From: Octopus sinensis
Lineage: Eukaryota
Length of the DNA stretch: 64,000 bases
Assembly: GCF_006345805.1 (NCBI RefSeq)
Contig: NC_043002.1
Coordinates: 33,542,001-33,606,000 of the forward strand
Reading direction: 5' to 3'
The notes under the pieces were generated by a model. That model saw only the letters and a list, made by a program, of their open reading frames with translations. It was not told the origin of the DNA and ran no database searches. The translations under genes and the position numbers were made by a program. This document shows, piece after piece, positions 1 through 64,000 of this stretch (within the stretch, counting starts at the first letter, position 1; each line of letters begins with the position of its first letter).

Positions 1-89
1 CCATCAGACCCAGCACCAGTATCTCTACCGTGTTCCCCACCACTTCAATCAGTAGAACTACCAGCAAAACACTGCTAACACTACTACTA

Positions 90-146
<57 letters not shown>

Positions 147-1162
147 TCTAACAATCTCTAGTCTTTTTTTCTCTTCTTGTATTCTTTCTTCATTGCTTCC
201 ATAAAAGTAATCTAGTGGTGGGATTTTGCCTTATTATCTACCTTTTCAGGGTTGATGAATTTAGCACCCGTATTATACTGAAGGCCTTTAGATCCGACTC
301 TACCCTCCTACCGAATATGAGGATCCACGCGCCTATTGTCATTTGGATTACCATTGTGTAATGGGAACTACACCTTACCAATCATGAACTGGTATCTACT
401 GTACCAATTGATTCTTCTCGCCAAAATAGTTGACCTTCTGCCTGAGGTGGTAGAATCTGTTGACCATTGTAAAATATGCGTTGTGGTATTTAGCTGTGTC
501 CCCTTACACTCTGAGATCAAATCCCGTAAAGATCTACTTTTGCCTTTTCTCCTTCTGGAGTTATCAAAATATAGCACTAATCAAGTATTATGGCCAACAA
601 AATAATACCAGTTATATACCAGGATATTTCTTCATCATATCTCAAAAGACTGTGACATTCAGCTTATGTTAGAAATCTTAGACATCAAAGTTCAAGACAC
701 ACCGAGGTAGGCTGTGCCTTTCATACTTCCAGGATCGATAAAATATTACCAATTGAATACTAGGACTGATCTAGTCGAGTAATCCCTCTCTCAAACCCTT
801 GCCGCCTTGTAATTATGTTAGATAGATTAGCAGAATCTTAAGTGCATCGAACAAAATAAATTATACTATTTGGTAACTGCTCTTTACTTTCTGCGTTCAA
901 ATAATGCCAGAGTCAGCTTAGCCTTTCACTCTTTCGGAGTCAATAAAATATTGTGCCATCCCAGTACATGGGCCGAAACAAACGACGAAGACGCGCCAAA
1001 TTTCTCGGCTTTTACCTAAGTTAGAATTTGTTACTATTAATGTCAACTGCCTCACAATTGAAGAATCCTTTAAACAAATACCTTTTTGCCTGTGAAAACA
1101 CAAAAGCCTCACCTTCTCATTTCTATTGCTTTAAAATGATCCCAAGTATCCTGCCCATGTCA

Positions 1163-1221
<59 letters not shown>

Positions 1222-1240
1222 CATTATTATTATTATTATT

Positions 1241-1709
1241 AAAGGTGGTGAGCTAACAGAATAGTTAGCGCGCTGGACGAAATGCTTAGCGGTATTTCGC
1301 CCGTCATTACGTTCTGAGTTCAAATTCCGCCGAGGTCGATTTTGCCTTTCATCCTTTCGGGGTCGATAAATTAAGTACTAGATAATTACTGCGGTCAATG
1401 TAATCGACTGTTCCCCTGCTCCAAAATTTCAGGTCTTGTGCCTTTAGTAGAAAGGATTATTGTTATTATTATTAAAGGAGGCGAGCTGGCAGAATCGTTA
1501 AGTACGCCGGGCAAGTGCTTAGCCGTATTTCGTCCATCTTTACGGTCTGAGTTCAAATTCTGCTGAAGTCGACTTTGCATTTCATCCTTTCGGGATCGAT
1601 AAATTAAGTACCAGTGAAACACTGGGGTCAACGTGATCGACTAGTCCCTTCCCCTCAAAATTTCAAGCCTTGTGCCTGTAGTAGAAAGGATTACTTTTAT
1701 TATCATTAA

Positions 1710-1770
<61 letters not shown>

Positions 1771-1792
1771 TATTATTATTATTATTATATTA

Positions 1793-1834
<42 letters not shown>

Positions 1835-2299
1835 AGGTGGTGAGCTAACAGAATAGTTAGCGCGCTGGACGAAATGCTTAGCGGTATTTCGCCCGTCATT
1901 ACGTTCTGAGTTCAAATTCCGCCGAGGTCGATTTTGCCTTTCATCCTTTCGGGGTCGATAAATTAAGTACTAGATAATTACTGCGGTCAATGTAATCGAC
2001 TGTTCCCCTGCTCCAAAATTTCAGGTCTTGTGCCTTAGTAGAAAGGATTATGTTATTATTATTAAAGGAGGCGAGCTGGCAGAATCGTTAAGTACGCCGG
2101 GCAAGTGCTTAGCCGTATTTCGTCCATCTTTACGGTCTGAGTTCAAATTCTGCTGAAGTCGACTTTGCATTTCATCCTTTCGGGATCGATAAATTAAGTA
2201 CCAGTGAAACACTGGGGTCAACGTGATCGACTAGTCCCTTCCCCTCAAAATTTCAAGCCTTGTGCCTGTAGTAGAAAGGATTACTTTTATTATCATTAA

Positions 2300-2361
<62 letters not shown>

Positions 2362-2370
2362 TATTATTAT
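1241..2370 (+). repeat. Tandem duplication (period 592 bp) of a SINE-A dimer plus (ATT)n tract; four SINE copies
   Basis: Units begin aaaggtggtgagctaacaga at 1241 and 1833; SINEs at about 1242-1460, 1475-1692, 1834-2050, 2065-2282. Confidence 0.95.
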
Positions 2371-2666
2371 TGCTGCTGCTACTACTGTTTTTATTGTTGA
2401 TGTAAGATGTAGCTGTTGTTGCTGTTAACGCGTCCTGACTACCACCGTAATAACCCATTCTCTTTCTTTTTTCCTAACTATTATTATTACTACCACTGCT
2501 GCTGCTGCTGCTACTTCTACTACTACTACTACCACTACTACCACTACTATTAGTAGTAGAAGTAGTGTTGCATTGCTATTATTGCTGTTGTTGTTGCTGT
2601 TGTTGGTTAATAAGCTCCGACCACCATTAAGGCTGTTCTTTTCCTTTTCATAATTACCACTATTAT

Positions 2667-2729
<63 letters not shown>

Positions 2730-2959
2730 CACTACTAATAATAATAACACTACTACCTTCTACTTCTACTACTACTACTACTATTGCTCTTTTATATCAT
2801 AAACGTTTTTTTCGATTTTTTTACGAATGAAATTGGTTTGATATGCATATCTCCATGATACCCAAACCCGTAGCCCATTACCTGTCCCCTCCAGCCCAAA
2901 CGTTCTCTACTATTAAACATATCGGACCCCACTTTTTTTAACTCCAGCCCCTCACCTTA

Positions 2960-3087
2960 TTCCTCGGCCCCTTAAAAACTCAGCTCTATTAGTCTTCTAC
3001 TTCTTATACCAAGCAGAAAAAATGATATATATATGTGTATATCAATATATATATGTATATATATGTATATATATGTATAATATGTAT

Positions 3088-3122
<35 letters not shown>

Positions 3123-3150
3123 GCATGTATGTATATATATATGTATATGC

Positions 3151-3181
<31 letters not shown>

Positions 3182-3272
3182 CACATATATATATATATAT
3201 ATTTGTGTAGGTATATATATGTACACACATATATATATATGTGAGTATATAAGTATATGTATGCATACATAT

Positions 3273-3305
<33 letters not shown>

Positions 3306-3653
3306 TTACATATAAATATATATCTATGTATATATATATATACATACATATATACATATATATATATATACATACACACACATAAATATATATATATATA
3401 TATCAGTGAAGAAATAATAATTCTCTTTCAGTATAATTCATTTATTATTTACTTTTACATATATTTATTTATCTATTTATTTATTTATTTATTTTCATTA
3501 TTTCTCGTTGGTCCCGCAGCCTCCTGTAAATATATCCTATATTTTGACGGGGTAAATTTCAGAGATTGGGGAGAAGTTTCTCAAAAATAAACCTTCCCAA
3601 GGCAACACAGTAAATTATAATTTGTTATTATTATTATGATTATTATTATTATG

Positions 3654-3704
<51 letters not shown>

Positions 3705-3977
3705 ATTATGTGTGTCCCAGAGCTGCTTCGGTCGCATTTTGCAACATTTACATCTAATTTTTTAATCATTAATGTTTTAATTTTTATATCCTTGATTTTT
3801 TTCTTGATTTTATTTTTATTCTCATGGTTTATAATTTTATTTATTATGGACTTTTTTCTAGCTTTTTCAGATTTGTGCTCCAGTCTAAAAACTTGCATTT
3901 TTTTATGTGTGTTTATGCGCGTGCCCGTGTATATGTGCATGTAAGAATATGCATGTACATACGGATATGTATATATA

Positions 3978-4037
<60 letters not shown>

Positions 4038-4245
4038 GTGAGTGTGTGTATATATATATATATATGTATATATGTATATATATATGTATATATATATATA
4101 TATATATAGACATATATATATATATATACATTTCTATATATAAACATACATATGTATATATATATATATATATAATTATACATACATACATTTTATATAT
4201 ATATATGCATGCATGTATAATGCATATATACATATACGTACAACC

Positions 4246-4331
<86 letters not shown>

Positions 4332-4632
4332 ATATATAGCAACGTAACATATTTGTTCTTTCTTATAAAAAGCTTCAGTTGGTAACCTCCAAATGTGATT
4401 TTTTAGAGTAGCCCTCTCTTTTTCTTTTGCTTATTAATATTATTTTTCTTTATATTCTGAATATCTGAATAATTTCAATAATTTGCTGTTTATTTATTTC
4501 TTTTTATCATTTTAATTTATTGAGAAAGAAAATCTCAAGAGAAAGCCCCCTAACATCCAATCCTTATTCCTTTCTTGACAACTTATTTGCCTTTTTTAAG
4601 TTCTAACTCATTCTTGCCATTTTTTTAAAACG

Positions 4633-4669
<37 letters not shown>

Positions 4670-4692
4670 CTTATATACATATATATATATAC

Positions 4693-4723
<31 letters not shown>

Positions 4724-4732
4724 TATATATGC

Positions 4733-4774
<42 letters not shown>

Positions 4775-4841
4775 TATATATATACATATGTACATATACA
4801 TATATACATATATATATATATACATACATATATATATGTAT

Positions 4842-4891
<50 letters not shown>

Positions 4892-4900
4892 ATATACTAA
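2960..4900. repeat. Compound (TA)n/(ATT)n microsatellite fields
   Basis: Tracts at ~3020-3400, 3620-3700, 3960-4340 and 4630-4900. Confidence 0.95.
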
Positions 4901-4990
4901 TGTGAAATAAACATTACATTACTTATTTACCTTCGAACAATAAAGAATTTATGACTATATTTGCTGTTTTTCTTTGCATATTGCTGATTG

Positions 4991-5240
4991 TTTAACCCCA
5001 TGTCTGGGGCGTGCTTGTTGTTTGTTTGTTTTTTATAGAATTAATCATGGATTCATACCAAGAAGCAAATGGGGTTGTTACGGACGTCTCATGTTTACGT
5101 CGAATATCAAGAATCACTTGATAATCGCCTTTATCAGAAACGGCAGAGAACTATCTAATATAGTAGCCATCTAGCAAATGAAAGAGATACAAAATTATGG
5201 ACTTTGCTCCATCCATTGTTGGTACATGAGTAGCTATATA
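4991..5240 (+). repeat. ~250-bp dispersed repeat, copy 1 (copy 2 at 9841-10100)
   Basis: Near-identical sequences starting ttaaccccatgtctggggcgtgc. Confidence 0.9.
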
Positions 5241-7825
5241 TGTAAACCTTCGCCAAGTTTCCACGAACCATTATATCTTACCAATTCAATATCTACATGG
5301 AAGTCATATGTAGGTATAGGTTCGTTTAGACGCTTGGAGTGATAATTGTGAATGGAACTGATATGAAGAAAATGATGGTGGTGATGACGATAAGGTCGAC
5401 GACGAGTCGGACGGGTATCATTTTCGTGTGCAGTTATAGTTTTGTTTACTAGACTTTGTAGTATCAAAGTCCTCTAAAACTGCTAAATAGTGATGACCGT
5501 GCGTTGAATCTTATCTTAGAACAGAATCGAAACTATACACAGTTAGGACAGTCACTATGTAGTGACAGTTAACCCTTACTGAGTATTGTCCTAATTTAGT
5601 CAGAGTACTATCGAAACCAGATTTATAATATTTTAAGGTATAACCTTGGATAGGTCTGTGGGATACTACAGATGTCAGTGTCATACGGACAATCCTACAA
5701 TATATTTACGCACCTCTACTTGATAAACCAAGGTAATTGTATGACATGCGTTTGATTGTTATGCCGACTAATAGCAAAAGGCTATAAATCCACTACCGTG
5801 TAAAAAAAAACTGTCCTGAATTAGCAATATTTTCAATTAACGACAAAGGCAATGTCGTAGTAACTATCCCCATAGAAATAACTCAGCTGCTTGGATCTGT
5901 AACCATCCATCCAAGCATAAATCCCACATCTGAGCATTTCTGCAGTTTTAATTCTAGGACCCTTAATGCTGGCAAGAGAGTTAGCAAACTGGTAGTGACA
6001 GCAAATAAACAAAAGATTAAAAATATATGCACATAAGAAAATTGTAGAATAATTGATGCTTTGGAAAGTGTTCACATATTTTTCTTAAACCCGTGACAGC
6101 TGCCGAGGTAGAATAGACTGTCGATGCTATACTAATTGATGCTGTGCTAAGCTTCACAAAGCTCCATTATTGCATTTAACTGACGTCATTTTACCAGAGT
6201 AAATCGTTCGTATTTGCTGCTATAATACAACTGCAATTGTTAATGCTTTGAGAAAATTGAATACAATGATATTACAGGTAGAGGCAAAAAAATAGCTCGT
6301 AGAGAGGCATTATAACTTCCGCGACAAGAATGCATACATTGTACTGACGTTTTTTTCCGTTTGCAAAAACTCAAAATTGTAATCCTTCTTCATCAGAATA
6401 CATATAAATATAACCAAATATTTTTGCAGACGCATAATGTCCCACAGAGGGAAAGACTTGGGTTATATATATATATGGTAATCTTGTTGATCCACTATTT
6501 AAAACTCGATAGTATTATGTAAACGGGTTTATTGTTGATATTCTAACAAATGACCGCTGTTGCTTTAGTAATGAAAATTCACAGAATTTTACTCACTTAC
6601 GATGAAGAAAAAAATTATCCGCACGTCACCGTACTGCCAATCTCAGACTTATTTCAAATTGCACTGTCCAACAATCTATTTTTAATGGATTAAAATTTCT
6701 TGGACCACTACATTGCGTATACTAGCAGCGAGCCACCTGATTATGTGTATTTTAGCCATAGAGTATTCATGAGTATTAATTTTGTACTTTCATTCAAGTG
6801 TTTTTCACGCCACTCAGTGTTTATTCACGAAAAATGACTAATCGCTACTGTTCTAAGATTAACCTGGGCAAGTTCCGTCGCTTAGTTATGTTCTCCAACG
6901 TACAGGTGCATGCTGGAAGTAAGACTGTTGATGTATACAATTCTCGCCACTCTGATTTACCTTTCAATGAATTCACTGGAAGACAATACTTTCCGCTATT
7001 ACTTTCTTATCCAAGTGAACTTTAAAAAGATGATGATCACATGCTGCAGAAGAAACTCTTGGCCTTTTCAGTCTTATCAACATTCAACCTGTTTTGCCAT
7101 AGCAACAAGACAACGAAACACTGCCACTGGTTTCCTTCACGGACAAAAGACGTTTATGAAGTGATTGTCAAAATGAATTTCATTAGAGGTCTGATCAATT
7201 CTGCATGCATCAAAAGCAGTTAGACATAAAACTACAAAACAACAATACTCTGACACTGAATGATTATGTGTAGAACCATTTTGTCAGTTCGTATGCACCT
7301 TAAACAAACCCGGCTGACGACACCGTTATGTCTGTATAGTCTACTCCACACTTCAACCTGTACCGCTGTCGAGCTTGGGATTTCCAAGAGTAGTTCATAA
7401 ACCCTATGAGGAAAGTCCCCATGAATAGATTGTTCCTTTGATCTTCGTCAACACCTGGAACTTATTTTTACCCCACCCTCCTCCTCTATAGAATGGAAGA
7501 ATCGATTTATCAACAACCACATTGATCGATTGGTAAAGAACAATAAGTTCCTATACGGACTGAACGAGAACTATTGCTCCGTAAATGAGAAAACGTACAT
7601 GATAAACGTTGACTTGTTCGCCGTTCACGAATCTTCCTAGATACTATGCAATCAGAGTTACTTAAATGTCCGACATCAAGCTCTGTGTAAAGGTTATTGT
7701 CAGCAGATGGAAAAGTGGGCTCAAAACACGTGACACTGACAGGGAAAAAAAACTGACTCTCCAGGACGCAACTTATTCTGATTAATTGGTATTCCTGTGT
7801 CAGCTGGTATTCCTTCAGTTTAGTA

Positions 7826-8622
7826 CAGGATGGGCCAAAAGTCACGAAAGGGTTTAAATGTTTAATAACTCCTATTACTTTTCGTTTAAAAGTTACAATA
7901 GTGCCATATTCAGTAATATAGGAAATAAATTTACACAACGTATGAAAAATCATATCTAGTAAATGACATCCACTTTCTACTTCGCGTAAACGTGCTCTTT
8001 CTGAGGCATTTTCCATGGCAGCCTTTAATGTTTCAGGTTCCAGTGTGCTCTGATTTCGGCCTGAATATTGTTCTGAAGTTGTTAAAGTGTCTGAGACTCA
8101 TTAAGATAATTTTTCTGTGTGATATCCTCATAGGAAGAAATGAGGAGCCGTCAGATCTGGAGAACGTGATGGCCAGCATATGTTCCAACCGCGGGAAGTT
8201 ATTCTTCCCTCAAGAATAAACCTGAGTAATTTGATTGTGGTCCTAGTTGTGTGAGCTGAGGCTCCGTCCTGTTGGAACATGTCCGGGAGATTCCATCTTG
8301 TCCAGACAGTCTTCATGTTGATACGCTTGGGTCTTCAACACTCTCCCTTACACGCATGGCTGGAGTTTCGTTCCTGATAGTGCAGAGTCTGCCAGATGGT
8401 AGGAGGTCGCTTACTGAACCAATCAAACTTTTAATCATTAGTTCGCTTAGAACCAATGATTGTGATAGCAAAATTTCACAATTTGTGTCCGCAGTTAGGT
8501 CGTGAACTTTTCTATGGTTAATCTCCAAGGACTTTTTTATAAAATCTGTAAAAACATGAAGAAATTAATATTCAAAAAACTTATCAAATATTGCAACTCT
8601 TTGTGAATTTTGGCCCACTCTG
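7826..8622 (-). mobile_element. Internally deleted Tc1/mariner-superfamily (maT/DD37D-like) transposon
   Basis: Imperfect TIRs CAGGATGGGCCAAAAGTCAC / CAGAGTGGGCCAAAATTCAC with TA on the left; remnant FQQDGASAH...WPSRSPDL..FFL. Confidence 0.85.
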
Positions 8623-9828
8623 TGCATACTAACTCTATTTTTCAGGTGTTCCAAACTGGCAGTGATTTCGTCTGCATATGGAAATATGATCTTCTATCAT
8701 CCCAGTTCAAGTAGGATACTTCTCAATATCTCTAGCATCCATTGCAACGGCCCAAAAGTCAAATGATACGGGATCAAAAAGAAAATAAGGGTGTACATCG
8801 TTGCTACTAAAGTCACTCTTTCATAGACAGTGCTAACTGAAACTGGATTAAAATCTTATTTCGCTTTCTTCAGGTTGATATAAATTATGTCATACATTGT
8901 TTACTTTTTGTTCTTTGTTATGCAGTATACTGACGTAATTGTAAAGCTCCCAAATAGTTAAACATGTACTGTATATAACTGGCGCCCTGGCGGCGCTGTA
9001 GCAAAATTTCCTTCATTGAAGGCAAGAAGCTGCCAGATTCGAGGAGTTGATAGAATTTGCAGGCTGTCATGAATGGCAAAGTCTTTTCCTCCTCTAATTC
9101 ATTTCCCAAAATTCGGTGAAAATGTTCCCACTTGGTGACGTACGTTGTACGCGCACCCTTTTGCTAAAGCATTTTTCTTAGGAAGAGTATTTGCAACATT
9201 GATTCTTCATTAGTGCAGCTTTGAATGACAGTCAGTATTATTTTCTCTATCTGGATCTTCTTTCAGTTTCTAATGTTTTCCCAAGGACTGAGAGGGAATA
9301 ATATTACTTACTTTTCCAGATTTTTTTCCGGCTCTAACTGCCCTCCACAACTTTCTTAACGTTCATATTGCTAATATGTTATATTATGTTTATCAACGAT
9401 GTAGACTTAGCCATCTAACAAGAGCTGTCTGCCACTTTTTGTTGTTGATATAAAATTCTATGATCTAAAAAGAAGTAAATATTTCTTTCTGAATAGAAAA
9501 TTCGAGAGGGTCTAGATAAGCTAATTGACGTTATTTTGGTTTGAGGTGTGATTAAAAAGTTCAAACAGGCAATCAACCACTAATTAAAATGAAAATGGGG
9601 AAAGTAATGCCGAATGTTTCCAAATATAACATACACTGCTTCTAAAAGTGCAGGTTGTTTCTTACGTTTGACAATCGCTAGTTAAATCGAAAATGATTTT
9701 CATATCATTTTCTACAAGTTTTAAAATAAACAACTAATTTACCAATTGTTTCTTCCGTTGTTTTCTTGTCGGTTGAAAGTGAGTTCGGCCAACTGTCCAT
9801 TCAGATAAATGGCTGTCTTCAGGTTGAT

Positions 9829-10100
9829 ATAACCCCATGTTTAACCCCATGTTTAACCCCATGTCTGGGGCGTGCTTGTTGTTTGTTTGTTTTTTATAGA
9901 ATTAATCATGGATTCATAACAAGAAGCAAATGGGGTTGTTACGGAAGTCTCATGTTTACGTCGAATATCAAGAATCGCCTGATAATCGCCTTTATCAGAA
10001 ACGGCAGAGATCTATCTAATATAGTAGCCATCTAGCAAATGAAAGAGATATAAAATTATGGACTTTACTCCATTCATTATTGGTACATGAGTAGCTATAT
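9829..10100 (+). repeat. ~250-bp dispersed repeat, copy 2, with triplicated 12-bp start
   Basis: (taaccccatgtt) iterated before the shared body. Confidence 0.9.
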
Positions 10101-10778
10101 ATTGGGCATTTATTTGCCAGTCAAATGTACGTCTGTTGTCATCTGTCTAGGAGCCATTCTTGGTTATTCCGACTACCTAGGGTAAATTCCTCTCACAGCT
10201 CTCAATCCCCGATTCACAGGGACATACCTACAGAAAGGCCATTCAGGTGGGAAATACTTTATTAGCCTTCTGAAAAATTTACAGAAGTGGGATGCCTTTC
10301 TCCCTTGTCATTTACATCTTCGTGTGAAATCTGAAGAGGTTGATAAGGAATTGGCAGTCACGTCCTCAACATATCTTCCGCCAAAGGCAGACATAATATC
10401 TGCCCACATCAGTTAAAGGAAGGTAATGAAACAATGACAACAATAGACTCAAACTATTGTGACACCGTCTCACAAGCGATAATAGCTGTTTAATAAAATT
10501 CCAAGAGCGCAAAATATGAAAACGAACACAGAATTCCAACATAGAATATCATACAGAATATAATGTCGGCACAGAATATCAGGCCGACACTGATTACCAC
10601 CACCACACAATATCGAAAGAGAAATACCAACAATATGATGTTTTTATAGACAATAGTTTATTAATAATACAATACAGTATCTGATGCGTTTGAATGTATT
10701 TGAATCTCTACAGTATTTCATTGGTCCTTTGCCATGATTGGATTATTTTTGCAGTAGTATTTTAATGTCACCTGTGTG

Positions 10779-11560
10779 CCGTATTTACCGACGTAGAAGA
10801 CTTGCTTTTTGTTTTGTTTTTTTAATACATCGAAATATTTCTCAGTGTCTAATTCGATCGAATGTCTAAGGAGCCGAATGAGCTTAAATCAGCTTGGCAC
10901 AAACATTGTTACTAATAATAAGCAAATGAAAACAAGCGAAATTATGAGTCTGTTGCCACAGACTTACAAGAGGTTGCTAATGGTACGTCAGCAATTACGT
11001 GGAGATGTCGCATCAGCTCCTACCACAGCATACAAAACTTTTGATATATGTCTTACATTATTCAAAGGATGTGTTACATTTAAGAAGAATTTTTTATTGT
11101 CTAAATCAAAATTTATCTAAGAAAGATGAAAAGTGTACCTTTAAATTTCATCTGCTTATTAGCTATTTGCAATGAATGGATGACAACAAAACTATTGCAG
11201 CGATGCGCCATCTTGGTAACTGATCACGGTAATACAAAACAGTCAAAAACACAAGTTTTACATCCTCTATAGCAATTCTTTTGATTAAAATTTAAACAAT
11301 ACAATTAATCTAAAAGCAGTTAACGTTGGGATGCGTAATATATTCATAATGTATCAATAATGATTTATGGTTTCACACTTTATTCTGGTGTGCAGTCAAA
11401 ATATTATATCTAAATGCACAGAATCATACATTCCTCACCACAAAACTACATCAAAATTTATTTTAGTAGGTGTATGATAAAATGTACTTTTGGGACTTTC
11501 TACAAAATTTTCTTGTAAAATTGTCTTATGCGAGAGGGTGTCTTATGCTACCAAATACAG
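10779..11560 (+). mobile_element. pogo-like non-autonomous DNA transposon
   Basis: Ends CCGTATTTACCGACGTAGAAGAC and GTCTTATGCTACCAAATACAG|TA resemble pogo-type TIRs; coding remnant not convincingly readable. Confidence 0.55.
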
Positions 11561-11566
11561 TATTTA

Positions 11567-12831
11567 CGAGGGACGTTCAATAAGTAATGCCCCTGATCCA
11601 TTTGCAGTTGTTTGATCTAGCTTGAATTTTTCATGTGCAATTATATATATAGATTAAATGGCAAATTACAGCTTTGAACTAATTGTAGTTTCTTATTTAG
11701 AGGTGTTTGAACTGAGTCAAGTGTGAAATGGAGGCTGTTGAGTGCCGAGCAGTGATCCGGTTTTTGTATTTGAAAGGACGCACACCACGGGAGACTTTTG
11801 ATGAAATGAAAGTAACTTATGGTGATGATGCCCCATCATATGACCTTGTAAAACGCTGGCATCGTGAATTCAAACATGGTCGGAACTCTGTGGAAACAGC
11901 TCCCAGATCTGGTCGCCCCCCTTCTGCCATTGATGAGGCATCTGTCCGTCAAGTTGAGGCTGCCATTTTGGAAGATCGACGCATAACTAGTCGCCAAATA
12001 GCCCATGAGGTCAAGATTAGTATCGGGTCTGTGGAAACTATCATTCATGTCCATTTGCATATGCAAAAGGTGTCTGCCAGATGGATTCCCAGATTGCTCA
12101 CACCTTTCCAGAAGCAAGAACGCGTCGAGTGCTCGAGGATGAATTTGGAGATGTGTCAAGAAGATGAGTCAAACTTTTTCAAAAGACTGACTACACAGGA
12201 TGAAACCTGGGTCCATCACTATGATCCAGAGACCAAAGCCCAGTCAATGCAGTGGAAGCACCGTGACTCACCTCATCCAAAGAAGGCAAGGGTGCAGTCC
12301 TCCGCTGGCAAGGTCATGCTCACAGTCTTCTGAACAGATTTCCTGGCAAAGGGTACCACAATTACAGGAGCCTATTATGCTTCACTTTTGAGGAAATTAA
12401 GAGAAGCTATCAAAATCAAGAGGCGGGGCAAGATCACAAGAGCATCCTCCTCCTGCAGGACAACGCTCTGGTCAACAACTCGCGTGTCGCCAGATCAGAA
12501 GCACAGGCGTGCGGCTATGAACTCCTACCCCATCCCCCCTACTCTCCTGACCATGCACCCTCTGATTTTCATTTCTTCCCAGCCATGAAGTTGTTTTTGA
12601 AAGGAAAGCGTTTCCCAGATGATGCAGCCTTGATTTCTGAAGTCACGTCGTGGTTGGAGGACCAAGCTGGGGTCTTCTACAAAAACGGTCTCCAGAGCTG
12701 CATCAAACGATGTGAGAAATGCGTAATTCTGGGTGGTTCCTATGTAGAAAAAGACTAATAACTGTGCCAAGTTTCGTTGCTCTACTGCTATGGGAGGTGG
12801 GTCAGGGGCATTACTTATTGAACGCCCCTCG
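11567..12831 (+). mobile_element. Mariner (DD34D) transposon, full-length ends, defective transposase
   Basis: TA TSDs; TIR CGAGGG(A/G)CGTTCAATAAGTAATGCCCCTGA; ORF 11728-12333 (HTH, TQDETW, AGKVM) then deletion and frameshifts. Confidence 0.97.
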
Positions 12832-13108
12832 TATGTGTCTATTATACAGCGTTTGATTGTCTGGTGGAGTGCAAAATCTATTTGTGTAAAGTATTTGATG
12901 GCCTTGAGTCTAGAGTACAGTATTTTACTGTCTGATATTCTAGAGTACATTATTTGATGGTTTACAGTAAATTTTTTATTGTCCACATTACAATAAACAA
13001 AATAATGAGAAGACATGTTTTATCTATGAGCAAACGTTTTATCAAGTGTTTTTTACCGCACGTTAGCACGTTAGGTCTGATTATTATTATTATTATCATT
13101 ATTATTAT

Positions 13109-13617
13109 ATGAAAACTCACAGCTTATTTTGCTGGGTACGATGGAAAGTGTCAGCTGTCCACAGCCAATAGACTAAGGTGACACTTGTTTACTGGTCATG
13201 CTTCAAGAACTCTGCAAAGAACTCTCGCAATTCCAAGCAATGCTGATTTTTGTAGCTGTTCTACCTTCACATTTGCACCGATCTTTTTCAGCCATGTTGG
13301 CAGTTGAGTGTTGATACTTCCAAGTGTACCAATTACTATTGGTATCATGTCTACTCTCTTCATTGATTACAACCTTCGTATTTCCCACTTTAAATATCAT
13401 AGTTCTTTATTTTTCCTTCCTTTTTCACATTGATCCTGTTGTCACCGGTGCATTCTATGCCGATTATCATACATGTTCTTGGTCTTTTTTATTCACCACA
13501 ACCATATCCGGTTTCCGATGTCTGGTCAGGTGATCGTACTGGATCATTGCATCCCACAGGAATTTGCAAATCTCATTTTCGGTGATTTCTTCTGGAGCTT
13601 GCTCATACCACGTCTTA

Positions 13618-13618
<1 letters not shown>
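13109..13618 (-). mobile_element. R4/Dong-like (RLE-endonuclease) non-LTR retrotransposon 3' fragment
   Basis: EN...FLWD..IQ.D.....KPDMVVV, KE.I..Y..L and P.VIG.LG motifs; flanked on both sides by (TAA)n. Confidence 0.8.
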
Positions 13619-13655
<37 letters not shown>

Positions 13656-13679
13656 CATTATTATTATTATTATTATTGA

Positions 13680-15560
13680 ATCTCTTAATTTCATCTTGTA
13701 TTGCCAGATCTAAACCGTTGCCCGGGAGTTGTAGAAAGTAGCTGCTACTTTAAAAATAGAATCCGTATTATATGTGGTGTTCCTGAATGATTTGATATTT
13801 TAAAAGTTGTTTTTTTTTAGTGTGATCTTCCCTGGAATTTTGCTGGGGGATTTTTCCAGTCCCGTTTTGATAAACACAAGACACCCGATTACTCTGGCAT
13901 AGTTCAAGTCCTACGTTTTAGAGATATCAATATCAAATTCTTTATGTCGAAACAGTTTTTTCTTTAAGCTTAACTGAGATATGCTGGTATTGTCACATCA
14001 ACCAGCATGCAGGTTTTTATCACTTTTTAATTGTAATATCAGGTGTGTTTGCTTTAATTTCCCAATCTATCTGCATTGGCATGTCCCATAAGATGGTAAG
14101 GTTACCATTTATGGTAACTGTTTCTGGTTTATTTTCATACTCTTTCTCAGACATTTTGAAATCATATTCCCTACACATTTTCCAGTGTAGGCATACTGGT
14201 GTCTGCTGGCGGTTGATATAATGTGAACGGTGGTCTTTTCAAATGTTCTCAATATTTTTCTGTGCCATCGTTGAAGATGCAGTGATGTAAACCGACGCTT
14301 AGAGTTTGTTTTCGGGCAGCGATGATAAAGCTATCCGTTTCTATCTTGCATCCAATATCTTTGAATCATTTAGTTGTCTGTTGTTGGCCAACATCTACCT
14401 TTTTAAGCCTTTTTGGATATTTGCCACGCATAACTTTCTTTTTACTGTCTTTTGCTTATTCTTTGTAGCCCTGATGTACCGCTTTTGTTTTAATCTATAG
14501 GCAAAAAATTGTCGAGTTTTTATTTTGTCTTAATTCAGTGATATACAGTTTTTGTGAGAATTTTCTTCACATTTGATTGGATGTAGTTTCTTTTGCTTAC
14601 CTGATGTTTGATAATTTACAAAAAATAGTAACATGATACGTAGAAATACGTATCAGTGATTAGGTAGTTTCGTTCAAGATGTATCAAACGTTCACCTCTC
14701 TCTGCTTTTGATGGCTAAACACTATCAACATTTTGCTTTTGAATGGTACGTGTTGGCTATTATCAGCATTTTCCTTGTTTTAGTAACTAGTTTTTTTTTT
14801 AATCATTCAGTGTTCAATTTACTGTATTAAAACTGAGTGACCGTATGTATAGGAAAACTACTGATAGATTCATATCGGTCAGATGCTTTTAGTTCAGTCC
14901 TTAGTATCAATCTAACTCTCCTGTAATATTCTTTTTGTATTTTAATCTTTCATGACAGAAAGCTGTATGTCATCTCTTTCCTTTATTCCTAGGTATTACC
15001 TTCATGTGTCTTTCTTATGAAGTTCCTTGATTTTTGTGTTGCTGTTAAGGTGTAATTTTGATGTTACAGTAAGCGCATATTTATTGCATGTAGCTTTAGC
15101 ACATCTACGTAATCTGAACGCTATTGCATTACCATTACTGATCCTCTTCACAGTGATTAGTAGATCACCTGACGGATATCATTGCTGGCGAAGGTTTTCA
15201 GATAGCCCATATAAAACATATGACTAAAATATTGACGAGCTGTTTATAATTCTTCCTTGCTGTAGTCAACTACTCATGGGCTTGACAAAATATCTTTGTT
15301 GTTGTTGTCTAGCTCCAGTTAAGATCATGCCGTCCTTCCCTGAGATATTGCGAATAAAGGGTGACATTATCTAATTTGTTCTCCTTTTTCAATTAGGTAG
15401 GTTGTAATTTGAGAAAGATTAAGTTGCTCTTCACAAAGAGTAACCATGCCAAATCACCCGATATCATTGAAGATTTTCATTGATCTATTTTGCAATGATA
15501 TAACATCTATTACTCCTGTTCATCTTATATCTAGGTGAACTGGAGTAATCGATGTCATAT
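13680..15560 (-). mobile_element. Second, older R4/Dong-like LINE remnant (RT thumb to RLE)
   Basis: Degenerate K.ET..FIIAA..Q.L, HWDMP, ANTPDI and GT.HI.R motifs; 3' end abuts (TAA)n at 13619-13678; 5' boundary approximate. Confidence 0.7.
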
Positions 15561-16256
15561 TGAATCTGTTGAAATATGACTTCAAATTAATTTAATTTTC
15601 TGTAATTTTTTTTCTCAATTATTTTCTCCTAATTATCTTGCTCACTTATTTTTCAGCAATCAGAACCGCAAGTCTTGTCTTTCTTCATATATTTTAAACT
15701 GATCCTATCACATTTTTACATTTTATCAATCATCATTTTGAAACGTTATTGCAGGCGTCAAAGTTTATCAGAACGAGGTTGTAGCCTCGTTTTAAAGTTT
15801 ACTGCAGTTACCTATTGCATCCTTTCATTATAAGGTTTATTTTTATGCTTTAGTTATATTTTAGTTGCTCTTTTCTGGCAATAAATGAATACCTGAAGAT
15901 TCCTTCTCTACAACCTTGATATATCCAGTAGGACATCACAATCGCTTCATTATCATATAAAAAAACCGTGACTACCCTTGTCATCGCAACATTACAACTA
16001 TGACATACTTCTACTGTAACAGAATTTCATCACAACGTTTTACTATTTAACTCATGACTACAAAGCAATACATGCCTTGAATTTGTGATAATCATATCAT
16101 ATTCCAAACTGGACAACAATATATAATTTTCAGCTATTTAATACCAGCGTATACACAAACCCACTGCAAATATTTCAGGTCAGCAAACATTTATTTCCAC
16201 TACACAAAAGTATACTAAATATTTCATTGCGTTTGCTTTTAATATGTTGTCTTTAC

Positions 16257-19200
16257 TTAGCTTTTGTTTCGAAAACATCTCAAAATTACAGAACGGAAAG
16301 ATTTTGAAACAAAACTGTACAAAAAGGCATTTATAGAATGCTGTGTAAAACCAAGAGCCATAAATACACTATCTAAAAGATCGCTTAATCCATAGCGAAC
16401 CCACGTTAATACATGTTGTATCATTAGTGGTAATTCAAAGATAAATTTGCAAATTATTATGGTAAAAAGCATGACGTTAATCTGTCGAAATTGTTGACTT
16501 CTATCTTCACGTGTGAGTGTATTTCGAATCCTGCTCTGTTGCCTCAGATGGATGATAATTAATATATTCAGTATGACAGTGGCTGATGTTGGAATAAGCC
16601 ACCCGTTAAACATTGTTATTAGTATAACCAAAATATTATGAGTTTGTTTAGATTTAACGCATTGGTCATTATTATAGGACCTCATGCCGAGCTGAGAGAA
16701 ATTAAGCATTATCTCAACTAGAAAGCAAACAACCACTGTAGTCATAACTTTGGATTTTGTGATGTAGATTTTAGCTTTCAATGGAAACTTGACCGCAATA
16801 AACCGTTCTGCTGACATCATAGCAATTGCCCAAGCCGATGTAGATTTGACAAAAACTTTCAGATAATGAAATGTCTTGCACATGGTGAAATTTAGGTTCG
16901 ATATTTTCCCTCCAAAGAAATAAATATAAAAATCGCTGTCAAAAAATACAATTATACCTGTAAGCATTTCAATTGTAGAAAGGAACACTGGTATATAAAA
17001 AGCCACTTCGTTTTTAAACTCCGTCGATCTAAAGACAAGAACAGAGATGGTGTTGCCAATTATTCCAGTAAATAAAATAGCTGGTTGAATTATAATATCT
17101 ACCATGTTAAATGTTTTATTTAAATCAACAGCTTGTGTCAAATTTACCGTTGAGGAATTAACATTCTCCAACTGCTTTGGTAATTCGGTAATATTAGAAA
17201 ACCCCAAAATTGTTTCCTTTGAAGAACGCAATTGTGTTGTGGATTCTTTTGATGTAACCACAGCTGAGGAGTGAATCAAGGACGAAGTTATCAAATTTGG
17301 AGTGGTTGGGTCGTTGGACGCGTTAGAAAAAGACTGAATCGTCTTTTGTGATGTTAACTGCTGACTGCTTTTTAAATCCCTTTTTATTAATTTGTGAATA
17401 AGAGCAGAATTAGTTGACTTAACATTAAATAATAATTTCCTGCCGGTGAACGAAGAAAATATTTCCTCTAAAGACTTGATTCGACGCCGAGCGAAATGCT
17501 TAGCGGTATTTCGCCTGTCTTTACGTTCAGAGTTTAAATTCCGCCGAGGTCGACTTTGCCTTTCATCCTTTCGGGGTCGATAAGTTAAGTACCAATTGTA
17601 TACTGCGGTCGATATATTGGACTGGCCCACCTCCTCAAAAATTTCGAGCCTTGTGCCTAGAGTAGAAAACAATAATAAATTAATTGAAAATTTACATTGA
17701 CTGGTCTGGATTGGAGAATTGTTTCCAACTGATTTCTGAAAATCTGAGTTCGAATTTGTCCAGGAAATAAATGGAATGGTGTTATATTTGAAAATTAAAC
17801 GAGTTATTGGAAAAAGAACTAAGAATCTACCTGTGATTAAGATAGTTATGTATTTTGATTTTTTCTTGATTTGATGATATGCATATCTGAAAATTTTGCA
17901 ATTCCAAAATACTTTTGGTCTTCGATGAACAAGATTAGATCTACAGATGACCAGTATGAAAGATCTATACTTCGAACGAAATTCGAAACGAATTAAAATA
18001 TTTGAAACTAGGGAAGAATACTTTGGCAAAAAGATTACTTCGTAGTTGTGTTTCGGAATAAATGGTGTTTCTTTAAATTTCAAATTTTCCTTCCGAAATA
18101 AAAATGTCAATAATTTTGGTAAAGTTATTTTATATTGAAGAGAAGATATTGGTTGTTCCTTATTCGATGTCAGAACTGTTGCATGGTTACTAGTAAACAT
18201 TAATGAAGGATTCTTATTGATCTGAATAGAACTATGGTGAATAGGTTTGTGGATTGTGAGTAAGCGTGTTATAAATGAACAACTGGACGCTTGAGAGGTT
18301 TTTCCGGTAGAAAGCTTGTTAGTAGTTCCTGGTGAGTTTACAGGTGAACCAGGATTGACAATAAGTTTCACGTTATTACTCGAGGACGCTTCTGCTATAC
18401 CGAGCGTTGTATGTTCTGGTAAATGTTTGCTACCAGTATCATCTACAAATATACTTGTATCTGTAATTTTAACGTGTTCATGACTTTCAGGTGCCACACT
18501 GATCTTGGAATATTCGGGTGGTTTTATATTCTTGCTACCTTCTGTCACCAGAAAGTTTGTTACATTATTTGGTAATACTTCTTCCAAAACCGGTAACCCA
18601 GTATGGATTTCAGAGTCTGAGTTAATATTCTGTTTCTTCTTTAGCATCAAATCGCAGTCTAGCATATATTTCGCTACGTTTTCCAAAACTTTTAAATCTG
18701 AAAGATAAAGTTTCAGCGTTGATTTGGCAGTGACGAAATTCTGTACTTTAAATTTAAAATTTCGGAAGTTATTGTTGAGCATTGCAGTAAATATAGAACA
18801 AATTTGAAAAGTCCAATTATATTTATAATAAGCCTGAAATCTTTCCGCAAGATTTTGGCTGTTCTTTGTTAGAAAATATTTCATTTGTTTATTGACTGGC
18901 TTTACTTGCAAGTCCTCTTTGATACCATTATGAAACTTTAGCACTTTATTTTGCAGTTGTTTTTTACAAAAATATATCATTTCCTCAGTCGATCTTTGAT
19001 CTAAATTGTTTCTTTGACAATTCATATGTTTTCTGTAGAATTTAGAAAATATTTCGAAAATTAATTGTTTCTGTTTAACACTGTTTATATCCATATCTAC
19101 GTAGATATTTCTAAATATTGCCAAATCTGAAGATATTCTTTTCCGGTTGTTTACCAACCTGCTCGAATATTTCTCTCCGTCTGAAATAATAATATTCTTT

Positions 19201-19328
19201 TTTGCTGGAGTTTTTAATATATTCTTATTGGCAACAACCATATCCTTATTATTTGTTAAATTGGAAGTTTTCCAACAGTGCACACCCACTGTTAACTTGA
19301 TTAGAAGAAGTAGATCCAGGAACAACAT
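16257..19328 (-). CDS. Single-coding-exon class A (rhodopsin-like) GPCR, FMRFamide/peptide-receptor-like, with signal peptide and ~740-aa N-terminal region
   Basis: Uninterrupted 3072-nt ORF from ATG 19328. The ORF track starts at a GTG at 19331; an acceptor-like atttcag ends at 19331, 2 nt before the ATG. The N-terminus MLFLDLLLLIKLTVGVHC looks like a signal peptide. The 7TM part (17105-16257) has GN (TM1), C3.25, ERF (DRY equivalent), ECL2 Cys, P5.50, P6.50 and N..LY (TM7). A cluster of NxS/T sequons precedes TM1. The 7TM is near-certain; translation of the whole N-terminus is likely but unproven. Confidence 0.85.
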   Translation of the reverse strand: MLFLDLLLLIKLTVGVHCWKTSNLTNNKDMVVANKNILKTPAKKNIIISDGEKYSSRLVNNRKRISSDLAIFRNIYVDMDINSVKQKQLIFEIFSKFYRKHMNCQRNNLDQRSTEEMIYFCKKQLQNKVLKFHNGIKEDLQVKPVNKQMKYFLTKNSQNLAERFQAYYKYNWTFQICSIFTAMLNNNFRNFKFKVQNFVTAKSTLKLYLSDLKVLENVAKYMLDCDLMLKKKQNINSDSEIHTGLPVLEEVLPNNVTNFLVTEGSKNIKPPEYSKISVAPESHEHVKITDTSIFVDDTGSKHLPEHTTLGIAEASSSNNVKLIVNPGSPVNSPGTTNKLSTGKTSQASSCSFITRLLTIHKPIHHSSIQINKNPSLMFTSNHATVLTSNKEQPISSLQYKITLPKLLTFLFRKENLKFKETPFIPKHNYEVIFLPKYSSLVSNILIRFEFRSKYRSFILVICRSNLVHRRPKVFWNCKIFRYAYHQIKKKSKYITILITGRFLVLFPITRLIFKYNTIPFISWTNSNSDFQKSVGNNSPIQTSQCKFSINLLLFSTLGTRLEIFEEVGQSNISTAVYNWYLTYRPRKDERQSRPRRNLNSERKDRRNTAKHFARRRIKSLEEIFSSFTGRKLLFNVKSTNSALIHKLIKRDLKSSQQLTSQKTIQSFSNASNDPTTPNLITSSLIHSSAVVTSKESTTQLRSSKETILGFSNITELPKQLENVNSSTVNLTQAVDLNKTFNMVDIIIQPAILFTGIIGNTISVLVFRSTEFKNEVAFYIPVFLSTIEMLTGIIVFFDSDFYIYFFGGKISNLNFTMCKTFHYLKVFVKSTSAWAIAMMSAERFIAVKFPLKAKIYITKSKVMTTVVVCFLVEIMLNFSQLGMRSYNNDQCVKSKQTHNILVILITMFNGWLIPTSATVILNILIIIHLRQQSRIRNTLTREDRSQQFRQINVMLFTIIICKFIFELPLMIQHVLTWVRYGLSDLLDSVFMALGFTQHSINAFLYSFVSKSFRSVILRCFRNKS
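17484..17678 (+). mobile_element. 5'-truncated SINE (family A) lying antisense and in frame inside the GPCR ORF
   Basis: cgccgagcgaaatgcttagcggtatttcg...gaggtcgactttgcctttcatcctttcggggtcgataa...ccttgtgcctagagtagaaa matches the intergenic/intronic copies at 1242-2282, 46090-46495 and 60301-60531. Confidence 0.95.
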
Positions 19329-20799
19329 CACTGAAATATGTTTGAATTGAGATAATAAAATTAAAACAATGAAAACATTAAAATATTAGAATTACAAGGT
19401 ACATAAGATATTTGATGTAGTAAAAACCACATCAGGTCAGAGCATAAGAAGGAAAACGTGAAAGAAAAACTAATATTTAATTAGTTATATTAAGTACAAG
19501 ACAGTGTTTGAAATTACTAGGATATTGAATAGACTCACTTATAAGTTTACAATTACGTGAGGAATAAATCTAACCTAAACTTAGTCATTGAAAAAGAATA
19601 CCACGTGACAATTTCAGGGCCTAAGATGAAAGAGTGAAAGAAATTATCAAATTACAGTTAAGAGAACGTGTGTAAAATACAATATACACAAAAGACATTG
19701 TAAAAACAGCATAAATATTAAAGAATCTACATGTATAGCATATTTGGGACTATCTGTAAGATTTGGTCCAACCATACTTACTTATAGTTAATGATAAAGA
19801 TTGTTATTTAGAATATAATCAACCCTTATATAAGGTGTGAAAGTGTGTAGCCTATTGGCTAGAGAGCTAGACTTATCATCGTTAGGCCATACGTTAGATT
19901 CTTACGCGGAGTCTTCGAGCAAAGCACCCTCTTCACGTTGCTCCGGTACACTCAGTTGGAAATTAGAACTCATGATATCTGGGAGTTCACTGGACAACGG
20001 ATTAGCGTCCCGTTCTGTGAAATAATCTTGTTTATCTGAGCTTCAGTGTCTTGTAAATTCAGATAAGTTTGGTTTTATGAGCCTGTTGGTTGGAATTCAC
20101 ATTACATTTAAGATAAATGGAATGCCGAAGCCATCGTCCGTAGCTCCACGTGAAACCCGGGTTTGCTGTTGCAGCCGGTCTCCTTTGCGTCTGAGGTTGG
20201 CTGGCTCACCTCGATCACGGCATGGTTGCGGCGTGGATTGCGAAGCGGCGTCGGTGGACCGGTCGAGCCCGTAGGGTTTCTTAAAAGTACGGGCGGCAGA
20301 AAACCGCACGAGGTAGAGCGATAAGGGGTCCAAATTTTAAATTTTTAATTCACCTGAAGAAAACGGTTTTCTTTTTCAATGATGTTATCAAATTATTCAT
20401 TAATAAAAAAGCGTTTCTAAAACAATTGTCGTGAACCTTTTATCCCATCTTCGTTCTTATTTTATGCGAACACCATTTCTGGTTCCTTCCCTATGTTGTA
20501 TATGGAACTTACATTGGGACGTGAAACTACATGTCGGTATGCATGAGTATATATTTTCGTGCACATCAATATTTACATGTATGCGTATATTTGTATGTGT
20601 AAGTGTATGAATATGTCTATATATTATGGGTATATACAGGTGTGTTTGTATATGGTATACACCAAGATATGCAGATCTCGATCCTCACTAGATGTCCTCA
20701 GCATTAAGGTACTAGGGTTCAGAAGAATCTTAGAAATAATTATTTATATCCATATCTTTCTATCTATCTATTTATCTGCCTGTCTATATGCCTTTCTTT

Positions 20800-21055
20800 T
20801 GCTGGGCTCAAATCTCATTTCCGAATCCATGGAAAACGAACCCGCACCAACTAAAGTGCCTATATGGCTGTGCACACATTTCAATGCAATATATGCCAGA
20901 AGGTCTGCAAATCTAACGGAGGCCTCAAAAGATATTTTAAGATCTACAAAAATCAGAACCTAACTGCATCTCTTGATAGCTCAAATCGGATATGCAATCT
21001 ATGTGGGTGTCTTGTCAAAACATTGTCTGGTTTTAAAAGCCTTATCAGATAGCTA
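20800..21055 (+). pseudogene. Degenerate tandem C2H2 zinc-finger-like coding remnant (RTE-LINE C-terminus or ZNF gene fragment)
   Basis: GLKSHFRIH*...FQCNICQKVCKSNGGLKRYFKIY...ICNLCGCLVKTLSGFKSLIR; His ligands partly mutated, in-frame stop. Confidence 0.55.
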
Positions 21056-21119
21056 TAGATACAGGAAGTGGTGAAACTCTGCATAAGGAGTAGACAACCA
21101 CCATATATATAGGTCTAGA

Positions 21120-21154
21120 TATATATGTATATATATATATATAGAGAGAGAGAG

Positions 21155-21246
<92 letters not shown>

Positions 21247-21252
21247 GCATAC

Positions 21253-21293
<41 letters not shown>

Positions 21294-21940
21294 GCATATG
21301 TATATATGTATGTATTATGTATGTAATCTATATAATGAAACTGCAAGATATGTTACCATATGTTGATGACGTATGTGAGTCAGTGGAGAGAAAGTTTCAG
21401 CTAATGATCTTCAGTGATCGATCCAACAGGAGTAACGTGTTTCTACTTGTTAGGTTCTTATCAACTAATTGGATTAAGTTGATTACAGGCTTTCTTGCAA
21501 TTATATTTTCTCGCAGACCTATACAAAGATAATTTAAATAAGTATGTACAAAGAGCAGAAATTAATTACAAATATCATCTTTATCCCTCTATGAAATAAT
21601 TATTCACAAAATGATGATGAGGAGGAGGAGGATGAAGATGACGACAAGGATAATGATCATATTTGTTCTCATCCTCATCACCACAACCACTCAGTCACTA
21701 TCAATATCATCACCGCTGTCGTCGGCATCCTCCTCCTCATCATCGTCGTTGTCGTCATCATCATCATCATCACCATCATCATCATTATCATCATCATCAT
21801 CATCATCCTCATAAAAATAGTTATTACAATATTTATTTTTATATTCGTTTTCGTCCTCACTACCATCTCCATCGTCGTCGTCATCATCATCATCATATTC
21901 ATCATCAACATCACCATTATCCTTATTTGTATCAATAACA
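21120..21940. repeat. (GATA)n, (TA)n and (CAT/CGT)n microsatellites
   Basis: Direct reading. Confidence 0.95.
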
Positions 21941-22695
21941 AAACCAGTTGCCGCAGGTTCCTGCCCGGGGCAGCTCTCTCATCATCCACTTAAAACAAAA
22001 ATAAAATCTTCAGAGTTGATTAGTTATTGTTCTACTTTGGTACAGGATTACTTTGGATTTTAGGTTTTAGTGAGCAGAAATTTATCATTTCCTTCTTCCT
22101 TTGTTAAATTTTTATAGAAACACTAAACCCACACAGGGATGAAAGATTAGTGTGCTTGTGTGAAGACATCCTTTCGTACTTTAACAGGGACTTCTTGTAG
22201 TAAGATCTGAATCATTGCTACCCTTGGTAATACAAAACGACGATATTTAATAGCGATTAGTTGATTCGTATATCCAATCACGATGCTGGATATAGTGTAG
22301 GTAAAACACTTAGGTATAAATCTTGGAAACCTCTTCTTGAATGGATTAAACCGGTAGGTCTCCCCAAAATTGTATTGCACTAAACTGTAGCTTCTCTAAT
22401 TTATGTCTAAAACATGCCCTTCTGAGCATATTGTTCTTAATGCCCTTCAATTAAGCAGGAAAGAGACACTGTAGAATCATTCAATCTTTATGAAATACTA
22501 ATCAAAATTATGCTCTAGTGTTTTACAAACGGAAGAATATTTTAGATAAGGCAGTCCTAAACTTAAATAAAACGGGGACTACTCATGCTCATAGGTTTGG
22601 TCGACTGGAGTAGACCAAGGGTTAAATGTCAACCACAGGTTATTGCTCTTCATTTCTAAATCACTAAGAATAGAGTAAAATATGTGTGTTTGTGT

Positions 22696-22885
22696 GGAGG
22701 TGCGTAACTTAATGGTTAGGGTGTTGGACACATGAGCGTAAGATTGCGGTTTCGATTTGTGAACCGGGCGGTTTACTCAGAAAAATTTACTCAGAAAAAA
22801 TGAGTAATCCTGCGATGGACCGTAGTCTCGTCCAGGTGGGGAATACATGCGCCACAGAAACTGAGAAACCGGCCTTATATGTCTA
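22696..22885 (+). mobile_element. tRNA-derived SINE family C (degenerate)
   Basis: A/B-box-like head ggaggtgcgtaacttaatggttagg...ggtttcgatt; tail cctgcgatggacc...aaaccggcc. Confidence 0.7.
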
Positions 22886-22978
22886 TATACTCGGGAAGGA
22901 TCTTTATTTCATCCTTCTCCTATATGTGTGTGTGTGTGTATGCATATACCCCATATACGTACGTATGTATGTATATGC

Positions 22979-23041
<63 letters not shown>

Positions 23042-23169
23042 CGTATGTGATTGTCATGTTATAAACAACTCCATGCAAGTCGTATATCGTACCATCGATA
23101 TATATCAAGGTTAAAAAATTAAAAGTTGTGGATACCTCCGTCTACCTTAGTATCACACTATCTAAATTA

Positions 23170-23830
23170 AATAATACACTTAATGAGGAGGTCGGTTAAA
23201 GACTTTTTAAGGCCTGTGATACATCTGGAAAGCTTAAATCGAGGCTCTGGTTGCAATTGGACATCAAAGTGGTAACAAAAGTTGAGATTTATCGAGCATG
23301 TATCTTAACATCAGTGTTGTATGGGTGCGAAACATGGACAATCTACCGCTGGTATATCCAATGTTTCGAGCGATTGAAACCAGCCATGCCTGCGTAATAT
23401 CCTGAAGATCTTATGGTAATTTCATATGCCAGATTCGAGGGCACTGTAGCTGACAAAAATGACGAGTATCGAGTCCATGATTATGAAGCACCAACTGAAA
23501 TAGTTTGCTCATCTCGTCCATTTAAAGGATACTCGTATTCGAAAATAGATGTTGTATGGTGATCTGGAGCAAATAAAATGCCCCTAGTGCGATCCACGCA
23601 AGAGTTTCAAAGAAAATCTTAAAGACACTTAAATCTAGGAAGATTTTGCATCAGATAGGGATCTGAGAGGCATCTGATTGCTACCGGAGTTAATGATTTC
23701 GAAATCAACAAGGAAAACCCTTTCTCTAAGAAGGACACGAAACAATCTCGGTCGTGTAACCTGTTTGGTCGTGGTGTCTATTTCATAAAGACATACCTAC
23801 TCAGCCACAAGCTTGTTCATGGAGGTAACC
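23170..23830 (+). mobile_element. RTE-clade LINE 3' remnant
   Basis: TKVEIYRACIL..VLYGCETWTIY..., LR.IL.I.W and a terminal C..GR...LLSH..VH zinc-finger-like motif. Confidence 0.8.
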
Positions 23831-24334
23831 CCGTTTACAATGTCATATCAAACAAGTTCTCTCGTACATCTTGTTTAACAAAGTGTGCGAGTCAACCAAT
23901 GGACTTCTCAGCATTGTAGGGCCCAACATCAAGTTGTTCGGGGTGTTGCTGGAAGGAAAGTGACTTGCAGTCGTTACGGCATGACTTGCAGGCCTTAGAA
24001 ACCATATGCCATATCCTCGGCGATAAGGAGTGCAAAGTTGAGATGTTTCTTAGAGCAAAATTTGTCAAGGAAGTGGTCTTAATCAAAAGATAACTTCCAC
24101 CATATTGTGAGACTCCAGTTCGGGAATTGTAAGGTTGTAGGATGCATGGAGTCACCCTTTAATTACCATTATTCCTAGGTCCGTTATTCTCAGTAGATAC
24201 CAGCATGCCGAAGAACAGACTCAACGATTCCTCTGCCTGTCGTAAAAGGCGAGTAAAAGAGGTCGAGGTAGGTAGAGAGACGGCTATCATCTGATGAGAT
24301 GAGGCAATCACCATGAATGTATGCTATGTATGTA

Positions 24335-25304
24335 CGAGATTGTATCAAAAGGTTCCCGTACTAGTTATATTTAATAAGAAAATAACTTATTTAACAAAGT
24401 TTTAACATCATCTCCTTTGAAATAGTTATCTTGCGCAGCAATACACCTGTCCACGCGTTTCTGCCACTGTTGGAATCCGGCCTGGAAGTCGTTTTCCGGA
24501 AGCGATTCGAGGACCTTCTGCGATTCACTCTGAATCTCTACAACGGTGTTAAAACGGCGATTTTTAGCTACGTTTTCATCTTAGGGAAAAGATGGAAATC
24601 TGCAGGTGCTAAATCCGATGAACAGGGCAAGTGCGAAAGCGATACCATGTTATTTTCGGAGAGAAACTCACGAATGAGAAGAGCTCGGTGGCAGGGTGTC
24701 GTGAAGAATCCAATTCTTCGCACTCCATAGATTCAATCGCTTTCGTAGTATGTCCTTCCTCAAACGCTTCAAAACGTCGAAGTAGAACTCTCGATTGACG
24801 GTCTGGCCCTGCACAATGTCGCGGATGTCGAAAAACACGATGAGCATGCTCTCGATTGATCTGCGACTCTGTCGTGCTCTCTTCGATCGTGGAGATGAAA
24901 AACTCTTCCATTGTGATGACTGCTGCTTCGTTTCAGGGTCATAACTGTAGACCCAACTCTCGTCACCAGTGATAATCCTTTGAAAACATTGCTTACGAAC
25001 CATCGCCTCGTCGCCGTAAGCTTGCCGAAGTATGCTCAATGCCCCTGTGGCAGATTTACCAAGTTTAACGCAAAATTTCACGTTGGCTCTTTGTTTCAAC
25101 TTCTTGTCCATGACAAAAATCGCAGACTACAGCATACAGGTGATCACAAAAACGCAAATTTCACAACTTGCGAAGTAAACAGCGGTGTCACTTGGCACAC
25201 TGCCTCATAAAGGTCACTACTAGTTCTCACTACGCACGCAATCGTGTACTGCCATTTGTTGGCGCGCTACAGAACTAGGCCGGGAACTCTTTGAAACCAT
25301 CTCG
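24335..25304 (-). mobile_element. Mariner (different family), internally deleted
   Basis: TA TSDs; TIRs CGAGATTGTATCAAAAGGTTCCCG / CGAGATGGTTTCAAAGAGTTCCCG; ORF 24668-25111 (QRANVKFCVKLGKS..., ITGDESW, NWILHD). Confidence 0.92.
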
Positions 25305-25452
25305 TATGTATGTCTCATTTTTCAGTTTATTTCAAGATTTCATGCCAATAGAGAAAGGGTCAGTTTCTAACCTAGATCCAAAGTTCCTTCATTGGAATTT
25401 CAACATCAGCAACAGGGTATTTTTATATGAATTTATATATGAATGTACGTAC

Positions 25453-25483
<31 letters not shown>

Positions 25484-25544
25484 TGTATGTATGTATGTAT
25501 GTATGTATGTATGTATGTATGCATGCATGCATGCATGTATAGTA

Positions 25545-26810
25545 CAGATTTGTGCTTTGTTTTATGTCTTCTTATGCATAAACTTGCATATCTAGACATA
25601 CTCATATATACTTAAATGATATTCTTCCGGAAAGTTGTTTAGATTTTTACAGTTCCTATAATGGATTGAATCTGTAGTCTTCGAATCAGCTTTCTCCATT
25701 CTAGTTTTGAGGAGCCTAATTTCTCAAGATTGGTATTTATGTGTTACATATCCCAGTGCTCCAATAATCAGAGTTATAAACCTGAACTTGTAATCTAAAT
25801 AGAATAACTGCATTTTTCTTAATAGCTCTATCTCACGGATTTTCAGCTTTATGTAAACATCCGCTGGGCAGCTAATTTCCACAACTGTACACAGTCTCTC
25901 TTCTCTATCTCAAATCAATATGTCAGGTCTATTGTGTTTACATTTTATTGAGATTCTCACTGGAACATTCTACCATTACTCCTTTTTATTATGATTGGCT
26001 ATCCTTTCTACCACACTGTGGGTTCTTATTTCTTTGTCCTCGGGTTTATCCTTTCGATGGATCTCGTTATACAGTGTTCTAGCAACAACATTATGTCTCA
26101 TCGGTAGATAATTACGTGATTACATTTTCGGACAACGGCTTATGATGGAGGTGACATCTTTGGTGTTAACTTCACAAAGTCAGCATCGGTTGTAACATCA
26201 TACTGTTTTTCCTGCATCTCTGTCCCTTTTGTGCATCAGGTATTTAGTTGATATTTCCTGTTCCTTGATTGCAAATGCATACCCTTCGAAGTGGGAGGTA
26301 GTAATCTGGTTGTGGGTCCATGATAGACTGGTTTCGTGATCAATGTTACTATCATCTCGGAGCTTTCTACTAACATATCCATGGTCTTCTGCTCATATAC
26401 GTTCGTCCTTTCATCTTATACGTTGCGGTATAGTCGTGCGACTTCTTTGGACATGTATTTAAGGTTGTCAGACAAGGAATGCTGCTCAAGGAGCCACCTT
26501 CCAAGTTTTATGGTGTTATCAGCCTCATGTATGCAAACTTGGTCAAGGGATACACTTCGACACTTACTGGTTAAAAGATGTCATCGAAGGGATATGATAC
26601 GGCATTCAAAGGCATTTTGGATCGATGTTAAGCCTCTGCCGCCTTGCTTCTGTTTTGGGTAGAGGCGGTCTACGTCACTGTTTATATGGAAACTATGTGT
26701 GCTTGTTAGTATTTTTCGAGTTTTCACATCGATGGCTCAGATCTCAAGCGTCCAATCAAGCAGCCCAAATGTTCGTATGAGTACTGGCACTGCAAGCACA
26801 TTGTGGGTCA
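25545..26810 (-). mobile_element. R4-like RLE LINE remnant flanked by (CATA)n tracts
   Basis: YLPRKQGGRGL and KHNRPDILI motifs in broken frames. Confidence 0.75.
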
Positions 26811-27424
26811 TGTATGTATGTATGTATGTATGTATGTATGTATGTATGTATGTATGCATGCATGCATGCATGTATGTATGTATGTATGTATGTATGTATG
26901 TATGTATGTATGTATGTATGTATGTATGTGTGTAGCGTTGATGTGAACTATTTGGGGGTTTGGACAATAGCAACATATATGTTTAAAAACGAGCTCTTCG
27001 GACTCTACTGTGTATCGCCGAGAAAGAGTTTATAATGGCAATTTCCAAGAGCTTGCACAATCACTATAGTTCCAGACAAAATGCTATTTGATAATTTGTT
27101 TCGGTCCTTTACCTTTTACGCTCAAAGTACATCGAAGTCAACTTTGCTTTCATCCTTTTGAATAATCTATATTCATCCCCAGAAATCTGTGGCCTCTTGT
27201 CATTGTTAGGAATAAATTCGTGTCATATGAGAACGCTGTAATATAAAATCTGCGATTTAGATCCGATCTTTGTGTTTGTTCACTTAATATACTCAATCTT
27301 GGAGTAAAAACAAAAACACTTTCATTTGCGGCACAACGATATATTTATGGTTACTAGACATTTCTTTTAGTTATAATCTACATTTGCGTTTACTTCTAAA
27401 ACGTGTTTCTAAATTAAACAAATG

Positions 27425-27565
27425 TCACATTTGTAGCAGTAGCATATAAAGTATTACAGGTATAGCAGGGACACATGTAAAGAGTCAAAATTATAGCAGT
27501 GACACATATGAGGTGTAACAATAATAGCAGGGACATATATAAAGAGTCACATTTGTAAGATTGGC
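27425..27565 (+). repeat. Degenerate ~31-bp minisatellite
   Basis: atagcag(g/t)gaca(c/t)at.taaagagtca units, about 4 copies. Confidence 0.7.
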
Positions 27566-28329
27566 ACACTCAAACAAATCGCTAAGTAAAACTTCTATTT
27601 TCATTTGACTCTAGATTATTACGTTCTATAAGAAGGTTCGAATCCGAGTTTGCAAGATTTAACTAATTTTCACTAAATCTATTAACTCATTTTCAAAACA
27701 TTCATAGCAAGTAGTATTGTGCACATACTCGTATTGAGTGCATACCCATATTATTTAGTCCCTAACATAGGCATACAACCTCAAATTTGAATGGACTGTT
27801 AATTCAACTCCAGCACTTGAGTTGTATTTTGTATCAACCTTTAAGAAATGAACGAGGTCAACGTAGGTGGGATTTGAACTCGGTACATAAAAATTTATCC
27901 ACGGTTACTATAATGGCCTCTGTCTTCGGATCTGGTTGAGCTCATGCCGTCTTCACTCATCTCTTCACTTATCACCCTTCTTGTAACCAACCCCACCAGG
28001 CCCCACATTAATCATAAACCCAGTTCTTCCTTCGAAATATGTTGGCACTCTAGTTTCTCCACTCCTCATATATTTACTGTTGGTGTTGACTTGCAAAGGT
28101 TCAAATCATTAATAACATAAACCATTCTGACCTAACAGGTTATGGACACTGCTCCTTCCTCAACGTTCAGCAGGTAAAAATTATCTAACTTAGACTCTTC
28201 ACATCAAATCTGCCCTGTTATAAATGAAGCATATCAGTCATGTCTCCAACTGCAAAAAGACAGAATTACTACTGGCATATCGATGAAATATGTTGTGCAT
28301 CATCCTTTCTAATCTTGCACAAAATACAA

Positions 28330-28523
28330 GGTGTATTCAAGAAATTTTGAGACATTTTCAGGACAGATATTTATTATTTTATTTACATTATTTACATTCG
28401 ACGGATATTTGTCCTTATCTTTGTTGTTAACACAACGTTTCGGCTGATATACTCTCCAGCCTTCTTCAGGTATCTTGGGGAAATTTCGAACCTGGGTTCT
28501 CATTCCTAAGGTATTTTTCGATG

Positions 28524-28575
<52 letters not shown>

Positions 28576-29080
28576 CATTATTATTATTGAGTGAGAGAGC
28601 AGTGCATGCGATCAAAGTGACACTGGAGCAAAATATATGAAGCCCATTATACCCATCATGACTACCCGTCTGATAAGGGTACACCCGACACATGCATCAC
28701 AACCATATGTGTGCGACATGGTGATCTCATATCACATGACCTTGCAGGTGGGGCCCAGTTAGAATTTTCTTCTGGTCGAGTAACCCATCCCGCTCAAAAG
28801 GTCCCTGATTAAGGGTTGTTTAAAGATGTTGAACAAAACACCCATGTTTCCAAAGGTGAATTATTCAAACCCCAAAGAATCTCTCTCAACACATGGCTAT
28901 GATGCTCCCCCACTACTTCTGCTCGTGATCAGAGATGTACATTTTGTCGGCCACTAAGGGACATGCTCAACTGATTAAGGTCAAGCAACTGACAAGCAAA
29001 TTTGTGGTATTGAGCAGAATATTTGCTGTAGCCATCTATTATACCAAGACATAACAATGTATATGATAACACTTCCAATC

Positions 29081-29136
<56 letters not shown>

Positions 29137-29365
29137 TCTACTACTACTACTACGACTACTACTACTATTATTGTTGTTGTTGTTGTTAGTCCTCAGGTCA
29201 CTGCTTGGAATCGAACTTGGAATCTTGGGGTTAGTAGCCCGCGCTCTTAACCACTACACCATATGCCCGCGGGCATATGAGAACAAGATGAAGACAAATA
29301 TCCGTCGAATGTAAATAATGTAAATAATGTACATAATTCCTCATCTCTTAAATATAGAGCAGATA
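28330..29365. mobile_element. Composite repeat: Penelope-type pLTR pieces in inverted orientation around an interspersed repeat (28589-29050) and an antisense tRNA-like head
   Basis: 28380-28425 is the reverse complement of ~29283-29335; 28865-29030 recurs at ~53675-53825. Confidence 0.7.
28429..28474 (-). ncRNA. Minimal type I hammerhead ribozyme motif in a Penelope-type repeat
   Basis: GAUAC-CUGAAGA-A-GGCUG-gagaguauau-CAGCC-GAAA-CGUU-GUGUU; stems I and II pair, stem III is the palindrome AACGUU. Confidence 0.75.
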
Positions 29366-29394
29366 TTTATTAATTTCAAAGAAGTACAAAACTC

Positions 29395-29560
29395 TAATCT
29401 CCTTCCAAATAGGATCTTCTGACTTAAATGGACTTGTAGCGCTCCAACCGCTTTGTGAAAGCACCACGGAAGTCCTCCAAAGTGAAGGTGCCCAGAACCT
29501 TTGCCACAGCCTTTTTTATCTTCTTAACGTCTTCAAAGCGAACATTGAAATGCTGATAGT
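29395..29560 (-). mobile_element. Mariner transposase C-terminal fragment
   Basis: Reads RFEDVKKIKKAVAKVLGTFTLEDFRGAFTKRLERYK. Confidence 0.65.
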
Positions 29561-29644
29561 ATCCTCTACGTTTAAAAAACCTCTGTTCCCTTCCTTTCTT
29601 TCTTCGTTAGTTGAGTATGTAATCATTAACATTATTATTAATTT

Positions 29645-29945
29645 CATAATTCCGCCGAGGTCGGCTTTACCGTTCATCCTTTCGGGGTCGATAAATTAAG
29701 TACCAGTGGAACGCTGGGGTCGATGTAATCGATAAGTATCCGCCCCAAATTTCAGGCCTTGTGCCTATCGTAGAAAAGATTATTATTAATATTATTATTA
29801 TCGTTGTTAAGGCGGCGAGCTGGCAGAATCGTTACCGCCCAGGACAAAATGCTTATCGGTATCAGAGTCGATGAAATAAGTACCAGATGGGCACAAAGGT
29901 CAATGTAATCGACTAAATTTACCTCTAATATAGCTGGCTCCTTGT
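29645..29945 (+). mobile_element. Two partial SINE-A copies
   Basis: aattccgccgaggtcggcttt... and aaggcggcgagctggcagaatcgtt. Confidence 0.8.
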
Positions 29946-31311
29946 GCCATCATTATTATTATCTGCACTGCATTTTGTCTCGCCTCTGCCACGTATCTAT
30001 TATTATCTATCATTACTTCAACCAGAGTTTTGGTAAACCATGTAAAGCTGTTTAGGCTTAAGTAAAGGTTGACTGAGTAGACCTCTGATGAAAATCACTT
30101 CAAGAGTAACCAATTATTTTAAGAGTATCTAGGACTAGATTACTGAAATGTTCCTTCCGTTTTCTTTAAATAGTAGGGTATTATTTGATGACTATTTTAT
30201 TTTTTGTCAGAAAATGAAGAACGCATTGCAAGTGAAAGATGTCAAATAAACAAAACAGAGATGGTCGTAACTTAACAGGGAGTTGATATTGGAGTTGCAG
30301 AGGAGAATGTTACTCGTCTATATATTCATTATGACCGAGGAAGCTTAAATTTTTCGCAAACCCAGAGATAATATAATACAAAAAGGGGTAAAACAAACGT
30401 TCTCCGATCTAATAAGATGTAGTGTTTTCTATAAACTGCGACTATACATGTATAGTCGCATGGTTAAGAGAATTCGCTAAAGCAATTCGTTTTACTTCCA
30501 GGTTCGATCCCACTGCTCAATAATTGTTTTCTACTGTAGCTGGCTCTGGTCGGCTAAAATTGTGTAAGTTAAACTAGATGGACGTATTTGTGTGGACGTC
30601 CCAAACGTTTCTCATCATGAGCATTTTTAGGGGATTCCAATCTGTATTCGAGCCATGTCTCCTATTTGCTAATAACTTCTTACTTTCTTCCCACCAATGT
30701 AAAAAAAACTTTAAAAGAGGACCAATACTTTGTCCTTACTCCGGTGTCTATGCAATTAAACTAAAGAATTAATATTTGTTAATTACTTTCTAGAGGCTTC
30801 CTCCCATAGTAATTATATTTAAAATAAAAGGATTTTTTTAATGCTGGAGTAAGGAATATTTTGCAAGTGAGGGGTGTTAGTCATCTCAGCAGATTTGTAG
30901 AAAAAAATAAAAACTAAATATTAAACACGCCATGTCGTTTAAAATAAGATATAATAGTGAAATATTTAAACTTACCTTTTTTAAAAGCAATTTTATCTAG
31001 AACGTAAGATATATGTGTGAGTATCAATTGATTGATTGATTGTTTGATTGATTGTGTAAATATACAGTCTAAGGAGATAGACAGACTCCGGTGAGTACAA
31101 AGTGGCTTGAGGTAATTAGTTACGGTCCTTTATATTCCGAGTTCAAATTCCGCTGATGTTGGCATTTCTATTGAATCTCCCAGGAATGATAAAATAATGT
31201 AGCAGATCAATATAATTAACGCCAGTCATTGATTGATGCCGCTCTGATCACAGAAACGCCAAGCAACAAATGAATACATTTACACGCACTTTTACGTGGA
31301 AAAGTGAATAA

Positions 31312-31313
31312 AG

Positions 31314-31365
<52 letters not shown>

Positions 31366-31376
31366 CAGACAGACAA

Positions 31377-31442
<66 letters not shown>

Positions 31443-31464
31443 CGATAGATAGATAGACAGACAA

Positions 31465-31546
<82 letters not shown>

Positions 31547-31551
31547 GGATG

Positions 31552-31628
<77 letters not shown>

Positions 31629-32225
31629 AATTCTATCTGATGATAAATGTATACTCTACATAATTTTCTTTTTATCTATAGGAAAGTGTGCATGTATTTT
31701 GTATAGCAAGTCCATTTCCAGGTGAATGCAATAATGAACAATCAACAGTGTGAAAGTACAATAAATATCAGTATTGTTGTTTATCTTTAAAGGATTAGGG
31801 CAAAAAGTTTCCGCTTTGTGTAAATACGTTCAAATTAAAAAGTGGAACAATACAATGTCGGAAATATTATAACAGGAAAGGTAGAGAAAGAGGATGGTCA
31901 AAGAGAGAGTGGAGAACGAGATAGAGAGAGAGAGAGAGTTATAAACAACATGCATATATGCACCGATAATTTACAGGCATTAAAAGAAACCTATTCAATG
32001 ATAGCCAATCAAAATCCAATTTTAATGTTTTATATATACATACATACACACACACATACATACATACATGCATGCATGCATGCATACATACATACATACA
32101 TACATACATACAAACATACATACATACATACATACATGCATGCATACATACATGCATACATACATACATACATACATACATACATACATACATACATACA
32201 TACATGCATACACACATACATACAA
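31312..32225. repeat. (GATA)n (31312-31626) and (CATA)n (32030-32225) microsatellites
   Basis: Direct reading. Confidence 0.95.
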
Positions 32226-32560
32226 GCGTGGATGTGTGTTAAGAAGCTTGCTTCCTAACCATATGGTTCGTGGTTCAGTCCCACTGCGTGGAACCTTGGG
32301 AAAGTGTCTTCTACTATTGCCTAGGGCCGGCCAAAGCCTTGTGAGTGGATTTGGTAGATAGAAATTGAAAGCTCATCGTGTGTATATATGTGCCTATGTC
32401 GCGCGCGTACGTGCGTGTTTATTTATATATGCGTATCTTTGTGTCTAAATTTGTCCCTCTACCATTGCTTAACAACCGATGTTGGTGTGTTTAAGTCCTT
32501 ATGATAGCGGTTCGGCAAAAGAGACCGATAGAAGAAGGACTAGGCTTACAAAGAACAAGT
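32226..32560 (+). mobile_element. tRNA-derived SINE family B
   Basis: gtgttaagaagcttgcttcctaacc...ccttgggaaagtgtcttctacta...ggttcggcaaaagagaccgatag. Confidence 0.85.
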
Positions 32561-32844
32561 CCTGTGATCGGATAGATAGATGATAAAAAGAAGGACGGGA
32601 AAAGCAACGAAATATGGACAGCTTAGATTTTGGGGGCCAGCGAGATTTGAATAGTCTCAAGTGTAACCGGCCCAAATTGTAGGGATAATCAGGAAACTTG
32701 ACTGAGGAGTGAAGGCCACGAATGGCCCGTCCTTGTTTTTTCCTGTCCCTTTTTGTTGTTTTTCCTGCCTGTTTTTGTATCATCTATCTGTCCGGATGTT
32801 TTATTGTCATCTGTTGCGTTCTTGTTCCATTTTGGGGATTTGTG

Positions 32845-32889
<45 letters not shown>

Positions 32890-33930
32890 ACAAGGTCTAA
32901 ATTGATGCTATAAAAACAAAGCTACAACACGTACCAATTTGGCATTTAATCTCGTTCAAAGTAGTCCCTTTCGAAAGCCATACACTTAATCCAGCGCTGT
33001 TTCTATTGATTGGAGTATTCCTGGAACTCGTTTTATGGGATAATCAGCAGCTGCCTTGTTGCATTCACTTTCATTTCCTCGACGTCCTGAAATTTTCTTC
33101 CTTTCGAGCTGAATCTGATTTTTGGAAAGAGAAAAAATTGGCAATGGGCGAGATCTGGGGAATACGGTGGCTGTTGGACGTGGGGAACGTTGTGTCTAGT
33201 CAAAAACTGCTGAACAAGCTGCGCTGAATGGGCAGGTGCATTGTCAGGGTACAATTGCCACACACCGGACACATGCAATTGAGGCCTTCTCCAGCGAATA
33301 GCATCCCGCAAACGCCGCAAAACGTTATGGTAGTTCTACTTGTTTATTGCCTGGCCAGGTGGCGTATACTCCATGAACGATCCCCTTGTAGCCAAAGTAA
33401 ACGGTCAACAGTACCTTCACATTACTTCGACTCATGAGAAATTGGGGTCTTCCACTGCGAAGACTGAACCATTGTTGCAGGGTCATAGCCATAGACCCAC
33501 GATTCGTCACCCGTTACGACCGTTTTCAAAAAGTTTTGATTGTTCTCAGCACATTCAAGGAGATCTTGTTCAACTGAAATCCGAGTGTTTTTTTTGGGGG
33601 GGGGGGTCTACAGTTTTACACTTTTCGCACAAACTTGGCAGATACGCGTCTCATATCCAAATCTTCAGTGATAATGGACTAAACTGAGCCGTAACTAATC
33701 TGCACATCCTCTGATTACTCACGGATGTCGATTCGATTTCCTCTCAGTTGCACGCACGTCTGCGATGTTTTTTTTTCAGTTCTGCTGTTTGCAGGTCTCC
33801 CAGATCGTTCGTCACTATCGACATTTTTTCGGTCATCTTGGAAAACGTCTGAACCACTCGTACACTTGTGTGCGGCTCATACACTCCTCTCCATACACTT
33901 TCTGCAACTCTGCGTAGGCCCCTGAGTAGG
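32890..33930 (-). mobile_element. Mariner remnant, 5'-truncated
   Basis: SRTQVYEWFRRF...ERSGRP, KVLLTVYFGYKGIVH, DNAPAH...PPYSPDL fragments. Confidence 0.9.
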
Positions 33931-33954
33931 TGTATTCTGAGTGTGTGTATATTC

Positions 33955-34335
33955 TTTTATTTTATTTTCATGTCATTTGACTGCGGCCATGCTGGAGTAC
34001 CGCCTTTAGTCGAACAAATCGACCCCTATGGCTTGTTCTTTGTAAGCCTAGTACTTATTCTATCGGTGTCTTTTGCCGAAAAGCTAGGTTATGGAGACGT
34101 AAAGACACCAACATCGGTTGTCAAGTGATGGGGGGGCAAACCCATACACACAAAGATACGCACGCACACACACACACGCACGCACACACACACATATATA
34201 TACGACGGGCTTCTTTCAGTTTCCGTCTACCAAATCTCCTTTGGTTGGCCCGTGGCCATAGTTGAAGAGACCTGCCCAAGGTTCCACGCAGTAGAACTGA
34301 ACACGGAACCATGTAGTTGGTAGGCAAGCTACTTA
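33955..34335 (-). mobile_element. tRNA-derived SINE family B
   Basis: Reverse complement of the same family, with an internal (CA)n. Confidence 0.85.
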
Positions 34336-34383
34336 CCAAAAACCTCTCCTGTGCCTATATATCTATATAACATATGATATTTG

Positions 34384-34451
<68 letters not shown>

Positions 34452-34524
34452 CACAAACACACAGTTATATATACATATATGTATATAAAGCAAAACAGGG
34501 AGTGATGATGACGACGACGACGAC

Positions 34525-34587
<63 letters not shown>

Positions 34588-35699
34588 GGTGGTGGTGATG
34601 ATGGTGTATTTAGTGTGGTAGCCAATTGAAGGGTATTAGAAAGGGATCGTGTATGAAAAAAATAGCAAAGCAGTAAGGGTAAGAGATTTGAAATAAAGGG
34701 CCCATGAAAACCGTTCATGCGTACATGGTTAAATTCACATAAGTATGAACACATATACGAACATAAGCATACATGCTTGTATGTATGCATGCGTCTATGT
34801 ATATATTTTTTTGTCTGCATGCTCATATGTATATATCCATAAGAGTATATAATCATATTCAGTATTCGCCCCACAGTGTATGTTTATAGTCGTAAACGAA
34901 TAGTCCTTGTATGCGCGTATTACCGAGAGTGTGCGTGTATGTATGAGTGTGTGTATCTATGTGTATGTGTGTCAGTGTCTGTGTATCTGTATACATAAAT
35001 CCGCTCCAGCAAACCGTGATCAAAAACTGTGCTTCATTAGGAACTCATCAAACGGCAATAGAATAACAAGATAACCCGATTATTCTTGAACAAATAAATA
35101 TAGAAATCGGAGATAATTATATTTCGTAGAACAATGTGTAACGATGATGGTGCAGAACGGGGAATATAGTTGGGTTGATAGTTGTAAGGAAAAAAAATAC
35201 AATTTGCAGGTAGCTGTGGGGTATGGGCGTTGTTTATAGCGGTGATGATAAAGCATTGCGGATATAGTTATCGCAATAGTTGTGGTGTAGAAATATAGTC
35301 GAAGTTGTAACTGACTGTGATGTATGATTCATGGCGTACGGTGTCTATTGTCTAGAGTGGAGGATATAGTTTTGGCGCTGGTTAACTGTTGTATATAAAT
35401 GTTATTGGGGTGTTGGTTTACTATGGTGTATTTTGGTAATGATGTGGAGTAGAAGACATAGTTGGGGTGATGCTTCACCGTGGTAACGAAATATGATTGG
35501 TGTGGTTGTTGACTCTAATGTATGGTGGACGGGGAAGTGTATGTGATACACTCGGGTGATAGTGGTGATAGAAATATGGAAATATGTGGTAGTTGAGTGT
35601 GGTGGGTAGCTGTTAGATATAGGTGGTGATGCTCTTGATATATGGTTCGTAATATGGCCGACTGTGAAAATACGATTTCATAAGTTTTAATACTCAAGG

Positions 35700-35872
35700 A
35701 AATTTGGGAAGAACTGACTAGAAATAAGTATTTATCTAGGAAACGAGTTATGTCTAAAGTCTTATGTAATAATTACCCCTTCCTTTAACACAACTAAAGA
35801 AAGACGGTTGAACGTCCATTTGGCAAGTATATACGAACAAGACGCGCGTGCAAAAACGTACATATATGTGTA

Positions 35873-35915
<43 letters not shown>

Positions 35916-36240
35916 GTTATATAACTCCACAGAAAGAGAAAAAGAAGTATATGGGACAAACCACCATACAAGTAAAAACCCGTTAGCAAAAGTCTATTTC
36001 AACTTTTACGAAAATATTTTCCGTCTAGCTGATAAAAAATACAAAAAATACAAACTAATGCATAATAATATCATAAAAATGTCTTACTCTACGACGCATA
36101 ACTTCTCTTAAATAATAGCTACTTCCAACCAAGCGAAACTAAACCAAAATTCCGTTGACAATAATGAAAATAATCGCAACTGCCACAATAGAAAGCATGC
36201 CCTCTTCTAGGAAAATGTTTACTACAGAAATAGGTTCTTC
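35700..36240 (+). mobile_element. Penelope-like retroelement fragment (RT-to-GIY linker)
   Basis: Degenerate RSIW..PPY..VKT and N.IKMSYS...N...II motifs, interrupted by (TA)n. Confidence 0.55.
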
Positions 36241-36294
36241 TGCAATTGTTCATACATTGTAGTAGAAAATATCTGTGGGCTAATGAAGTTCATG

Positions 36295-36300
36295 ATATTT

Positions 36301-36363
<63 letters not shown>

Positions 36364-36399
36364 CATTTGTATATATATGTATATATGTGTATATTTATA

Positions 36400-36449
<50 letters not shown>

Positions 36450-36488
36450 GTATATATATATGTATATATATGTATGCATGTATATATA

Positions 36489-36519
<31 letters not shown>

Positions 36520-36548
36520 AATGTATATATATATGTATATATGTATGC

Positions 36549-36584
<36 letters not shown>

Positions 36585-36612
36585 GTATATATATATGTAT
36601 ATATATGTATGC

Positions 36613-36680
<68 letters not shown>

Positions 36681-36690
36681 GTATATATAG
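36295..36690. repeat. (TA)n/(TG)n microsatellite
   Basis: Direct reading. Confidence 0.95.
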
Positions 36691-37099
36691 GAGAAATATA
36701 AAAGGTGCAAAAATGCTCGAGAATCAGTATACACCACATGGCAAAATTATGAAGCGAAAATATGTCGAAAACATACAAAAGCGGGGAAGAGAAATGCCTT
36801 CATTTCACAAAGTTTTAATACCTCTTTATAAAAAAATATGTATACATATTTTATGGATGGTAAAAGTCTGATAAAATGTAGTGATATCCAGCCGGTTTTC
36901 GCTATTTACATTAGCTTTTCAAGAGTCATTGTAAAGTAATAATTCCTTGAGATAAGGAATCACGCCATTTTGCATTTCTTGAGAAGTAAAAATGAATGGA
37001 AAGAGTGGATAAAGGGAGTCAACAGGTGGTAAGGGGGACAACTACCTCCTCAGCATCATTGAATAGTGGTAAATAAATTTGATTTTGAAATAGCAAAGC

Positions 37100-38640
37100 G
37101 TAGGGATCAGGTTGTCAAGTTTGTATATTAAGGTGTGGTCTGTTCTTTTGTATAAACAGATTTTCCTTGTTTAGGCGTTCTTGTAAGGAGATTGAATCCT
37201 TGTATTGGTATAATGGGAAAATATGAAAATTCGGTGTTTTATTTCTTGCGCATATGTCAATATGTTCGCTCAGAGCTATCTGCCTGTATTGAAGAAAATG
37301 AATCTGTTCTTTATGTAGTGTAACTCTGCATCTCAAAGTAAGGCTCGTTTGGCCTACATAATTGTGGCCACAACCTGAGCAGGCTACGACATAAATTAGT
37401 TTCTGAGAGGCACATGTGAAGTTGGTTTTAATTAAATATTTTTCTCCTTGCTGGAATGTGAGCCTTAGGTTTGGACATGTACCCCAATTAGGTCGTCCGC
37501 ATTTCTTTAGCTGTTGGTATCGTATGTGTTGACTACAGTTTTGCATTTGTTAGATGTTTCTGAAGTGATTTGCGTTGTCTTTTGCATTTGAGGAGTTTAT
37601 GTGTATTCAGAATGTTGTTCCTTTTTGGATCGTGAATGAGCAGAGGGAGATTTTGTACGATTGTGTTGTATGCTTCATTGTTTCTAAGGGTTGTGGGTTG
37701 ATATGAATGGGAGTGATTTAAAGTGAGGCATGGTGTTGTGTTTTGTTGTCTTTAATGTGTTTGTGTCTAGTTCCATGGTCTATCAATGCGGGTGGGTATT
37801 GGCGTTCAATGAGTGTTATTTTGAGGTCCTGTAGGCGAAATTCCCGAGTAGCTGTATCAGATACAATTGTACAGATGTTTTGCTAGATTGAATGGGATAT
37901 TTATTTTGAGCTGAAAAGGAGATACTGTTTTGAATATGTTGGTTTGTGGTAGATGTCGGTGGCAATTTCATTGTTGGATTTTTTTATAATCAAAATGTCC
38001 AGAAATGGGAGCTGTTCATTGCTATATTCCATTGTAAATTGAATATTGGCGTTTATATTGTTCAGTGAAGGATATCATAGGTTTCATTCCTGATGATAAA
38101 ACAATCGTCTAAGTACCTTCTCCAGTTTTCTCTTATATACTGGTGGAATAGGGATCCAAATTTTTGGAGCGAAAATTCATATAGAGTAGATTCAAAGAAA
38201 CCCATTATTAGGTTCGCAAGGACAGTCGTTGCTTTTGTTCCCATCGCAATACCGCATTTTTGGTGATAGCATGTTTCATCGAATAGGAAGTAATTGTTTT
38301 GTAGGATGAACTTCAGAGATTCAATGACAAAAATCTAGGTTTATGGGGTCCGGGGGAACTTCGGAGTATTTTTCTAACCAGAACTTTATTGCCTCTATTC
38401 CGTAGTCATGTGGAATGTTGGTGTATAGGTTGATGACATCGAAGGAAACTAATAGTGCTTCTTCGTTGGTGGTTTTTGGTAGATCCTCTTGCATGTCCAT
38501 ATCGTCTTTAATGAAACATTTTATATATGTTTTCATCAACACAAGATCTATGTGATTTAAGGTGAGCCTGGTGACTGAACATTTTGGGTTCTTGCAATTT
38601 ACTATCGTTTGGTGAGCCATATTGCAAATTCAAGATGATT
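37100..38640 (-). mobile_element. Penelope-like retroelement (RT + GIY-YIG), frameshifted
   Basis: LVSFDVINLYTNIP, MGT...LANL.MG.FE, WRRYLDDCFII; GIY-YIG: LIYVVACSGCGHNYVGQT..LR.R...H...RL..E..FI....P.LN. Confidence 0.93.
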
Positions 38641-39639
38641 ATACTGTAGTTGTTGTTCCTTCTTATGAAATCAATAATTTCTTGCTTATAAACATGCATA
38701 TCATTTATTAATAATTGCAAGATAATAAATTTGAATAATTTTTTTATCTTTATTTTCTTTAAAATCCAAAATTCACTTGATAGAATATAGGCATTTCTAG
38801 CTGTGTCTGTATGGGCAGTACTGAAGTCATGTACGTAGTAAGGCTGTTCAGAGAAGGCATTAGTCAAAAGTGCTTATATTTTACAAATTATTTTTAAACT
38901 TTAATATTTAATTGATAAAATTATTTTTAATATGCTAGTGCACTTAAGTAAGTCTAACTTTTATTAATTTTCACTTTCAGCTTTACTTGCTTTCTACGCT
39001 TTTTGCTAATTCCTTTTTAGTTGCTTCCCTTTTTCTTTTTAGTTAATTATCTAATCAGGCTAGTTCATTAATGTTTTATATGCTTCATATGTACACATCT
39101 AATTTTATTGGGGAAAGAATATAGTCATTTTTGGCTGTTTCTATAGGCAGCCTGAAAGCATGTAGTAAGGCTGTCCAGAAAAGGCATTATTATAAAGTGA
39201 TTATATTCTAAACGTAATATTTAATATCGAAATTAATTTAAAAGGATTTTCATATATCAATTTTTGTAGTATGGGAATGAAGGTAATTTTCACTTGTGTA
39301 TATGTGATATGCTTTCATAATTACTGTTGTATTGAATCATTATTGATAGATCTAGATCAGCAGCAGTCATTGCTATTATCACCAACTCAAAATCTAGGTT
39401 ACTTAAGGTGAGCCTGGTAACTGATGGTTTTGGGTCTTTTTGTTTGTTACCGATTGGTGAACCATAGTGCAACCTTTGAAATGGCAAAATTCTCTGCCAT
39501 TAATTTGATGTGGATGGGTAATATTAGTAGCTGTTGTTCTTTGAAAGTTTATCGAATTCAATTTTCAATAAAGTAAAATCTTAGATTATTAATTGACACA
39601 TTATTAATTAGCATCATAGCATAACCTGGAAAAAACATG

Positions 39640-40098
39640 GATTACATGGAAAAATGAGAGCAAGCGAAATAATATTCTTAAGATTATAAACCTGGAAAAG
39701 TTCAGGACAACTTATTACATCTGGTAAAGTACAAAACAAGACAATTTTTACTTAAAATATTACAGCTAAGGATAAAATTTGAATATTAAAACTCATTTGA
39801 TCTTCATTTACAAAGTAAAATTATAATTAAAAAAGGTACCATCATCTTTGTAGAGTATTGACGCATTAGAATACTTAAAAAACGAGAGCCAGAAGTACCA
39901 ATATAGCTAAAGTTTTATGCAAAGTAGAATAGTATATATGGTAGGTAAATTCATTATGTAAAAATAGGTATATATATATAAAGAGGAATGTAATCATGGA
40001 AATAAACTCAAAATATAAAAGTAAAGGAAAATAAAGTTATGTATTGAGGTGTCGTTTTCTAGTGTGTAGTACTACCTAGCACTTCCACATTACACCTT

Positions 40099-40152
<54 letters not shown>

Positions 40153-40462
40153 GATATATATATGCATACACACAATGAACACTAAACACGCAGATATAAT
40201 TATATATATATATAAGTAAATATGTGTGGGGGTTGGGGTGTTCACAGTCGGAAAAAAGATGAGCAGTTGTAAAGATTAATAATATATTTTATTACATGGA
40301 AAAATGCGAGCAAGAGAAATAATATTCTTAAGATTATAAACCTGGAAAAGTACAGGACCAGTTATTGCACTTGGAAAAGTTCAGAACAAGTTATTACATC
40401 TGGTAAAGTACAAAACAAGAAAATTTTTACTTAAAATATTGCAGCTAAAGATAAAATTTCAA
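39640..40462 (+). repeat. Local direct repeat (~39640-39780 / ~40290-40460) with a variable ~27-28-bp internal unit
   Basis: attacatggaaaaatg.gagcaag.gaaataatattcttaagattataaacctggaaaag shared; ctgg/ttggaaaagt.cag.ac unit occurs x2 vs x3. Confidence 0.85.
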
Positions 40463-41013
40463 ATAAAATATCTAGATTTAGAAAATATTAGATTTTATTA
40501 CAAGTTATCACTTCTATATGTTATTACTTTTTACTTCTATTAAAAATAAAGAGATAACTCAAAATATATTTTGCCCTTTAAAATATTCATTCTTTTAATT
40601 ATTAATTAATAATTAGAAATTTGAAAATAGGTTATAAATAATAATAGTAGTACATAATTAGTTAATAAATAGAATAATACATAAATTAGTTATATATGGC
40701 AGTAAAATCTACCTACAACAACAAATTCACAGTAAAATTTGCTCGAGTTTATGTCTAAGTTATTGCCAAGTCTTCATGTTTTTAGATTGTGTTCTTTTAC
40801 ACGTCACTTTGATATCTAAAATATTTTTTATGCTTTATATTGCTTGACCTTTTATGTACGAATGTCCTTCCTCTAGACTGATTTGCTTCGTCCTCCATTT
40901 TTCATGATTTTACCAGCATGGACTCTAAAATTCTATTAGTCATTAATATTTAAATATTTTATATTTAATTATATATATATTATAGATGATCTCTTCATGC
41001 ACAGAAGGGATTT

Positions 41014-41130
41014 TCACAAAAAATGACTTGCAACTTCTTCAGTGGAGTTAATGATATCGTCTTTGTTGAGTTCAGCTCTTGTCTCTGCTGGACACCACTC
41101 CATGGTTGGCTTTAAGCTTTGCTTCAATCT
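41014..41130 (-). CDS. SLC6 terminal exon: [38 protein letters not shown]
   Basis: 117 nt; acceptor ttttcgtag; RLxxxxxPxxxWxP-type SLC6 C-tail; TGA at 41016-41014. Confidence 0.88.
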   Translation of the reverse strand, partial: RLKQSLKPTMEWCPAETRAELNKDDIINSTEEVASHFL

Positions 41131-41474
41131 CTACGAAAATAAGAACCAAATATACTAATTAACATTAACACAGCCATATGCAACCTTCGACTTTTTCTTT
41201 CCAAGGGGTTAATTAACCAAATATTTACACGTTATTATTTACAGATTTATCTGCTTCGAGTTTTACCGTTCCCAAAAAGAAGTACATATATATATATATA
41301 TATAAATTCTAGGTATAACCGTAAAAAATAACAAGGTAAAAGTTTTTATTTTTCAGTCCCTTCGAAAATTGTTCTTAAATGCGGTTTTGGTCGTTTTGAC
41401 TGCTTCCTCTAGCGTGTAAAAATGACCTGTTAAAGGTAGTTTTCTCTTGTGTTTAAATGTACACTATTTTATAT

Positions 41475-41507
<33 letters not shown>

Positions 41508-41527
41508 GATTTGACAGACAGATAGAC

Positions 41528-41596
<69 letters not shown>

Positions 41597-42133
41597 GTCT
41601 ATCTGTCTGTCAAATTATATATTTATCTATGAGCATACCAATACAAAGAACAGTATAAGGGTGCGTCTCCCGGTTAATCCGAGCGTCTATCTGTCATCAT
41701 TATCCCCATCAGCAACGCAACACCCTGTAATCATCATTATCATTACGACTACCACTACCACCGACTGTATGTGTATTATATTAACTACGTCGGCATACAA
41801 ATATTCGCCGACAAGTCTCAAACATTGTGTTATCTACAAATCACAGTTTCATCTAAGATGTGTGGAAAGATTACTTACATTTACAAATGATCCTGTATGC
41901 TTCATGATTTGTTGTACACCCAATACTGGCAGTGGAATGATGGTAAGTAGAGCAATACCATAACCAACATAGTGAGTCCATTTTGGAAACATAGTACCGT
42001 CGCCATAAAATAAATGTTTGAAGGATATTAAACTCGATATCCAGAGAATCTGTAATACAAATATAATACAATATTACGTCTTACGTATTGTAATAAGCAT
42101 ATATTGTCTTACATATACATACGTACACACACA

Positions 42134-42184
<51 letters not shown>

Positions 42185-44469
42185 GCACAAATAAACAAAA
42201 AACAAACAAAACAAAGATATCGACAAACACTCACACACTCCAATTATCACGAACAAGTATGTACCTAAATTAAACAGCAGTGTTTGTGATAAACCAGTTC
42301 TATTGGTTTGACTCTGTTCTGAGGCTGAACGACAGTGAACTTGTAACTATTGAAGTGTATAACAGACCTATATACTGTAGTGGTGTATAAATCGTATATA
42401 AAATAGGATTTGTTACAGATGGGATTAATAAAGAACTTACAAGAACACACAGTGGATTGATGACAGTCCACAAAGGTTTCCAAACTGGCCAAGGTCTTCG
42501 GCCCAACATTAGGCTGATATCATTTTCTAGTCTTCTGGCTCCTACAAAATAAAATAATGCTGTTAATGTCCATTATAGAAATATATTTCTAACTCATCTA
42601 TGTATCACGATCCTCTTGTAAGTAAATGGTTTTGTTAATATTCTTTACAGAAATATATTACGAACGTAATTATATTTAAAGTTCCTCTTACGACTCTCAA
42701 AGCCTTTTAATAGTTGCTTTTTAATATGTAACTCTTCTCAGTCCTCTGAAACTCTACACAGCCTCCTATACAAATATTCATACTGGCACTCCGTTGGTTA
42801 CGACGACGAGTGTTCCAGTTGATCCGTTCAACGAACAGCCAGCTCGAAAAATTAACATGCAACTGGCTGAGCACCTCTTTTAATATTTTACTTTCGCGAT
42901 TAAGGTTGTTATCAACAAAAACTTGCAAACCTTTAGCAATATCTTTCGCAGTCAGTTTAATGGAATTGTGGAAGTTTTCATATTCCCTTCTGTGATCTCA
43001 ACTTGCACTTGTGCTAACAGTATCAGCCCCCCTCGTTTGATAAATTTTCTCTATGGGACATTATAAATTCATTCACGTCATCCTCAATGATTTCTTCAAA
43101 CATGATATCATTTGCCACTGTCACAATAACTTTCCGACTAACTTTAATGTAGAGTTTCTGCTTGTGAAGAACTTGCAAAGTTACTGATACAGTCTGGCCA
43201 TATATTTTCCAAACATCATTTATAGTTGAGAGTTTCATTTCATCACACAACTCAGCTTTGTAATCCATAGCATCCGTTATATTGAACTTCTTCCAGAAGC
43301 CTCTAACAGTAGGTTAATCATCTTTGTCAACTGCATTCACAAGTAATTTGAAAGCTATTCTCAGATAATGTCTTGACGTCAGCTATCACACCTTAATCCT
43401 GTGGTTGAGCAAAGAAGTTGTATTTGGGAGGATATATTATACTCACATTACCAGAAAGTTCATTTAAGCTGGATGGCTTAGTGAATTGTCTATAAAGAGC
43501 AATGTTTGTTGGAAATATGTCTGGCACTGTGCCTCCCAGCAGCAGAACACAGAATATTTGGAAACCACTCTTTAAGAGGCTCTTAGTCGTCCTTGCCTTT
43601 ACATTTAGAACAAATCAGAGACAGATTAAACTTTGAGCAATCCTTGTAATCTGTTACATTTTTTGGAACGATATACGAATAATGTCTTTAATTTCACATT
43701 ATCAGCAGCATTGCCTCCCAGAAGAAGCACCAGACGGTTTGAAAAGCTTTTATTCCTGGCATTGCTTTTTCTTTTCGAAGAAAACTTCCAGCAACCATGA
43801 GCTTCCAGAAAGGTGCAGTTGCATCATCAGTATATGCTTGCTCTGGTGTGTAGCACTCTTTAACAATTATTATTTAATTTTTCAGAAGCTCTGGGAAGCA
43901 GCTTCTGTATTAACAATATCAAACGCTTTATTAAACCTTCCAAACCAACCTTTACTGGCCAGAAAAGGCTTTTCATTAAAAGTACCAACTTCCATTTTCT
44001 GCAAATCACTACACAAAGGTTTCTTAATTACCTTCGTGATTATTGACACATTACGATGAGTCTCATCCTAGTTACCATAATTGTGAAATTACTGACCGTA
44101 TTCCGAAATTAGTCATGGTATTTTACACTTACTTGGGGTACCGTAATGCGGAGGTTTCTTGTATAGGTATATGCATGTGTGTATGTATGTAAGTGTGTGC
44201 GTGTTTACATATGGCTCTGTGCATGTGTGTGTATGTATGATGTATGTATGTGTTTGTGGTGTTTGAGTGGTGCACGCATTGTGTGCATGTGTGTGTGTGT
44301 TATAACATTCTATATCGTTTTCTTCTATCTCGAGTTTGTACACTGGCATAGAAGCGAATGAAAATGGACAAAATTCTCATTAGGACAATAATGATGTTGA
44401 CGATGATGAAGATGCTAATGATGTTGACGATGACGAAGATGATGAGGATGATGATAAGTAGGAGGGGAT

Positions 44470-44502
<33 letters not shown>

Positions 44503-47500
44503 CGACAACGACGACGACGACGATGACGATATAATGATAATGATGATGATCTTACCGTAAACCCAGGCAACTGCAATGATTTCAAGAAACAATATCAACA
44601 TCAGAGTAAGACTAGCACAGTACCAGTCTATTATTTGTAAGACGTAGAGTCCACCCTAGAAATACACAGCAACACTTATTAGTGTCACTTCACAAGTAAT
44701 CCACATATTATAACAACACGTCAGATATCTTAATTTTGAAAAATGAAAGAAGTATTTAAAAAAAACGCATTATTTTTGGGGGATGGCCCAATATATAACC
44801 ACACGTTGACTAACATATCTTCTCTCGTTATATCAACAGTTTCACTTCCTTCAACATCAAAGAAGGCTGCTCACGCCTATAAACAGTAACAAAATTTCCT
44901 TCGAAGTACATTTATAATCTTTAAAATGGGGAGAACTTATTATGTAATGTAATCCTAGACACTTAAAGATAATACAAGACTCTTGCAGCTGGAATGAACT
45001 CATTGATCATCATTCGTATAGATTCATGTCGGGAGAATGTGAGCCGAAGGCTGCAGTTCTGTGACGGGCTAAGCATCGAATGCATTTTTTTCATAAGAGT
45101 TGTTTGAGTGGCAAGAATTGAGCGAACCAAATGAGCAGAATATATTTAATAGCTTTGAAGTTCAGGCGCTATTATAGTACAGCAGAAAGAGACACATGGA
45201 AGAAACAGAGAAGGGGTAGGAAAGAGAGAGGGAGTAGGAGAGAGAGATGGAGTAAGAGAGAGAGGTGTAGGAGAGAGAGAGTAAGCGAGAGAGGCGGTAG
45301 GAGACAGAGAGTAGGAGAGAGAGGGGTTGGAGAGAGAGGAGTATGAGAGGGAGAGAGAATGTAGGCATAGCGTTGTGCAGTGTGAGCGTAATAAAAAGTA
45401 AATTTAACCAATCAGCCACGTATTCTTTTATTTTTAGGGGTGGGTATCTATCAGGTATGTGAAAGGTTCCTGATTGGGGATTGTATTAAGGAAATTCGGC
45501 AACGGTTCAAAAGAAAAGATATTTTCTGGTCCTGAAGTTAAAACCTATTAATCCTTTATAACATTGTTTTCATTATGGTGTACAATGTTTAAGGAGTAAA
45601 CACATCGGACTCAGAACAGTTACGTATGTTATATTTTGTTTAAGGCAGTAAGCATTTCAGATGTAGAACTATGAGGTATGTTATATAATATTTAAGGCAG
45701 GAAAGGCGGCGAGCTGGCAGAAACGTTAGCACGCCGGGCGAAATGCGTAGCTGTATTTCGTCTGCCGCTTTAATCCATTCGGGGTCGATTAAATAAGTAC
45801 CATTTACGCACTGGGGTCGATATAATCGACTTAATTCGTTTGTCAGTCCTTGTTTGTCCTCTCTGTGTTTAGCCCCTTGTGGGTAGTAAAGAAATAGGTA
45901 TTTCCTCTGTCGCTACGTTCTGCCGAGGTCGACTTTGCCTTTCATCCTTCCGGGGTCGACAAATTAAGTGCCAGTTACGCACTGGGGTCGATCTAATCGG
46001 CTTAATCCCTTTGTCTGTCCTTGTTTGTCCCCTCTATGTTCAGTCCCTTGTGGACAATAAAGAAATAAGAAACGTTAGCACGCCGAGCGAAAGGCGGCGA
46101 GCTGGCAGAAACGTTAGCACGCCGGGTGAAATGCTTTACGGTATTTCGTCTGCGTTACGTTGTGAGTTCAAATTCCGCCGAGGTCGACTTTGCCTTTCAT
46201 CCTTTCGGGGTCGATAAATTAAGTACCAGTTACGCACTGGGGTCGATATAATCGACTTAATCCGTTTGTCTGTCCTTGTTTGTCCTCTCTGTGTTTAGCC
46301 CCTTGTGGGTAGTAAAGTAATAGATATTTCGTCTGTCTTTACGTTCTTTGTTCAAATTCCGCCGAGGTCGATTTTGCCTTTCATCCTTTCGCAGTTGATA
46401 AATTAAGTACCAGTTGCGAACTGGGATCGATGTAATTGACTGAACCCCTTCCACAAAATTTCGGGCCTTGTGCCTAGAGTAGAAAAGAATATTTAAGGCA
46501 AGAAGCACTTTAGTAATATGTTATATATTTAAAGCAATAAGCACTGGAGATTTAAAACTGTGTCGCACTATTCAATGTTTAAGGCAGTACATATTTCAGA
46601 TTTAGAACTGTGAGGTCTGTTATAAAATATTTAAGGCAGCAAACAACTTCCTTAAATATTAGATATGTCGCGTATATTATAATATTTAAGGCGATAAACA
46701 CTTCTTTGCCAGAACAATAAACAGACTTACAGAGGAGCGATTCGAATATTTTAATGTAATATTTAATGGGGTGAGTACTGCTATCTTTTGGAACGTATGA
46801 GAAACTTTGTTTTGGGGTATAACCCACTCTGGTCGAGTCAGATGTGACAGTAGTAAGACTCCATCATGGGTTATATTTGAAGGTGTGCAGTCGTCGAGGG
46901 ATCAAATATTTTCTGGTCCTTGAAAGAAGGCCAGTGTTTTTATGCAATTTTTGTTATGTCAGGGACGTGTGCTTGCCAAGAAAGACCCCTGTAACAAAGA
47001 GCCGTATCATTTCTTGTGACACGGAGGTTTTTATTTGTGTTATCGACGTGGCTCATTCGTTTGGTCCCGGTGAAATGACAGAATGGTTAAATTAATAAAC
47101 CTTACAACTTGAGTTGATTCCTTTCAGACACTAGAACAGTTTCCTTGTTTCCTATTAACACAGTTTATCAAATAAAAATTTTTTAAAAGTGGAAATTTTA
47201 CCGGTTAGTGTGTTATATCATAAGGCAAAGAAAGAAAATTACTCTCCCCAGACACAACAGAATATGCTTCAACGCACGAACTCATATAAAGAATCTTGCA
47301 AGCCAAATCCAAAAACGAAGCAGTTTATCAAGAATTCTGGGAAAATTATCTTTAATACTTCAGTGCTTGAACAAAAGAGTTAATTTCTTTCGCAGCTTTC
47401 TGAGAATGTACAGTGCGTTATAGTTCATATCAACCTCTAGATATTCACAGCTCTCTTTGAGAAGGTACTATTTGGAAGTTTGGGAAATAAATTTTGAGAC

Positions 47501-50500
47501 AGATGTAGACGAGAGACTAAGAGAGATAGTGAAAGAAAGAGTAGAATGTACGTAAAAGGGTGGTTTTGTATTTTGTGTTTGTGATTAAAAACTTCGCTTT
47601 GCAAGTATGAAGTTTCAGTTTCCATCATACTGCTGGCACTTAAAGCAAGTGTTCCCTATTACAGGCCCAAATCGATCCAACTCTTGCGAATGAAACTTTG
47701 GAAATAAGAAATATGTAGAAGAAACCGACGCTGGATTTTTTTTTACTTAATCCGTCATCTCGTTTAACTCCACTACTTGTTCCTTGGATAATTTTAGCGA
47801 GGTTCACTATTGTTGACATTCTTGTCAGATGTTCGATGCGACGATAAATTTCCTACAATCACTTTTAAATGTCCTGGAGTATGACGACCGCTGGCTTTCT
47901 CTTCCTGATGAAACCATAAAAAGACATTGAACAGAAAGAATAAAGATTGAAGAAAGTGGTACAAAAGGATCGGAGGCCTAAATTAGTGTAGAATAATGTT
48001 AATACATCTTGCAGGGACTGAAGTAACGTCGTAATAAAATATGAAAGAGAGCTAGTCCAGCTGCTATATATCAAAGTAAAAGAGGATTAGGAGTTGTTCT
48101 TATGTAATCGAGTTACCTCCCTTGATAACCCTACTGAAGTCTCTTACCTCCGTAATTAAAACGATTCCAAAAAGAAAACAAACTAAACAGACAATTCCGG
48201 TTAACAAAGTCTTGTGATTGCCAAATTTTTCTGGATACACATCTGTAATAGCAGTAACAATCACTTGAATATGACCAAACTGAAAGAGAAAACAATTGAC
48301 ATTTTGAAGAATTTGTATTATAGATTTAAAGAAATCTATATTTAGTTAGATCGATCTGTGACATTTACTTATATATGCTATGTCTAAATACGAAAGATAG
48401 GATGGCCACATGTAGGCCTTTTATCCTAAGTTTACCACATTATATCTGGCTTGGAGCTAAACAACAACCACAAAATCAAATAATCAAACAATCGGTTAAT
48501 TTCAAATTTATCTTTAATCTTTTACTTGTTTCAGTCATTGGACTGCAGCCATGCTGGAGCAGCGCCTTGAACTGTTTAGTCGATCAAAACAACCCCAGGT
48601 TCAGCAAAAGAGACCGATAGAAGAAAGACTGGGGTCGGTTTGTTCGACTAAAAACCCCTGAAGGCGGTGCACTGGCATGGCCGCAGTTAAATGACTGAAA
48701 CAAATAAATGAATAAAAGAATAAAAGAACATTGAAGAGAACATTCCACTTTCGGGGAGTTTTAAATGAAAATAAATTATAGTTATGTTTTTTTTTAATCC
48801 TTAGATCCCAGTTTGATAATGGCTGAGAGCAAATCCAAATAATGAATACATAGTGACTCTGAGATTTTGATACACTATTGGACACCTTCATCTCCGAAAT
48901 TTACAGAGGTGTGAAGAGTATAATGGAAGGAAAAACTGGAAGCGATGGAAATAAAGGGATTTTAAAAGGGAATACGAGGGGCGTTCAATAAGTAATGCCC
49001 CTGACCCACTTCCCGTAGCAGTAGAGCAACGACACTTGGCACAGTTATTAGTCTTTTCCTACATAGGAACTACCCAGAGTTATGCATTTCTCCCATCGTT
49101 TGATACAGCTCTGGAGACCGTTTTTGTAGAAGAACCCAGCTTGGTCCTCCAACCACGACGTGACTTCAGAAATCAAGGCTGCATCATCTGGGAAACGCTT
49201 TCCTTTCAAAATCAACTTGATGGGTGGGAAGAGGTGAAAATCAGAGGGTGCAAGGGGAAGAGGTGAAAATCAGAGGGTGCAAGGGGAGGAGTTCATAGCT
49301 GCACGCCTGTGCTTCTGATCTGGCGACACGCGAGTTGTGGACCGGAGCGTTGTCCTGCAGGAGGAAGATGCCTTTGCTGATCTTGCCCCGTCTCTTGATT
49401 TTGATAGCTTCTCTTAATTTCCTCAAAAGTGAAGCATAATAGGCTCCTGTAATTGTGGTACCCTTTGCCAGGAAATCTGTCATCACTACTCCGTCCTGGT
49501 CCCAGAAGACTGTGAGCATAACCTTGTCAGCGGAAGGCTGCACCCTTGCCTTCTTTGGAGAAGGTGAGTCACGGTGCTTCCACTGCATTGACTGGGCTTT
49601 GGTCTATGGATCATAGTGATGGACCCAGGTTTTATCCTGTGTGATCAGTCTTTTGAAAAATTTTGACTCATCTTCTTGGCACATCTCCAAATTCATCCTC
49701 GAGCACTCAACGCGTTCTTGCTTCTGGAAAGGTGTGAGCAACCTGGAAATCCATCTGGCAGACACCTTTTGCATAAGCAAATGGTCATGAATGATAGTTT
49801 CCACAGACCCGGTACTAATCTTGACCTTATGGGCTATTTGGCGAATAGTTATGCGTCGATCTTCCAAAATGGCAGCCTCAACTTGACGGACAGACGTCTC
49901 ATCAACGGCAGAAGGGGGCGACCAGATCTGGGAGCTGTTTCCACAGAGTTCCGACTATGTTTGAATTCACAATGCCAGCGTTTTACAAGGTCATATGATG
50001 GGGCATCATCACCATAAGTTACTTTCATTTCATCAAAAGTCTCCCGTGGTGTGCGTCCTTTCAAATACAAAAACCAGATCACTGCTCGACACTCAACAGG
50101 CTCCATTTCACACTTGACTCAGTTCAAACACCTGTAAATCAGAAACCACAATTAGTTCAGAGCTGTAATTCGTCACTTAATCTATAGAGGTATAAATAAG
50201 TGCACGTGCAAAATTTCAGCTAGATCAAACAACTGCAAGTGGGTCAGGGGCATTACTTATTGAACGCCCCTCGTAAAAGCCTGCGTTCGGACTGTTCACA
50301 GACAGTTATTTATCTACGAAATCTCAGACTTCTACTGTAGCAACAGCAACAACAATAAGTGCAGCAACCATATCAACAATAACGGCAACAACAGCAACAG
50401 TAGAGGCGCAATGTCCCAGTGGTTAGGGCAGCGGACTCGCGGTCGTAAGAACGCGGTTTCGATTCCTAGACCGAGCATTGTGAGTGTTTATTGAGCAAAA

Positions 50501-53500
50501 ACACCTAAGCTCCAGGAGACTCCGACGGTGGTGGGAGTGAACCCCGCTGTAGTCTTTCACCACAACTTTCTCTCATTCTTTCTGCCACAAAGCAGAGGAA
50601 CCATGGTGTAATCCACTATGGTGTGGTAAACTTTCAGACCCTAGTCTAGATTGCGAATCCTCTGTACCCCAGGATGGTTCAGCTCTCCATCCGTTAAAAG
50701 CCACCGTTTACGGAATGTGGATAACAACGTAGCTTTCGGGCCCGTGCAACCGCCAGTCTATCGCGTGTGGTCGGTGGATCTTCAAGTTTCCATACGCATT
50801 CTTAGTAGCTTAGAGTAGGCTCGAATTAGAGATTATTCTTTGTGGCTAACGGTGTGAGTCCTCATTGGAAGAAAAAGAAGAAGACAACAGCAATAAAACA
50901 ACAACAACAACAGCAACAAAAACAACAATAACAACAAAATACGTACTTGACTGTCTAAGCCAATCAACACCAACATTGCAAAAAACATTACTGCCCAGAT
51001 CTGAGCAAAAGGTAAAGTTGAAAGTGCTTGTGGGTAAACTATAAAGGCAATCCCTGGACCTGGCAAAATACAAAAAAGAATTGTTGGGTTGATGAAATGT
51101 TGATTTTGTACAATAACAATGTCATATTAACCATAACACGGTTAAGTTATCTTAAGATACTGGTTACAAATTTTTGGCTCAAGGTTAGTATTACATCGAT
51201 CCCCAGTTCTCAGCTGGTGTTCATTTTATCGACTCCAAAAGAAGGAAAGGTAAAGTCGATCCCGCCGGCATTTGAACTCAGATGGAGGAAATACCGCTAA
51301 ACATTTTGCCTGACGTCCAAATGATTCTGCCAACTCGCCACCGTAAGGTATCTGAAGATAATTATATCAATATTCCTTTCTGCTATAGGCACAAGGCCTG
51401 AAATTTTGGTGGAGGTGACTAGTCGATTACATCCACCCCAGCGTTTCCCTTAGCATTTAATTTATCGACCCCGAAAGGATGAAAGGTAAACTCGATATCG
51501 GCGAAATTTGAACTCAGAACATGAAGACAGACGAAATACTGCAAAACATTTTGCCCGGTCTGCTAACGATTCTGTCAGCTCGTCACTCTAAGGTATATTA
51601 GAATAATTATATCAATAACATTGATAATTTTAGATATAGCATATTTAATGTACCTTTCGATATCACATTGTCAAGATGTGTTCCACTAATATGAGCCATG
51701 TAACCCAGGATACTAAACGATGTCAAACCGGACAAAAAGCTGGTTAATCCGTCTATTATTGGTAAAATGATGGCATCTCTGTAACGAATAGAAATAAATC
51801 ATAATTTACAAAATGGAATTTATTTTAATAAGTCCGGAGACAGCATATAAAAGGAGGAATAAAAAATACTTCAAGAAATATTATTACTGAGATTGATGAT
51901 ATCAATTTTTTTTATCTTCAATATGTTGCAGTGCACAATCAGTTGAATATCCTATCGTTCAATGAATGCTATCTACACTGTTTATGACGTTAACATTTGA
52001 CTGTCAATAGTCCACGCCACACAGCTGTGCATAATTGTCACCGTATTGTAGTTTGCTGTACTGTATTCTGTTTATGGTATTGACACATAGTAACATGTAG
52101 GTAACACAGTATAGCATATTTCCTTGTTCTGTATTTACTTTTGACAGTTGATTGTCATTGTTCTAGTTCACCTAGCTGTCATTGTTTTAGCTCACAGATT
52201 GGTATAATTTATTGCATTATGCACATTACGAAGTTAATAGTTAATATCTTATTTTAATGTCTGAGGCTGCTGCGCTTAGTGTTACAGAGTGCTCAGCTCT
52301 GAGAAATACAGTGTTCGATTCTGTGTAGCGGCTTGCCGACCACCTTTTAGAAGGCGACGAACTGGCAGAATCGTTATCACGCCGAGAAAATGCTTAGCGG
52401 CATTTCCTCTTTCTATTCGTTCTGAGTACCTATTCCGCTGAGGTCGACTTTGCCTTTCATCCTTTCAGAGTCGATAAAATAAGTACCAGTTAAGTACTGG
52501 GGTCGGTGTAATCGACTCACCCCTCCTTCGAAATTGCTGACCTTGTACCAAAATTTGAAACTAATATCTCACCCTGATGTACGTAGGTACCACAATATAG
52601 TATATTTCATGGTACTGTGGATGTTCTTCAACAGTCAACTGTCCACCCAACTTTACGTAGCTTGGAGGACTGTTGGTTGTAGTATAACAGCTCTCTGTAC
52701 CTCGTTCATAACTAATATCAACTGTCCAGTTACTTATAGGTAGATCGGACTCTTGCTACATATATGTACATACCATAATGCTATGTTTTTAGCCCAGATA
52801 ATTAACTTTAAAACTGTACGGGTCACCCACATGTTTCTATGTTCTACATTGTATACTGTGTCCAAAACCAAGGCAATTAATTGTCAGCTGTCCACTCCAC
52901 CTAGTAGTAAGATAGCTACAGCTGGGTACCGAAAGGTAATCAATCTAAATCTATCTTTAATTCAAGACTTGTTGCAATCAAGAGGGTAAAAGCTATTTAC
53001 TTTAACAAGGCGAACTTTCGTCAAGAATGCTTGAAATCAATCCAGAATGTTACTGCCACAAAATCTTACACAAATTAAAAGCATTGGACAATGCAAATGC
53101 AACATAGACTGTCACATTGTATGCTATGTGATAAACTACTGAATAATAGGATGAACATTTGGCTCTAATATAAGTGGAAGTATGTTCTACCTGGAGCACA
53201 CAATCTTCAAATCTCGACTGAAGATTTTATGTTCCCCAACCCTTCACGATCGATCTAATATGGGTTTCTTTTAATTCATAGAGTCAGACTTTATTGAACA
53301 TTGCTTCTCTTTTCCTTTAAATTATTAATCACAAAATGGGAGAATGCTTGCTTAAAATTTCTACTTCCTAAAAACTGGCCACAGCTAACTCACAAATAAT
53401 GACAGTAAGAGAACGTATTACCTCTGACAGTTGTTATGGAAGTCGTTGTAACTTGATAATGTTGCTAATGCACTGGTACCGATTCCAATGGATAAAAATA

Positions 53501-56500
53501 TTTGTACAGCTGCGTTCTTCCATACCTTGAAAAAACAAATTAGAATTCCATTATAATTACACTGCCTAACGCGATTTTTATCCTTGGATAGCAACTGTTA
53601 TTTCCTATTTGCTTAACCCTAGAAAGTATGAGAAACGGCTAATATTTCCTTCAAAGTTTGCTTTTGTTACATTCAAAACCCCCAAAGAATCCCTCTCAAC
53701 ACACGGCTAAGATTCTCCCCCACTACCCCTATTCATGATCAGAGATGCACATACTGTCAGCCAGTAAGGGACATGCTCAAATGGTTATGGTCAAGCAGAA
53801 TATTGAGCAGAATATTTGCTATAACGATATTTCTGTTTCAGCAACTCGGCTCTGAGTCTGAAATGTAATGGAAAATAGGTTAGTTTCAAAACATTGATCT
53901 CCAGGTCACATGATCATAGTTTGGAGGGGAATAGTAGTTATTTCCTTTGATTTCTAGATAAAAGCAAATAGGAAATAAAACTTACTGACTCCGGAAGAAT
54001 GAAGGACAAAATCCACTCAAAAGTTATATCAACTTAGAACACGAAGTTGTTTGTTCCTTCTCGAGCCACGCCTGGCTCATTAGGGCCGGTTTCCCGGTTT
54101 CCTTGGCGTATAGATTCCCCACCTGGACGGAACACTGGTCCATCGCAGGTGAGCTGCAAGATACAGGAGGAAAGAGTGAGAGAAAGTTGTGGCGAAAGAG
54201 TCAGCAGAAGTTCGCCATCACCTTCTACCGGAGCGTGGAGCAAGATGTTTCGCTCATAAACACACACATCGCCCGGTCTGAGATTCGAACCCGCGATCCC
54301 TCGACCACGAGTCCGCTGCTCTAACCACTAGGTCATGTGCCTCCACAGGACACGAATTACAATATTTAAGATACTGAGTGATATTTTTTCTGCCGCTCAC
54401 GTTTCTGTTACAACCACTGCCATCCTTTATAATAAACTAGCTGACCTCGTGCCGTCAAAAATGATAGCTAATTGTAGTATTTTATTTACAAGTATGGATG
54501 GTAAATCAAATTAATATACTTGTCAATATTATCTAGTTGTTGTCTTTTGAGATGTGACATGATCATCGCTTGTTACTGAAAGAATGCTGTTTCATACATA
54601 CAAATATTCACACACTTCCCTTGTACACGCACACACATACACACATATACTCACACAGAGTTGAAACACTGTTTGATTTTTTCTTTTCAGCGTTGAATGT
54701 TCACCATCCCACTTCCACACACAAACAAACAAACAAACACACACACACACACAAACAAACAAACAAACAAACATTCACATACCTCCCTTTTACATAGACA
54801 CACACATACTCACACAGAGTTGAAACGCTCCCACTACCAACTTGCCATCGCACCTTCCTTTCACATTCATATGTTGTGACGGAGAAAAACACAGGAGTAT
54901 TATTATAGAAGATAATTCCTGCATTGCTATTATCATAGTTAATTAAAATATCTGCTGGAGCGGCAAGCCCAAAGTTTGAATCAAATGCTGACGAAGTATG
55001 ATAACAATAGAAAACTGATTAAAATGCTGAGAACTTGACTAACGTGCAGTGTTCCTCTTCCAGACTCCTAGAAGAGATAGAAGCAGAACTATAAATGCAC
55101 AGTAGAACACTTAATAAATGTCCAGAGTTTTTACTCATGTTGCAGTTTACTGTACTTCCTTGATGTGCTTCTTGCTGTTGTTACTGCTATTGCTGCTGTT
55201 TAGCTACGGAGCAACATTGATTTAGCAGTTTATGAGCAATGATTTTCTTGTGTTTTCTTCCTTTTTTCAAACAATCGGCTTGGATTTGAGGTAGATTTAA
55301 CTGCTATTTCAGACCGTTTGAACGACCATGAGGGACTTCTAATATTTACATTTAGCTGGACCAAACCAGGGAAGATCACGTGCCATATGTCTTGGTAATT
55401 GAAAAAGTGTAATGCTGAATATGAAATACGAATCATCGATCTGTTAATGAATGATAATTTACGAAAGTTTTTAGCTTCATGACAATCATAAATTCAGACA
55501 TTAGTTTTATGACAAGTCATAAATTCAGACGAATCACTGCAACGGAACGCAACGATAGCAACAATATCAGAAGGAAGAAGGTGAGGTAAAAGGGGGCTAG
55601 GAGAGGGGAGAGGAGAGGAAAGGAAAAAATGGAGGAGTGGAAAGGAAAAAATGGAGGAGAGGAAGGAAAGGTAAGAGGAAGGGAGGAGGAAGGATGTCTA
55701 TACGTTGTCTAAGGACATTTGTAAAGTGAGGAAATGTGACTTGACCGAATACCGAAACATTCCTCTCGACAATAGTCCGGCATTGTCAACTGGCTATATT
55801 CAAAGAAGAAAAAAACCCAGGTATTTGCTAAATACTGGGACAACGAAAAGGTCCTTAACTAGTTGTCCGACCTGCTAAGAGCAGCACCGAAATTACCTTT
55901 AGTTCACACTGTAACGTCTTAGAGAATGACGCGTAGGATAATGAAGCGAGAGATACAGAATACTTGAAGGAATATAGTAAAGCCATGACGAAAATACTCC
56001 TACAAATGTCCCTAAACAATACATGAACGTCATAACGTTTACCTTCCTACCCCCACTACTCTGCCTACTCCATTATAACTCTCATTATGCTCAGTCTCTG
56101 GCGATTAAAGTCATTTGTGATTAGTCATGAAGTTCATAATAATACATTTAACAACAGTTCCTATAAGGCAGCGTTAACCTGGAGCTAAACAAATAGATAG
56201 ACAAGTTGGTCAGTAGTTTTGCTTATTGCGAGAGATGCCTGCTGTATCAACTTGATAGAAATCAACACGTTACGTGAAACGGCTTAAATCTGGAAGCGAA
56301 ACAATGGCTGTAACAGTTTAGTCCATTTTCATATCATAAATTTACTACGGTCTTCTTACAATTGTATTCCACCGAGGTTGATTCTGCCGTTCATCCTTTC
56401 GGGTCCGATATCATAAGTGCCAGTCAAGTACTGTAATCGACTTCCTTATCCTCTTCAGAAACTGCTACAGTTGTGTAGGCGGCGAGCTGGCAGGATTTTT

Positions 56501-59500
56501 AGCATGCCGGATGAAATGTTTCACGGCATTTATTCCGTTCATTTACGTTCTGAGTTCAAATTCTAGCTTTGCTTTTCATTGCTTTGGGATTGATAAAATA
56601 AAGTACCAGTCAATAAGTGGGGTTGATGTAATCGATTTGTCTCTAACTCCTAACATTGCTGACGCTGTGCGAAATTAGGCAGAATGCAACTTACCTTTAC
56701 ACCTAAACGTTAATTATTAACTCACCTACAGACAAAATGGAAACTGAATGTGGCAGTTCAAATGTTGATATTTAACACTAGGTCAGCTATGATTCAGCAG
56801 ATTAATGGGTAAAGACGTTCGAGTCATGGCCATCCCGTTATATTTTCAGACATACAATGTCTGGAATAAAACTACTGTATCCGTTCTTTTTCGTGGAGTC
56901 TGGGTGAGATATGAGGGTAATTTGACTGTTATTTCTGATATTACACAGCAACCATTTAATAAATATGTAAGTTCCTTGAGACGGAATAAAAAGACAATTC
57001 TACTTACTGAGGGGTCTGTTACTTTTTCCCATTCTGGCTTGACGAAGTAATATAGTCCATCCAATGATCCAGGCAAGGTTAAACCTCTTATCAACAGCAC
57101 GGAAAGGAAAATATAGGGCAAGCTGGCAGCAACGTATACAATCTGTGCATAGATACAAGACTGCTGGTAAATAAACTGAATATACTTAAACACGCACACC
57201 CACCCACATATATATATCTATGCGTGTATGTGTGTGTGCGTGCGCGTGTGTGTGAATAAGTATCATATACAAATAAATATATAAATACAAATATAAATAT
57301 AAATATAAATATAAATTTTGCATATAACAAGCTTAAAACTGTTAGAATAAGAGGAATAAATATAGTGATAATAAAATAAAAATATAGCATATCAAGACAC
57401 GAGTAAAATTCCGGCGAATAGTACATAAAATATAATAGACATACAAGCTTACAAAAATATAAGATATACAGAAGTCCATCATCTACGGTCTATCTTTGGG
57501 TTTTGTGGTGTTCCTGTGGTCGTTGCACCCATGGATAAAGAAGTGTATCCAGCTCATTGGAGCACTTCTATTCCCAGTCCGTTGTATATCTTGAGTGTTG
57601 TTGTCACTCAAGATATAACTTTATTTTTTGTATACATACATACATACATACATACATACATACATACATACCTACATACATACATACATAAGTGCATACA
57701 TGCATGCGTACATACATACATATATTTATGATAGATCGCTAGCCACTACACATTCTTTATTTTCTCTCCTTGTTTCTTTCTGTGTTCCTTTCTGTGGAAG
57801 AGCGTAGGCTCGAAACGTTAAAGACTTTTTCACTTTCCGGACGTTATACTGCTACATGTTTGTTGTCTACACCACCTGCTTCGTCTATTGTTTTTTTTTG
57901 TGAATTCTCCCTGTGTGTGTGTGTGTGTGTGTGTGTTTGTGTGTGTATTTGTGTGTGAGAGAGTGTGTGTGTGTGTGTGGTGTGTGTATATGTTTGTGTG
58001 TCTGTGTTTGTCCCCCCAACATCGCTTGACAACCGATGCTGGTGTGTCTACGTCCCCGTAACTTAGCGGTTCGGCAAAAAAGACCGATAGAATAAGTACT
58101 AGGCTTACAAAGTAGAAGTCCTGGGGTCGATTTGATCGACTAAAGGCGGTGCTCCAGCATGGGCGCAGTCAAATGACTGAAACAAGTAAAAGAGTAAAAG
58201 AGTATATATATACACACACACATACCCAAAACCACACTAATAGCTTAGGAGTGAAATTTAGGATTTCTCCGCTTTCTGTGAATCGATTTTGATAAAACTT
58301 TTCCCAGCTGGTTTGCACACAATGGCAACACAGTTGTTATGTTTCCATTATTCTGTGTAACAGCCTTTCTTTTTATTTCATATTCTTCAGCTTTTGAATG
58401 AAAATAGCCCGTCTAGACATTTTTTTTTTCCAGAAAATGATAGGTAATGATACATATTAAGCATATATTGAGTATATATTTAACAGAAAACCATTATAAT
58501 ATTTTACAGAAACCATTATAACATTTATGGACATAATGAATTAATTAGCTGCATGACCGCCATTTCGACGGATAACTTCAAAAACCCTATTAGTCATAGA
58601 ATCTGTTAATTTCTTGATAGTAGCAGGTTGAACTGTCTCTGCTGCAGTTTTGATGGTCGACTATAAGACAGGTTTCGACGTAAATTGGCTTCCATCGGCA
58701 TAAACATCTTTTTCAACAATGGACCAAACATTTTCGATAGGGTTGAGTTCCGGAGATGCTGGCGGCCACACCATCACACCATGCCGTAGGACCCAAGTAA
58801 TGTTTGGGTGGTCCTAGCAGAGATGTAGGGAGCGTTGTCATGCATGCATATGAGATTCCTTATAAGTGATAGCGGTATATCATTTAGCTAGGGATCCAAG
58901 AACTCTTTCAGGAGATTGCAGTAGGCAGCTGTGGTCACTTTAACCCCTTCAGGCACTCTGACTAGCTCAAAAAGTCTGTTCCGATTGATACTAGCCAACA
59001 ACATGACTCCTCCAACCTGTTGTTGTCGTAAACGCTGGTGACGCTCATCACCAAAATAGACCCAGCCATTTGCCCAACCGTTAAGTCCGTCAAAGGTCAC
59101 TCTGGTTTCGTCAGTGAACAGAACACAAATCATATCTAACGTCATGTACTTTTGGGCCCCTTTGAAGCCTTAAACTCCTGTTAAAGAAGGCAGTTTCAGG
59201 GGTTCTCGCACGGAGGCCATGGTCCCGAGGATGCGATTTCTGATGGTTTTCAGTGCATGAGGAAGCCCGGAGGTGGCGAAAATGGCTTTGCTTGTTTGTC
59301 CAGGTTTCTCATGTAGCTTGCAGCCAATATTCCTTAAATCCCTAGTTGTCATAGTCTTGGAGGCTTCACAATCGAATCGTCTCTTTCTTGGCGAAGAGTC
59401 CTTCAGGAGTCGTCTAACCATGTTCACATGACGACCTATCTTCTCTGCAATGACATGATGACATGAAGAGAGGTCCTTTTAGCACTTTCTTTGATGATGA

Positions 59501-61621
59501 CAGACTTTTCTTCATCATTAAGGCCTTTTCCACATCCCATTGTTCTTAGAGAAGAGAGACGCAATCAGCGTGGCTCACCCAAAAACTGAAAAATCTGAAA
59601 TAAAAAAGGAAGGCCGTTACACGGAATAATGAAAACATAACAATGGCTTTACCATGGTTTGAAAATCAGCTAGGAAAAGTTTTATCAATATCGACTCGGA
59701 GAAAACCAAGAAATCCTAAGGCTCGCCGCCTTATATGTTAAACTTAATACACTACTAATGTTTGATGACCACCAGCTGGCATTTAGGTGACTAATTAACG
59801 CCACTCTGTGTAACACTTATTTTATCTATGTTGGGATCTGGAAATATATTCCTTTCTTTCCATCAGTTTTGGAGGCCTTTGAAAATTTCAGCTACATTTC
59901 TGCTTTTTACTAATTTCTTACAGAAAATGTAGTGTCTCTTCCCACATCACTAACCCACCAATACTAGTGACTATTCTTACTAACCATCACTATCCTAGTG
60001 ACTACCTTCATATATAAATTGCATTCAATATATCACAACTACATCGATTCTAGTGGCTATCCTTATTAGAAAGTTCTCTAACTTTAGAATCATAAGCATA
60101 CAGTACAACATTTTCTAAAATCTTCAGAATCGGCGACTTACCTTACCAGATGTCTTGATACCTTTTGAAAGACAGAGAAATGTTATCAACCAAATCAAGA
60201 AGAGACACAAGAGTAAAGGAGGTCGTACAGTTCCTATGTTGTTAACACTTGGTGACAGGTTCAATACATGACGCCTACATCGAGAATATAATAAAATATT
60301 TTATTCTTTATTGTCACAAGGGGCTAAACATAGAGGGAACAAACAAGGACAGACAAAGGAATTGAGTCGATTACATCGACCCCAGTGCGTAACTTGTACT
60401 TAATTTATCGAACCCGAAAGGATGAAAGGCAAAGTCGACCTCGGCGGAATTTCAACTCAGAACGTAACGGCAGACGAAATACGGCTACGCATTTCGCCCG
60501 GCGTGCTGAAGTTCTACCAGCTCGCCGCCTTTATGATATGATATGATATGATATGATATGATATGATATGATATGATATGAAAATGATATGATATATGAT
60601 ATGATATGATATGATATATGATATGATATGATATGATATGATATGATATGATATGATATGATATGATATGATATGATATGATATAATATAATATAATATA
60701 ATATAATATAATATAATAAATATAATATAATATAATAAATATAATGTAATGTAATGTAATGTAATGTAATGTAATGTAATGTAATGTAATGTAATATAAT
60801 ATAATATAATATAATATAATATTGTTAATGAATGATAGATTGTAAAGCTAATTTGAGTTGATGGAGTATTTACTTGGTTGCTAGATATACTGCAAACAGC
60901 AGTCAAACCTTACTCAAATCTCGCCCTACCAATTTTACGACGACACTGGATAATGAAATAGTTCTAGATAGACTATATCTTAAAATAAGATAGCATAGTC
61001 GAGAATGAAACACTTAGATTAAAGACTCATTCGCTCATAGGATTGTAGTGGATGAAATACATTTGATGAGAGATGATAAAGAACATCCGGTGACAACAAT
61101 AATTCGCACGCTCATCTCGACATTTCCGAGTTCCTGTTTTACCGCTCGCTTATCAGTTCCCTTAGTGGAGGACAAAACTCCTTGTGCTTGTAACTACATG
61201 GCCACACCAAATCATAATCATTTACTAGAAAATAATTTGGCAGAAAGCCACGGTTATAGACACGTTAATATTGATTTCACAAGGCCAGAAATGTCGGGAG
61301 GGAGTAAGTCGATTACATCGAGCCCAGTGCTCGACTGGTACTTATTTTATCGACCCCGAAAGAACTAAAGGCAAAGTCAACCTTGGTAGAATTTGAACTC
61401 AGAACGAGAAGGTGGATGAAATGCTCCTAAGCATTTTGCCCGTTGTACTAACGATTCTTTCAGCTCGTTGCCTTGTAGACATGCTAATATTAATAAAAAG
61501 GATATTTTACTTGTTAGCAATTCATGGAATAATAAATAGTAAAGAAAATTCCACGGGAACAGTATGAGAATATGAAAATAATGTTTTGCTCCATATGATA
61601 ATAGTAATAATAATAATAATA

Positions 61622-61668
<47 letters not shown>

Positions 61669-62553
61669 TATACTCTAAGCACAAAGCCTGGTGTCTTGGG
61701 GGAGGAGGAATTAGTTGATTATATTGACCCTAGTGTGCAACTGGTACTTATTTCATCGACCCTGAAAGGATTAGAAGCAAAATTGGCCCCGACGGAATTT
61801 GAATTCAGAACTTAAAGACGGACGAAATGTCGCTAAGCATGTTGTTCGGCGTGGTAACGATTCTGCCAGCTCACCGTTATTTTCTTTTATTTGCCATTAG
61901 GGAGGCGGTTGAATGTGACAATTACAAAGACGAAGTGTGATTTACATAGAAAATCTTATCAGGAATCGAAATAACATAAAATATGGTGAGCATTTTTCAG
62001 ATAGGTTAGAACGTCAGATTAGAACGCTTTGTGGTATTTACATGGGTCTCTTCGCTCTAAGCCCAAATACCGTCAAGGTGTTACTACGATTCCAGAGTTT
62101 ACTCTTTAAACTGTTAACACATTCTGTTATGCGTTTCAGCCCTAAGGCTGTGGCCATGCTGGGGCATCGCCAAAGGAAATTCAATCATCGATCCTCAGTT
62201 CCGAACACAAGAAAAATTGTTATCAGAGTATTTGGACTCAAGGTAAAAAAAAAAAAGAAGAAATAAATTAACTTACTCCCAGTATTCTTCAACAGATGAC
62301 GACAGTGCCAGAGATGAAGATACATTAACATCCTTCGTTGAATTCAGCATCGAGTCTAAAGTGGAATTACTTTGAGAAATTTTCGTCAAGGAAATTGATT
62401 CATAGCAACGATGTGTGTTCCAGGGGTTGTTACATTTACTCCAAGCTAATGTAGGGTGCATGGAACTATACAGATAGTATAAGACCCAGGCTATGATCAC
62501 ATTGTAGTACACACTAGTGATGGCACATATAATAATCATTCCAGCACCTATAC
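41014..62553 (-). CDS. SLC6/NSS Na+-dependent amino acid/neurotransmitter transporter, 5'-partial (11 exons, TM3 to C-terminus; TM1-2 exons lie beyond position 64000)
   Basis: Manually spliced exons 62553-62277, 60274-60142, 57142-57008, 53525-53422, 51778-51654, 51059-50947, 48279-48148, 44655-44556, 42541-42441, 42049-41879, 41130-41014. They total 1508 nt = 2 + 502 codons, with all junctions GT-AG and phase-compatible. SLC6 motifs: GIGx[10 protein letters not shown], Wxx[27 protein letters not shown], SSYNxFx[28 protein letters not shown]. Confidence 0.95.
41879..42049 (-). CDS. SLC6 exon (TM11-TM12): [57 protein letters not shown]
   Basis: 171 nt; acceptor gtattacag, donor gtaagt. Confidence 0.92.
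42441..42541 (-). CDS. SLC6 exon (IL5/TM11): [33 protein letters not shown]
   Basis: 101 nt; acceptor attttgtag, donor gtaagt. Confidence 0.93.
42620..44160 (-). mobile_element. Tigger/pogo transposase remnant in an SLC6 intron
   Basis: Frameshifted [23 protein letters not shown] and ENLSNE motifs; boundaries approximate. Confidence 0.8.
44556..44655 (-). CDS. SLC6 exon (TM10): [33 protein letters not shown](G)
   Basis: 100 nt; acceptor tatttctag, donor gtaaga. Confidence 0.95.
45640..46700 (+). repeat. Cluster of about five nested/tandem SINE-A copies (45704-46495) within a degenerate 'atatttaaggc' minisatellite
   Basis: Repeated aaggcggcgagctggcagaaacgttagcacgccg heads and gaggtcgactttgcc cores; flanking ~50-bp units share ttaaggcag...tttcaga..tagaact.tgagg..tgttata. 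Confidence 0.85.
48148..48279 (-). CDS. SLC6 exon (TM8 end/TM9): [44 protein letters not shown]
   Basis: 132 nt; acceptor ctctttcag, donor gtaaga; not in ORF track. Confidence 0.92.
48520..48725. repeat. Head-to-head inverted pair of SINE-B 3' ends
   Basis: Left arm ~48522-48599 is the approximate reverse complement of right arm ~48629-48709. Confidence 0.8.
48975..50273 (-). mobile_element. Second copy of the same mariner family, in an SLC6 intron, defective
   Basis: TA TSDs; same TIRs; transposase split over ORFs 49849-50106, 49604-49867 and 49241-49588. Confidence 0.97.
50403..50582 (+). mobile_element. tRNA-derived SINE family C, 3'-truncated
   Basis: gaggcgcaatgtcccagtggttagggcagcggactcg...ggtttcgattcc; reverse complement of the copy at 54035-54345. 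Confidence 0.8.
50947..51059 (-). CDS. SLC6 exon (EL4/TM8): [37 protein letters not shown]
   Basis: 113 nt; acceptor ttttgccag, donor gtacgt. Confidence 0.95.
51140..51590 (-). mobile_element. Two SINE-A copies
   Basis: Reverse complement of the SINE-A core (ttttatcgaccccgaaaggatgaaagg...tttgaactcaga...acgattctg.cagctcg). Confidence 0.85.
51654..51778 (-). CDS. SLC6 exon (TM7): [41 protein letters not shown](G)
   Basis: 125 nt; acceptor cgttacag, donor gtacat; not in ORF track. Confidence 0.93.
52351..52560 (+). mobile_element. SINE-A copy
   Basis: aaggcgacgaactggcagaatcgtt...gaggtcgactttgcctttcatcc. Confidence 0.9.
53422..53525 (-). CDS. SLC6 exon (TM6): [34 protein letters not shown](R)
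   Basis: 104 nt; acceptor ttttttcaag, donor gtaata; not in ORF track. Confidence 0.93.
54035..54345 (-). mobile_element. tRNA-derived SINE family C
   Basis: gattcgaacccgcgatccctcgaccacgagtccgctgctctaaccactagg is an antisense tRNA-like head. Confidence 0.85.
56368..56640 (+). mobile_element. Two degenerate SINE-A copies
   Basis: ccaccgaggttgattctgccg... and aggcggcgagctggcagg... motifs. Confidence 0.8.
57008..57142 (-). CDS. SLC6 exon (TM5): [45 protein letters not shown]
   Basis: 135 nt; acceptor gcacag, donor gtaagt. Confidence 0.95.
57788..57823 (+). ncRNA. Hammerhead-like motif (A6U variant) in a Penelope-type repeat (~57730-57910)
   Basis: CUUU-CUGUGGA-A-GAGC-guag-GCUC-GAAA-CGUU-AAAG. 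Confidence 0.6.
57990..58202 (+). mobile_element. SINE family B, 3' half
   Basis: tgtttgtccccccaacatcgcttgacaaccgatg...tgactgaaacaagtaaaagagtaaaagag. Confidence 0.85.
58215..59730 (-). mobile_element. Tc1-like transposon with long (>100 bp) imperfect inverted repeats
   Basis: [30 protein letters not shown] remnants; IR ~58257-58380 vs ~59598-59712. Confidence 0.88.
60142..60274 (-). CDS. SLC6 exon (EL2/TM4): [44 protein letters not shown]
   Basis: 133 nt; acceptor gatgtag, donor gtaagt; not in ORF track. Confidence 0.93.
60301..60531 (-). mobile_element. Young SINE-A copy, ending about 27 nt from an SLC6 splice acceptor
   Basis: Near-consensus reverse complement ending cagctcgccgcctt. Confidence 0.92.
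60533..60822. repeat. Compound pentanucleotide satellite (ATATG)n-(ATATA)n-(AATGT)n
   Basis: Direct reading. Confidence 0.95.
61283..61877 (-). mobile_element. Two SINE-A copies separated by (AAT)n
   Basis: Reverse-complement SINE cores at about 61283-61452 and 61672-61877. Confidence 0.85.
62277..62553 (-). CDS. SLC6 exon (TM3/EL2): (G)[22 protein letters not shown]...[13 protein letters not shown]...VEEYW(E)
   Basis: 277 nt; acceptor ttttatcttgcag, donor gtaagt; overlaps ORF 62273..62539. Confidence 0.95.
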
Positions 62554-62746
62554 CTGCAAGATAAAAAAAAGCACGGTAGTGCGAATATAGAGTTTGTGGA
62601 GTTAAATGTCTTGCAAACAGAACAATATGAGATTAGTTGTTACTGGTTACAATGCTTAACTGCACCGTGCCGTGGGATCAGAGAAGACAGATTGTTAGAA
62701 AGATGCACAAATACATTGACATATAGATAGATAGAGAGATATGAAT

Positions 62747-62783
<37 letters not shown>

Positions 62784-62794
62784 AGGTAAATACT

Positions 62795-62824
<30 letters not shown>

Positions 62825-62831
<7 letters not shown>

Positions 62832-63475
62832 AAGTATTTACCGACCAATCCCATCGAAACAAATCTCTCCTGGTTTCTTCGGTAGAATATAATTACTATA
62901 TTTTTCGTGTTCGGCAAGGGATAACTTTCTTAAAATTAATCATACATTTTTCTCGTCGGACCAACTTTTACACCCTTCTTTGAAGAATTCTTCGTATCTA
63001 TAAAAATATGCAGAGACCGTAGTACCTTCTGGTTTATAGCCGAATTTTTCAATTGAGCTTGCTATGCTGTCTGGCAAGTACGAACCTGAAATATTCTCAG
63101 ACTCCTTCAACATTAATTCCAGTAACTGTTGGTTTTGGTGCTGCTGCTGCAATTGCTACTGTTTTGCTCACAACGACCAATAGGTTATCCATGTTAAACG
63201 AATTTTCCTTTGGTTTCATACCAAAAATAAATTTTAAACGTACGACTCAAGCTTCAAACAACTCGTCGCCACTTTTATATCCTTCTATTGGATATATAAT
63301 ATAACGAAGAAGTGGGGAATAAAGTGTATTCCCGACACACTACTATTACTATTACATGAGATTCAAAGCTCTATATCAAAAGCCACAGTGAACTGCTACC
63401 AACACGAACTGCCAATCGCTCAGTTCTTTAATCTATAACAACGAGTCAGTCTACCTTTAGTTACTTCAGTTAACA
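62825..63475 (-). mobile_element. Ty3/gypsy LTR-retrotransposon remnant: putative LTR, PBS and gag N-terminus
   Basis: TGTTA start at 63475; TGGCGACGAG PBS-like motif near 63262-63272; IEKFGYKPE...YF.RYEEFF..GC..W.DE..V*LILRKL...EH..Y.NYILPKKP. Confidence 0.7.
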
Positions 63476-63500
63476 GTGTGTGTGTATGTGTGTGTGCAGT

Positions 63501-63815
63501 GAGGGCGCGTGGCTTAGGCATTCGGCTCATGATCGTAAGGTTGTGAGTTCGATTCCCGGCGACGCGTTGTGTCCTTGAGCAAGACACTTTATTTCACGTT
63601 GCTCCAGTCCACTCAGCTGGCAAAAATGAGTTGTACTTTGTATTTCAAAGGGTCAGCCTTGTCACTCTCTGTGTCACGCTGATTATCCCCGAGAACTACG
63701 TTAAGGGTACACGTGTTTGTGGAATGCTCAGCCATTTGCACGTTAATTTCACGAGCAAGCTGTTCCGTTGATCGTATCAGCTGGGACCCTCGTCGTCGTA
63801 ACCGGCGGAGTCTTT
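63501..63815 (+). mobile_element. tRNA-derived SINE (family C-related head)
   Basis: gagggcgcgtggcttag...gagttcgattcccggcgacgcgttgtgtccttgagcaagacac. Confidence 0.8.
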
Positions 63816-64000
63816 TAAATGTGTGTGTGCATGCGTGTGTGTGTGTACATTTTCAAAAAATAGGAAGGACATATCGAATAATGTAGTTCACTACCTTAAA
63901 AGAATATGAAATGGTAGCAATTGGAATGTCTTTGAACATATGTCTTTTTTTTTTCATCAGACTTGATCTTGCTCTAATTAGTTACAAAAATAATAGCAAC

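What the first reader, a model, noticed from the sequence alone, without database searches (positions are those of the whole stretch)
17484..17678. A SINE is read through in frame inside the GPCR coding sequence
Seen: about aa 551-617 of the ORF ([65 protein letters not shown]) is the antisense translation of the window's commonest SINE. About 550 open codons lie upstream and about 400 downstream. The same frame in neighbouring copies stops within ~20 codons (ORFs 1395..1631 and 2231..2458 end ...SRLH* and ...GRD*). The nearest GT/AG pair that would splice it out (17695/17468) creates T|AG, a stop. Inference: a tolerated or exapted exonic SINE insertion adding ~66 highly basic residues to a receptor ectodomain. 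Direct in-frame SINE insertion in a CDS is rare compared with exonisation by splicing.
Basis: partly seen in the sequence, partly recalled or inferred. Interest (0 to 1): 0.85.

Follow-up and report, generated by a model that had tools for sequence, protein, structure and literature searches.

The report
In-frame SINE fragment inside octopus receptor gene
A truncated SINE fragment sits in frame, without stop codons, in the long and weakly constrained N-terminal extension of an intronless orphan GPCR gene; a related species has the empty site, so this is a real but probably only tolerated example of a known, uncommon way for mobile DNA to become coding sequence.

Summary
Window 16257..19328 (-) is a 1023-codon ORF ending in a rhodopsin-type 7TM domain. 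Codons about 555-616 are the antisense reading of a SINE fragment (17484..17670) that has about 20 other copies in the window.

An ortholog from a related species (Logan contigs L001-L005, about 85% nt identity) is colinear and open over the whole ORF. It lacks the SINE: 181 nt of SINE replace 22 nt of target, and an adjacent 3-nt indel brings the net gain to +162 nt, or 54 codons. The copy is truncated at both ends and has no target-site duplication.

The N-terminal 745 codons evolve almost neutrally (dN/dS about 0.7, no codon-position bias). Yet they have no stops where about 12 are expected, and every indel is a multiple of three. So the region is translated but weakly constrained, which explains why the insertion is tolerated.

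Nothing supports exaptation. The same antisense SINE frame appears in Octopus bimaculoides gene models. Expression and splicing remain untested, and the SINE brings a strong acceptor-like site.

This is a well-documented new example of a known kind, of moderate interest.

The parts
16257..19328 (-). Single uninterrupted ORF of 1023 codons plus stop: an orphan class A GPCR with a 745-residue N-terminal extension. The ATG is at 19328.
   Evidence: The ortholog P0001/L001 is colinear with the same start and stop.
19272..19328 (-). Hydrophobic N-terminus MLFLDLLLLIKLTVGVHCW, which looks like a signal peptide (inferred).
   Evidence: Kyte-Doolittle peak of 1.79 at aa 2-20. It is nearly identical in the ortholog. 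No signal-peptide predictor was available.
17671..19271 (-). N-terminal extension upstream of the SINE (aa about 21-554). It has no known domain and is kept open but weakly constrained.
   Evidence: No Pfam, PDB or NCBIfam hit. dN/dS is 0.72. Differences by codon position are 79/100/103 across the wider span aa 1-745, which also includes the linker downstream of the SINE. For aa 1-555, 10.3 stops are expected and none are seen, and 0 of 5000 simulations were stop-free. All indels are multiples of three.
17484..17670 (+). SINE fragment matching consensus nt about 24-207 of about 215. Its sense strand is +, so the gene reads it antisense as aa about 555-616. Both ends are truncated and there is no target-site duplication.
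   Evidence: It is absent from L001-L005, where 22-23 nt occupy the site.
17657..17680 (-). Acceptor-like site carried by the antisense SINE end: TTTATTATTGTTTTCTACTCTAG|GCACAAGG.
   Evidence: It ranks 2nd of 158 AG sites in the CDS by a crude score. The O. bimaculoides model P0035 starts its SINE-derived stretch exactly at the equivalent ...AG|GCACAAGG position (inferred from the protein).
17097..17483 (-). Ser/Thr/Asn-rich linker with N-x-S/T sequons just before TM1 (aa 617-745).
   Evidence: Composition. The sequons NITE, NSST, NLTQ and NKTF are visible. dN/dS is 0.89.
16317..17042 (-). Rhodopsin-family 7TM domain (Pfam 7tm_1, aa 764-1005), with ERF in place of DRY and NAFLY in place of NPxxY.
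   Evidence: Pfam 59.7 bits against a cut-off of 30.5. PDB hits to 5-HT2B, alpha1A, H2 and others at 1e-13 to 1e-6. dN/dS is 0.47 and differences by codon position are 41/22/46.

Best explanation
The gene is an intronless, lineage-specific orphan class A GPCR. Its translation starts 745 codons upstream of TM1, at a signal-peptide-like start. That long N-terminal extension is only weakly constrained at the amino-acid level, but it must stay open because the 7TM domain lies downstream in the same frame.

After the window's lineage split from the L001 species, a fragment of an abundant SINE entered this region in antisense orientation. The fragment is truncated at both ends. The event was non-canonical, either LINE-mediated insertion with a small target-site deletion or capture during break repair. 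It replaced 22 nt of target with about 181 nt of SINE.

Three things kept the ORF intact. The fragment came from a SINE variant whose antisense frame has no stops. It entered in the right phase. The net length change is a multiple of three.

The receptor is therefore predicted to carry about 62 SINE-encoded, arginine-rich residues in its N-terminal extension. This is most likely a neutral or nearly neutral passenger, not an adaptation.

Shown: the anatomy, the site without the SINE in the relative, the 3n length, and the pattern of constraint. Inferred: the polarity and mechanism of the insertion, translation through the SINE, and an extracellular location.
For: - ORF and SINE identity.
- Site without the SINE: the ortholog is colinear over window 19693..14303, open for 950 codons, and has 22-23 unrelated nt at the site in all five samples.
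- The ortholog's 23-mer is no more SINE-like than random 23-mers (p = 0.42).
- The net change is +159 nt, plus an adjacent 3-nt indel.
- The N-terminal region is coding but weakly constrained. dN/dS is 0.72 against 0.47 in the 7TM domain. CDS identity is 86-88% against 83-86% in the flanks, and all 9 other CDS indels are multiples of three against 6 of 12 in the flanks. About 12 stops are expected under neutrality and none are seen, with 0 of 5000 simulations stop-free. There is no codon-position bias in the N-terminal region, but a clear one in the 7TM domain.
- The ortholog has no Met between about aa 455 and TM1, so its 7TM domain needs the upstream start.
- The 7TM domain shows no acceleration on the window's lineage: 9 window-specific against 9 sister-specific changes.
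- The open antisense frame is a property of a SINE subfamily (P0011 and P0053; copy 46278).
Against: - There are no transcript or peptide data for the window's species.
- Exact look-ups find no gene model with this product.
- The only public protein from a closer relative (P0005, a UniParc entry) is a fragment starting at aa 706. That position follows an AG, so at least one annotation treated the upstream part as non-exonic.
- With only two species, the polarity (insertion here or loss there) rests on parsimony and a non-significant similarity test.
- If the insertion is very recent, the lack of stops since then says little.
- In the ortholog species a frameshift allele that removes TM7 is present in 3 of 5 samples. 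Genes of this type can therefore be dispensable.
Confidence: 0.6

Rival explanations
1. The SINE changes splicing. The insertion created an intron inside the former single exon, or the SINE's strong antisense acceptor is used with an upstream donor. In either case the mature mRNA lacks the SINE or part of the N-terminal extension, and the read-through protein is absent or a minor isoform.
For: The acceptor-like site at 17657 ranks 2nd of 158 AG sites in the CDS, and in-frame, stop-free donors exist, for example at 17830 and 19285. There are 137 stop-free, frame-preserving GT..AG pairs spanning the SINE. The O. bimaculoides model P0035 appears to start a SINE-derived exon at the same acceptor. 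Alu insertions into exons are known to trigger intronization (PMC2394776).
Against: No pair that removes the SINE has good consensus at both ends, and the scoring is a crude matrix. If the SINE were spliced out, there would be no requirement for it to be stop-free and of 3n length, yet it is both. The ortholog region is plainly read through as one exon.
Confidence: 0.15
2. In the window's species the gene is an unexpressed or recently dead pseudogene whose ORF simply has not yet been broken. The SINE would then be one more neutral insertion.
For: The N-terminal region evolves near neutrality. A frameshift allele segregates in the ortholog species. No matching gene model is on record. A random antisense SINE insertion would stay in frame by chance in roughly one case in eighteen (my own estimate: 1/2 for antisense orientation, 1/3 for entry phase and 1/3 for exit phase, assuming the stop-free SINE subfamily seen).
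Against: About 6 stops would be expected on the window's branch alone since the split, and none are seen, nor is any frameshift (halved). The 7TM domain still shows a coding pattern of substitution, and its rate equals that of the sister lineage. The hallmark residues are intact: GN in TM1, ERF, the Cys pair C818/C891, P in TM5 and TM6, and NAFLY.
Confidence: 0.12
3. The polarity is reversed. The SINE was already present in the common ancestor, and the L001 species lost 159-162 nt of it by an in-frame deletion.
For: The copy is 85% identical to a crude local consensus, which could mean it is old. By eye, the ortholog's sequence at the site loosely resembles the SINE's 3' end.
Against: The resemblance is not significant (p = 0.42 and 0.91). 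The deletion would have to start exactly at the SINE's 5' junction. The copy shows no CpG-type decay, against 3-8 such changes in most other copies, which suggests its mismatches are subfamily differences rather than age.
Confidence: 0.08
4. The SINE segment has been exapted. It gives the receptor a functional basic module, for example a proprotein-convertase site or a ligand- or matrix-binding patch.
For: The segment is strongly basic, with 16 K/R in 62 residues, and contains RPRR and RRR motifs.
Against: Only one species is known to have it, so no test of conservation is possible. The surrounding region is nearly unconstrained. The same peptide occurs in unrelated, uncharacterised gene models.
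Confidence: 0.05

Closest known systems
Alu-derived coding sequence in primates (exonization, e.g. ADAR2 exon 8; Alu-derived exons in main isoforms)
   Same: A SINE read in antisense contributes in-frame, stop-free residues to a host protein. Such cases are a small minority of SINE-gene overlaps. Only 7-19% of exonized TEs in CDS are stop-free and frame-preserving (PMC2394776). Alu is in the main coding transcript of at least 11 genes (PMC6924539).
   Different: In those cases the SINE sits in an intron and is recruited through splice sites, usually as an alternative exon. Here the SINE lies inside a pre-existing continuous coding exon, and no splicing is needed to read it.
Alu insertion into an exon followed by intronization (CWF19L1, SS18L1)
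   Same: A SINE inserts directly into an existing exon, and the antisense SINE supplies splice signals (PMC2394776). The octopus SINE also carries a strong acceptor-like site.
   Different: Those insertions are in last exons or UTRs and are known to be spliced. Here splicing is untested, and the element stays open and in frame.
Octopus bimaculoides gene models that contain the same antisense-SINE peptide (XP_052828027.1, XP_052826731.1/XP_052826730.1, A0A0L8GQ56)
   Same: They use the same SINE family and the same antisense frame (...[38 protein letters not shown]), at 65-72% identity to window aa 547-627.
   Different: Those are uncharacterised predictions without a conserved host ORF or an ortholog lacking the SINE. 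The window case has a 950-codon orthologous ORF that brackets the insertion.
LINE-mediated insertions with 5' truncation and target-site deletion, or retroelement capture at double-strand breaks (my own knowledge of L1 biology)
   Same: The 5' end is truncated, there is no target-site duplication, about 22 nt of target are lost, and there is short AT-rich microhomology at the 3' junction.
   Different: The partner LINE and its cleavage preference are unknown for this octopus SINE. The mechanism cannot be settled from one locus.

Membership tests
Rhodopsin-like (class A) GPCR, Pfam PF00001 7tm_1 | Profile match above the curated threshold | tested here: met
   59.7 bits against a cut-off of 30.5, covering aa 764-1005 and profile positions 7-260 of 260. 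148 PDB GPCR sequences match at E <= 1e-3.
Rhodopsin-like (class A) GPCR, Pfam PF00001 7tm_1 | Seven hydrophobic helices with hallmark residues: N in TM1, E/DRY, a Cys-Cys bridge between TM3 and ECL2, P in TM5 and TM6, and NPxxY | tested here: inconclusive
   Kyte-Doolittle peaks are found for TM1, 2, 4, 5 and 6. The variants GN, ERF, C818/C891, LIP, ELP and NAFLY can be read. TM3 and TM7 fall below the crude threshold, and the AF2 model is unusable.
Rhodopsin-like (class A) GPCR, Pfam PF00001 7tm_1 | Assignment to a named receptor subfamily or ligand class | tested here: not met
   The nearest relatives outside the ortholog group are at most about 31% identical and are unnamed mollusc or annelid proteins. 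The PDB hits are spread over amine and peptide receptors. The receptor is an orphan.
SINE (short interspersed, LINE-dependent retroposon) | Short (about 100-500 nt), non-coding, many dispersed copies with a shared consensus | tested here: met
   The consensus BLAST gives 22 rows in total: this copy plus 21 other full or partial matches in 64 kb to a consensus of about 215 nt.
SINE (short interspersed, LINE-dependent retroposon) | Head derived from a small RNA, with pol III A and B boxes | tested here: inconclusive
   There is no ARAGORN or Rfam hit. A B-box-like GAGTTCAAATTCC and an A-box-like TGGCAGAATCG are seen by eye in the consensus. The copy in the gene lacks the first 23 nt, including the A-box-like motif.
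SINE (short interspersed, LINE-dependent retroposon) | Simple-repeat or A-rich 3' tail, and target-site duplications flanking each copy | tested here: not met
   Other copies end in (ATT)n. This copy stops at consensus nt 207, has no clear tail and no target-site duplication, and 22 nt of target are missing. It is a fragment of a SINE inserted non-canonically.
Direct in-frame TE insertion into a coding exon | A related genome has the site without the TE, inside a conserved continuous ORF | tested here: met
   L001-L005 are colinear, open for 950 codons, and lack the SINE.
Direct in-frame TE insertion into a coding exon | The net length change is a multiple of three and there is no stop in the host frame | tested here: met
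   The change is +159 nt, plus an adjacent 3 nt, and the roughly 62 SINE-derived codons are all open.
Direct in-frame TE insertion into a coding exon | The TE-containing mRNA and protein are actually made | not testable with these tools
   No transcript, read or proteome data for the window's species were available.
TE exonization by splicing (Alu-type) | The TE lies in an intron and is joined to flanking exons through splice sites it carries | tested here: not met
   The SINE is bracketed by 554 and 408 open codons of one continuous ORF that is orthologous end to end.

The most novel reading that the evidence does not exclude
The SINE fragment is not a passive passenger. By placing RPRR/RRR convertase-type motifs and a +9 net charge about 150 residues before TM1, it might turn the long N-terminal extension into a cleavable or differently trafficked pro-domain. 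Alternatively, through its strong antisense acceptor, it might create a new short-N-terminus isoform. Either way a single SINE insertion would have re-engineered a receptor in one octopus lineage. More generally, long 'spacer' ORFs that are kept open only because an essential domain lies downstream might be preferred places where mobile DNA becomes protein sequence.
Probability: 0.06. Interest if true: 0.6.

Novelty: new member of a known kind. Interest (0 to 1): 0.35.

Why it matters
Fixed, in-frame SINE insertions directly into coding exons are uncommon, and few have been documented outside mammals. This one comes with an orthologous site that lacks the SINE and with a clear reason why it is tolerated. 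The insertion landed in a 745-codon region that is selected only to stay open, not to keep its residues.

It is a clean example of how lineage-specific receptors in TE-rich cephalopod genomes can gain protein sequence from mobile DNA. SINEs make up about 11.6% of the O. vulgaris genome (PMC13282606).

It also carries a practical warning for annotation. Gene finders may wrongly cut such a SINE out as an intron, or truncate the model at the 7TM exon. The partial 319-aa public entry suggests this has already happened once.

It does not open a new question in its own right unless expression data show a functional consequence.

Tried and rejected
- Structure prediction. AlphaFold2 on the two-sequence alignment gave mean pLDDT 27.9 and did not recover even the 7TM bundle. 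No structural inference was drawn and no fold search was run.
- RNA-family searches. Rfam and ARAGORN on the SINE copy and on full-length copies gave no tRNA or other hit. A tRNA origin remains an impression from motifs only.
- Word-indexed protein searches. All three were used and returned only the P0001 cluster or nothing. The index does not return the O. bimaculoides RefSeq proteins that the exhaustive search found. Absence from the index is therefore not evidence that a gene is unannotated.
- Exact look-ups. The window ORF (GTG start, ATG start, M743 start) and P0005 are not on record. The window's species and any gene model remain unidentified.
- Literature search for the run accessions found nothing relevant. 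I could not tell whether L001-L005 are genomic or transcript assemblies, so they are not counted as evidence of expression.
- Ortholog filler as a SINE remnant. I tested whether the ortholog's 22-23 nt at the site derive from the SINE. The similarity was not significant, so I rejected this as positive evidence for loss.
- Target-site duplication. The search found only non-adjacent 6-mers.
- Other repeats inside the ORF or its flanks within the window: none were found.
- Domains in the N-terminal 744 aa. Pfam, NCBIfam and PDB sequence searches found nothing credible.
Full report

Yes. Window 16257..19331 on the minus strand is the only long ORF in the window. It has 1024 codons from a GTG, or 1023 from the ATG at 19328. 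Its C-terminal part (aa 764-1005) matches Pfam 7tm_1 at 59.7 bits against a cut-off of 30.5. It also matches many solved class A receptors weakly, with 5-HT2B, alpha1A, H2, neurotensin and opioid receptors at E = 1e-13 to 1e-6.

BLAST of 17400..17760 against the window gives 18 other matches, with E-values down to 2e-53. I aligned 13 copies and built a consensus of about 215 nt. The copy in the ORF matches consensus positions 24-207 at 86.5% identity, E = 4e-59. The element's sense strand is the window's + strand, so the gene reads it antisense.

The SINE-derived codons are about 555-616, that is 62 residues with 16 K/R and 7 D/E. There are 554 open codons upstream and 408 downstream. The window is 36% G+C. 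Over the first 745 codons the other five frames contain 26-58 stops each, while this frame has none. Chance does not explain the ORF.

**2. What the relative shows**

The first protein search returned one cluster, P0001 (950 aa). It comes from five Logan contigs of about 5.36 kb, L001-L005, assembled from runs SRR11869384, -385, -390, -391 and -394. They belong to one species and differ by a handful of SNPs.

L001 is colinear with window 19693..14303 at 79-86% identity, apart from a 620-nt window-specific segment noted under item 9. It has the same start codon and the same stop.

At the SINE, the gene-sense sequences compare as follows:
- Window: ...TTGTTT[181 nt of SINE]GTCGAAT...
- L001: ...TTGTTT[CTTGACTATGGATTAAAAATTT]GTCGAAT...

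So 181 nt replace 22 nt, a net gain of 159 nt or 53 codons. A neighbouring ATT indel brings the total to +162 nt, or 54 codons. All five contigs agree at this site.

The ortholog's 22-23 nt are no more similar to the SINE than random 23-mers from the same gene (p = 0.42 for the adjacent SINE end, 0.91 for the whole element). The simplest reading is that the ortholog preserves the pre-insertion sequence.

The copy lacks the first 23 nt of the consensus and the last roughly 8 nt plus the (ATT)n tail. No target-site duplication flanks it. This is therefore a non-canonical event. It could be LINE-mediated insertion with 5' truncation and a small target deletion, or capture of a SINE cDNA or DNA fragment during break repair. 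I cannot tell which.

**3. Is the 745-codon N-terminal part really coding?**

This matters because a typical class A receptor needs only about 40 residues before TM1, and the only other public relative is a fragment. That relative is P0005, UniParc UPI0006958183. It is 92% identical to the window and 79% to P0001, starts at aa 706, and has no Met.

The evidence points two ways, and together it is informative.

Evidence of weak constraint on the residues:
- dN/dS is 0.72 for aa 1-555 and 0.89 for aa 617-745, against 0.47 for the 7TM part.
- Differences by codon position are 79/100/103 (p = 0.16) in the N-terminal part, against 41/22/46 (p = 0.012) in the 7TM part.
- Nucleotide identity in the CDS (86-88%) barely exceeds that of the flanks (83-86%).

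Evidence that the frame is protected:
- Scattering the observed substitutions at random over the ortholog's first 745 codons gives a mean of 12 stops. None of 5000 trials was stop-free.
- All nine other CDS indels are multiples of three, against 6 of 12 in the flanks.
- The start codon and the hydrophobic MLFLDLLLL..VGVHCW start are conserved.
- The ortholog has no Met between about aa 455 and TM1, so its 7TM domain cannot be made without reading the upstream part.

My reading is that the extension is translated, and that selection acts mostly against truncation rather than on the residues themselves. No Pfam, NCBIfam or PDB match exists for it. In the exhaustive search none of the 150 best hits (the only ones listed, of 1503 with E-value up to 0.001) aligns to aa 1-545.

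**4. Why the SINE is tolerated, and how special that is**

In the consensus built from the window's copies, the antisense strand has stops in all three frames. Two long open stretches lie in different frames and are joined in this copy by one extra base in a C/T-rich linker whose length varies between copies.

But the open-through arrangement is not unique:
- One other window copy (46278..46527) is open in one frame.
- The exhaustive protein search found Octopus bimaculoides gene models with the same peptide. P0011 (XP_052828027.1) and P0053 (XP_052826731.1) read through in the same way as the window copy.

Given such a subfamily, a random insertion needs only antisense orientation, the right entry phase and the right exit phase. 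By my own rough estimate that is a chance of a few percent. With SINEs at about 11.6% of an octopus genome (PMC13282606), occasional survivors in weakly constrained coding regions are expected. I see no evidence of exaptation.

**5. Is the gene alive in the window's species?**

Indirect evidence says probably:
- There is no stop or frameshift in 1023 codons.
- The hallmark residues of the 7TM domain are present and shared with the relatives: GN in TM1, ERF, C818/C891, prolines in TM5 and TM6, and NAFLY.
- With P0001 as outgroup, the window and P0005 lineages each have 9 private amino-acid changes in the 7TM region. There is no acceleration on the window's branch.
- The SINE copy shows no CpG-type decay, unlike most other copies. 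This weakly suggests a young insertion.

Against this, no transcript data were available, and no gene model with this product is on record. In the ortholog species, 3 of 5 samples carry a T5-to-T4 frameshift that removes TM7. Receptors of this kind can therefore be dispensable.

**6. Splicing**

However, 137 other GT..AG pairs within about 400 nt would remove the SINE in frame without a stop, though none has a good consensus at both ends.

More interesting is what the antisense SINE end supplies: TTTATTATTGTTTTCTACTCTAG|GCACAAGG. By a crude score this is the second-best acceptor-like site among 158 AG sites in the CDS. In-frame donors exist upstream, for example at 17830 and 19285.

The O. bimaculoides model P0035 (A0A0L8GQ56) begins its SINE-derived stretch exactly at the equivalent position, which suggests the site can be used (this is an inference from the protein alone). 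Alu insertions into exons that create new introns are documented (PMC2394776). Only RNA data can settle this.

**7. Comparison with what is known**

TE-derived coding sequence is well known in mammals, mostly through exonization of intronic Alu elements. Only 7-19% of exonized TEs within CDS are stop-free and frame-preserving (PMC2394776). Alu is in the main coding isoform of at least 11 human genes (PMC6924539).

This case differs in mechanism, because the SINE went directly into a continuous coding exon. It also comes from a mollusc and has an ortholog without the SINE. I file it as a new member of a known kind, not a new kind.

The receptor is a class A GPCR by profile, but an orphan. Its nearest non-orthologous relatives are at most about 31% identical, unnamed mollusc or annelid proteins, some of which also have long low-complexity N-termini, for example P0025.

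**8. Verdict**

- 'Tolerated' is favoured over 'exapted'.
- Expression and splicing are untested.
- Interest is moderate (0.35).

**9. Things noticed in passing**

- The frameshift polymorphism in the ortholog species.
- Tandemly duplicated SINE pairs with a (TTA)46 array at 1223..2299.
- Mariner-type transposase remnants at 11728..12333 and 24668..25111.
- Long (AT)n arrays that create spurious ORFs.
- A 620-nt window-specific segment in the 3' flank.

No step had to be referred.

Noticed in passing
L001 about 3143-3147 (and the same place in L002-L005); equivalent to window aa about 989-990: A T5/T4 length difference in the ortholog's coding sequence. Three of five samples (L002, L003, L005) carry T4, which shifts the frame and ends the protein at 916 aa, before TM7. 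It looks like a segregating loss-of-function allele in that species.
   Followed up: partly
window 17657-17680 (-): The antisense end of the SINE provides a pyrimidine tract plus TAG|G. This is the second-best acceptor-like site in the whole CDS by a crude score. The O. bimaculoides model A0A0L8GQ56 seems to begin a SINE-derived exon at the same point.
   Followed up: partly
window 1223-2299: Two near-identical blocks of about 590 nt, each holding two SINE copies of different subtypes, separated by a (TTA)46 microsatellite at 1697-1833. This is a local tandem duplication of a SINE pair.
   Followed up: no
window 11728-12333 (+) and 24668-25111 (-): ORFs with Mos1/mariner HTH_48 and Transposase_1 matches. 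They are remnants of Tc1/mariner DNA transposons.
   Followed up: no
window 3025-3403, 3965-4338, 4636-4896, 36301-36689: (AT)n/(TA)n arrays of 260-390 nt. They account for several of the 125-200-aa ORFs listed on both strands, which are therefore spurious.
   Followed up: no
window 14822-15441 versus L001 4048-4066: A 620-nt segment in the gene's 3' flank is present in the window but represented by only 19 nt in the ortholog contig. It is not repeated elsewhere in the window. L001 4558-5362 has no match in the window at all.
   Followed up: no
window 17484-17670 versus other SINE copies: The copy inside the gene has 27 mismatches to the local consensus, none of CpG-to-TpG/CpA type. Eight of the other ten copies have 3-8 such changes; the two copies of the subfamily with the extra 18-20 nt (46095-46344 and 60278-60528) also have none.
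   Followed up: no
alignment A1 (window ORF versus P0001): All 12 amino-acid-level gaps are in the ortholog's row. Besides the SINE, the window's protein is longer at every one of the 11 other small indels.
   Followed up: no
window 45708-46493: A cluster of five partial SINE copies packed head to tail or nested within about 800 nt. It includes the one other copy whose antisense frame is fully open (46278-46527).
   Followed up: no
tool behaviour: The word-indexed protein search did not return O. bimaculoides RefSeq and UniProt proteins that share long exact stretches with the query and that the exhaustive search did find. Negative results from that index say little for cephalopod proteins.
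   Followed up: partly

What the first reader, a model, noticed from the sequence alone, without database searches (positions are those of the whole stretch)
16257..19328. Intronless class A GPCR with a ~740-aa unassigned ectodomain
Seen: a single ~1023-codon ORF in very AT-rich DNA, far too long to be chance. It has a signal-peptide-like start, alternating basic/aromatic blocks and Ser/Thr/Pro-rich mucin-like stretches, a sequon cluster (NAS, NIT, NSS, NLT, NKT) before TM1, and then a complete 7TM. I recognise no LRR, LDLa, EGF, cadherin or GAIN motif and see few cysteines. Established: rhodopsin-family receptors usually have short N-termini, and the known large ectodomains are LRR/LDLa types. 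Inference: possibly an undescribed ectodomain architecture on a lophotrochozoan peptide/chemoreceptor-type 7TM.
Basis: partly seen in the sequence, partly recalled or inferred. Interest (0 to 1): 0.8.

Follow-up and report, generated by a model that had tools for sequence, protein, structure and literature searches.

The report
Orphan receptor gene with long drifting leader
This is a real gene for a fast-evolving orphan rhodopsin-type receptor whose unusual 740-residue front end is kept readable by selection in two species. Most of that front end evolves like unconstrained spacer and includes a piece of a mobile element, so it is an oddity rather than a demonstrated new kind of sensor domain.

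Summary
Window 16257-19328 (minus strand) is one 1023-codon ORF in about 33% GC DNA, ending in a complete class A 7TM (Pfam 7tm_1, E 3.9e-16). The 740-residue N-terminal extension matches no Pfam family, PDB chain or protein in the large libraries, apart from one orthologue and one embedded interspersed repeat.

The orthologue comes from five sequencing runs of a related taxon. It keeps the whole ORF open at about 14% nucleotide divergence. About 13 stops would be expected from the observed substitutions; none occur. All 11 indels are in frame. The Met next to TM1 is not conserved. The extension is therefore translated.

Constraint on the extension is weak. dN/dS is about 0.5 for aa 1-250 and about 0.9 for aa 251-740, against 0.49 for the 7TM. 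Replacements in the extension are no more conservative than random mutation. Codon-position composition is flat at aa 401-558. About 60 residues derive from a SINE-like repeat. A TM7-truncating frameshift allele is present in 3 of 5 sister-taxon runs.

AlphaFold was uninformative, and its 7TM control also failed.

Best reading: a lineage-restricted orphan class A receptor with a signal peptide, a weakly constrained head and a long unconstrained stalk. The ORF stays open because the 7TM has no start codon of its own. A new folded ectodomain is not shown.

The parts
16257..19328 (-). Complete ORF, 1023 codons plus the stop at 16257-16259, for an orphan class A GPCR with a 742-aa N-terminal extension
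   Evidence: Orthologue P0001 is 74% identical over the full length.
19331..19336 (-). TTTCAG preceded by a T-rich tract, 2 nt upstream of the ATG and conserved in the orthologue. Possible splice acceptor of a 5'-UTR intron. An in-frame TAA lies upstream at 19386-19388.
   Evidence: Read from the sequence; no transcript data.
19272..19328 (-). Signal-peptide-like leader, aa 1-19 (MLFLDLLLLIKLTVGVHCW)
   Evidence: Kyte-Doolittle 19-residue mean of 1.79. The first 20 residues differ from the orthologue by one replacement and one 1-aa deletion. Not tested with SignalP.
18579..19271 (-). N-terminal 'head', aa 20-250. K/N/L-rich, modelled as helices, and the only part of the extension with dN/dS clearly below 1.
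   Evidence: dN/dS 0.52, Fisher p = 0.007. 5.6 stops expected, none seen, P = 0.003. Replacements are not conservative. No Pfam or PDB match. AlphaFold pLDDT 36.
18129..18578 (-). Ser/Thr/Pro-rich stretch, aa 251-400, evolving neutrally at the amino-acid level
   Evidence: dN/dS 1.06. Composition S 15%, T 11%, P 7%.
17655..18128 (-). Phe/Ile/Leu/Lys-rich stretch, aa 401-558, with the same base composition at all three codon positions (non-coding-like) but no stops
   Evidence: dN/dS 0.78. For aa 251-558, 6.3 stops expected and none seen, P = 0.002.
17484..17674 (-). Copy of a roughly 190-bp interspersed SINE-like repeat read in frame (about aa 552-615). Most of it (153 + 9 nt) is missing from the orthologue.
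   Evidence: At least 15 other copies in the window, on both strands. 17 unrelated predicted proteins in the public library match only this stretch. Family alignment.
17103..17483 (-). Juxtamembrane Ser/Thr-rich region, aa 616-742, carrying the sequon cluster and M742 (17103-17105)
   Evidence: Four of five sequons conserved; M742 is Leu in the orthologue. Fragment P0010 from a third taxon continues open for 38 aa upstream of this Met, to its contig end.
16317..17042 (-). Rhodopsin-family 7TM core, aa 763-1004 (Pfam envelope)
   Evidence: dN/dS 0.49, p = 0.001. Replacements more conservative than random mutation, P = 0.008.

Best explanation
This is a genuine protein-coding gene for a lineage-restricted, fast-evolving orphan class A (rhodopsin-family) receptor of the chemoreceptor or peptide-receptor-like kind.

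Proposed mechanism:
- Translation starts at the ATG at 19328.
- A signal-peptide-like leader takes a 740-residue N-terminal extension across the membrane ahead of TM1.
- The extension has a weakly constrained, probably helical head (aa 20-250).
- The head is followed by a stalk of about 490 residues, strongly basic and rich in Ser/Thr, whose amino-acid sequence is free to drift. The stalk has absorbed a SINE-like element.
- The conserved sequons sit next to TM1.
- The stalk stays open not because its sequence matters but because the 7TM has no conserved start codon of its own. Any stop or frameshift upstream would abolish the receptor.

Shown here: the ORF is real; selection has acted against stops across the whole ORF; the pattern of constraint along the protein; the repeat-derived segment; the identity of the 7TM.

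Inferred: signal-peptide function, extracellular location, glycosylation, disorder of the stalk, and the idea that the open frame is maintained only because the 7TM depends on it.
For: - ORF and 7TM.
- One orthologue was found, in five runs, collinear with the window through both flanks.
- Re-placing the 279 observed N-terminal substitutions at random gives 12-14 stops, and 0 of 20000 simulations stay open. By segment: aa 1-250, 5.6 expected (P = 0.003); aa 251-740, 8.4 (P = 0.0004); 7TM, 4.4 (P = 0.008).
- All 11 indels in the extension are multiples of 3 in an alignment made on the DNA itself, with no codon or protein guide.
- M742 is Leu in the orthologue, which has no Met between residue 447 and TM1.
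- dN/dS: aa 1-250, 0.52 (p = 0.007); aa 251-740, about 0.9 (p = 0.5); 7TM, 0.49 (p = 0.001).
- Mean BLOSUM score of replacements against the random-mutation expectation: 7TM 0.34 vs -0.19 (P = 0.008); aa 21-250 -0.17 vs -0.17; aa 251-558 -0.56 vs -0.27.
- Flat codon-position composition at aa 401-558.
- Repeat-derived segment.
- The nearest non-orthologous relative, P0024, has TM1 starting at about aa 28, so the extension is a lineage-specific gain.
Against: - There are no transcript, ribosome or peptide data, so the start codon and the absence of splicing are inferred.
- CDS nucleotide identity (0.864-0.868) is no higher than in the proximal 3' flank (0.856). The gene as a whole is therefore only weakly constrained.
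- In the non-coding flanks, 6 of 10 indels are also multiples of 3. The indel argument is therefore worth only about 0.6^11, or 0.004.
- A net charge of +57 and a Phe/Ile/Leu-rich block are odd for a disordered extracellular stalk.
- A TM7-truncating allele is common in the sister taxon, so the receptor may be dispensable there.
- dN/dS comes from a single pairwise comparison by the Nei-Gojobori method.
Confidence: 0.6

Rival explanations
1. The extension, or at least its first 250 residues, is a genuinely new folded extracellular module. It would be taxonomically restricted and possibly of de novo origin, and would bind ligand or act as a tethered ligand held on a stalk above a class A 7TM.
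For: Aa 1-250 show dN/dS 0.52 (p = 0.007), the same as the 7TM. DSSP assigns long helices to aa 50-260 in both models. The leader and the blocks at aa 64-82 and 165-182 are nearly invariant. No homologue was found anywhere.
Against: Replacements in aa 21-250 are as radical as random mutation. Four of the nine Cys in the extension, including three of the four between aa 100 and 250, are not conserved. There is no significant amphipathic-helix signal, z = 1.3. pLDDT is 36. The rest of the extension is neutral and partly repeat-derived.
Confidence: 0.15
2. The gene is decaying. The open frame is left over from past function, and the locus is now drifting towards a pseudogene in a birth-and-death receptor family.
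For: Overall dN/dS is 0.64, and the CDS is no more conserved than its 3' flank. A 1-bp deletion that removes TM7 is present in 3 of 5 sister-taxon runs. Microswitch residues are non-canonical: E at 2.50, no W4.50, no CWxP, NAxxY in place of NPxxY. Pseudogenes are common among lophotrochozoan lineage-specific class A receptors (PMC11886862).
Against: The window copy is intact over all 1023 codons. About 17 stops would be expected across the ORF from the observed substitutions, and none are seen. 7TM replacements are significantly conservative. The unusual motif residues are shared by both species, so they are old features and not recent damage.
Confidence: 0.15
3. The mature receptor lacks most of the extension, either because an internal intron or alternative promoter is used or because translation starts near TM1.
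For: M742 lies 3 residues before TM1 in the window and in fragment P0010. Relatives have N-termini of about 27 aa. The middle of the extension looks like non-coding DNA.
Against: That Met is Leu in the orthologue, and no other Met is near. Aa 251-740 avoid stops (P = 0.0004), and all eight of their indels are in frame. Neither would be expected of an intron or a 5' UTR.
Confidence: 0.08

Closest known systems
Lineage-specific class A GPCR expansions of Lophotrochozoa, the chemoreceptor-like orphan rhodopsin-family genes described by Nath et al. 2025 (PMC11886862)
   Same: Divergent 7tm_1 core. The only relatives found are one orthologue, one fragment from a close taxon and one distant 30%-identical relative. 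The precomputed Pfam hits of those relatives include Srw and Srsx. Single coding exon, fast evolution, and a segregating loss-of-function allele as in birth-and-death receptor families.
   Different: No paralogue within the 64-kb window, so there is no tandem cluster here. The 742-aa N-terminus compares with about 27 aa in the nearest relative.
GPR37 / GPR37L1, class A receptors with a long, domain-less, signal-peptide-led N-terminus that is shed by proteases (PMC12315979)
   Same: A class A 7TM preceded by a signal peptide and a long N-terminal region with no recognisable domain. A conserved RKR at aa 62-64 could in principle be a processing site.
   Different: No sequence relationship was detected. 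This extension is about three times longer (the roughly 260-aa GPR37 N-terminus is quoted from memory), mostly neutral and partly repeat-derived. Processing is untested.
LGR and relaxin-family receptors, class A with LRR or LDLa ectodomains
   Same: A large N-terminal extracellular region on a rhodopsin-family core.
   Different: No LRR or LDLa match at E<=10. Few cysteines and no repeats.
Mucin-like stalks of adhesion GPCRs (EMR/CD97 type)
   Same: A Ser/Thr-rich, sequon-bearing spacer between a distal head and the 7TM.
   Different: The 7TM is class A, not class B2. There is no GAIN/GPS domain and no EGF modules.
Transposable-element sequence taken into coding exons (for example Alu or SINE exonisation)
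   Same: A SINE-like repeat contributes about 60 in-frame codons to the ORF.
   Different: Here the repeat sits inside a large existing coding exon; it is not recruited as a new alternatively spliced exon.

Membership tests
Rhodopsin-family (class A) GPCR, Pfam PF00001 | Significant full-length match to the 7tm_1 profile | tested here: met
   59.7 bits against a cut-off of 30.5; profile positions 7-260 of 260.
Rhodopsin-family (class A) GPCR, Pfam PF00001 | Seven TM segments alignable from TM1 to helix 8 with solved receptors | tested here: met
   Aligned to residues 36-303 of 5-HT2B (chain 9wng_R), E 1.7e-13, with 274 PDB sequences at E<=1. Hydropathy peaks are seen for TM1, 2, 4, 5 and 6.
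Rhodopsin-family (class A) GPCR, Pfam PF00001 | Conserved N1.50, the TM3-ECL2 cysteine pair, and P5.50 | tested here: met
   GN759, C817 with C890, and P913 in the alignment. All are invariant in the orthologue.
Rhodopsin-family (class A) GPCR, Pfam PF00001 | Canonical microswitches: D2.50, E/DRY, W4.50, CWxP, NPxxY | tested here: inconclusive
   E at 2.50, ERF, no W4.50, CKF in place of CWxP with the Pro five residues later, and NAFLY. These variants are shared with the orthologue. They are tolerated in many orphan and chemoreceptor-type members (own knowledge).
Lophotrochozoan lineage-specific class A expansion (PMC11886862) | No one-to-one orthologues outside a narrow lineage | tested here: inconclusive
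   Only P0001 (74%), the P0010 fragment (92%) and P0024 (30%) were found. The libraries hold few animal genomes, and the taxon was not identified.
Lophotrochozoan lineage-specific class A expansion (PMC11886862) | Tandem clustering of paralogues | tested here: not met
   tblastn of the 7TM against the window found no second copy. Only 64 kb could be examined.
LGR / relaxin-receptor type class A | LRR and/or LDLa modules in the ectodomain | tested here: not met
   No Pfam hit at E<=10 on any piece of the extension.
Adhesion GPCR | GAIN/GPS domain and a class B2 7TM | tested here: not met
   Only 7tm_1 matched. No GAIN, GPS or 7tm_2 hit.
tRNA-derived SINE (for the embedded repeat) | Short interspersed multi-copy element | tested here: met
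   At least 15 copies of about 140-200 bp on both strands of the window. Translated copies occur in 17 unrelated library proteins.
tRNA-derived SINE (for the embedded repeat) | tRNA-like head with A and B boxes, and a simple-repeat tail | tested here: inconclusive
   (AAT)n abuts one end of several copies. A B-box-like GAGTTCAAATTCC on the opposite strand was seen by eye only. ARAGORN and Rfam found nothing.

The most novel reading that the evidence does not exclude
The first 250 or so residues could be a new, taxonomically restricted extracellular module, possibly born de novo. It would be held on a long stalk that is free to vary and grew by accretion of non-coding and SINE sequence, and would work with a class A 7TM as a ligand-capturing or tethered-ligand device in an octopod-type sensory system. 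This would be a class A ectodomain architecture with no known counterpart, and a traceable example of a receptor gaining 2.2 kb of coding sequence.
Probability: 0.15. Interest if true: 0.65.

Novelty: new variant of a known kind. Interest (0 to 1): 0.35.

Why it matters
If the extension is translated, as the conservation of the open frame indicates, this is a class A receptor carrying about 740 residues with no homologue anywhere in the libraries searched. Most of that sequence is under selection only to stay readable, and part of it comes from a mobile element.

That makes it a clean natural case of two things. The first is how coding sequence can grow and persist when the only constraint is that it must not stop. 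The second is how such 'passenger' sequence might later be shaped into a domain.

For receptor biology the value is modest until expression, topology and ligand are known. The 7TM itself is one more orphan in a fast-turnover family.

Tried and rejected
- AlphaFold2 on the full length with the two-sequence alignment gave mean pLDDT 27.9, and the 7TM control also stayed below 40. On aa 1-260 it gave pLDDT 36. Both are uninformative, so no fold search was run, because low-confidence models give meaningless matches.
- Pfam on the whole protein and on three N-terminal pieces at E<=10 gave nothing credible. The only hit was sub-threshold, IstB_IS21 at 15.9 bits.
- A PDB profile search with aa 1-260 at E<=10 gave nothing.
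- An exhaustive HMMER search of 1.84 billion representative proteins with aa 1-740 found only the repeat segment and the P0010 fragment. Word-indexed searches with the full length, aa 1-558 and the 7TM found only P0001, P0010 and P0024.
- The idea that the extension is a degenerate second 7TM or contains internal repeats was rejected by BLASTP.
- The idea that another frame or strand is the real coding frame was rejected: 24-53 stops in each.
- The idea that the contigs L001-L005 are transcripts was rejected. They end in (GT)n and in a repeat, and are collinear with genomic flanks.
- The hydrophobic segment at aa 494-512 was considered as an extra TM helix and judged unlikely. It contains two Arg, and part of it is a 5-aa insert found only in the window.
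- Coding potential in the 3' flank was rejected.
- Charge-hydropathy and helical-moment calculations were indecisive.
- A literature search for the SRA run numbers, to identify the sister taxon, found nothing.
- Rfam and tRNA scans of the window were empty.
Full report

Yes. The ORF listing returns a single ORF at 16257..19331 on the minus strand, 1023 codons from the ATG at 19328. The surrounding DNA is 32-33.5% G+C. Shuffled versions of the aligned N-terminal DNA carry about 21, 21 and 8 stops in the three segments tested and were never open. The other five frames of the same DNA carry 24-53 stops.

Pfam places a full-length 7tm_1 domain at aa 763-1004, at 59.7 bits against a cut-off of 30.5. 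phmmer against the PDB aligns aa ~745-1020 with 5-HT2B, adrenergic, histamine, opioid, neurotensin, somatostatin, ghrelin and other class A receptors, best E 3.4e-13.

The residue-level alignment shows several canonical features: N1.50, the TM3-ECL2 cysteine pair, P5.50 and helix 8. It also shows several non-canonical ones: E at 2.50, ERF for DRY, no W4.50, no CWxP, and NAFLY for NPxxY.

- A hydrophobic leader (aa 1-19).
- Ser/Thr/Pro-rich and Phe/Ile/Leu/Lys-rich blocks.
- Five sequons before TM1.
- Few cysteines.
- No LRR, LDLa, EGF, cadherin or GAIN match.

**2. Related sequences**

The word-indexed search of 5.8 billion proteins found one relative of the full-length protein, P0001. It is 950 aa, 74% identical in the global alignment, and covers 99% of the query.

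P0001 and its cluster mates P0002-P0004 come from five Logan assemblies of runs SRR11869384, 385, 390, 391 and 394. The contigs L001-L005 are about 5.36 kb. They begin in a (GT)n tract and end in a repeat, so they are genomic contigs and not transcripts. They are collinear with window 19693-14303.

An exhaustive HMMER scan of 1.84 billion representatives with aa 1-740 found only two things:
- 17 unrelated short proteins, plus one 706-aa gene model, that match only aa ~550-620.
- P0010, a 319-aa fragment without a start Met, 92% identical, which begins at aa 705 and runs through the 7TM.

A third search with aa 1-558 again found only P0001. The 7TM alone additionally found P0024. It is 30% identical and 340 aa long, and its TM1 starts at about residue 28. 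It sits 7 kb from a second 332-aa 7tm_1 gene on a 355-kb ENA contig.

The extension therefore has no detectable homologue outside the orthologue, and the nearest other relative has an ordinary short N-terminus.

**3. Is the extension coding?**

The two species differ at 13.6% of aligned N-terminal nucleotides, 279 substitutions.

- Stops. I re-placed those substitutions at random on sites of the same base, keeping the substitution spectrum. This creates 12-14 stops on average, and 0 of 20000 replicates stayed open. By segment: aa 1-250, 5.6 expected (P = 0.003); aa 251-558, 6.3 (P = 0.002); aa 251-740, 8.4 (P = 0.0004); the 7TM, 4.4 (P = 0.008). The extension avoids stops as strongly as the receptor core.
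- Indels. An alignment made on the DNA itself, with no codon or protein guide, shows 11 indels in the extension, all multiples of three (3, 3, 9, 3, 15, 3, 15, 9, 153, 3, 3), and none in the 7TM. This argument needs care. In the non-coding flanks, 6 of 10 reliably aligned indels are also multiples of three, and the 3' flank is certainly non-coding, with 10-36 stops in every frame. The indel evidence is therefore worth roughly 0.6^11, or about 0.004, and not 3^-11.
- Start codon. It is Leu in P0001, which has no Met between residue 447 and TM1. A short form starting near TM1 cannot be the conserved product.
- Third taxon. P0010 stays open for the 38 residues upstream of that Met, up to its contig end.

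Taken together, the extension has been translated, or at least has had to stay translatable, throughout the divergence of these species.

**4. What kind of constraint acts on it?**

Nei-Gojobori dN/dS values, with Fisher tests of pN against pS and the mean BLOSUM62 score of replacements against the expectation from random mutation with the observed spectrum:

| Segment | dN/dS | Fisher p | BLOSUM62, observed vs expected |
|---|---|---|---|
| 7TM | 0.49 | 0.001 | 0.34 vs -0.19 (P = 0.008) |
| aa 1-250 | 0.52 | 0.007 | -0.17 vs -0.17 (aa 21-250) |
| aa 251-400 | 1.06 | 1.0 | -0.56 vs -0.27 (aa 251-558 combined) |
| aa 401-558 | 0.78 | 0.44 | see the row above |
| aa 616-740 | 0.81 | 0.55 | -0.22 vs -0.26 |
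| aa 251-740 pooled | about 0.9 | 0.50 | not computed |

Replacements are more conservative than random only in the 7TM.

Other observations point the same way:
- Aa 401-558 have essentially the same base composition at all three codon positions (A .39/.29/.37, T .35/.38/.36, G .10/.12/.11). This is what a frame constrained only against stops would drift to.
- Nucleotide identity is 0.864 in the extension, 0.868 in the 7TM, 0.856 in the proximal 3' flank and 0.78 in the 5' flank. The whole gene evolves close to the local neutral rate.
- All 11 indels make the window copy the longer one.

**5. The embedded repeat**

Window ~17484-17674 is a copy of an interspersed repeat. At least 15 further copies occur in the 64-kb window on both strands: 1278-2277, 29648-29790, 45731-46491, 51226-51558, 52379-52566, 56366-56608, 60365-60504 and 61278-61852. 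This is the stretch that hits unrelated library proteins.

In the family alignment the repeat begins TTTCTACTnnAGGCACAAGG and is abutted by (AAT)n. This suggests a SINE lying antisense to the ORF with an (ATT)n tail. A tRNA-like B box on the other strand was seen by eye only, and ARAGORN and Rfam report nothing.

The orthologue lacks 153 + 9 nt of this segment but appears to retain sequence resembling both of its edges. The insertion may therefore predate the split and have been followed by an in-frame deletion in the sister lineage. Alternatively, it may be a window-lineage insertion. I could not decide between these without an outgroup. Either way, about 60 codons of the 'ectodomain' are repeat-derived. 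No other part of the ORF is repeated in the window.

**6. Structure**

AlphaFold2 with the two-sequence alignment gave a mean pLDDT of 27.9 for the full length. The 7TM, which served as the internal positive control, also stayed below 40, so the run is uninformative. Aa 1-260 alone gave pLDDT 36.

DSSP on both models assigns long helices to aa ~50-260 and almost no regular structure to aa 260-740. At this confidence that is only a hint.

The helical hydrophobic moment of aa 60-260 is not significantly above shuffles (z = 1.3). The charge-hydropathy position is borderline, and the extension carries a net charge of +57. I did not run a fold search on such models.

**7. Population observation in the sister taxon**

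Three of the five runs (L002, L003, L005) carry a 1-bp deletion in a T5 run at L001 position 3147. It gives a 916-aa product that ends before TM7. The five contigs differ from one another at six further sites, so at least three individuals or haplotypes are involved.

A truncating allele at appreciable frequency fits the birth-and-death dynamics described for lineage-specific class A receptors of lophotrochozoans, which include many pseudogenes (PMC11886862).

**8. Surroundings**

- No second 7TM copy lies in the window.
- Immediately upstream of the ATG, both species have a T-rich tract ending TTTCAG|TG-ATG. This looks like a splice acceptor for a 5'-UTR intron. An in-frame TAA lies at 19386-19388.
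- The rest of the window is repeat-rich: Mos1/mariner transposase remnants, long microsatellites and SINE-like copies.
- The organism could not be identified with the tools available.

**9. Interpretation**

The best-supported reading (about 0.6) is as follows:
- The gene encodes a lineage-restricted orphan class A receptor whose translation starts 742 codons before TM1 at a signal-peptide-like leader.
- Aa 20-250 are under moderate constraint of unknown nature.
- Aa 251-~700 are a spacer whose sequence drifts freely and has absorbed repeat DNA. It must stay open because the 7TM has no initiation codon of its own.
- The conserved sequon cluster next to TM1 looks like the ordinary glycosylated N-terminus of a class A receptor.

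Rival readings:
- A genuinely new folded ectodomain or tethered-ligand head (0.15).
- A gene on its way to pseudogenisation (0.15).
- A mature product lacking the extension through splicing or internal initiation (0.08).

**10. Comparison with known systems, and verdict**

The 7TM passes the membership tests for the rhodopsin family, with several variant microswitches.

The protein works most like class A receptors with long, domain-less, signal-peptide-led N-termini such as GPR37 (PMC12315979). It also resembles the mucin-like stalks of adhesion GPCRs, but it is a member of neither group. It fails the LRR/LDLa and GAIN tests.

The novelty lies in the size of the extension, its lack of any homologue and its mode of evolution, not in a demonstrated new domain. 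I file it as a new variant of a known kind, with interest 0.35.

Noticed in passing
L001 pos 3147 (also L002, L003, L005); corresponds to about window aa 988-989, near 16360-16365: A 1-bp deletion in a T5 run truncates the orthologue before TM7 (916 aa against 950 aa). It is present in 3 of 5 sequencing runs of the sister taxon, so it is a common loss-of-function allele.
   Followed up: yes
window 1278-2277, 29648-29790, 45731-46491, 51226-51558, 52379-52566, 56366-56608, 60365-60504, 61278-61852: A SINE-like repeat family of about 140-200 bp, on both strands, often next to (AAT)n. The copies at 1278-2277 form two near-identical pairs (1278-1453/1870-2044 and 1504-1687/2094-2277), which suggests a duplicated block of about 590 bp.
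   Followed up: partly
window 16257-19328 versus L001 404-3256: All 11 indels in the coding sequence make the window copy longer than the orthologue. Either the window lineage is growing or the sister lineage is shrinking; the direction is unresolved without an outgroup.
   Followed up: no
window 15442-16256: The non-coding 3' flank is as conserved as the CDS (85.6% identity), and 5 of its 7 indels are multiples of three although every frame is full of stops. It may be a 3' UTR, and the genome may have a mutational bias towards 3-bp indels.
   Followed up: partly
window ~14821-15442: About 620 bp are present in the window but absent from the orthologous contig. This is an insertion or deletion in the distal 3' flank and was not characterised.
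   Followed up: no
window 11728-12333 (+) and 24668-25111 (-): Remnants of Mos1/mariner-type transposases (Pfam HTH_48 and Transposase_1).
   Followed up: yes
window 37115-37546 (-): A 143-aa ORF with a sub-threshold GIY-YIG match (19.2 bits against a 22.6 cut-off), possibly a fragment of a Penelope-like element.
   Followed up: partly
window 2972-4350, 31842-32258, 34329-34874, 36246-36701, 60514-60906: Long AT-rich microsatellite and minisatellite tracts that produce spurious 130-200-aa ORFs reading YIYIYI and similar.
   Followed up: no
L006 2184-3182 and 10001-11023: The nearest non-orthologous relative, P0024 (340 aa), lies 7 kb from a second 332-aa 7tm_1 gene on an ENA contig. This is a tandem pair of short-N-terminus receptors of the same broad kind.
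   Followed up: partly
window 19139-19147 (aa 62-64): An RKR tribasic motif is conserved in both species within the N-terminal head. It could be a proprotein-convertase site; this is pure speculation and untested.
   Followed up: no
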